NCBI RefSeq assembly: GCF_003945235.1 | Contig: NZ_RSDW01000001.1 | Location: forward strand, 450,001-482,000 | Source of the DNA: Edaphobacter aggregans | Lineage (GTDB): Bacteria; Acidobacteriota; Terriglobia; Terriglobales; Acidobacteriaceae | DNA: 32,000 nt | Direction: 5' to 3' | Shown here: piece after piece, positions 1 through 32,000 of the stretch | How the letters are laid out: each line of letters begins with the position of its first letter | Position numbering within the stretch: position 1 is the first letter of the stretch | The notes under the pieces: model-generated | Seen by the model: only the letters and a program-made list of their open reading frames with translations | What the model was told of the DNA's origin: nothing | Databases searched by the model: none | Program-made: the position numbers and the translations under genes

Positions 1-1418
1 CCCTCTACCACCGCACCGCCTTCGCCGGAGCCACCACCGGCCAGCAGCTTCTCTACGCCCTCGACGAGCAGGTCCGCCGCTTCGAAGCCGAAGGCAAAGT
101 CACCAAGTACGAAGGCTGGGAGTTCCTATCCGCCGTCCTCGACTCCAAGGGAGTCTGCCGCGGCATCTGCGCCATGGACCTCCGCACCATGGAGACCCGC
201 ACCTTCCCCGCCGACGCCATCATCGTCTGCACCGGCGGCAACGGAGCCATCTTCGGCAAATCCACCAACTCCGTCGTCTGCACCGGCTCCGCCCAGTCCG
301 CCCTCTACCAACAGGGCGCCTTCTACGCCAACGGCGAGTTCATCCAGGTCCACCCCACCGCAATCCCCGGCGAAGACAAGCTCCGTCTCATGTCCGAATC
401 GGCCCGCGGCGAAGGCGGCCGCGTCTGGGTCCCCAAGGACAAGAACGACAAGCGCGTCGCCAAATCCATCCCCGAAGGCGAGCGCTGGTACTTCCTCGAA
501 GAGTGGTACCCCAAGTACGGCAACCTCGTCCCCCGCGACGTCGCCACCCGAGCCATCTTCAAAGTCGTCTACGAACATGGCATGGGCATCGACGGCCAGC
601 CCATGGTATACCTCGACCTAACCCACATCGATCGAGCAACTTTGGACCGAAAACTTGAAGGCATTCTCGAAATCTACGAGAAGTTCGTAGGCGACGACCC
701 CCGCGAAGTCCCCATGAAGATCTTCCCTGGCATGCACTACACCATGGGCGGCCTCTGGGTAGACTTCAACCAGCAGACCAACATCCCCGGCGTCTACGCC
801 GCAGGCGAGGCCGACTACTCCATCCACGGAGCCAACCGCCTCGGCGCCAACTCCCTCCTCTCCTGCATCTACGGAGGCTTCGTAGCCGGCCCGCAAGCCA
901 TGGCCTACGCCAAATCCCTCCCCGCACAGGAAGGCGACGGAGGACACGCCGCCGAGCTCCAGCGCCAGAAGGAGTTCAACCAGCTCCTCCTCAACAACCC
1001 CGGCACCGAAAACCCCTTCAAGATCTGGCGCGAGCTCGGCGAAACCATGACCAAGCACGCCACCATCATCCGCTACAACGCAGGCCTCGACGAAGCCGAC
1101 GCCAAGATCGTCGAACTCCTAGCCCGCTACCGCAACGTCAACCTCTCCGACAAGAGCCAGTGGGCCAACACCAGCTTCGCCTTCACCCGCCAGCTCTGGA
1201 ACATGCTCCAGCTAGGCCGCGTCATCGTCCAGGGCGCACGCCTCCGCGACGAATCCCGCGGAGCCCACTACAAACCCGACTTCCCCGAACGCAACGACGA
1301 AAAGTTCCTCAAGACCACCAAGGTCAGCTTCAAAAACGACGCCCCCGCCTTCGAGTTCGAAGAGGTAGATATCCAGTACATCAAACCGCGCCCACGCCGC
1401 TACGACGCCACGGCCTAG
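1..1418 (+). CDS. sdhA: Succinate dehydrogenase/fumarate reductase flavoprotein subunit, 5'-truncated by the window edge (codon phase starts at nt 3)
   Basis: The frame is open from the window edge to TAG at 1416-1418. The translation carries SdhA/FrdA hallmarks: FIQVHPTAIPG, MSESARGEGGR, HYTMGGLWVD, GEADYSIHGANRLGANSLL, ESRGAHYKPDFPERND. Codons are strongly C-ending. Confidence 0.95.
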   Translation, partial: LYHRTAFAGATTGQQLLYALDEQVRRFEAEGKVTKYEGWEFLSAVLDSKGVCRGICAMDLRTMETRTFPADAIIVCTGGNGAIFGKSTNSVVCTGSAQSALYQQGAFYANGEFIQVHPTAIPGEDKLRLMSESARGEGGRVWVPKDKNDKRVAKSIPEGERWYFLEEWYPKYGNLVPRDVATRAIFKVVYEHGMGIDGQPMVYLDLTHIDRATLDRKLEGILEIYEKFVGDDPREVPMKIFPGMHYTMGGLWVDFNQQTNIPGVYAAGEADYSIHGANRLGANSLLSCIYGGFVAGPQAMAYAKSLPAQEGDGGHAAELQRQKEFNQLLLNNPGTENPFKIWRELGETMTKHATIIRYNAGLDEADAKIVELLARYRNVNLSDKSQWANTSFAFTRQLWNMLQLGRVIVQGARLRDESRGAHYKPDFPERNDEKFLKTTKVSFKNDAPAFEFEEVDIQYIKPRPRRYDATA

Positions 1419-1446
1419 CTTTATCTTTTGTTGTCGCCTTTTGTTT

Positions 1447-1614
1447 TTCTTGTTTGTCATCCCGTAGGGATCTGCTGTTGCACTTGCTTTTCTTGTTTGT
1501 CATCCTTCGCGAAGCGGAGGATCTGCTTCTAGCCTTTGCTTGTTTTTATCTTTTGCACCTGCTTCGCCTTTGCCGTCATTCTGAGCGCGTCTTTCGAGCG
1601 CGAAGAACCCCGAG
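1447..1614. repeat. Three short hairpin-type interspersed repeat units in the sdhA-sdhB spacer
   Basis: 'ttcttgtttgtcatcc' occurs twice (1447 and 1490), each followed by a small hairpin: ATCCC-gta-GGGAT, and ATCCTTCGC-gaa-GCGGAGGAT. A third related unit, 'gccgtcattctgagcgcg...cgagcgcgaagaa', lies at 1568-1614. Spurious ORFs across them read ...VILREAEDLLL.../...CRHSERVFRAR..., a pattern I recall from Acidobacteria intergenic repeats. Confidence 0.6.
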
Positions 1615-1700
1615 AGAGCTCCGAGCGCCACAACAGCTCGAACCTTTCTCCCCCAAATTTCGCTTTAGCTTTTGCTGTAAATTATCGAGGGCAACCAACA

Positions 1701-1745
1701 ATGCCAAGCACCATCAACCCGCACCGCTACGACGCAACTGCATAA
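1701..1745 (+). other. Chimeric 14-codon relic ORF (MPSTINPHRYDATA*): sdhB 5' end joined to a diverged copy of the sdhA 3' end
   Basis: 1701-1717 (atgccaagcaccatcaa) is identical to the sdhB start at 1993-2009. The next 28 nt (cccgcaccgctacgacgcaactgcataa) parallel the sdhA tail at 1385-1418 (...ccgcgcccacgccgctacgacgccacggcctag). The join falls at the shared hexamer ATCAA(A). Confidence 0.6.
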
Positions 1746-1749
1746 GGAT

Positions 1750-1992
1750 ATGAAACCCGTTCTTCAAGCTAATGAAGTTGCGAACTTGATCGAGCGCTTT
1801 TTGGATGGCCATTCATCCTACCCGCAGGAATGGAACGATTTTGTCGAAGCAGGTCGAGTCGAGAATCACCTCAAAATGATTCAGAAAAAGTGTTATGAGT
1901 TGGACCCATTAGTGAATCGGCCAGGAAATATGGACGTTGAAGCAGTTACCGAACTGCGAACGATTGTCTCAACGTTACGAGGAGCACAACCA
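1750..1992 (+). CDS. Hypothetical 81-codon low-GC ORF with no stop codon, reading in frame into sdhB
   Basis: ATG at 1750 lies 4 nt after the relic ORF stop. Composition is visibly AT-richer than the flanks and codons are not C-ending. The frame stays open into ATG 1993. The translation is MKPVLQANEVANLIERFLDGHSSYPQEWNDFVEAG.... The AAGGA motif is only 1 nt from the ATG, which is poor spacing. Confidence 0.35.
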
Positions 1993-2754
1993 ATGCCAAG
2001 CACCATCAAAGTCGAGATCAAGCGTCAACCCAACCCCGACGCCCCCGCAACCACCGAGAAGTTCGAGGTCCCCTACCGCCCGGGCATGAACATCACCTCG
2101 CTCCTCGGCGAGATCGCGCTCAACCCCGTCGACGTCGCCGGCAAGCCCACCACGCCCATCACCTACGACTCCAACTGCCTCGAGGAGATCTGCGGCTCCT
2201 GCGCCATGCTCATCAACGGCAAAGCCGCCATGGCCTGCTCCGCGCTCGTCGACAAGCTCACCGGCCCCAACAAAGACCAGACCATCACCCTCGCGCCCCT
2301 CAGCAAGTTCCCCGTAGTCCGCGACCTCGCCGTCGACCGCTCCGTCCTCTTCGAAAACCTCAAAAAGGTCAAAGCCTGGGTCCCCATCGACGGCTCCTAC
2401 GACCTCGGCCCCGGCCCCCGCCAGGCCCCCCAGATTCAAGAGCAGCGCTACCCCCTCTCCAATTGCATCAGCTGCACCATCTGCATGGAGGTCTGCCCCC
2501 AATTCAACGACGCCACCGGCTTCGTAGGCGCCGCCACCATCGCCCAGGCCAAGCTCTTCAACATGGACCCCAGCGGAGCCGTCCTCAAAGAAGAACGCCT
2601 CCGAGCCCTCTCCGGAGACGGCGGCATCCAGGAATGCGGCTTCGCCCAAAACTGCGTCCAGGCCTGCCCTAAGCAACTCCCCCTAACCGAAGCCATCTCC
2701 GACATGGGCCGCGACGTCTTCGTCCAACAAGTCAAAGACCTCTTCGCGAGATAG
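1993..2754 (+). CDS. sdhB: Succinate dehydrogenase/fumarate reductase iron-sulfur subunit
   Basis: GAGGAG lies 8 nt upstream of ATG 1993. The 253-aa product has Fe-S cysteine clusters (CLEEICGSCAM, CISCTICMEVCP, CGFAQNCVQACP) and the same C-ending codon style as sdhA. The track ORF 1750..2754 is the same frame with the upstream ORF fused. Confidence 0.9.
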   Translation: MPSTIKVEIKRQPNPDAPATTEKFEVPYRPGMNITSLLGEIALNPVDVAGKPTTPITYDSNCLEEICGSCAMLINGKAAMACSALVDKLTGPNKDQTITLAPLSKFPVVRDLAVDRSVLFENLKKVKAWVPIDGSYDLGPGPRQAPQIQEQRYPLSNCISCTICMEVCPQFNDATGFVGAATIAQAKLFNMDPSGAVLKEERLRALSGDGGIQECGFAQNCVQACPKQLPLTEAISDMGRDVFVQQVKDLFAR

Positions 2755-2757
2755 GCC

Positions 2758-2973
2758 ATGCTCATCCTCAAATACTGCTGGATGGCAGGATTGACGCTTG
2801 CGGTCTTTAGCAACCTTGTCTTGCTAAAGACTGGTCGAATCGGTCCATGTGCAACCAAAACCCAGTTGGCTGCTATGCTCGCGATGTATCTCTTTGGTGT
2901 ATGTGGAATTGCATCGCTTATATTATGGGCGACTCTCCGCCTACGAAAAGTCGTTGCCAATCGTTCAAATTGA
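2758..2973 (+). CDS. Hypothetical small membrane protein (71 aa, two predicted TM helices, basic tail)
   Basis: ATG lies 3 nt after the sdhB stop. Lower GC than neighbours. Two hydrophobic stretches (AGLTLAVFSNLVLL and LAAMLAMYLFGVCGIASLILWA). I recognise no homology. Confidence 0.3.
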   Translation: MLILKYCWMAGLTLAVFSNLVLLKTGRIGPCATKTQLAAMLAMYLFGVCGIASLILWATLRLRKVVANRSN

Positions 2974-2974
2974 A

Positions 2975-3064
2975 GGCCCCGAATTCATGCCGGGTGCCGG
3001 GTGCCCCATATCTCGATTTTGAGATGTGGGATATTCGCGCAAAGCGCGAACCGCTTTCTTGCCC
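2975..3064. repeat. Interspersed ~90-nt repeat, copy R0 (same family as 14152-14241 and 14371-14462)
   Basis: Shared skeleton: gggtgccc-[hairpin]-tggga(t/c)attcgc-(n)c(n)aaagcgaac-...ttcc. Here the hairpin is CCATATCTC-gatttt-GAGATGTGG (3006-3029). Spurious ORFs over it read PHLKIEIWGTRHP / GAPYLDFEMWDI. Confidence 0.65.
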
Positions 3065-3276
3065 GGCACGTCCTCTCGAACGACTCCGCTCTAACACCGG
3101 CATCCAAAATCGAACCCGGTTCAGTCGGAAAAAGTGCATCCCGCAAACCACGTTTGCCACACATTTTTCCATCAGCTATCCACAAAACACCACGCACAAA
3201 CACCTGTTTTTCCCAAAAAATCCAGGCATTCACCACCCCAAAAAATCCGGACACAAATCCATCCAAAAAACAAAAA

Positions 3277-3302
3277 GAGACCCGCCATTTTCGACGGGTC
3301 TC
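3277..3302. terminator. Probable bidirectional rho-independent terminator
   Basis: GAGACCCG-ccattttcga-CGGGTCTC (8-bp stem), preceded by AAAAA and followed by TTTCT. It lies 17 nt downstream of the minus-strand small CDS that ends at 3319. Confidence 0.6.
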
Positions 3303-3318
3303 TTTCTGCTGATTCCTC

Positions 3319-3519
3319 TTACTTCGAAAAGATCGAATTCCCCGGAGTCGTCTCGTCATTCGACTTGATCCGGTTCTCCGCCCGCTTGGCGCTCTGCATG
3401 GCGATGTGATCCATCTTCTCCTGCTTAGTCTTGCCGACCATCGTGGCATCAGCATTCTGCTCAATCGCCTCATGCGAAGGCCGTGCGCCTGTCTTGGTCG
3501 AATTCAGTCCTTGTGCCAT
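3319..3519 (-). CDS. Hypothetical small hydrophilic protein (66 aa)
   Basis: ATG at 3519 is preceded by GAGGTGA at about 6 nt. The terminator hairpin lies just downstream. Codons are G-ending, as in other minus-strand genes in this half. The translation is MAQGLNSTKTGARPSHEAIEQNADATMVGKTKQEKMDHIAMQSAKRAENR.... The longer track ORF 3319..3804 is an unlikely extension. Confidence 0.55.
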   Translation of the reverse strand: MAQGLNSTKTGARPSHEAIEQNADATMVGKTKQEKMDHIAMQSAKRAENRIKSNDETTPGNSIFSK

Positions 3520-3600
3520 TTGCTTCACCTCTTCATAGACAGATGGCCGCCTGAAACCCTCGGTTGCCCTTATTACAGAGTTGCTACAATCACCGTATTC

Positions 3601-4866
3601 ATGCGCGAAACCACCGCACCCAACATGACCCGATCGCCAATGTTTGCAGCCACATCCACGCTGTTCCTTCTCAGCGCATCTTTTATGCACGCCCAGGCAA
3701 CCCCAACAGGAAAGAAGCAGATGACCGACCCCGCAAAAGTCCACGCCAGCGCCATAGTCATCGACACCCACGCCGACACGCCCCAACGCTTCGTCGACGA
3801 GCACTGGAACTTCACCGACCCGCTCAACGGAGGCATGCTGAACTACGACAGCGCAAGGAAGGGCAACCTAGGCGCGCAATTCTTTTCCATCTGGGTCGAC
3901 CCCGGCCAATACCCCGCCAACGCCTCTGCTCGCCGCACACTCGAACTCATCGACGGCACGCTCGAACAAGTCCGCAAAGCACCAGACAAACTCCAGCTCT
4001 GCACCACCCCCGACCAGATCATCGCCGCACACAAAAGCGGAAAATTCGCCGTCCTGATGGGCATAGAAGGCGGCCACTCCATCGAAAACTCCCTGGGCCT
4101 CCTCCGCAATTATTACCGCCTAGGCGTCCGCTACATGACCCTCACCTGGTCAAACACCAACGACTGGGCCGACTCCTCAGGAGACATCGACGACGCCACC
4201 GTAAAACACCACAATGGCCTAACACCATTTGGCAAAGACGTCGTCCGCGAGATGAACCGCATCGGCATGATGGTCGACATTTCCCACGTCTCCGACAAAA
4301 CCTTCTGGGACGTCATCGAAACCACCAAAGTCCCCGTCATCGCCTCGCACTCCTCTGCCCGCGCCCTCACCAACGCCCAGCGCAACATGACCGACGACAT
4401 GATCCGCGCCGTCGCCAAAAACGGGGGAGTCGTCATGGTAAACTTTTTCCCCGCCTTCATCGACGAGCAGTGGCGCCAAGCCTGGAACGCGCAGAAACCC
4501 GACCGCCAGAAGGCCCAGGACGCACTAGAAGCCGAGTACAAAGCCAAGGGCCTGCCCGTCCCCTACGCCGCCTCCGACAAGATCGACCGCGAGTTCGCCG
4601 CAAAAATCGGGCGCGCACCGTTCAACTCACTGATCGACCACTTCGACCACATCATCAAGATAGCGGGCATCGATCATGTAGGCATCGGTACCGATTTCGA
4701 CGGCATCCCCGTTCCCCCCGATGGCATCGACTCCGCCGCCGACCTCCCCAAAATCACCACCGCCCTCATGGGCCGCGGCTACTCAGCAGATGACATGAAG
4801 AAACTACTCGGCGACAACCTGCTGCGCGTATTCGGCGCGGTGCAAGCTGCCGCAGAGAAGCCTTGA
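3601..4866 (+). CDS. Membrane (renal-type) dipeptidase, peptidase family M19, with signal peptide
   Basis: Motifs: VIDTHADTP, GIEGGHSIENSLGLLRNYYRLGVRYMTLTWSNTNDWADSS, MMVDISHVSDKTFWDV, PVIASHSSARAL, HVGIGTDFDG. The N-terminus MTRSPMFAATSTLFLLSASFMHAQA looks like a signal peptide. The start is ambiguous (ATG 3601, 3625 or 3640). The track start at 3406 overlaps the opposite-strand small gene and is unlikely. Confidence 0.9.
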   Translation: MRETTAPNMTRSPMFAATSTLFLLSASFMHAQATPTGKKQMTDPAKVHASAIVIDTHADTPQRFVDEHWNFTDPLNGGMLNYDSARKGNLGAQFFSIWVDPGQYPANASARRTLELIDGTLEQVRKAPDKLQLCTTPDQIIAAHKSGKFAVLMGIEGGHSIENSLGLLRNYYRLGVRYMTLTWSNTNDWADSSGDIDDATVKHHNGLTPFGKDVVREMNRIGMMVDISHVSDKTFWDVIETTKVPVIASHSSARALTNAQRNMTDDMIRAVAKNGGVVMVNFFPAFIDEQWRQAWNAQKPDRQKAQDALEAEYKAKGLPVPYAASDKIDREFAAKIGRAPFNSLIDHFDHIIKIAGIDHVGIGTDFDGIPVPPDGIDSAADLPKITTALMGRGYSADDMKKLLGDNLLRVFGAVQAAAEKP

Positions 4867-4884
4867 GCCAAACCCTGAAAGAGC

Positions 4885-5178
4885 CTACTTGCTACCGAGA
4901 ATGTCGATCTTATTGATGTGAATCGGCTCGGCGAAAAGCTCGCTGGCCTTGGCCATCAGGGCCTTGGCAATCTCTCCGTTGAGATGCGCATCGCGGCCCG
5001 CTTCATCGTTGAAGGTGTCGAACACACTGTACTTCCCGCCACCTTCATTGAGACCGTACCATGTAACGGTGCCGGGCTCCTTCTTCGCCATCTCGGCGCC
5101 TTGCTTCAAAAAAGCTTCGACCTCGGCTTCCTTCCCCGGTTTCGCCTTCAGCGGCACATAGAGCGCTAATTTCGCCAT
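4885..5178 (-). CDS. Antibiotic-biosynthesis-monooxygenase (ABM) domain protein / putative quinol monooxygenase
   Basis: The ~97-aa product has the ferredoxin-like ABM pattern (LYVPLKAKPGKEAEVEAFL...EPGTVTWYGL...FDTFNDEAGRDAHLNG). GGAGG lies 9 nt upstream of ATG 5178. The track start at 5187 abuts the SD. Confidence 0.7.
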   Translation of the reverse strand: MAKLALYVPLKAKPGKEAEVEAFLKQGAEMAKKEPGTVTWYGLNEGGGKYSVFDTFNDEAGRDAHLNGEIAKALMAKASELFAEPIHINKIDILGSK

Positions 5179-5269
5179 TTCGTTCATCCTCCGGCTATTT
5201 GGATGCTCAAACCTGAACCGGCCTCATTCGCCTTTCTTGAAATGAGCATCAAAATCCCTGGAGGCACCT

Positions 5270-5827
5270 ATGCGCCGAGACAAACCTTCCGTCCTCCGAG
5301 GCGTCGTAACCGGAATCGCAGCCGGATTTGCCGCAACGCTCGTGATGGATCAGTTCCAGAAGTTGATGAGCGCCGGCGAAAAAGAGCTCGATAAGCAAAA
5401 AAAACTGGCCGACCAAGAATCTCCTCGGCTCATACCGCAGGAACAAGCTCAGAAAGAGCAAGACGTGGCCCATCAGGAAGGCTCCACGGAAAAGGTCGCA
5501 CGCAAAATCGCCGAAGCAACCGGAGCTACTTTGGCAGACGAGGACAAAAAGAAGGCCGGGCAGGCAGTCCATTACGCCTTTGGCACCTTGATGGGCGTGG
5601 TCTATGCAGTCTCGGCAGAACTGATCCCCGAAGTGACCACCGGCGCAGGGACGGCCTACGGCACGCTTCTCTTTCTGAGTGCGGATGAGGTTGCGGTGCC
5701 GGCGTTTCAGCTATCGCCACCGCCAACGGAGGCAGATCCGAAGGACCATCTAGAGCACTGGGCCTCCCATGTGGTCTACGGCGGGGCGTTGGAACTGACT
5801 CGCAGCCTTATACGGCGCCTGATGTGA
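5270..5827 (+). CDS. Membrane protein, DUF1440/YagU-like (tentative)
   Basis: GGAGG lies 6 nt upstream of the ATG. Hydrophobic segments (GVVTGIAAGFAATLVM and HYAFGTLMGVVYAV) flank a charged K/E/Q-rich linker. The family assignment is from memory only. Confidence 0.6.
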   Translation: MRRDKPSVLRGVVTGIAAGFAATLVMDQFQKLMSAGEKELDKQKKLADQESPRLIPQEQAQKEQDVAHQEGSTEKVARKIAEATGATLADEDKKKAGQAVHYAFGTLMGVVYAVSAELIPEVTTGAGTAYGTLLFLSADEVAVPAFQLSPPPTEADPKDHLEHWASHVVYGGALELTRSLIRRLM

Positions 5828-5891
5828 GTGCTGCACGTTGCCCCATGCAGTCGTCTACGATAGCCTGTTCTATGGAGTGATACACACCCGC

Positions 5892-6638
5892 ATGATGCTT
5901 CGTTACCTTGCATTCGCTTTAGCCTTCAGTGTTTCGGCACTCGGACAGTCGCCAGCCTCACCGTCATCCGACCAACTTCCGGATGCTCCAAGCACCACAA
6001 GCCAGGCCAAGCCGCCGGTGGCTCCAACAGGACCAACTGCTGTGATCGACACGACCATGGGGCGGTTGACCTGTAAGCTCTACGACCAGCAGGCTCCTGT
6101 AACGGTGGCCAATTTCGTAGGACTTGCTGAAGGAACTAAAGACTGGACCGACCCAAAGACTCTCAAGAAAGTCCACAACCAGCCGTACTACAACGGCACT
6201 ACGTTCCATCGAGTAATTCCGGAATTCATGATCCAGGGTGGCGACCGAATGGGCACGGGTGCCGGCGATCCGGGTTATTTTTTCCAGGATGAGATTGATC
6301 CCTCACTGACCTTCGATCAACCCGGACGTCTCGCGATGGCTAACGCCGGCCCAGGACCTTCTGGCGGCGGTACCAATGGCTCACAGTTCTTCATTACCGA
6401 AACACCGGTGCCGCAGCTAAACGGCAAGCACACCATCTTTGGCCAGTGCGATGCTCATTCTGTTTTGCTCGTGGCGTCCATCGCCCGCGTGGAGCGCAAC
6501 AGTGAAGACAAGCCCCTCACCCCGGTGGTCATCGACCGCGTGACAATCGTACGGGAGGGCCAACCCATGCCTCCGCTGCCCGCAACTCCAGCCACACCCG
6601 CCGCGACAACAGCACCGGCTGCCGCGCCCCCAAGATAA
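5892..6638 (+). CDS. Secreted cyclophilin-type peptidyl-prolyl cis-trans isomerase with Pro/Ala/Thr-rich N- and C-terminal tails
   Basis: Cyclophilin core: FHRVIPEFMIQGGD, GRLAMANAG, NGSQFFIT, LNGKHTIFGQ. Signal-like N-terminus MMLRYLAFALAFSVSALGQ. Tail ...PLPATPATPAATTAPAAAPPR. The track start at 5838 (TTG) is probably too far upstream. Confidence 0.85.
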   Translation: MMLRYLAFALAFSVSALGQSPASPSSDQLPDAPSTTSQAKPPVAPTGPTAVIDTTMGRLTCKLYDQQAPVTVANFVGLAEGTKDWTDPKTLKKVHNQPYYNGTTFHRVIPEFMIQGGDRMGTGAGDPGYFFQDEIDPSLTFDQPGRLAMANAGPGPSGGGTNGSQFFITETPVPQLNGKHTIFGQCDAHSVLLVASIARVERNSEDKPLTPVVIDRVTIVREGQPMPPLPATPATPAATTAPAAAPPR

Positions 6639-6725
6639 ATTTCCCCTGCTCTTCGCGATCTTGGCGAAGATGCTTCCTGCTCGCATCTCATAACCTGAAA
6701 TAAGCTTGTTAAGGAGAACAACGAA

Positions 6726-7247
6726 ATGGCAAAGAACCCCGGCACCTATGCAACATTCAAAACATCCGAAGGTACCATCGTCTGCGAGCTCTTCGAGAAG
6801 GACGCTCCTGAGACGGTAGCCAACTTCATTGGTCTCGCCGAAGGCACCAAGGACTGGAACAGCCGCAGCAAGAAGGGGCCGAAGCTCTACGACGGAACCA
6901 TCTTCCATCGCGTGATTCCACAGTTCATGATCCAGGGTGGGGACCCCGAAGGTACCGGCATGGGCGGCCCCGGCTACAAATTCGCCGACGAGACCCGCGG
7001 TTCGAAGCATGGATTCCAGCAGCCCGGCAAACTTGCCATGGCCAACGCCGGCCCCAACACCAACGGCTCGCAGTTCTTCATCACCGTCACCGACACCAGC
7101 TGGCTCACCGGCAAGCACACCATCTTCGGCCAGGTAACTGAGGGCTACGATATCGTCGAGAAAATCTCGAAGGTAAGCCGCGACGGCATGGACCGCCCCA
7201 AGACCCCAGTCGTCCTCGAGTCCGTAACCATCGAACGCGTAGCTTAA
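6726..7247 (+). CDS. ppiB: Cytoplasmic cyclophilin-type peptidyl-prolyl cis-trans isomerase
   Basis: AAGGAG lies 9 nt upstream. Motifs: FHRVIPQFMIQGGDP, GKLAMANAGPNTNGSQFFIT, WLTGKHTIFGQV. Confidence 0.92.
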   Translation: MAKNPGTYATFKTSEGTIVCELFEKDAPETVANFIGLAEGTKDWNSRSKKGPKLYDGTIFHRVIPQFMIQGGDPEGTGMGGPGYKFADETRGSKHGFQQPGKLAMANAGPNTNGSQFFITVTDTSWLTGKHTIFGQVTEGYDIVEKISKVSRDGMDRPKTPVVLESVTIERVA

Positions 7248-7271
7248 TCCATCTTCACAACAAAACAGAAA

Positions 7272-7295
7272 GGCCCGCTCATCCTCAAGCGGGCC
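7272..7295. terminator. Bidirectional rho-independent terminator between convergent ppiB and mdh
   Basis: GGCCCGCT-catcctca-AGCGGGCC (8-bp stem), flanked by AAA upstream and TTCTTCGTTCTT downstream. Confidence 0.7.
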
Positions 7296-7340
7296 TTCTT
7301 CGTTCTTATCGGTGAAATCTCTGCAGATCGGTGCTAAGTC

Positions 7341-8288
<948 letters not shown>

Positions 8289-8302
8289 CTACTCAAAATT
8301 TC

Positions 8303-8668
8303 TTACGACCACTTCGCAGATTCCCAGAGATAAAGCTCGTTCCCATCCGGATCATTGAAGTGAACGAAGCTACCACCTTGATCGCGCTGAACCTCACCGA
8401 CATTCTTGACGCCCAGCGACTTCAGCCTCGTCGCGGCCACCTCAATCGGTTCGTCAATGCCCAATCCGATCATGATCGACCCCAATGTTCCCGGGGCAGG
8501 ATACTTATCCGACTTCGGATGCAACCCAATCATGAAAGACCCTGCTTCAACCGAAGCCCAGTGACCCCCATAATGGCTACTCACCTTCAGTCCAAGAACG
8601 TCTCCATAGAACTTCAAAGCCGTATCCATGTTCGCTACAAAGATGGTTGCATTGCCGCCGGTAATCAT
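8303..8668 (-). CDS. VOC (glyoxalase/bleomycin-resistance/dioxygenase) family protein
   Basis: 121 aa with a typical VOC pattern (FVANMDTALKFYGDVLGL...VHFNDPDGNELYLWE). AGGAGG lies 6 nt upstream. Sits between icd and mdh on the same strand. Confidence 0.8.
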   Translation of the reverse strand: MITGGNATIFVANMDTALKFYGDVLGLKVSSHYGGHWASVEAGSFMIGLHPKSDKYPAPGTLGSIMIGLGIDEPIEVAATRLKSLGVKNVGEVQRDQGGSFVHFNDPDGNELYLWESAKWS

Positions 8669-8685
8669 CGCGAACCTCCTGCGAT

Positions 8686-10089
8686 CTACCCCATATTCTC
8701 AATCATACGGCTAGCAAACTCACTCGTCTTGGCTTTGGTCGCGCCCTCCATCTGACGCTCGAAGTCGTATGTAACAAACTTCTGCTGAATCGTCTTCTCC
8801 ATCGACGATTCAATCAACCGCGCAGCCTCGCTCCAACCCAGGAAATCGAACAGCATCACACCAGACAGAATGACCGATCCGGGATTGATGACGTCCTTAT
8901 CCGCATACTTCGGCGCGGTACCGTGCGTGGCCTCAAAGACCGCATACCCGTCGCCGATATTAGCTCCCGGAGCAATCCCAAGCCCGCCAACCTGCGCAGC
9001 AGCAGCGTCAGAGATGTAGTCACCATTCAAGTTGGTAGTAGCCAGAACGGAGTAGTCCGACGGACGAATAATGATCTGCTGAAAGATCGAATCAGCAATA
9101 CGATCATTGACCAGAATCTTCTTCTTCCACTGTCCGTTACCATGCGACGTGCCGATCGCGGCAAGTATGCTCTTGACTTCGGCAATAACCTCGTCGCCAA
9201 ACTCCTTCGGAGCAAACTCGATACCCGGCTCAATCAACGCAGCGTTCTGCTCCGGCGTCAGGCCCGGATTCTGCTCAACGTTCCCAAGAATCCAGCTCTC
9301 ACGCTCCGTAACCGTATGCTCGCGGAACTCCTGCGTGGCAACCTCATACCCCCACTCGCGGAAAGCCCCCTCAGTGAACTTCTGAATATTTCCCTTATGC
9401 ACCAGCGTCACGGTCTTGCGTCCATTGTCCAGCGCATACTGGATCGCCGCTCGCACCAGCCGCTTCGACCCGGTAATCGAAATCGGCTTCACCCCGACAC
9501 CAGAGTCCAGCCGGATCTTCTTCTTGCCGCCCTTCAACATGTCGTCGTTGACAAAGGCAATAAACTTCGCAGCCTCAGGCGTACCCTCGCGGAACTCGAT
9601 GCCTGCGTAAATATCCTCCGTATTCTCGCGGAAGATCACAACGTCAAGCTTCTCCGGATGCTTCACTGGACTCGGCACGCCGCTGTAGTACTTCACCGGA
9701 CGCACGCACTGGTAAAGATCCATCAACTGCCGCAGAGCCACATTCAGCGAACGAATTCCACCACCCACCGGCGTAGTCAGCGGCCCCTTGATGGACACCC
9801 GAAAATCAACCGTAGCCTTCACCGTATCGTCCGGCAGCCAGTTCTGCGTCTGCCGATACGACTTCTCTCCGGCCAACACCTCGTACCACTTCACCGAGCG
9901 CTTGCCACCATACGCCTTCTCAACCGCTGCATCGAACACTCGTTGTGAAGCCTTCCAAATGTCGCGGCCCGTGCCATCGCCTTCAATAAAAGGAATAATT
10001 GGATTATCGGGAACAGTGTACTTACCGTTGGCATACTGAATTCCCTGACCGTCCGTCGGGACGGTGATACCGTTGTAACTTGCCTGCAT
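8686..10089 (-). CDS. icd: NADP-dependent isocitrate dehydrogenase (homodimeric type)
   Basis: 467 aa. Segments: [87 protein letters not shown]. Confidence 0.95.
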
Positions 10090-10163
10090 GTGTGTTTGGC
10101 TCCACGTGAAGATTACGCGAAGGCTATCACCGCCACGATACGAGTGGCAACCTAAGGGTGCGC

Positions 10164-10943
10164 TTATCGAACGAGATAGTAGTCAATCGTAGAAACTACA
10201 CGCACCTTCTTCATCATGCTGGCATCCGCTTGCTGTTCCCCGCCTCCGCCCACCTCTTCGTTCGGAGTAGAAGCGCCACCAGCGTCCGCCGCGGAGATCG
10301 AAAACACCCCTTGATTCGCCGACCTGATAGCCCCCACATGACTCCCCGAATCCGCCGCAAACCGATCTGCCGCTGCCCGCGCATTCTTCGTCGCCTCAGT
10401 AATCATGTCAGGCTTCAGAGCATTGAGCCCGTTGAACCTATACCCAATTCCCTGCCCATAACCACCTCCGACGACAATCCCAGCCTGCACCAGTTCCGCC
10501 GTCTTTTGTCCTGCACGCGCAATCTTGTCCACGTCCGACGAATGCACCGTAACCGTCTGCTGCACAACATAACGCGGTCCGGTGGGATTATTGCCAAATT
10601 CATTGGCTTGTTTATCGGTCACCTGAATCTGACCGATCGTGATCTCCTGCAGCGTAATTCCCTGGTCCGCCATAAACTTCAAAACAGCATTCTTATCCGA
10701 TTCGCTCTTGGCAAAAACCTGCGGCAGATCGTTACCCGCCTCCTTGAACATCACCGGCCAGATAGCTGAGTCAGACTTCACCGTCCGCTCCACCAACCCC
10801 TTGACCGTGACATACCGGTCGGCAAGCTTGATGTCCCTGATCTGCGAACCAAGCACCCAGCCACCGATCGCCAACCCAAGCAACAGACACAGGCCAAGCA
10901 CAGTAGCAGAAGCAAATGAATGAGAAAATCGTTGGTTGTCCAA
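10164..10943 (-). CDS. SIMPL (DUF541) domain protein, N-terminally membrane-anchored
   Basis: Family call from overall pattern (...[15 protein letters not shown]...[17 protein letters not shown]...[11 protein letters not shown]). The preferred start is TTG 10943, with GGAGG 8 nt upstream. The track ATG at 11027 lies inside the glnA terminator hairpin. Confidence 0.75.
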
Positions 10944-11010
10944 AGAGATTGCCTCCGCCGAACCGACAGCAGAAGAATGCAGCAGCCTCGCTACCTTGTC
11001 AACGCCACAA

Positions 11011-11037
11011 ACAAAAAGCCCCGGCACATACCGGGGC
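11011..11037 (-). terminator. Rho-independent terminator of glnA
   Basis: The minus strand reads GCCCCGG-tatgtg-CCGGGGC followed by TTTTTGTTTG, 26 nt downstream of the glnA stop. Confidence 0.8.
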
Positions 11038-11062
11038 TCTCGTCATAAGGATTCTCCCGAAG

Positions 11063-12490
11063 CTAGAAAATATTCCAAAGCAACTGATTGTAAACATCGT
11101 GGTGGAACTGCACCTCAGGTGCCTTGACGATCGTGCCCAACAGACGCGGGCAGCGATCCGCCGAAGCCTGCTTCAGGTCGGCATAACGCCCCTTCACATC
11201 CGCACCGAGCAACTTCGTCGTCCACTCCGCCGCACGGAAATTCTCAAGAGCGGTGTAGACGTTGTCCGGCAAGTACCGTTCCGCCTGACGCAGATTCTTG
11301 ATCTTCGCCGTCTCGCCATGCAGGCCGGTCTTGAAGATCGAGTACAGCACCAGGTAAGGATTCGCATCCGGCCCAACCGAACGGACCTCAACGCGCGCCG
11401 ACTTCTCGTTGCCGATCGGAATCCGGATCATCGAGCCGCGATCCACTGCCGAAGCCTTCAGCTGGTTCGGAGCCTCAAAGTGAGGATCAAGCCGCCGATA
11501 AGCATTCACGCTGGCATTCAGCAGCAGGCAAAGATCGTTGCCATGCGTCAGAATGCGATCCGTAAACTGCCAAGCGAGCTTCGAAATCTTCTCCTCGCCC
11601 TTCGGATCCCAGAAGATGTTCTTGCCGTTCTTCGTAATCGAAACATTGGTGTGCATGCCGCTACCGTTGACGCCGACAACCGGCTTCGGCAGGAAGCTCG
11701 CCGTCATGCCCATCTGCGTAGCAACCTGACGGCAGATCAGCTTGTACAACTGAATCTGGTCGGCAGCAGCAACCACTTCACCATAGCTGTAGTTGATCTC
11801 GAACTGCGAAGGCGCAACCTCAGGATGGTCCTTCTCGTTTTCGAAGCCCATCGCCCGCTGAACCTCAGCCGTCGTATCGATGAACTCACGCAGCGGATCG
11901 CCCGGCAGCGAGTGATAGTAGCCGCCCTTGTTGACATACTCGAACGCACCCGTCTCATGGTAGCGGCGCTCAGCATCGATACCCTCAAACAGGAATCCTT
12001 CAATCTCGTTGGCTGCGTTCAGCGTATAACCCTGGGTCTTATAGAGCTCCGTAGAGAGCTCTTTCAAAACGCCGCGAATGTCCGCGCTATACGTGGTGCC
12101 GTTCTTATCGATCACCTCGCCGAACACCATCACCTTGCCTGCGCCAAACACGTCAGCCGGAACCCAGTAGAACGCGCTCCAGTCGATGCCCAACCGCAGA
12201 TCGCTCTCACGCTGCGCGGTAAAGCCACGGATCGACGAGCCGTCGAACGTTAGGTTGTCATAGCTCTTGACCAGGAACTTCTTGTCGTAATCGAGCATGT
12301 GCAGGCGGCCTTCAAGATCGCTGAACAGCACGGTAACGGCCTTAATCCGCTTCTCGTCGGTCAGGTACTTCAGGCGCTCTTCCTGAATCACATCGGCGGC
12401 GACGCGCTTCTTGCGCTGCTCTTTGGCCTGCAGGTTCAGGTCTTCCAGCTCTGCGTACGGAAGTTCCAGAAATTCACGAAATTCGCTCAA
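11063..12490 (-). CDS. glnA: Glutamine synthetase (GlnA family, type I-like; no obvious adenylylation Tyr motif)
   Basis: Motifs: FDGSSIRGF, EVAPSQFEINY, GSGMHTNVS, NAYRRLDPHFEAP, DRGSMIRIP, EVRSVGPDANPYL. TTG start at 12490 with AGGAG 7 nt upstream. Confidence 0.9.
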   Translation of the reverse strand: MSEFREFLELPYAELEDLNLQAKEQRKKRVAADVIQEERLKYLTDEKRIKAVTVLFSDLEGRLHMLDYDKKFLVKSYDNLTFDGSSIRGFTAQRESDLRLGIDWSAFYWVPADVFGAGKVMVFGEVIDKNGTTYSADIRGVLKELSTELYKTQGYTLNAANEIEGFLFEGIDAERRYHETGAFEYVNKGGYYHSLPGDPLREFIDTTAEVQRAMGFENEKDHPEVAPSQFEINYSYGEVVAAADQIQLYKLICRQVATQMGMTASFLPKPVVGVNGSGMHTNVSITKNGKNIFWDPKGEEKISKLAWQFTDRILTHGNDLCLLLNASVNAYRRLDPHFEAPNQLKASAVDRGSMIRIPIGNEKSARVEVRSVGPDANPYLVLYSIFKTGLHGETAKIKNLRQAERYLPDNVYTALENFRAAEWTTKLLGADVKGRYADLKQASADRCPRLLGTIVKAPEVQFHHDVYNQLLWNIF

Positions 12491-12885
12491 CGTATTGCTC
12501 CTTCTGCAATGAAATACACGGCTACCGCAACGGCTGGGACAAGATAATTTTCAGGTGAGTTGAAGAGGGCCCGCCCGACGCTGCGCCAGACGGCTCTACA
12601 CCTCAAAACTAACAGAAATTCGCACACGAAAAAAGCAATATCCCTCAATTTTCGCCGCAAACCGTCGTCCTATCCCACAACCGTCAAATCTCTGCCGTAA
12701 CCAGGTCAGTGTCGAGACGAACTTTCACCATGGGAAAGGAGGCGTCACATCTGTTTCAAGCTAGCTTTACTTCGCCGATTTCTTTGTTGCGCTCGCCTTA
12801 GGCTTGCCTCCTGTTAAGTTTCAGCAAGAAGCGCCATGCGCCACGTTGTCATAACGGTCCAGCCTATAAAATAAACAGGATTGCC

Positions 12886-13845
12886 ATGGCTAAAAACTCG
12901 ACCAAACGCGTCGCCCTCATCCAGATGTCCTGTGCTCCGGACACCCAGCTCAACCTAGACAAGGCCGCCGAGCGCGTCTACGAAGCCGCCGCCCAGGGAG
13001 CAACCCTCGTCTGCCTCCCCGAGCTCTTCCGCGCCCAATACTTCTGCCAGCGCGAAGACCACGCCCTCTTCGACCTCGCCGAGCCCATCCCGGGCCCCTC
13101 GACCGACGTCCTCACCCGCGTCTGTTGCGAAACCGGCGTCGTCCTCGTAGCCTCCCTCTTCGAGCGCCGCGCCCCCGGCCTCTACCACAACACCGCCGTC
13201 ACCATCGAAAAGGACGGCCGCATCGCCGACATCTACCGCAAGATGCACATCCCCGACGACCCTCTCTACTACGAGAAGTTCTACTTCACCCCCGGCGATC
13301 TCGGCTTCAAATCCACGCAAACCACGCAAGGCCCCATCGGCACTCTCGTCTGCTGGGACCAGTGGTACCCCGAAGGCGCCCGCCTCACCGCCCTCCGCGG
13401 CGCCGAAGTCCTCTTCTTCCCCACCGCCATCGGCTGGCACCCCTCCGAAAAAGAAGAGTACGGGAGCGCCCAATACGAAGCCTGGCAGACCGCCCAGCGC
13501 GCCCACGCCATCGCCAACGGAGTCTTCGTCTGCGCCGTCAACCGCGTAGGCCACGAGCACGGCGACGTCAAATTCAAAGCCCCCGCCGCCGACGGCAACC
13601 CCGCAACAGTCGAACTCCGCGGCCCCGGCGACCACACCCCCCACTCCGGCATCGAATTCTGGGGCGGAAGCTTCATAGCCGACCCCTTCGGCCGCATCAT
13701 CGCCCTGGCCAGCCATGACAAAGAAGAGATCCTCTACGCCGACCTCGACCCCAAGCTCATCGAAGTCACCCGCCAGCACTGGCCCTTCCTACGCGACCGC
13801 CGCATCGACGCCTACGAAGGCATAGCCAAACGCTTTCTCGATTAG
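12886..13845 (+). CDS. aguB: Carbon-nitrogen hydrolase (nitrilase superfamily), N-carbamoylputrescine amidase-like
   Basis: Catalytic context: LVCLPELF (Glu), YRKMHIPD (Lys), GTLVCWDQWYPE (Cys). AguB-like overall, with an extra insert DVKFKAPAADGNPATVELRGPGDHTPHS. The symbol is tentative. Confidence 0.8.
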   Translation: MAKNSTKRVALIQMSCAPDTQLNLDKAAERVYEAAAQGATLVCLPELFRAQYFCQREDHALFDLAEPIPGPSTDVLTRVCCETGVVLVASLFERRAPGLYHNTAVTIEKDGRIADIYRKMHIPDDPLYYEKFYFTPGDLGFKSTQTTQGPIGTLVCWDQWYPEGARLTALRGAEVLFFPTAIGWHPSEKEEYGSAQYEAWQTAQRAHAIANGVFVCAVNRVGHEHGDVKFKAPAADGNPATVELRGPGDHTPHSGIEFWGGSFIADPFGRIIALASHDKEEILYADLDPKLIEVTRQHWPFLRDRRIDAYEGIAKRFLD

Positions 13846-13887
13846 CTAGCTGCTAAGTGAGCTTTTAGTGCCAGACCCATACAAAAC

Positions 13888-14151
13888 ATGCATGCCACAG
13901 GACGAGCGTCTGTGCCATGCACGTTTGTATCCTTGTCTATTAGATTCCTCACGTACAATTGCGCGGTGCGAGATAAGACTTTCCACCTCTTACAGCCGAT
14001 AATGACATCCTGCGCCATCATTGCGGTCATCTTTGGTCTGATGGTTCCAAGGTTAGTAAAAGACACTTCTACCCGGAAAGCCATCATCATGGTGATATCT
14101 ATCGGAGGTGGCAGCGCCTATCTCTTTGCGCGCCGTAAATATCTAAGTTAA
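13888..14151 (+). CDS. Hypothetical small membrane protein (possibly only the 49-aa version starting at ATG 14002)
   Basis: Low-GC ORF with two hydrophobic stretches (CAIIAVIFGLMV and AIIMVISIGGGSAYLF) and a basic tail ARRKYLS. Its stop codon abuts repeat R1. No SD and no homology that I recognise. Confidence 0.25.
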   Translation: MHATGRASVPCTFVSLSIRFLTYNCAVRDKTFHLLQPIMTSCAIIAVIFGLMVPRLVKDTSTRKAIIMVISIGGGSAYLFARRKYLS

Positions 14152-14241
14152 GCCGGGTGCCCGATTCATGCAGTCTCATCGCATGAGTGGGACATTCGCT
14201 CGAAAGCGAACAGTTTCCCTAAGCCTGCGACATAGTTCGTG
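14152..14241. repeat. Interspersed ~90-nt repeat, copy R1
   Basis: gccgggtgcccgattcatgcagtctcatcgcatgagtgggacattcgctcgaaagcgaacagtttccctaagcc... aligns with R2 (14371-14462) along its whole length and with R0 (2975-3064) at the conserved flanks. Confidence 0.7.
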
Positions 14242-14370
14242 GCGCTCATCTTGAGCGCGCATGATCGCGCGAAGGTGGGGATGTATCTACTTTGGAGCGG
14301 GAAACGAACCGCCTAGCCTAAACCAATCCAACCTCACGCTCCGCCTGTCTCCCCCAAAAACGCAAACTGA

Positions 14371-14462
14371 GCGGGTGCCCGTTCGTGCACTCTCATCGCC
14401 TGAGTAACATTCGCTCAACGCACGAATAGCCTTCCCTAAATCACACCCGAAACAGTTCGGAT
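14371..14462. repeat. Interspersed ~90-nt repeat, copy R2 (direct orientation relative to R1, about 220 bp apart)
   Basis: gcgggtgcccgttcgtgcactctcatcgcctgagtaacattcgctcaacgcacgaatagccttccctaaatc...gaaacagttcgg aligns with R1. Confidence 0.7.
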
Positions 14463-14787
14463 GCCCATCATCACTAAGGGTAGGCATCAGCGTCAGGGCC
14501 ACAAAACCTGTCAAGCCCTAATTCCACCTAAACCACATAAAATCATACACATCCACCTGGCCGAGTAATTCCCCCAGCTAGTTATACTTAAACAAGTAGA
14601 AGTAAGGAAGGCCATATTCAGAACAGATTTTTCTCCTTTGCAATGAATACTTTACGCAAGACCCATCGACTCAAGTAACTGATTGTAGATACTTTACCTA
14701 CTTTAACCCAGGGGTAAGTATACCGAAACGGACGGGTCGAGAATCATCCATCATCAGGGGTCTCAGGAAGAGAGCGAAAGCGACACG

Positions 14788-15735
14788 TCATCCTTGAGTG
14801 GATGCGTAGGACGCAGTTTGGTAGTGGGAGCCGGTGGTCATGAGGTTCTCTATTTCTTCCAGAGCTTGAATGCCACCTCGTGCTCCTATGGCGGTGCAGT
14901 TGAGGGCAGCGGCGGCGCAGGCGAAGTCGAGCTGGCGATCGAGGGACCAGTCCTGAAGGAGTCCGTAGATGAAGCCAGCGTGGAAGATGTCGCCGGCTCC
15001 GGTGGTATCGAGCACGGGAACGTGGTAGGCGGGGGTATGGAGGAGCTGGTTGCCATCCCAGGCGAGGACGCCGTCATGGCCAAGGGTTGCAGCGGCAAGG
15101 CGGCTTCCGTAGCGGCGGTGCATCTGGCGCAGGGCCTGTTCCAGGTCAGCCTCATGCATGAGGCGTGTGGGAAAATCGCGGCTGACAATGAGGTAGTCAA
15201 CGTTGGCGAGGAGGTCTTCGACGCCAGGATAGAGTTCGTCGAGATCGGCGATGACTGGGACTCCAGCAGCTCGTGCCCAGGCGGAGGCCGTAATGGCGGC
15301 CTCGGTGTCGAAGCCGTCAACGTGAAGGGCGCGGGCGTTGACGATCCATTCGCGGTCGAGCTCGGCGGGGCGGAGAGTCAGGCGTTCGTCTCGGCGGCAC
15401 AGGACGGTGCGCTCGCCTTCGGCATCGACGAGGATGAGGGACTGGGCGCTAGCTCCGCCGGGGACGGTAATAATGCGGGTTTCGACGCCCGCGTGGGTGA
15501 AGGCTTCGCGATGGAGGGTCGCAGCGAGGTCGTCGCCGAGTTTGCCGACGTAGCGGGTGCGCATGCCCCAATGCTGGCAGGCGACGACGGTGGTCGCGAC
15601 TTGTCCGCCGGGTAGGGTGCTGACGGCGGAGTATTCGGTCTTGGAGCCGCGGGTGGGGTATGTGGAGAGAGGGATAACGGTGTCTGTTGCGTTCAGTCCG
15701 ACGCCGACAAGGTCAACCTTCGACGCTTTCGCCAT
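14788..15735 (-). CDS. PfkB-family carbohydrate kinase (ribokinase/ketohexokinase-like)
   Basis: N-terminal VGVGLNATD and C-terminal DTTGAGDIFHAGFIYG (the PfkB signature), then AAAALNCTAIGARGG. I cannot determine substrate specificity. Confidence 0.85.
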   Translation of the reverse strand: MAKASKVDLVGVGLNATDTVIPLSTYPTRGSKTEYSAVSTLPGGQVATTVVACQHWGMRTRYVGKLGDDLAATLHREAFTHAGVETRIITVPGGASAQSLILVDAEGERTVLCRRDERLTLRPAELDREWIVNARALHVDGFDTEAAITASAWARAAGVPVIADLDELYPGVEDLLANVDYLIVSRDFPTRLMHEADLEQALRQMHRRYGSRLAAATLGHDGVLAWDGNQLLHTPAYHVPVLDTTGAGDIFHAGFIYGLLQDWSLDRQLDFACAAAALNCTAIGARGGIQALEEIENLMTTGSHYQTASYASTQG

Positions 15736-15794
15736 GGTTTTACTGTAAATGAATTGGAAGTGTCTTGCGGGTCCGTGGTGGCGGATTGGACGGG

Positions 15795-16535
15795 TTATGC
15801 CTCACCCAGTCGTTCGGCTATGGCGGGGAGGGCTTGGGTGGCTGTGCTGAGGATGACTTCGTCAAAGGCATCGATGTTTTGCGGCTCCTCGGGCCCCACG
15901 TAAACGGTTCGGATGCCTCGCTGGTTGGCTAAATGCACGAAACCGGCGGCGGGATAGACAGAGCCGGAGGTGCCTATGACGAGGAGAATGTTAGCGCGGT
16001 CCAGTTCGCGGTAGATGGCGTCCATGTCGAGAGGGATTTCGCCAAACCAGACGATGTGCGGGCGTACGGTGGCGTGGCAGGTCTTGCAGACGGGAAGATC
16101 ATTGGGGTCTTCGTAGAGCGCGTGGTCGGAGAAGTGCTCGTTGGAGCGGGTGCAGCGGGATTGGAAGAGACTGCCGTGCATGTGGTGGATGCGACGAGAA
16201 CCAGCACGCTCATGGAGGTCGTCTACGTTTTGGGTGCAGAGGTAGAAGTTGTCTGAGTTGATTGTGGCGAGGTGTTGCTCGATTTGGGCCAGAGCTTTGT
16301 GAGCTGCATTGGGCTGTGCTGCGAGAGCATCGCGGCGACGCTGGGAATAGAAGCGCCAGACGAGGGCAGGGTCGGCTTGCCACGCTTCGTAGGTGGCCAC
16401 TTCTTCGACGCGATGGCCATCCCAGAGGCCTCCGCTGCCGCGGAAGGTGGCGAGGCCGCTTTCCGCGGAGATGCCCGCTCCGGTTAGGACGAAAAGACGG
16501 TCTTGGAGAGAGAGGTGCATGAGTTGTCTCTTCAT
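15795..16535 (-). CDS. cobB: NAD-dependent protein deacylase, Sir2 family
   Basis: Motifs: LTGAGISAESGLATFRG, TQNVDDLHERAG, HMHGS, zinc-site cysteines C..C (CTRS...CKTC), VWFGE, GTSGSVYPAA. The start is either ATG 16535 or 16520. The track start at 16625 is an unlikely extension. Confidence 0.9.
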   Translation of the reverse strand: MKRQLMHLSLQDRLFVLTGAGISAESGLATFRGSGGLWDGHRVEEVATYEAWQADPALVWRFYSQRRRDALAAQPNAAHKALAQIEQHLATINSDNFYLCTQNVDDLHERAGSRRIHHMHGSLFQSRCTRSNEHFSDHALYEDPNDLPVCKTCHATVRPHIVWFGEIPLDMDAIYRELDRANILLVIGTSGSVYPAAGFVHLANQRGIRTVYVGPEEPQNIDAFDEVILSTATQALPAIAERLGEA

Positions 16536-16934
16536 TCTAATGATGGATTTTTGAAGAGAACAATCACATGGGCCTATTTCGATCAAACGGCAGATTCCTA
16601 CGCTGCGCTGCGGAAATGGCAGCAAGCAACGGCGAGGGATAACGCGAATTTCCCGTATTGCAAATGCGACTCGGTGACGGCGATTCTCCCAAAAACCGGA
16701 AGCGGGCGGTGTCGTCGATATCGGAGTCTAAGGGGACGGCGTTGGGATCGTGGTCGGGTACAGCGACAAATTGATCGCGGAGACGCGAGCGATTCGAGAG
16801 CCGAAGCCTCCGGGGAGGCTTGCTGAAGCACCGTTTTCGAGAGTGCCCTTGAGACCGGAGAGATCGGCATAGGAGCCAACACGGCTGTCGGTGCGACGCC
16901 AAGCTTTTTACCGCGATATCTGGGGCCCCACTGC

Positions 16935-16961
16935 GCCACTCACGATGAAACTGTGAGTGGC
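16935..16961 (-). terminator. Stem-loop downstream of eno (possible terminator, no U-tract)
   Basis: GCCACTCAC-9 nt-GTGAGTGGC (perfect 9-bp stem), about 55 nt after the eno stop. It is not followed by a T-run on the minus strand. Confidence 0.3.
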
Positions 16962-17016
16962 TTCGGTCGGAATGACGTGGTTTTGCGGTGGTAGCCGGTT
17001 TGGGTTGACTGAGCTA

Positions 17017-18588
<1,572 letters not shown>

Positions 18589-18680
18589 TTAGGCGGGCGG
18601 CTACCCTTTTAGCAGAGATTCGAGCGCGCTTAGTTTGGGACTCGTGTCTGGATTTCCAGTTCTTGATTGAGGGTGTTGCC

Positions 18681-19604
18681 ATGAAGGTACAAATCGCTGC
18701 TGCTGCTTTTGTTCTTGGATCTGTTCCCGCGCTGGCTCAGATGACGGGAGTTTCGCATCCCGATCCTGCGGTGATTACGACGACCGATGAATCGACTACG
18801 CCTGCTGCTCCGGCTAGTGATGCCACGACGCGACGACCTTTGAACGCGAAGCCCGCGGCGGGAACTCCTGCGACTGCCCCTGCGTCTACGAGCGAGGTTT
18901 ATGGATCTTTTGTGCCGTATACGGGGCCTCTGCTGAAAACGCCTGTGGCTTCGAGCGCGACTGCGGTTGTCGATGACCCTGATGGTCAGATTGTTACGAG
19001 TGTTCCTGAGCGTGAAGGTGAGTTGCGTGAGGGCACGCTGCTTCGGGTGAATATCAAGGAAGGCATTTCGACTGCGAACACGATGCCGGGGGCGAAGTTC
19101 ACGGCTGAGATTGTCGAGGCCGTGTCGAAGGATGGCCGCGTGATTATTCCTGTTGGGGCGATCCTCGATGGGCAGGTGACGGAGGTACGGAGTGGGCGGC
19201 GTGTTCTGGGGGGAGCGGCGCTGCATCTGGAGCCGCGGAGTATCACGCTGCCGGATGGGACTCATTATGTTGTTCACGCGCAGTTGATTGATGCCAGCCG
19301 GGGGAACTTCAATGTGGACTACGAAGGGACGTTGAAGTCGAAGGACCAGATGAAGAAGGCGCTTGCGGTGATGACGCTGACGACGGGCGGCGGCGCTGCT
19401 ACGGGTGCGGTGCTTGGAGGGGGCGTGGGTGCGCTGGTGGGCGCGGGTGTCGGGGCTGGCATCAGCACGTTTATGTGGCTGAAGTCGGATCGGCAGGCTA
19501 CGCTGGATAAGGATGATCGGCTGGTGTTTAGTTTGACTACGCCGATGATTTTGACGCCGATTAGTGATGCGGCGGTTGGGCCTGTGGGTGGGGCAGCGCA
19601 GTAA
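18681..19604 (+). CDS. Secreted hypothetical protein with a Pro/Thr/Ala-rich linker, a beta-rich central domain and a C-terminal glycine-zipper segment
   Basis: Signal peptide MKVQIAAAAFVLGSVPALAQ. GAGGG lies 8 nt upstream of ATG 18681. Glycine zipper: TTGGGAATGAVLGGGVGALVGAGVGAG. A terminator follows downstream. Confidence 0.75.
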   Translation: MKVQIAAAAFVLGSVPALAQMTGVSHPDPAVITTTDESTTPAAPASDATTRRPLNAKPAAGTPATAPASTSEVYGSFVPYTGPLLKTPVASSATAVVDDPDGQIVTSVPEREGELREGTLLRVNIKEGISTANTMPGAKFTAEIVEAVSKDGRVIIPVGAILDGQVTEVRSGRRVLGGAALHLEPRSITLPDGTHYVVHAQLIDASRGNFNVDYEGTLKSKDQMKKALAVMTLTTGGGAATGAVLGGGVGALVGAGVGAGISTFMWLKSDRQATLDKDDRLVFSLTTPMILTPISDAAVGPVGGAAQ

Positions 19605-19627
19605 AGTACGGCCAGTGATGTGGAGAG

Positions 19628-19660
19628 GGGCGGCTCTTGGATGAGCCGCCCTTTTCTTTG
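19628..19660 (+). terminator. Rho-independent terminator of the 18681-19604 gene
   Basis: GGGCGGCTC-ttggat-GAGCCGCCC (9-bp stem) followed by TTTTCTTTG. Confidence 0.8.
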
Positions 19661-19665
19661 CGGTC

Positions 19666-22173
19666 TTAGTCACGGACCTGAGCCAGGAGGCGCTTCCAGT
19701 TTTTTTGGTTGCGGCGGTAGCTTTTTTTAAGGTCTTCAAGGATGCGCTCGAAGTCGGCATGGCCGCTCATGTTGCGCCAGGCTGGATTTTTGCTGAACCA
19801 CGGGTAGTTTTCGTTGCCGAGGTAGATGGCGCGACGGAGCCAATGCAGGGCTTCAGACTCGTCGCCTTCAAGGGCGAAGTAGGTGGCAAGACGGTAGGCC
19901 ATCTCGCTGTCGGCTTCGGCGGCGGAGAGGGTCTCATCGACGATGAAGGTGGCGGCTTTTTCGCGCTCGCCGAGCTGGACGTAGCAGAGGGCGATGGTCG
20001 GGAAGACGATGCGGAGAGATTTCTCGTCGCGGATGACGTTTTCGAGGGTCTCGATGGCTTTAGGGAGATCGCCGGTGCGCATCTGCTGGTAGCCGAGAGA
20101 GATGCGGAGGAGAGGCTGGCGGGGTTCTAGGGTGAGGCCTTTTTCGATCTCGTCGGCGGCGAGTTCCATCTGGTTCTGGTACTGGTAGACGCGGGCGCGG
20201 TGGTTGTAAATCATAGCCGCGTTAGAGGGGTTCATGCGCAGGGATGCGTTGAACTGCTCGAGGGCTTCTTCATACATGCCGTCAATGCGGAGGGTTATGC
20301 CGGCGACCATGCGAACGTTCCAATCGTTGCCGGCGGTCTGGAGGAGGTTTTCGATGCCGTGGCGGGCAGACTCTTTTTCGCCGCGCGAGAGGAGCATGTA
20401 GACGCGGTAGAGATTGGCTTCGACGGAGCCGGGGTCTAGTTGGAGGGACTTGTCGAAGGCGCGGCGGGCTTCGAGGACATGCATCTGGCCTCCGAGGCCG
20501 TGGCGGGTGTATTGCAGGTGCGTGATGCCGAGGCCGGACCAGCCGGGGGCGTAGTTGTCGTTCTGCTTGACGACGGACTCGAAGAGTTCGCGGGCGCGGT
20601 CGAGGTCGTCGCGGCTGCCGGTGCGGGTCATAAACGAGGAGAGGGTGGCCCGGGCCTGGAGATACTCCTCAGAGAGGTCTTCGCTGAGTGAGGGGGAGAG
20701 TGCGGCTGCGCGATTGTTTTCGTGCAGGCCCTGGAGATCGCCGAAGCCCTGGAGGGTGCTGAAGACTTCGTTGCAGATCTCGGTCTGGACGGAGACCAGA
20801 TCGAAAGAGGCTACGTTGATGGAGCCTCCGGCGCGGACGCTTTGGGTGGAGACGTCGAGGAGCTGCCAGTTGAGGTCAAAGCCTTTGTCGGAGCGGAGGA
20901 AGTTACCGGCGAGGACAAAGTTGACGAGGAGTTTTTTGCCGATGCTGAGGGGATCGAGTTGCTGGGTGGCGACGGTCATCAGCGAGCTTGATGGGCGGAC
21001 TACGAGCGATGGCATGCGGGCGAGACGTGCAGCGATGGCATCGGCGAGGGCGTAGCCGTAGAGAGGGGCTACGTCGGCGGGGCCGTAGTTGATGAAGGGG
21101 AGGACGACGATGCTGTCGCTTTGTTTGCTTGCTGCGCTGGTGCCGGATTCGCGAAAGCGTTCGGCAAGCATGGAGAGGATGCCGGTGGTGCGTTTTTCTT
21201 CTTCGGGGGTTTCGAGAGCGAGGCGGCCTTGTGAAGGGAGCAGCGTGAGAGATTCGCCGCCGGGCATGAGGGCGGAGTCGAGCTGCATGGAGCGCATGAT
21301 GGTCTTGAGGGACTCGCGAACGTCTGCGGCGGAGGAGAAGCGGGCGGAGGGCTGCTTTTCGAGGCAGCGAAGGATAACGCTCTCGAGCTCGACGGGAAGG
21401 TGTGGGGCGATCTCGCGGATGGAGGGCGGGTCGGCGAACTGGATGGCGCGGATGGACTGGAAGTCGGGTGCGTCGGGGCGGTGGAACGGGTGGCGGCCGG
21501 TGGCGAGCTCGTAGAGGATGAGGCCGAGGGCGAAGATGTCGGACTGGACGCTGGATTGGCCGGTGACGAACTGCTCGGGAGCCATGTAGGCGATGGTGCC
21601 GCCGCGGGCGGTGTAGGTGGCTCCCGGGGCGGGCATGGCGCGCTTGCTGGCGGGGCCGGAGGGGTCGAAGTCGGCCTGGTCGAGGGCGAGGCGACGGGCG
21701 AGGCCGAAGTCGAGGATCTTGATGAGGCCGCCGTCGGTGAGCATGACGTTGGCTGGCTTGAGGTCGCGGTGGAAGATGCCGAGGGAGTGGGCGGCGGAGA
21801 GACCGTCGGAGATCTGGATGCCGGCGGAGAGGACGAGCTGCAGGCTGGAGGGGCCCTCGGCGATGAGCTTGTCGAGGGACTTGCCGGGGATGTACTGCAT
21901 GACGATGTAGGCTTCTTCGGAGTCGCCGGATTCGGCTGGGGCTTCGCCGACGTCGTAGATGGCGCAGACGTTGGGATGGTCGATGGCGGAGGCGAGACGG
22001 GCCTCGCGGAGCTGGGTGGCGCGCATCTGCTCGATGGTGAGGTTGCCGCGCTTTAGGAGCTTGAGCACGACGGGGCGCTGGAGGAGCGTGTCGTTGGCGA
22101 GATATACGACGCCGCTGCCGCCGGTGCCGATCTTACGGATGAACTCGTATTGCTTGATTACGCGCCGCTTCAT
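19666..22173 (-). CDS. Ser/Thr protein kinase with a central TolB-N-like region and C-terminal TPR repeats
   Basis: Hanks kinase motifs: GTGGSGVVY, VVLKLL, HRDLKPANVM, DFGLA, APEQ. Then ...VVLPFINYGPADVAPLYGYALADAIAARL... followed by repeated TPR-like units to the C-terminus. Confidence 0.9.
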   Translation of the reverse strand: MKRRVIKQYEFIRKIGTGGSGVVYLANDTLLQRPVVLKLLKRGNLTIEQMRATQLREARLASAIDHPNVCAIYDVGEAPAESGDSEEAYIVMQYIPGKSLDKLIAEGPSSLQLVLSAGIQISDGLSAAHSLGIFHRDLKPANVMLTDGGLIKILDFGLARRLALDQADFDPSGPASKRAMPAPGATYTARGGTIAYMAPEQFVTGQSSVQSDIFALGLILYELATGRHPFHRPDAPDFQSIRAIQFADPPSIREIAPHLPVELESVILRCLEKQPSARFSSAADVRESLKTIMRSMQLDSALMPGGESLTLLPSQGRLALETPEEEKRTTGILSMLAERFRESGTSAASKQSDSIVVLPFINYGPADVAPLYGYALADAIAARLARMPSLVVRPSSSLMTVATQQLDPLSIGKKLLVNFVLAGNFLRSDKGFDLNWQLLDVSTQSVRAGGSINVASFDLVSVQTEICNEVFSTLQGFGDLQGLHENNRAAALSPSLSEDLSEEYLQARATLSSFMTRTGSRDDLDRARELFESVVKQNDNYAPGWSGLGITHLQYTRHGLGGQMHVLEARRAFDKSLQLDPGSVEANLYRVYMLLSRGEKESARHGIENLLQTAGNDWNVRMVAGITLRIDGMYEEALEQFNASLRMNPSNAAMIYNHRARVYQYQNQMELAADEIEKGLTLEPRQPLLRISLGYQQMRTGDLPKAIETLENVIRDEKSLRIVFPTIALCYVQLGEREKAATFIVDETLSAAEADSEMAYRLATYFALEGDESEALHWLRRAIYLGNENYPWFSKNPAWRNMSGHADFERILEDLKKSYRRNQKNWKRLLAQVRD

Positions 22174-22252
22174 GATTTCATTATTGCAAGGGCGGGCGTG
22201 GGAAAGATGATTGCGGAGTTATTTGCGTTGGAGGCTGGTTTCGAAGGGGGAA

Positions 22253-22879
22253 TCAACGGCAATGAATCGACTGGATGATCGCGTTGATCTGCGGCTGTGT
22301 GATGGATGCGGACGAGGTCTTGTCGCTCCGGATCCAGAGTTCGATCCGTCGATCCTGTGGATCGAAGAGGTCTAGCTTGACCTTAATCGGAATATTCGGC
22401 GCATCACCTTCTTGAAAACCGCGCATTTCGCCGAAATGAAGCTCATAGAGCGAACCTTCCATCAAAGTTATCTTTTGGCCTAGGAGAAGCATGGTGCGGA
22501 CGTTGTGCTCCCTGGTTGCGAAGATGCTTGCGTCTTGGGGACGGGTATAGGCCGCAGCGCGCATGAAATTGAATTTAGAGGCGAGATTCTCTGCGCCGAT
22601 CAACTGCACGACTTTTTTGCCATTAGGATCGCGCTCAGCCGATTCGCGATAGATTTTGGCTGTATCTGGTTGAAACTCCGGAGCAGAGAACATTACCCAA
22701 GTCTTGTCTGCAAGGGACCTCACCGCAACCATCCGGCCGTCACGATCCTTCTCCACATTGGTCCAAGGAAGCTGGGCGGTGCAGCCGAACCTCTGCCAGG
22801 TTGAGCCGCTGAGAACGGCGATATGGGTGTCAGGGAGCTGTTTAGGAATGTTGCGCAATTGCGGCGAATTGCGCATCAC
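22253..22879 (-). CDS. Hypothetical protein (208 aa), no recognisable domain
   Basis: Long ORF with a GTG/ATG start at 22879/22876. GC is lower and codon endings are mixed, unlike the C-ending minus-strand neighbours. No signal peptide in the called frame. Confidence 0.5.
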   Translation of the reverse strand: MMRNSPQLRNIPKQLPDTHIAVLSGSTWQRFGCTAQLPWTNVEKDRDGRMVAVRSLADKTWVMFSAPEFQPDTAKIYRESAERDPNGKKVVQLIGAENLASKFNFMRAAAYTRPQDASIFATREHNVRTMLLLGQKITLMEGSLYELHFGEMRGFQEGDAPNIPIKVKLDLFDPQDRRIELWIRSDKTSSASITQPQINAIIQSIHCR

Positions 22880-23009
22880 ACTACGGACAAAATACCAAGT
22901 GGAGAGATTAAGAGCCTCGTAGCCGGCGAGAAAGATGAGACAAAGGCAGAATTGAGATGGCGATGATGGGCCTGAGCCAACTGCGATGGATAAAGGGCAT
23001 GGTTGAAGG

Positions 23010-23261
23010 TTAGTGTCGGGGACCTGCGCCTTTTTCCCATGGGCGGGGATTGACGGGGTCGTCTTGCCACTTTTGGCGGCGGCCTACTAGGTACATGACT
23101 AGGCCGAAGACGAACATGATCGCGCCCCAGGTCAGGTTGATGTTGATATCCATCGACTTCTCGTAGATGGCGGAGTGGCGGGTGAAGAAGCCGTAGATGC
23201 TGATGATGCCGCCGGTGATCAGGAAGATGAGGCCGAGGGGGATGCGGATGTCGAGTCCCAT
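23010..23261 (-). CDS. Small two-TM membrane protein (83 aa) downstream of the symporter
   Basis: AAAGGAA lies 7 nt upstream of ATG 23261. TM segments: IPLGLIFLITGGIISIYGFF and LTWGAIMFVFGLVMYLVG. Codons are C-ending like the neighbours. The track ORF start at 23336 is an extension. Confidence 0.65.
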   Translation of the reverse strand: MGLDIRIPLGLIFLITGGIISIYGFFTRHSAIYEKSMDININLTWGAIMFVFGLVMYLVGRRQKWQDDPVNPRPWEKGAGPRH

Positions 23262-23379
23262 GTTTGTTTCCTTTCTGGCTCGGGCGGCGAAACGTACCTC
23301 AGGGGCTAAAGCCCCCTTGTGCCCGGATGTTGTCACGGCACGGCTGAAGCCATGCCCTTAAGCACGCGAAAGCAGGTCG

Positions 23380-25179
23380 TCACGCGAAGACGAGGTTGAG
23401 GACGATGAGCATAGCCAGGACGACGACGGCGAGGGTCGCGGGCTTCTGGTACCAGCTCAGGTCGGTTTCGACTGGCTTCGGGGTTAGTGAGTAGACGAGG
23501 CCGACGAGCTCCGGCTCGGGGCGCGGCTTGGTGACGAGACTGATCGCGATCGTCACGATCAGGTTGACGGAGAAGGCGAATATGGCGGTCCAGAAGTTCT
23601 GCGCCATGTCGCTGGGGTAGTGGTGGACGATGGCGATCCAGCCGCCGTGGATGCCGGGAGAGGCGCCGTCGGGGATGGTGAGTCCGTGGTGGATGAGAGC
23701 GGCGAGGGTTCCGGAGATGAGGCCGGTGAAGGCTGCGTGGCCGGTGGTGCGTTTCCAGAACATGCCGAGGAGGAAGGTCGCGAAGAGAGGCGCGTTGACG
23801 ATGGAGAAGACGAGTTGCAGCGCGTCCATGATGTTATTGAAGTTGGTGACGAGGTAGGCCGCGCCGATGGAGAGGGCTACGCCTCCTATGGTGGCCATGC
23901 GGCCCATCCATAGATAGTGGGAGTCGGTTGCCTTTTTGTTGATATAGGCCTGATAGATGTCGTAGGTCCAGACGGTGTTGAAGGCGGTAACGTTGCCGGC
24001 CATTCCGGACATGAAGCTGGCGAGGAGGGCGGTGAGGCCGAGGCCGAGGACTCCGGTTGGAAAGAAGTGCAGGAGCATGACCGGTATGGCGAGGTCGTAG
24101 TTATAGACAGGGTTGCCGTTGGAGTCGAGGACAGGTTGATTGTTGATGGGGTCGGTCTTCTGCGGGATGATGCCGTGGGGGCGTTGGTCATTGAGGGGAA
24201 TGGTGGGAGCGGTGCTGGCAACGACGGCTGTGGGGCTGGGCGCCATGTGCGACGTCACGCTGACGGCAATGATGCCGGGCAGGATGACGAGGAAGGGGAA
24301 GAACATCTTGGGAAGAGCGGCGATGAGAGGAACGCGTCGAGCGGAGACCTCGGAGTCGGCGGCCATGGCGCGCTGGATCACGAGGAAGTCGGTGCACCAG
24401 TAGCCGAAGGAGAGGACGAAGCCGAGGCCCATGGCGAGACCGATCCATTCGACGCCGAGGGTATTGGTATTGGCGTGGGCCATGCCGCGCCAGGAGTGCG
24501 TCATGTTGGAAGGGAGGGTTTGCTTGATTCCCTGCCATCCGCCTACGTTGCGCAGGCCAATCCAGACGAGAGGAGCAAAGCCCGCGACGATGAGGAAGAA
24601 CTGGAGGACTTCGTTGTAGATGGCGCTGGTGAGGCCGCCGAGGAAGATGTAACCGAGAACGATGATCGCAGAGAGAAAGACCGAGACGTGGAAGATGTAG
24701 GCGTCGGGGATGATGCCATGGAAGAGGCCAAGGGTCTGGATGAGGAGCGCCATCGCGTACATGGAGATGCCGGAGGAGAGCACGGTCATGATGGCGAAGG
24801 AGAATGCGTTGACAGCGCGGGTCTTCTCGTCGAAGCGCAGGCGGAGGTACTCAGGGACGCTTCGGGCTTTCGATCCGTAGTAGAAGGGCATCATGAAGAT
24901 GCCGACGAAGATCATGGCGGGGATGGCGCCGATCCAATAGAAATGACTGGTGATAATGCCGTATTTCGCCCCGGAGGCACCCATGCCGATGACTTCCTGG
25001 GCTCCTAGATTCGCGGAGATGAAGGCGAGGCCGCAGACCCAGGCTGGGATGGAGCGTCCTGCGAGAAAGAAGTCATTGCTGGTGCGCATGTAGCGCTTGA
25101 GGGCAAAACCGATTCCCAGAACGAAGACGAAATAGACCAGCATGATCAGCCAGTCGACGATGGACAGAGACACGGGCAC
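23380..25179 (-). CDS. Sodium:solute symporter (SSS/SGLT) family transporter
   Basis: 599 aa, polytopic. N-terminus ...DWLIMLVYFVFVLGIGFALKRYM..NDFFLAGRSIPAW is typical of SSS TM1. Also contains GAQEVIGMGASG. GTG start at 25179. Substrate unknown. Confidence 0.85.
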   Translation of the reverse strand: MPVSLSIVDWLIMLVYFVFVLGIGFALKRYMRTSNDFFLAGRSIPAWVCGLAFISANLGAQEVIGMGASGAKYGIITSHFYWIGAIPAMIFVGIFMMPFYYGSKARSVPEYLRLRFDEKTRAVNAFSFAIMTVLSSGISMYAMALLIQTLGLFHGIIPDAYIFHVSVFLSAIIVLGYIFLGGLTSAIYNEVLQFFLIVAGFAPLVWIGLRNVGGWQGIKQTLPSNMTHSWRGMAHANTNTLGVEWIGLAMGLGFVLSFGYWCTDFLVIQRAMAADSEVSARRVPLIAALPKMFFPFLVILPGIIAVSVTSHMAPSPTAVVASTAPTIPLNDQRPHGIIPQKTDPINNQPVLDSNGNPVYNYDLAIPVMLLHFFPTGVLGLGLTALLASFMSGMAGNVTAFNTVWTYDIYQAYINKKATDSHYLWMGRMATIGGVALSIGAAYLVTNFNNIMDALQLVFSIVNAPLFATFLLGMFWKRTTGHAAFTGLISGTLAALIHHGLTIPDGASPGIHGGWIAIVHHYPSDMAQNFWTAIFAFSVNLIVTIAISLVTKPRPEPELVGLVYSLTPKPVETDLSWYQKPATLAVVVLAMLIVLNLVFA

Positions 25180-25472
25180 CCTTGGTAGAACATTGGATTG
25201 GGAGTACTTCGGCCAACTCTAAACCGTTTGTTCAGCTCAGTCCAGCGTTTCGGACCAATGAGAAAGGATGTTCGAGATTTTTTCAATGGGGAAAGAAAAC
25301 CCGAAATGATTGGTTCTGCATCGAATGGGTAGTTGTGAACAGGACTTACGTGCAGTAGAACTTGAACGAGCCTTTCTCAGACCAGTCACCGTCGCAGGCT
25401 TCTGTGGCGAACGTGAAAAGGTCTGAATGAAGTACTTGCAGGGTTTTCTTCTCCTTGGAGCTGTCAACGCTG

Positions 25473-25889
25473 ATGACCGATACCCTACTCTTGATCGATG
25501 ACAATGCAGTGCAGGCGGCCACCCGTCAGACAATTCTGAAACGGGCGGGATACTTTGTGATCGCTGCGCTGAATCCGGGTCGTGCGCTAGAACAGTTCAG
25601 GACCGGAGAATGTCTCGACGATGTGCAGTTGGTGATCACAGACCACGTCATGCCAGGGATGAATGGATCGGAGTTTGTTCGTGAGCTGCGGAAGACGCGA
25701 CCGAAGCTTCCTGTGTTGGTGATCAGTGGGATGGAAGAGGCAGAATCAGAGTATGAAGGCATGAATGTGCTGTTTCGGTTGAAACCGCTTCTGCCGGAGA
25801 GCCTGTTGGCGAGCGTGCAGAGTCTGATCCAGGTGGGACGGATAGAGACTGCCGCCGTCGGTGCGGTAAACGATGCTTTATTGCTGTAA
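25473..25889 (+). CDS. Single-domain (CheY-like) response regulator receiver protein
   Basis: Acidic pocket LLLIDDN, phospho-acceptor context LVITDHVMPGMNG, then VLVISG and RLKPL (conserved Lys). No output domain. The track TTG at 25455 is an alternative start. Confidence 0.85.
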   Translation: MTDTLLLIDDNAVQAATRQTILKRAGYFVIAALNPGRALEQFRTGECLDDVQLVITDHVMPGMNGSEFVRELRKTRPKLPVLVISGMEEAESEYEGMNVLFRLKPLLPESLLASVQSLIQVGRIETAAVGAVNDALLL

Positions 25890-25926
25890 TGGGCTGCCCT
25901 TGAGAGAATAAGGGTAGAGGAATCCC

Positions 25927-27984
25927 ATGCAATTGCACCCTATGCCGGAGTTCGGTAGTTTTACGCTGCTTCTGGCTCTGGCTTTGAGTGTCTACACCCT
26001 GGTGGCGGGGGGGCTTGCGCTTTGGCGTGGCAAGACTGTGGATGGGGCGGGACGTCTGGGAGAAACGGCTCGGCGTGCTGGTATCGGCAGCTTTGTTGCC
26101 CTGAGCTGCGCGGCGTTCGCACTGGTGTGGGCCTCGTTCACGAATGATTATTCCGTCTCTTACATCCTGCACCACACGAATAAAGACCTGCATACGGCGT
26201 ACAAGTTTTCGGCGCTTTGGTCAGGCCAAGAGGGGTCGCTGCTGCTTTGGGCGTGGCTGCTGAGTGCGTATGGGTTTGTATTGCGGATACGGCATAGGGT
26301 GGATGTGCGGCTATCGGCGTATGCCTCGACGATCCTGGCTGGGGTTCAGGTTTTCTTTTTGCTATTGCTGAATTTTGCGGCTCCGCCGTTTGCGATTCAG
26401 CCGGGGCCTAAGGCTCTGGATGGCTTCGGGTTAAATCCTCTGCTGCAGTATCCGGAGATGGTGATCCATCCGCCGATGCTTTACCTGGGGTATGTGGGGT
26501 TCGCGGTGCCGTTTGCGTTTGCTCTGGGCGCGCTGATGATGCGGTATCCGGGGGAGAAGTGGATCCACATTACGCGTCGGTGGACGATGGTGACGTGGCT
26601 GTTTTTGACGTGCGGAATTTTTCTAGGCGCGCACTGGGCTTATAGCGTGCTCGGATGGGGCGGGTACTGGGGGTGGGATCCGGTTGAGAATGCGAGCCTG
26701 ATGCCCTGGCTGACGGGGACGGCTTTCTTGCACTCGGTGATGATGCAGGAGAAGCGCGGGATGATGAAGAGCTGGAATGTGTGGCTCATCTTCTCAACGT
26801 TTTTGCTGACGATTCTTGGGACGCTGCTGACACGGTCGGGGATTGTGAGCTCGGTGCATGCGTTTGCTCAGTCTTCGATTGGAAGCTGGTTCTATGGGTT
26901 CATCCTGATTATGTTTGCGGTGTGCCTGTTTACTTTCTTCAAGCAGAAGGATCATTTGAAGTCGGAGAATAAGCTCGAGTCGCTGGTAAGCCGCGAGTCC
27001 AGTTTTCTGTTCAATAATCTCGTCCTGCTGGCGGCTTGCTTTACAGTTTTGTGGGGCACGCTCTTCCCTGTTTTGAGCGAGTATGTGCAGGGATCGAAGG
27101 TTACGGTGGGAGCTCCGTTCTATAACCGGGTGAACCTTCCGATTGGCTTGTTTCTGCTGTTTCTGACGGGCGTTGGGCCGCTGCTGGCTTGGCGGTCTAC
27201 TTCGCTGCGGTCGATCCGGCGGAACTTCGTGTTACCGGGGATTGCGATGGGCGTGGCGCTGGTGGGGCTGATTACGTCAGGTATCCATCCGTGGAGCGCT
27301 GGCGACGATATGCAGGCGGAAATCTTTTCGCTGATTACCTTTTCGCTGGCAGCGGGTGTGATTACGGCGATTGCCTCGGAGTTTTTGCGTGGGGCTGCGG
27401 TGGTACGGACGCAGACGGGGAAGAATCTGTTTGCTTCGATGATTTTGCTGGTGCGTAAGAATACTCGGCGGTATGGCGGGTACATTGTGCACTTCGGCAT
27501 TGTGGTGATGTTTATCGGGATTGCAGGTGGCGCATTCAATCAATCGCGCGAGCAGGAGATGGGCTTCGGCGATGAGATGAGGATAGGGCCGTACCGGCTG
27601 GTTTGTCAGAGCTTCACGCAGGACTCGAATCCTAACTTCGATACGGAGTATGCGCTGCTCGATGTCTATAAGGGCAATAAGAAGATTACGCAGCTTGCTC
27701 CGGAGAAGCGGTTCTATACGGCGAGTCAGCAGAATTCGACCATCGTGGCGAACCACTCGACGTTGCAGCGCGATCTTTATGTGATTTATGAGGGAAAGAA
27801 TCCGGATACAGACAAGCCGATTATCAAGGTGTTTTTGAATCCGCTGATGAACTGGATCTGGATTGGCGTGTTGATTGTCGTGATTGGGACGTTTGTGGCC
27901 CTGGTGCCTAATCTGACGCGAAGTACGGTTCGGGCGCGTGTAGAAGATGAAGCGCCCGTGGTGGAAGAGGTTCATCATGCTTAA
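25927..27984 (+). CDS. ccmF: Cytochrome c-type biogenesis protein CcmF (System I heme lyase subunit; NrfE-like alternative cannot be excluded)
   Basis: WWD-type motif WGGYWGWDPVENASLMPWL. Polytopic, 685 aa. N-terminus MPEFGSF.LLLALALSVY resembles CcmF. GAGGAA lies 4 nt upstream. Confidence 0.92.
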   Translation: MQLHPMPEFGSFTLLLALALSVYTLVAGGLALWRGKTVDGAGRLGETARRAGIGSFVALSCAAFALVWASFTNDYSVSYILHHTNKDLHTAYKFSALWSGQEGSLLLWAWLLSAYGFVLRIRHRVDVRLSAYASTILAGVQVFFLLLLNFAAPPFAIQPGPKALDGFGLNPLLQYPEMVIHPPMLYLGYVGFAVPFAFALGALMMRYPGEKWIHITRRWTMVTWLFLTCGIFLGAHWAYSVLGWGGYWGWDPVENASLMPWLTGTAFLHSVMMQEKRGMMKSWNVWLIFSTFLLTILGTLLTRSGIVSSVHAFAQSSIGSWFYGFILIMFAVCLFTFFKQKDHLKSENKLESLVSRESSFLFNNLVLLAACFTVLWGTLFPVLSEYVQGSKVTVGAPFYNRVNLPIGLFLLFLTGVGPLLAWRSTSLRSIRRNFVLPGIAMGVALVGLITSGIHPWSAGDDMQAEIFSLITFSLAAGVITAIASEFLRGAAVVRTQTGKNLFASMILLVRKNTRRYGGYIVHFGIVVMFIGIAGGAFNQSREQEMGFGDEMRIGPYRLVCQSFTQDSNPNFDTEYALLDVYKGNKKITQLAPEKRFYTASQQNSTIVANHSTLQRDLYVIYEGKNPDTDKPIIKVFLNPLMNWIWIGVLIVVIGTFVALVPNLTRSTVRARVEDEAPVVEEVHHA

Positions 27985-28447
27985 GCGATGGATGCAGGCG
28001 GGGATGGTTGCGCTTCTTGGTGTGGTGATGCTGGGAGCGGGTGATTCTTCGTCACGGTTCAATCGGGTGGGGCATGAGATGATCTGCGTCTGCTCTTGCA
28101 ACCAGATACTGCTTGAGTGCAACCACGTTGGCTGCCCAGATTCTGACCGGATGATCGGCGAATTGCGGGAGCAGATGGCGGGTGGAGGGTCGGACACTGC
28201 CATCATGAACTGGTTTGCGGCGAAGTATGGACCTACGGTGCTGGCAGCTCCCATTCGCGGAGGGTTTGATAACGTTGCGTGGATTGCTCCGCTGGCGGTG
28301 TTTTTGCTAGCTACGGTTGGGACGGGATTTTTGATTCGAGTGTGGAAGCTGCGGTCTGGGGCTCGTGTGCCGGTCGGGATTCCAATAGCACATGATGCGA
28401 GCGGCAATGAACTGCGGGAGCGGATTCGGCGGGAGACGGAATACTAA
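27977..28447 (+). CDS. ccmH: CcmH/CycL/NrfF-family protein with a non-canonical Cys cluster
   Basis: ATG 27977 overlaps the ccmF stop (ATGCTTAA). Signal/anchor MLKRWMQAGMVALLGVVML. CcmH-like core ...CVCSCNQILLECN...IMNWFAAKYG... plus a C-terminal TM. The canonical LRCxxCQNQ is replaced by ICVCSCNQ. Confidence 0.8.
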   Translation: MLKRWMQAGMVALLGVVMLGAGDSSSRFNRVGHEMICVCSCNQILLECNHVGCPDSDRMIGELREQMAGGGSDTAIMNWFAAKYGPTVLAAPIRGGFDNVAWIAPLAVFLLATVGTGFLIRVWKLRSGARVPVGIPIAHDASGNELRERIRRETEY

Positions 28448-28737
28448 TGGGCATGATTGCGGGTGTTGTGTTGACGTTGGCGCTGTTCGCGTTTATCTTC
28501 TGGCCGGAGCGGAATCCGTTCCAGCAGGCAGATAAGACGCGGGTGGATTATCTGCGCGAGCGGAAGGATACGATCTACGAGAATCTGCGCGATCTGAACT
28601 TCGAGTATCTAGCCGGGAAGTATCCGGAGCAGGACTATGCCGATCAGCGGGCTGGGCTGGAGGATGAGGCGGCGCGGGTGATCGCTGAGATGGAATTGCT
28701 CGAGGCTCGTGGCATGGTTAGCAGGCGTAAGGCCTAA
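28447..28737 (+). CDS. Small membrane-anchored protein with a CcmI(CycH) N-terminal-type cytoplasmic motif
   Basis: The ATG overlaps the ccmH stop (TAATG). One TM (MIAGVVLTLALFAFIFW), then LRDLNFEYLAGKYPEQDYADQRAGLEDEAARVI, which matches the L..LE.D...G.l...eY......LE pattern I associate with the CcmI cytoplasmic loop. Confidence 0.65.
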   Translation: MGMIAGVVLTLALFAFIFWPERNPFQQADKTRVDYLRERKDTIYENLRDLNFEYLAGKYPEQDYADQRAGLEDEAARVIAEMELLEARGMVSRRKA

Positions 28738-28834
28738 CACCGATTCCACCGGTTTTTCCGCGATGGGAAGCTGATTGCGGATTCGTCTTGGGCTCATGTC
28801 GTTAGGAATGCCTTGTTTGACGTAGACTTTAAGG

Positions 28835-30118
28835 GTGACTTCTCTTCTCTTTTCTCTTCGACGCGCTGTTGTGGTTGCCGTGGTGGCTGTGGCTTTTTCC
28901 GGGTTTGCTCTGGCTGATTCGATCACTGGAACTGTAACGAATAAGACGACTAATAAGCCTGCTGTGGGTGATGATGTTGTGCTGATTCGCCTGGCACAGG
29001 GCATGCAGGAGGCGAGCCGCACGAAGACCGATGCGAAGGGGCGCTTTACGCTGCAGGTTCCGGACGGCGATAGCGGAATGCACCTTGTGCGGGTGACGCA
29101 TGATAAGGCGAATTACTTCCGGCCGGCGCCTCCGGGAACACAGTCGGTTGAGGTGGAGGTGTTCACCGCGGCTCCGAAGGTGGAGGGGATCAGCGCAGAA
29201 GCGAATGTGATGCGCCTGCAGACCGATGAGAGCGGCAAGTCGCTGCATGTGGTTGAGAACTTCTTTGTGAAGAATGAGTCGAATCCGCCCAAGACGCAGT
29301 TTAGCGATAGACCGTTTGAATTTTTCCTGCCGGAGGGTGCGGTGGTGGAGGGATCTGCTGCGCTGGGCCCGGGCGGCATGCCGGTGCAGGCTTCGCCGGT
29401 GCCGCTGGGTGATCCGAATCATTTTGCGTTCATCTTTCCGATACGGCCGGGAGAGACGCGGTTTCAGATTACGTACCATTTGCCTTTTAGCGGGAGCTTC
29501 AAGTTTTCGCCGCGCATGTTGATGCCGACCGATACGGTCGCGGTAATGATGCCGAAGAGCATGAAGTTCGAAGGTGGGCCAGCGACGCCGTTTACGCCAG
29601 TGACGGAAGAGACTACGGCGCAGACGTTTGTGGCGCGGAATGTGGTTCCGTCAGAGGCATTGAATTTTACGGTGTCGGGAACGGGTCAACTACCGCGGGA
29701 TTCTGAGGCTGCGGCTACGGCTGGCTCAGGTGGGCAGCAGCAGGCAGATGCTTCGGCACCGGCCGGCGGAAGTGCGGCGACGGATACTCGACCGGGAGGC
29801 GGATTGGGGAATCCGATTGATCCTGAGGGGACGAATGATCCGTGGGCGAAGTATAAGTGGTGGATCCTTGGCGGACTTGGCTTGTTGCTGGCTGGAGGCG
29901 CGGGGATTCTGATGAAGGGGAATACCGTGCAGCCTGTTGCGGCGGGACCGGTTCCGGCTGGGCCGAATGCGCTGCTGGCTGCGATGAAGGAAGAGCTATT
30001 TGTGCTGGAGACGGACAAACTGCAAGGGCGGTTGAGCGAGACGGAGTATGAGGCGCAGAAGAGCGCGCTGGAGACAGTGCTGCGACGGGCGCTTGTGCGC
30101 GGTGAAACGGAGCGCTGA
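28835..30118 (+). CDS. Uncharacterised exported protein: carboxypeptidase-regulatory-like beta-sandwich N-domain, second beta-rich domain, low-complexity linker, TM helix, CcmI-type C-terminal motif
   Basis: GTG start. Signal peptide MTSLLFSLRRAVVVAVVAVAFSGFALA. ITGTVTNKTTNKPAVGDDVVLIR...DAKGRFTLQVP is CarboxypepD_reg-like. TM WWILGGLGLLLAGGAGILM. Tail LFVLETDKLQGRLSETEYEAQKSALETVLRRAL. Confidence 0.7.
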   Translation: MTSLLFSLRRAVVVAVVAVAFSGFALADSITGTVTNKTTNKPAVGDDVVLIRLAQGMQEASRTKTDAKGRFTLQVPDGDSGMHLVRVTHDKANYFRPAPPGTQSVEVEVFTAAPKVEGISAEANVMRLQTDESGKSLHVVENFFVKNESNPPKTQFSDRPFEFFLPEGAVVEGSAALGPGGMPVQASPVPLGDPNHFAFIFPIRPGETRFQITYHLPFSGSFKFSPRMLMPTDTVAVMMPKSMKFEGGPATPFTPVTEETTAQTFVARNVVPSEALNFTVSGTGQLPRDSEAAATAGSGGQQQADASAPAGGSAATDTRPGGGLGNPIDPEGTNDPWAKYKWWILGGLGLLLAGGAGILMKGNTVQPVAAGPVPAGPNALLAAMKEELFVLETDKLQGRLSETEYEAQKSALETVLRRALVRGETER

Positions 30119-30159
30119 CGCGTCCAAGGTAACGGGACCGGCTGGATGAGGGTTGAGCG

Positions 30160-31011
30160 ATGAATACGTTCAAATCGACGCTGCTGCTGGTAGTGATGAC
30201 GCTGTTCCTGCTCTTCATTGGAGACATGTTCGGCGGACGCAATGGGATGGTGCTGGCGTTTGTGCTGTCCGTGGTGTTCAACTTCGGGACTTACTTCTTC
30301 TCCGACAAGCTGGCGTTGAAGATGTACAACGCGCAGCCGGTGACTCGGGAGCAGTTGCCGAAGGCGTATGAGGTGGTGGAGCGGCTGACGGCAAAGCAGG
30401 GGTTGCCGATGCCGAAGATGTATGTAATTCCGATGGATTCTCCTAATGCATTTGCCACGGGGCGAAATCCGACGCATGCTTCCGTGGCGGTGACGCGCGG
30501 AATTTTAGAGCTGCTCGACGATGAAGAGTTGGAGGGTGTGCTGGCGCATGAGTTGGGGCACGTGCGGAATCGGGATATTCTGACAAGCTCGATTGCGGCG
30601 ACGCTGGCGGGAGCGATCACAATGGTTGCCCGGATGGGCATGTGGGCTTCGATGTTTGGCGGAGGTGGAGGCGGACGTGACCGGCGCGGTGGCGGTGGGC
30701 TGACTGCGCTGCTGATGCTGATTGTGGCTCCGATTGCGGCCACGCTGATTCAGCTGGCGATCTCGCGGTCACGGGAGTATGAGGCAGATGCAACAGGGGC
30801 GAGGGAGACGGGAAATCCCTATGCTCTGGCGCGGGCGCTGCAGAAGCTGGACGCTTATTCGAAGCGGATTCCGATGCAGGCTTCGCCTTCGACGGCACAC
30901 TTATTTATCGTGGCTCCGTTTCTGGGAAGTGGAGGATTTGCGAATATGTTTTCGACGCATCCTCCGATGAAAGAGAGAATTCGACGGCTGATTGGAAGGG
31001 ACCTGGTCTAG
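30160..31011 (+). CDS. htpX: Zinc metalloprotease HtpX (peptidase M48)
   Basis: HELGHVRNRD (HExxH), N-terminal TM pair, a Gly-rich loop and the downstream EYEAD motif. GAGGG lies 7 nt upstream. Confidence 0.92.
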   Translation: MNTFKSTLLLVVMTLFLLFIGDMFGGRNGMVLAFVLSVVFNFGTYFFSDKLALKMYNAQPVTREQLPKAYEVVERLTAKQGLPMPKMYVIPMDSPNAFATGRNPTHASVAVTRGILELLDDEELEGVLAHELGHVRNRDILTSSIAATLAGAITMVARMGMWASMFGGGGGGRDRRGGGGLTALLMLIVAPIAATLIQLAISRSREYEADATGARETGNPYALARALQKLDAYSKRIPMQASPSTAHLFIVAPFLGSGGFANMFSTHPPMKERIRRLIGRDLV

Positions 31012-31012
31012 C

Positions 31013-31498
31013 ATGCAGACGGTTTTGAGGGCCTTGCGGTTGTTTGCGATGGTTGCCTGGGTTGGTGGGCTTATCTTTTTTGCCTTCGTGGTTGCGCCGG
31101 TGGCGTTTCATAGTCTGCCGAGCACCCATGAAGCGGGCATTGTTGTAGGCGGGACGCTGCGGGTGTTGCACTGGATTGGCCTGATCGGCGGCGCGGTCTT
31201 CTATGTGGCGACAGCGATCCTTTGGCTGCGGGCGGAGGTTTCGGCGCGGGTTGCATTTGCGATTCAGTTGACACTCACGGGGATCATGCTGGCGGCGACG
31301 GCTTACTCGCAGTTCAGGATTTTGCCGGCGATGGATCGCGACCGCGATCTGGCTGGCGGTGTGGTGGAGACGGCGCCTGCGGACAATGCGGGACGGGTGG
31401 ACTTTGAGCGGCTGCACGTTCTATCGGAGCGGTTGGAGGGAGCGGTGCTGCTGTGCGGGATTGGTGTGGTGTTCCTGCTGTCGCGCGAGTCGCAGTGA
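31013..31498 (+). CDS. Four-TM membrane protein, DUF4149/TMEM205-like (tentative)
   Basis: ATG lies 1 nt after the htpX stop. Starts LRLFAMVAWVGGLIFFAFVVAPVAF, followed by further hydrophobic helices. The family assignment is from memory. Confidence 0.7.
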   Translation: MQTVLRALRLFAMVAWVGGLIFFAFVVAPVAFHSLPSTHEAGIVVGGTLRVLHWIGLIGGAVFYVATAILWLRAEVSARVAFAIQLTLTGIMLAATAYSQFRILPAMDRDRDLAGGVVETAPADNAGRVDFERLHVLSERLEGAVLLCGIGVVFLLSRESQ

Positions 31499-31637
31499 CC
31501 GGAGACGGGTAGAATCAAGAGGATATGAAGATCGATGTTTTTGGCCTGCCACGATGCAGTGGGGCTTCGGCGTTGCCGTGGCTGGTGAATCCGATGAAGG
31601 GTGGCGATGTGTTGACGACTCGCCATAACGGCTGACT

Positions 31638-32000
31638 GTGTCGGCACTTTGGTTGAGCCTTACGCTGGGACTGGTGGCTGGTCTCGCTGATGTGTTGGGT
31701 GGAGTGCTGCTGGTGCGGCGATCGCCTTCGGCTCGGGCACTGCGATACTTTGTGGCGCTGGGTTCAGGCTTTATGATGGCGGCGGCGCTGCTGGAGATGG
31801 TGCCCGAGGGTTTAGCGCTGAGTCCGAAGTGGGCTCCGATGTTGATCTTGGTGGGGTACTCCGGGGTGCACCTGCTGGAGCATACTCTGGTGCCGCACTT
31901 TCATTTTGGGGAAGAAACGCATCATCATGAGTTTGTTTCAGCGCGGACGAGCTACTCGGTGTTGATGGGACTGGCGACGCATACTTTTTTCGATGGAGTG
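31638..32000 (+). CDS. ZIP-family divalent metal transporter (ZupT-like), 3'-truncated by the window edge
   Basis: GTG 31638 is the first start after the in-frame TAA at 31626. The frame is open to the window end. TM-rich N-terminus, His-rich HFHFGEETHHHE loop, then ...GLATHTFFDG, typical of ZIP proteins. Confidence 0.75.
   Translation, partial: MSALWLSLTLGLVAGLADVLGGVLLVRRSPSARALRYFVALGSGFMMAAALLEMVPEGLALSPKWAPMLILVGYSGVHLLEHTLVPHFHFGEETHHHEFVSARTSYSVLMGLATHTFFDGV

Follow-up and report, generated by a model that had tools for sequence, protein, structure and literature searches.

The window analysed here, a 32,000-nt stretch of the Edaphobacter aggregans genome, carries on its forward strand a succinate dehydrogenase operon in which the flavoprotein subunit gene sdhA (NCBIfam PRK08641 type) ends at 1418 and an intact iron-sulfur subunit gene, sdhB, follows at 1993–2754 after a 574-nt spacer. 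The 3′ end of the resident sdhA (1380–1418, from ATC AAA to GCC ACG GCC TAG), which encodes IKPRPRRYDATA and the stop, belongs to the succinate dehydrogenase flavoprotein subunit by Pfam and NCBIfam, and its tail is conserved across 78 relatives. The 253-codon sdhB matches NCBIfam PRK08640 with 364 bits (cut-off 244), and its product shares 96% amino-acid identity with those of relatives.

The sdhA-end/sdhB-start junction is duplicated. The sdhB start, ATGCCAAGCACCATCAA, is present at both 1701–1717 and 1993–2009, as part of a 32-nt repeat (D1, 1686–1717 versus 1978–2009, 84% identity) whose final 19 nt, CAATGCCAAGCACCATCAA, are exact (1699–1717 and 1991–2009). The upstream copy holds the sdhB ribosome-binding site (GAGGG), the start codon, five codons and 2 nt, and is an sdhB start without its gene body; in the downstream copy a GGAG within the last codons of a preceding open reading frame (R G A Q P) is followed by the working sdhB start. 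At 1717/1718 the upstream copy abuts a relic of the sdhA 3′ end (CCCGCACCGCTACGACGCAACTGCATAA, 1718–1745) that forms repeat D4 (1391–1417 versus 1718–1744, 27 nt, 81% identity) and agrees with the resident tail at 22 of 28 positions when the two are aligned on the stop codon. Together with 1701–1717, the relic makes a chimeric mini-ORF of 14 codons (1701–1745) that reads MPSTINPHRYDATA and a stop. The chance expectation is 2.4e-8 for exact 17-mers in the 574-nt spacer and 5e-7 for 22 of 27 tail matches. A first-pass annotation of this DNA had described a second sdhB start continuing into a 28-nt copy of the sdhA end, and pairwise alignment bears out both elements, at 1701–1717/1993–2009 and 1391–1418/1718–1745.

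The joint at 1717/1718 is head to tail. The first-pass annotation had placed it on ATCAA, which does occur at both parental sites, but a join there needs a later 6-nt deletion in the relic, and an ungapped reading in which the relic begins at CCCGC (1718) fits equally well without microhomology. The microhomology at the joint is 5–6 nt (ATCAA) under the gapped reading and 0–1 nt under the ungapped one. The two D1 copies do not differ evenly along their length: there are 5 mismatches among the 13 positions of the ribosome-binding halves, compared to none among the 19 of the adjoining part (Fisher p = 0.006).

Upstream of the chimera, spacer 1 (1419–1685) consists of AT-skewed short hairpin repeats resembling miniature inverted-repeat elements (repeats D2, D5 and D6; for example, the units at 1441–1462 and 1484–1505). 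It is orthologous to the sdhA-sdhB spacer of the relative L007, with 84.6% identity over 1428–1673, and it is the ancestral spacer type. The L007 spacer is single, lacks the duplication and runs directly into sdhB. Compared to the L007 type, the window has an extra ~290 nt made up of the foreign-looking sdhA tail and a low-GC open reading frame. Spacers 1 and 2 share only short chance repeats, in agreement with the earlier description of them as unrelated.

Among the 78 relatives, the length of the sdhA-sdhB spacer varies between 12 and 1920 nt, and its cargo genes are diverse, including an acyltransferase, a YfbU-like gene and small membrane ORFs. Relics of sdh gene ends are found in at least three other lineages; L002 has two tail copies, each followed by ~130 nt of related spacer, and the L070 relic contains indels, which make an ungapped comparison meaningless for that relic. 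As the spacer is hypervariable within the family, the rearrangement is less exceptional for this operon than it had seemed, and to call it a striking event within an essential operon was an overstatement. What makes the locus interesting is the gene embedded in it rather than the rearrangement itself.

That gene is an ORF of 81 codons (1750–1992) that begins 4 nt past the relic stop codon. It carries no stop and continues in frame into sdhB, giving a combined ORF of 334 codons (1750–2754). Its GC content is 0.46 and its GC3 0.44, compared to GC3 values of 0.86 and 0.87 for sdhA and sdhB. Gene callers miss it because it lacks a stop codon, and its identity and in-frame fusion to sdhB had escaped the first-pass annotation. 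Searches of Pfam and NCBIfam returned no match for the ORF, and neither it nor the 334-aa fusion is present in a collection of 5.8 billion proteins (exact look-up for the fusion), in which no protein spans an immunity part and SdhB. An AlphaFold model of the product has four helices (pLDDT 80), and a Foldseek search of the PDB with this model gave no match better than E = 2.

We identified 55 stand-alone homologues of 74–136 aa, and the window ORF has all of the residues that are invariant in this family, which is also known from other phyla (e.g. a metagenome-assembled Urbifossiella genome). Homologues lie 27–165 nt downstream of Rhs proteins on the same strand (L085/L087, L099, L131, L140 and L174), a position that holds for these homologues and not for the window copy. 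The associated Rhs proteins all share the C-terminal motif LFGTRxxGNxPLLNSNDxxRIGW...WPPSWW after a DPxGL motif (also written LFGTRxxGNxPLLNSND...HINLWPPSWW; at least eight distinct loci), in a domain with no Pfam match. The Rhs motif lies upstream of a homologue in 7 of the 58 loci with enough flanking sequence, and also at L140. The toxin-domain motif does not occur anywhere in the 32-kb window, where the neighbours of the ORF are sdhA and sdhB. Because homologues immediately follow Rhs proteins with a common C-terminal domain, the ORF is probably an orphan Rhs-toxin immunity gene, with immunity function read from gene neighbourhood only.

We compared the relic pieces with the corresponding parts of other sdh loci. 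The upstream sdhB start region (1687–1717) matches that of L042 at all 31 positions and shares 97% identity with that of L045. The tails of 21 other lineages are closer to the relic tail than the resident tail is, with the best match in L033 (26 of 28, compared to 22 of 28 for the resident). Five of the six differences between relic and resident tail fall at third codon positions, as do 4 of 4 in L002 and 2 of 2 in L020. The pooled 11 of 12 has a binomial p of 4.7e-5 if third positions are expected to take one third of changes, and of 0.003 if only the relic decays freely. The 28-nt relic therefore looks foreign in origin, as judged from six variable sites. A foreign origin of the acquired segment as a whole is supported by its GC3 (0.44 compared to 0.86), by the closeness of the relic tail to L033 and by the presence of the gene family in other phyla.

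Our preferred explanation, which we hold with moderate confidence, is that the chimera is the scar of an out-of-register, illegitimate crossover that joined two sdhA-sdhB spacer alleles in tandem. Allele 1, of the L007 type, would have contributed an sdhA tail, the hairpin-repeat spacer and the sdhB ribosome-binding site and start, and allele 2, from another lineage, an sdhA tail, 4 nt, the promoterless immunity gene and sdhB. The allele-1 sdhB start would have been joined to the allele-2 sdhA tail at or near the shared ATCAA. A product of this kind is expected from homology-facilitated illegitimate recombination, with one crossover in homologous sdh sequence and the other at a microhomology. 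Both spacers would have been kept, and the head/tail chimera at 1701–1745 would be the novel joint. We infer the order of these events and the exact joints. The insert begins with an sdhA tail and ends with an sdhB start matching that of the recipient (19 nt exact). On the right-hand side, CGAGGAGCACAACC may represent either the ribosome-binding site of the donor's sdhB or native immunity-gene sequence. Allele 2 alone (sdhA, immunity gene and sdhB without the chimera) was absent from 80 related sdh loci searched by tblastn with the ORF and from the best 80 of 211 metagenome matches; in the latter the ORF occurred only in contigs L097 and L098, together with the chimera.

The first-pass annotation had offered two origins: an intergenic segment duplicated in tandem, or a recombination event involving a foreign sdhA-sdhB junction. 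The evidence leans towards the second, or towards a hybrid in which the tandem copies come from two alleles; a simple in-situ duplication is opposed by the differences in the relic tail, the D1 ribosome-binding halves, the orthology with L007 and the foreign spacer 2. A fuller version, in which one genome duplicated the segment via ATCAA, the immunity gene later replaced the second spacer and the copies diverged, would yield exactly the order seen here (tail, spacer, head joined to tail, spacer, head), with ATCAA at both parental sites, and the L002 tail copies with their related spacers speak for it. We nevertheless regard it as unlikely. It calls for two or more additional events, one of them the exact replacement of 282 nt by an ORF 4 nt past the relic stop. 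Against it also stand the lack of a duplication in L007, whose spacer is orthologous, and the unrelated spacer interiors, one holding hairpin repeats and the other the immunity ORF. The excess of third-position differences in three lineages (11 of 12) is unexpected for a decaying non-coding copy, and the same explanation is at odds with ribosome-binding halves that differ at 5 of 13 positions beside a relic head identical at 19 of 19, as it is with the 21 foreign tails that are closer to the relic than the resident tail is.

More doubtful again is a one-step event in which a free fragment or small circle with an sdhA tail and the immunity gene entered the sdhB start. Microhomology-mediated repair, template switching or one crossover within the 19-nt CAATGCCAAGCACCATCAA could have brought this about, leaving a 19-nt target duplication. 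The perfect 19-nt direct repeat on either side of the 273-nt insert speaks for it, and the similarity between the last part of the immunity ORF, CGAGGAGCACAAC, and the sdhB leader, CGAGGGCAACCAAC, could have guided a joint at microhomology. The homologues have LRGAQR or LRSAQT at their ends, and G/S-A/T-Q after the conserved LR is also seen in P0015, P0011 and P0002; by this comparison the 1978–2009 stretch may be partly native to the immunity gene. A donor sdhB leader CGAGGAGCACAACCAATG would instead mean that the right-hand joint was homologous and not microhomology-mediated. A RecA-dependent crossover usually needs a stretch at least as long as these 19 nt, or longer. Moreover, a donor with the gene 4 nt past an sdhA stop is still required, which makes one-step insertion a variant of the two-allele crossover and not a true alternative.

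A mobile origin, in which the ORF arrived on a transposon, miniature inverted-repeat element or integron cassette that duplicated its target site, is highly improbable. Direct repeats do flank a compositionally foreign ORF, and hairpin repeats of the miniature-element type adjoin it in spacer 1, but terminal inverted repeats are absent at 1718 and 1990, neither the insert nor the DNA next to it holds a transposase or integrase ORF, and no attC-like structure or imperfect inverted repeat comes after the ORF, which continues into sdhB. The 19–32 nt duplication exceeds typical target-site duplications, the insert starts with an sdhA tail, which is not expected of an element, and no copy of the ORF was found on plasmids or phages and no second copy within the window.

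Chance similarity or an assembly artefact, favoured only by the general risk of chimeric metagenome assemblies, has a negligible probability given the chance expectations above and the recurrence of the structure in independently assembled contigs with flanking genes 3–4% different. Metagenome contigs L097 and L098 (Ga0070734_10002408 and Ga0209060_10000218), 97.05% identical to the window over 6–2753, carry its chimeric structure base for base, which excludes the assembly error that the first-pass annotation had raised as a possibility. 

Between the window and L098, the tract 1368–2024 has 2 differences in 657 nt compared to ~26 expected (Poisson probability of ≤2 = 1.9e-9 at the flanking rate), and there are 59 differences in 1–1367 and 24 in 2025–2754. 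Strain mixing in metagenome assemblies could in principle produce such a near-identical tract. In the two-allele crossover explanation, the whole spacer would later have been swapped between diverged strains by ordinary homologous recombination in flanking sdhA and sdhB.

As for expression, we found no promoter-like sites in 1350–3200, no terminator-like sites within the spacer and no Rfam match in 1300–3300, and the first terminator-like hairpin lies at 3034–3050. The immunity gene would be transcribed as part of the sdh operon. Its translation by termination-reinitiation is possible because its start lies 4 nt after the mini-ORF stop and the mini-ORF has a full sdhB ribosome-binding site. 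SdhB would be translated from its own ATG via the GGAG inside the end of the immunity ORF, and ribosomes that do not terminate would produce an immunity-SdhB fusion protein.

Arrays of orphan immunity genes in the type VI secretion clusters of Vibrio cholerae, and also the orphan 3′ modules of Rhs loci, have been proposed to arise by homology-facilitated illegitimate recombination (Kirchberger et al. 2017, PMC5361080, citing as primary work de Vries and Wackernagel 2002, Prudhomme et al. 2002, and Meier and Wackernagel 2003). As in that process, the foreign DNA here would be anchored by homology on one side and illegitimately joined on the other, with resident sequence displaced and not replaced, truncated copies of flanking genes left behind and an immunity gene kept without its toxin. 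Unlike in the Vibrio cholerae and Rhs cases, the homology arms are the ends of sdhA and sdhB, the scar joins the head of one gene to the tail of another, and the process is read from sequence. Orphan immunity genes and acquired interbacterial defence clusters are reported from Bacteroidales, Salmonella, Serratia and Vibrio (e.g. PMC10539506, PMC10470768, bioRxiv 10.1101/2025.05.03.651265). The window resembles them in having a small immunity-family gene without a cognate toxin, of foreign composition and with signs of recent strain-to-strain spread. Known orphans are reported to lie in toxin or secretion clusters, immunity islets or recombinase-carrying mobile elements, whereas the putative immunity gene of the window is promoterless and stopless, stands between core respiratory subunit genes and is fused to sdhB.

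Two further comparisons bear on the form of the locus. As at tandem-duplication junctions formed by microhomology, a segment's downstream end is joined here to its own upstream end, with ATCAA at both parental sites; unlike at such junctions, the interiors of the "copies" are unrelated and the homologous parts differ like alleles of separate lineages. At integration hotspots, horizontally acquired genes cluster in a small number of intervals between core genes. The sdhA-sdhB interval likewise holds different accessory genes by lineage and is exchanged via recombination in the flanking genes, but it is part of an operon, where it separates the genes for two subunits of a single complex, and its cargo is mostly single small promoterless ORFs.

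A broader reading, which we put forward tentatively and think less likely than not, is that subunit-gene junctions of constitutive operons in Acidobacteriaceae may act as recombinase-free cassette-exchange platforms. Small promoterless accessory genes, Rhs immunity genes among them, would travel between lineages with short stretches of the adjoining core genes as portable homology arms, and out-of-register crossovers would stack alleles into arrays and leave head/tail chimeras. The chimeric mini-ORF and in-frame fusions would express the captured gene, and selection for immunity would drive gene-specific sweeps of the spacer through strains. Such platforms may include sdhA|sdhB and, with members of the same immunity family, gcvPA|gcvPB and modB|modC, and the in-frame immunity-SdhB and immunity-ModC fusions may be part of the same pattern; at the gcvPA|gcvPB insertion of an immunity-ORF homologue in L092 no similar gene-end relics were found. 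If this is correct, a defence gene without a promoter or a mobile element of its own could be captured, expressed and spread, sitting inside a constitutively expressed core operon with the conserved ends of its neighbours as recombination arms. The immunity-array model of toxin loci would then hold for housekeeping operons too, here in a soil phylum that has received little study. The homologue neighbourhoods also yield a candidate toxin-immunity pair outside Pfam, consisting of the Rhs C-terminal LFGTR...NSND...WPPSWW domain and the ~80-aa "QEWNDF" family.

The sdhA-sdhB junction is present twice in the window. The flavoprotein gene sdhA (NCBIfam PRK08641, Bacillus type) runs from the window start, where it is partial, to 1418, and sdhB (NCBIfam PRK08640) occupies 1993-2754. 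A repeat finder recovered two pairs at this junction: the sdhB ribosome-binding site and start (1686-1717 and 1978-2009, 84% over 32 nt), the last 19 nt of which, CAATGCCAAGCACCATCAA, are exact in both copies, and the sdhA tail (1391-1417 and 1718-1744, 81% over 27 nt). The upstream sdhB-start copy passes without a gap into the copied sdhA tail (the relic tail, 1718-1745), and the joint product is a 14-codon mini-ORF, MPSTINPHRYDATA followed by a stop, at 1701-1745. Because the chance expectation in a 574-nt spacer is low (17-mer, 2.4e-8; tail match, 5e-7), and because two metagenome contigs, L097 and L098 (the first contained in the second), are 97.05% identical to window 6-2753 and match the junction structure base for base, the duplicated junction claimed by the first-pass annotation can be put down neither to chance nor to a single faulty assembly.

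Two related loci reveal the ancestral arrangement. Window 1428-1673, within the hairpin-repeat spacer that follows sdhA (1419-1685), shares 84.6% identity with the L007 spacer, and that spacer continues straight into sdhB; at 1687-1717, the upstream ribosome-binding site and start match those of L042 at 100% identity. The ancestral order is therefore sdhA, hairpin-repeat spacer, sdhB, and the extra ~290 nt in the window comprise the relic tail, GGAT, a low-GC ORF (1750-1992) and the second sdhB start. The hairpin units themselves, at 1441-1610 (TTCTTGTTTGTCATCC...GGATCTGC and GTCATTCTGAGCG...CGAAGAACCCC), are of a type that occurs in many acidobacterial intergenic regions, and the orthologous site L007:3560-3900 holds more copies than the window, so their copy number shifts quickly.

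We compared this interval across 80 Acidobacteriaceae loci retrieved by SdhB (Tunturibacter, Edaphobacter, Granulicella and metagenome-assembled genomes). Spacer length ranged from 12 to 1920 nt with variable contents, which marks the sdhA-sdhB interval as an accessory-gene hotspot. An acyltransferase_3 (PF01757) gene of 331-340 aa lies between sdhA and sdhB in ~10 relatives (L033, L038, L044, L050, L052, L056, L059, L061, L069 and L078; spacers of 1041-1920 nt); the GC of these genes is near that of the host. A conserved small membrane ORF occupies the spacer in 54 of 78 loci, including L003:3688-3888, L045:3717-3875 and L002:3554-3723; it has no Pfam match, is absent from the window and L007, and may represent a small subunit or an assembly factor of this succinate dehydrogenase not described before. 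Its products are 52-70 aa long (e.g. MENIQIVYIALSVIFVAVMAYMYLYTTHL..., ...HINFFYTGLAIVFLSIIAYMFFSKK). The remaining cargo includes a YfbU-like ORF and other low-GC ORFs. The window carries a genuine rearrangement of an essential operon, as first annotated, but one less exceptional than claimed for this operon, in which 574 nt is not an unusual spacer size.

The low-GC ORF at 1750-1992 was found in none of the 80 loci. It is a real gene, as indicated by 55 stand-alone homologues (74-136 aa, 49-66% identity) and by the retention in the window copy of all residues invariant in this "QEWNDF" family. Its GC3 is 0.44, whereas that of sdhA is 0.86 and that of sdhB 0.87. We found no match in Pfam or NCBIfam, and an AlphaFold model (four helices, pLDDT 80) had no relative in the PDB. 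The conserved core of the family stops at L76-R77, exactly where the second sdhB-start repeat begins (1978). No stop codon terminates the ORF; sdhB lies in the same frame, giving a continuous ORF of 334 codons (1750-2754). The protein collection holds neither the QEWNDF ORF of the window, L097 or L098 nor the 334-aa fusion; lacking a stop codon, the ORF is evidently missed by gene callers.

Homologues elsewhere suggest what this gene may do. The family member P0011 lies 49 nt 3' of an Rhs protein of >1568 aa, in which a DPTGL motif precedes a C-terminal domain of ~220 aa. One C-terminal domain, LFGTRxxGNxPLLNSNDxxRIGW...HINLWPPSWW, is common to the Rhs proteins of L131, L140 and L174 and a toxin fragment in L099, and in each of these loci a family member follows 27-165 nt after the Rhs or toxin end. 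The domain follows a DPxGL motif at L085:3409-3951, L131:763-1185, L140:2383-2925, L174:2392-2814 and L099:560-858; in fuller form it reads LFGTRxxGNxPLLNSNDxxRIGW...Y.FRIGG...HINLWPPSWW. Among 58 distinct loci with sufficient flank, a motif scan placed it upstream of a family member in 7, and it also does so in L140. From this gene neighbourhood, which is typical of toxin-immunity pairs, we infer that the QEWNDF family provides immunity to the Rhs domain; the latter, unmatched in Pfam, is a candidate new toxin domain. The toxin motif is absent throughout the 32-kb window, which makes the copy at 1750-1992 an orphan within these limits; it is probably an Rhs immunity gene that lies inside a core respiratory operon and is fused to it.

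The majority of the remaining family copies are likewise orphans, two of them within core operons. One, on an acidobacterial contig, lies between gcvPA and gcvPB (L092:4653-5246), an insertion at which we found no gene-end relics; it sits 3 nt 3' of an unannotated 114-aa ORF that begins at the gcvPA stop codon, and an additional 143-aa ORF separates gcvT and gcvH. The other lies between modB and modC (L107:1083-1826, L108:287-1654); it too lacks a stop codon and continues in frame into the ModC ATPase, with no ATG, GTG or TTG at the expected modC start, and so provides a second, independent case of a family member fused in frame to a core gene 3' of it. Searches of plasmids and phages found no copy of the window ORF.

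The duplicated junction had been attributed to tandem duplication of the intergenic segment or, alternatively, to recombination with a foreign junction. Several observations argue against simple duplication in situ. With the alignment fixed at the stop codon, the relic tail agrees with the resident sdhA tail at 22 of 28 positions and with that of L033 at 26 of 28; the tails of 21 lineages are closer to the relic than the resident tail is. Comparable relics occur in other spacers, each beside a different cargo ORF: a 51-nt sdhA tail copy 3' of the small membrane ORF (L002:3723-3775; 4/4 differences synonymous), an sdhB-head relic forming the mini-ORF MSTEAIKVEIKRQ and a stop (L020:3602-3642; 2/2 synonymous), and a decayed tail relic (L070:3301-3356) whose stop is followed after 4 nt, as in the window, by a low-GC ORF of 177 aa. 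Such scars recur in the sdhA-sdhB spacer of other lineages. Five of the six differences between relic and resident tails fall at third codon positions, and 11 of 12 do so when pooled with those of L002 and L020 (binomial p 4.7e-5 against an expected one third; p 0.003 under a lenient model in which the resident acquires only synonymous changes and the relic decays freely), which indicates that the copies diverged in separate lineages, while both were coding. The ribosome-binding halves of the sdhB-start repeat differ at 5 of 13 positions beside 19 identical nt (Fisher p = 0.006), a pattern that fits leaders of two alleles rather than a fresh copy. The evidence therefore partly supports the earlier interpretation, favoring its foreign or allelic junction over plain duplication.

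The simplest account would be an out-of-register crossover between two spacer alleles, one carrying the hairpin repeats and the other the putative immunity gene 4 nt 3' of the sdhA stop codon (predicted tail GCAACTGCATAA, ORF ATGAAACC...QEWNDF, predicted leader CGAGGAGCACAACCAATG). The novel joint would unite the sdhB head of the former with the sdhA tail of the latter, merging both earlier options into a tandem junction whose units come from different alleles. The second allele alone (sdhA-immunity gene-sdhB) was not found among the 80 related loci, in the 80 best of 211 metagenome matches or in a search of 5.8 billion proteins combining the immunity family with SdhB. Microhomology at ATCAA requires an assumed 6-nt deletion in a CCGCGC repeat; the ungapped reading of the joint involves neither. 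At the right end, CGAGGAGCACAACC may be the donor's sdhB leader; alternatively, because homologues terminate in LRGAQR or LRSAQT, the immunity gene may natively end this way. The window junction matches the products described for homology-facilitated illegitimate recombination, a process put forward to explain orphan immunity arrays in V. cholerae as well as orphan modules at Rhs loci (PMC5361080).

We identified no promoter-like or terminator-like site in the spacer, and Rfam gave no match; the first terminator-like hairpin (3034-3050) lies 3' of an ORF at 2758-2973. The immunity ORF thus probably shares one transcript with sdhA and sdhB. A full sdhB-type ribosome-binding site (GAGGG, 8 nt before the ATG at 1701) precedes the mini-ORF, the stop codon of which lies 4 nt ahead of the immunity ATG. 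The AAGGA in front of that ATG, at 1 nt spacing, is too near to serve as a ribosome-binding site; this arrangement would suit translation by termination-reinitiation. GGAG is retained 9 nt before the sdhB ATG, encoded by R-G codons of the immunity ORF, and ribosomes reading through would yield an immunity-SdhB fusion.

The spacer also appears to have moved recently between strains. The window and L098 differ at 59 positions in 1-1367 and 24 in 2025-2754, mainly third positions, and at only 2 in 1368-2024, where ~26 are expected at the flanking rate (Poisson p = 1.9e-9). Constraint is unlikely to explain near-identity of a repeat-rich spacer; as a caveat, mixed strains in the metagenome assemblies could in principle produce such a low-divergence tract. 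A recent exchange of the entire spacer between the two lineages, by homologous recombination in the sdhA 3' and sdhB 5' ends, is likely and would fit selection for the immunity gene. A second variable spot lies directly 3' of sdhB: the window ORF at 2758-2973, a low-GC membrane ORF of 71 codons (GC3 0.47) beginning 3 nt after the sdhB stop, is replaced in L098 (4026-4935) by ~950 nt with a different 69-aa membrane ORF and a 219-aa ORF.

Follow-up and report, generated by a model that had tools for sequence, protein, structure and literature searches.

An origin-like GC-skew switch between aguB and pfkB in Edaphobacter aggregans is probably a rearrangement junction

When the top strand of a bacterial chromosome turns, within a few hundred nucleotides, from C-rich to G-rich, is one looking at the place from which replication forks depart, or at the scar of a chromosome that was broken and rejoined? 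The question is raised by a stretch of 32,000 nucleotides, hereafter the window, which forms part of a 6,152,256-bp contig of Edaphobacter aggregans and over which (32 kb) skew was computed. A preliminary description of this DNA, made from its letters alone, had reported an abrupt switch of this kind inside a 0.94-kb non-coding gap between convergent genes, and had pointed out that its polarity was that of a replication origin. The polarity argument is right: a passage from C-rich to G-rich on one strand is an origin-type sign change. The location is right too, in that the 0.94-kb gap houses the switch, but 'non-coding' is too strong a word for a gap with small ORFs inside it, the longest of which (13888-14151) could encode 87 aa. 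The compositional domains, the two genes that face each other across the gap and a set of overlapping reading frames that will concern us briefly are as follows.

1-13845, both coding strands: left domain, with a C-rich top strand (skew -0.20)
12886-13845, + strand: aguB-like CN-hydrolase of the N-carbamoylputrescine amidase family (TIGR03381 at E=5e-84, below the curated cut-off)
14788-15735, - strand: intact PfkB-family sugar kinase (family scan; protein identical to RSL14946.1)
14788-32000, both coding strands: right domain, with a G-rich top strand (skew +0.245)
17092-18426, 10916-12253, 8923-9948 and 23917-25008, + strand: antisense shadow ORFs, taken from the ORF list

Over positions 1-13845 the top strand holds 3174 G and 4753 C, a GC skew of -0.199, and over 14788-32000 it holds 6329 G and 3839 C, a GC skew of +0.245; the contrast in G and C between the two sides has a chi-square of 880 (p ~2e-193), and the gap between them (13846-14787) stands at -0.118 with a GC content of 49%. 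The sign never wavers within a domain, GC skew being negative in 27/27 of the 500-nt windows on the left and positive in 34/34 on the right. Within the 32-kb window the minimum of cumulative skew and the best two-segment change point coincide at 14709-14710, near the right end of the gap. AT skew reverses as well, from +0.08 on the left to -0.11 on the right, and the amplitude of the skew is kept for at least 14 kb leftward and at least 17 kb rightward of the switch. The windowed and cumulative curves therefore bear out the abrupt C-rich to G-rich switch that had been noticed by eye. The accompanying claim that codon usage splits in the same way regardless of coding strand is equally well founded: taken gene by gene, top-strand GC3 skew is negative in 12/13 genes on the left (that of DUF1440 being about 0) and positive in 14/14 on the right, whichever strand is coding.

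The strand asymmetry itself is unusually strong, with domain GC skews of 0.20-0.25 and per-gene top-strand GC3 skews of up to 0.6-0.7. When the window was compared with loci L001-L004, L010-L017, L042, L081, L082 and L091, close relatives (Edaphobacter- and Granulicella-like) were found at skews of 0.14-0.30 and many other Acidobacteriaceae MAG loci at about 0. The excerpted description of SkewDB gives ~2.5% as a typical skew (PMC8941118), and a survey from 2015 placed the Acidobacteria among the low-bias phyla (PMC4613354). Opposite eno, glnA, icd and the symporter gene the antisense strand holds very long 'shadow' ORFs (341-445 aa); they arise from codon usage that is both skewed and rich in GC, they can mislead gene callers, and one gene in L081 seems to have been assigned to the wrong strand.

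Family scans of the main ORFs in the window agree with the gene names first proposed for them. The left domain carries sdhA, sdhB, an M19 dipeptidase, two PPIases, mdh, icd, a SIMPL gene, glnA and the aguB-like gene (hereafter aguB), which closes the left block. The right domain opens with pfkB and continues through cobB, eno, a Ser/Thr kinase with TPR repeats, an SSF symporter, a response regulator, ccmF, ccmH and htpX. Several of the proteins are identical to GenBank entries from E. aggregans (mdh RSL14939, icd RSL14941, pfkB RSL14946, ccmF RSL14955, htpX RSL14959), and the numbers on either side of the gap, RSL14946 for pfkB and presumably RSL14944 for aguB, suggest one annotated CDS between the two. 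The window's aguB is 90% identical to that of E. aggregans DSM 19364, the closest genome in the species-representative collection.

How the two blocks came to be neighbours is best approached from their relatives, beginning with the left. Many Acidobacteriaceae loci have mdh, icd, glnA and aguB in this same order, and in L001-L003, L010 and L042 the left block is syntenic as far as the aguB stop codon, near which DNA homology ends. What follows aguB elsewhere is aguA (agmatine deiminase), with both genes read in one direction. This holds for about 70 of 80 genome loci, a set that extends to the Nitrospirales and other phyla, and for most of the metagenome loci that include enough DNA upstream of aguA. 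In none of the compared relatives do pfkB, cobB or eno lie within 10 kb 3' of aguB. The closest relatives in which the aguB-aguA pair is intact are two metagenome loci, L102 (aguB 96% identical) and L097 (95%). In relatives (L001, L003 and others) the skew stays negative for at least 10 kb beyond aguB. Among the loci that could be checked, sequence comparison indicates that the pair is broken here only in this lineage: aguB and, as set out below, the leader of aguA are all that remain at the locus, and the aguA coding sequence is absent from it. The cluster members listed include neither an aguA nor a DUF4159 protein of this genome, an absence that fits loss or disruption.

Skew also changes elsewhere in the surroundings of this pair. 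In L002 (16500-20915), beyond purB and some 8-10 kb past aguB, it shifts gradually from -0.25 to +0.28; in L135 (1-3000) it passes from +0.08 to -0.30 at the start of aguA; and in L174 (10000-21000) it moves from -0.2 to about +0.1. The aguB/aguA neighbourhood may be rearrangement-prone in several lineages.

The right flank can be followed in the same manner. In L081 and L082, whose PfkB is 94-95% identical to that of the window, pfkB is followed by a convergent DUF4159 gene, iPGM, recR, ybaB and dnaX. In L091 (PfkB 85% identical) the order response regulator-symporter-kinase-eno-cobB-pfkB is conserved, different genes come after pfkB, and iPGM is again found about 10 kb off. Because the state downstream of pfkB varies among relatives in this way, it is uncertain what lay to its right in the ancestor. 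Skew is uniform through pfkB and 10 kb beyond it in L081, L082 and L091, and the relatives compared have no skew switch at the same site, skew being uniform over 10 kb or more beyond both aguB and pfkB. In these relatives aguB lies on the + strand with negative skew (L001-L004 and others), and pfkB likewise lies on the + strand with negative skew (L081, L082, L091); in the window, pfkB is on the - strand and the skew there is positive. A comparison of synteny around aguB and pfkB, which had been proposed together with the original observation, finds both adjacencies to be lineage-specific here.

The DNA of the gap locates the join more closely. Read from left to right, its features are these.

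13846-14469, unstranded: spacer 3' of aguB in the strain's own version, with a small ORF and two hairpin-forming repeat copies
13888-14151, + strand: small ORF of 87 aa, the longest in the gap, with a hydrophobic C-terminal half
14144-14222, unstranded: repeat copy 1, hairpin fold of -23.4 kcal/mol
14370-14446, unstranded: repeat copy 2, hairpin fold of -17.7 kcal/mol
14476-14715, + strand: aguA leader remnant, aligning over ~240 bp to the region directly 5' of aguA in L097 and L102
14498-14600, + strand: promoter-like module CTGTCAAGCCC ... GCCGAGTAATT ... TATACTT, inside the aguA leader remnant
14647-14655 and 14689-14697, unstranded: two copies of the motif ATACTTTAC, 42 bp apart
14716-14787, unstranded: breakpoint interval of 72 bp, in which the aguA leader fades, with the pfkB stop codon immediately beyond it

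The leader has counterparts in L097 and L102, with alignment z-scores of 22 and 18 respectively; in each case this is the best match in the whole locus, and the alignment is collinear, spanning the promoter-like module and both ATACTTTAC motifs. A first profile of the DNA upstream of aguA had been dominated by the 3' end of aguB and a second, too divergent, gave no match, but pairwise alignment to the closest relatives worked. Through the leader alignment, the start codon that aguA has in L097 and L102 projects to about 14780. From the other side, PfkB keeps a conserved C-terminus (..SYASTQG*), and the match to L081, L082 and L091 goes no further than the stop codon, 14788. Since the leader runs up to approximately its start codon and homology from the right ends at the pfkB stop, the junction is one between aguA leader and pfkB stop, within 14716-14787. 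Synteny thus ends from both sides at the sign change: homology on the left extends to ~14715-14780, homology on the right begins at 14788, and the skew minimum, at 14709, lies within what is left of the leader, 7 bp short of the breakpoint interval. The larger alignable blocks of the gap have counterparts at non-switch sites in relatives.

The leader remnant also carries what may be regulatory DNA. The module has the general form CTGTCAAGCCC-N35-40-GCCGAkTAATT-N~12-TATACTT, and occurs 5' of aguA in L001 (13374), L086 (9808 and 13465), L096 (2491), L151, L097 (8352-8617) and L102 (9666-9928), 5' of glnA in L101 (8486-8375, - strand) and 5' of an unrelated ORF in L081 (12404), a distribution in which it may be part of a nitrogen-metabolism regulon. 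The window's copy is an orphan aimed into the 3' end of pfkB, where it could drive antisense transcription. We considered whether the module at 14498-14600 might instead be a relative of the copy found near pfkB in L081, and rejected this assignment: the L081 copy is oriented oppositely relative to pfkB, and the alignment to the aguA leaders of L097 and L102 is the highest-scoring and most significant. The ATACTTTAC motif is kept in those two leaders as CAATACTTTGC and GAATACTTTACCTG, and is therefore probably the operator of a regulator; in the sister strain L083 this candidate operator occurs four times (11043-11122), including a perfect palindrome, AATACTTTACggGTAAAGTATT.

To the left of the leader, the two repeat copies are ~80% identical to each other and belong to an element of GGGTGCCCG... 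type. Copy 1 matches the same site 3' of aguB in L097, L102, L136 and L142 at 91-98%, and no dispersed copies were seen in the compared loci, in which matches fell only at this syntenic spot. There are, then, two copies, as originally described, but in these loci they are not interspersed; nor is the suggestion of a repeat-mediated event supported, given that copy 1 is ancestral 3' of aguB and that both copies end 270 bp or more before the breakpoint interval. In L083-L085 the spacer is replaced by a 178-aa ORF. The 87-aa ORF at 13888-14151 has no Pfam match, Rfam gave nothing real, whether the window was scanned at the gathering threshold or the gap at E values as high as 1, a tRNA/tmRNA search of the window found none, and a scan of the gap for sigma-70 promoters returned zero sites. 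Weak terminator-like hairpins in the gap number 3, against 1.1 expected.

Three readings other than a simple rearrangement have to be weighed, and the first of them, that the junction is an assembly chimera of the isolate genome, is disposed of by other assemblies. The gap does contain repeats, and a break in skew is a recognised symptom of misassembly (PMC7717575). The aguB-gap-pfkB arrangement is, however, found in three metagenome contigs from three different samples, L083 (on the 133-kb contig Ga0209060_10000218 from JGI 3300027826, which continues for about 105 kb past the genes at the right of the window), L084 and L085 (the other sources being JGI 3300005533 and ENA ERZ27279679), which join aguB and pfkB identically. 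Their flanks are 97-98.7% identical to the window, 98.7% on the left and 97% across pfkB and cobB, and they carry the same skew switch; the assembly join that had been offered as an alternative is thereby refuted, and its chance is negligible. The second reading, which the preliminary description raised, takes the gap for a functional chromosomal origin, from which forks leaving in both directions maintain the opposite skews. It draws on a sign change of the proper polarity, held at full amplitude over the distances given above, on a skew minimum placed in a non-coding stretch with a repeated 9-mer and a GC content of only 39% (over 14501-14700), and on substitution fluxes that are mirror-symmetric on both sides after coding-strand matching. 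Yet dnaA and dnaN are missing from the 32 kb, as had been objected from the beginning, and family scans of the main ORFs found no other replication gene in the window either. Linkage of dnaA and dnaN to origins is usual, not universal. A tblastn search with E. coli DnaA (an approximate query) gave no match in the window or the compared loci. When DnaA boxes were sought as TTATCCACA and close variants, the gap had none at up to one mismatch, while 4 lie elsewhere in the window, and allowing a second mismatch revealed no enrichment: boxes with two mismatches number 3 in the gap against ~1.5 expected, and 50 in the whole window against 48.9 in shuffles.

Comparison with relatives bears still more heavily on an origin at this site. 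The junction is derived, and relatives show uniform skew across both flanks; the AT-rich stretch and the two 9-mers belong to the aguA leader, which in L097 and L102 occupies sites that have no switch; the promoter-like module is present at several other loci; and the 633 strain-specific bp are missing from L083, which nevertheless has the same switch. An origin here would, moreover, need two separate events, each ending exactly at it. With a junction that is lineage-specific on both sides, no enrichment of DnaA boxes and a minimum that is the leader of a missing gene, we consider an origin improbable. There is similarly a slender chance of a functional origin, poor in DnaA boxes or lacking them and remote from dnaA, that was made or captured when a rearrangement joined two replichore starts; if an origin did sit at the leader of the lost gene, unwinding would be a role newly taken on by the conserved ATACTTTAC repeats and the AT-rich leader. 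The same three lines of evidence (a break of synteny on both sides, no DnaA-box enrichment, an aguA leader at the minimum) favour the breakpoint of a large inversion or recombination event, which had first been listed as an alternative, and the switch is very probably a lineage-specific rearrangement junction of some kind. Disruption of the GC-skew plot is a recognised signature of inversions and translocations in the excerpted accounts of SkewIT and SkewDB (PMC7717575, PMC8941118). The third reading concerns the route by which the junction arose, which may have been something other than a simple two-break inversion: a block brought unflipped from the other replichore, successive events, or import by recombination of a segment already rearranged. 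In its favour, no reciprocal junction appeared among the contigs searched, a DUF4159 protein 93% identical to that of L082 occurs in yet another context on one contig, which points to a rearrangement-prone neighbourhood, and identity between the window and L083 is 98.7% up to ~16.8 kb but 91-92% thereafter, a sign of recombination close by. Such routes add steps that have no positive evidence, whereas a single inversion covers both adjacencies, the gene orientations and the skew signs in one event, and we regard them, jointly and in each of the forms named, as unlikely though deserving of some weight.

The best explanation overall is probably that the switch is a lineage-specific junction joining blocks of opposite strand composition, with one within-replichore inversion as its simplest history. 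Under this explanation the two blocks would have acquired their opposite replication-strand compositions elsewhere and been joined afterwards. In the ancestor, aguB and pfkB would both have lain on the C-rich strand of one replichore, in the order ... glnA< aguB> leader / aguA> ... eno> cobB> pfkB> / downstream DNA, where arrowheads give orientation and slashes the points of breakage. Inversion of the segment from the aguA start to the pfkB stop would yield aguB> leader / <pfkB <cobB <eno, and the inverted block would retain its old composition, leaving its top strand now G-rich. Because one inversion accounts for both broken adjacencies, for the orientations and for the signs of the skew, it is the simplest history. 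An inversion spanning the origin or terminus gives no switch at its ends, and a deletion joining opposite replichores removes the origin; the event should therefore have been a within-replichore inversion or an equivalent inverted transfer. We infer a single event in preference to a translocation or multiple steps, and with it the size of the moved segment and a block that would now run against replication. As a history of the junction, the single inversion is the most economical account, and its prospects are somewhat better than even. The reciprocal junction, in which the body of aguA would stand beside DNA formerly downstream of pfkB, was not found among aguA and DUF4159 homologues, the clusters listed, a metagenome scan and the contigs examined, these searches giving only ancestral arrangements or unrelated contexts. 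Near the one junction inspected there is no inverted repeat, IS element or transposase able to mediate an inversion.

The comparison with L083 shows a mosaic of its own. Identity to the window is 98.7% left of ~16.7 kb and 90.8-92.5% right of 16.9 kb, with a 231-bp indel between cobB and eno (16704-16934), and the 633-bp segment at 13837-14469 is replaced in L083 by the 178-aa ORF; this pattern suggests a recombination boundary near the junction. Across pfkB and cobB the window and L083 differ at only 6-7 sites, and the event may therefore be very recent.

Polarised substitution fluxes were used with the aim of finding which side, if either, is out of compositional equilibrium. The raw polarised counts for the right side had G lost 245 times and gained 53 times. 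Control pairs of relatives with the ancestral arrangement showed the same bias towards loss of G, however, and star-tree and coding-strand-matched fluxes showed no difference between the two sides, so that the apparent G loss on the right is rejected as an artefact of parsimony and GC-to-AT change. Equal fluxes are compatible with a very recent event, and equally with an origin. The GC3 skew of the right-hand genes is slightly lower than that of their orthologues in L081 and L082, and was likewise set aside as a signal of disequilibrium, the difference being within the variation among lineages.

What appears to be a rearrangement scar is thus able to present itself as a full-amplitude, textbook switch in an AT-rich non-coding gap, and this locus is a caution for the prediction of origins from skew alone. 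A real, confirmed block of 'wrong' composition could serve as a natural experiment on the rate at which skew re-equilibrates and on the tolerance of head-on genes such as eno, a value it would owe to the unusually strong strand asymmetry of the clade (GC3 skew up to 0.7). The event would also have separated aguB from aguA, a pair conserved across phyla, and left an orphan promoter-like module facing the 3' end of pfkB.

Set beside known systems, the gap resembles a bacterial oriC in the polarity of its switch, in its non-coding position and in its local AT-rich stretch with a repeated short motif. A bacterial oriC has a cluster of DnaA boxes and an AT-rich unwinding element at the skew minimum; the gap has no such cluster and no linkage to dnaA or dnaN, its site is not conserved in relatives, and its AT-rich stretch is homologous to a gene leader that is found at non-switch sites. 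Compared with the aguBA pair for the conversion of agmatine to putrescine, which in relatives has aguA on the strand of aguB behind a conserved leader, the window keeps only aguB and the leader. A further likeness is to the breakpoints described in the excerpted SkewIT and SkewDB papers, although the case differs from inversions of that type in being known from one junction, its partner breakpoint not having been seen, and in its skew amplitude of 0.20-0.25, which is roughly ten times the typical value in the SkewDB excerpt (PMC8941118). It differs, too, from the E. coli O121 example given in the SkewIT excerpt (PMC7717575), which is an assembly error, in that other assemblies here confirm a real rearrangement. 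What it shares with those breakpoints is the same abrupt, full-amplitude flip, at a site that is probably neither origin nor terminus, coupled to a break in synteny, in which the moved block keeps its composition (PMC7717575, PMC8941118).
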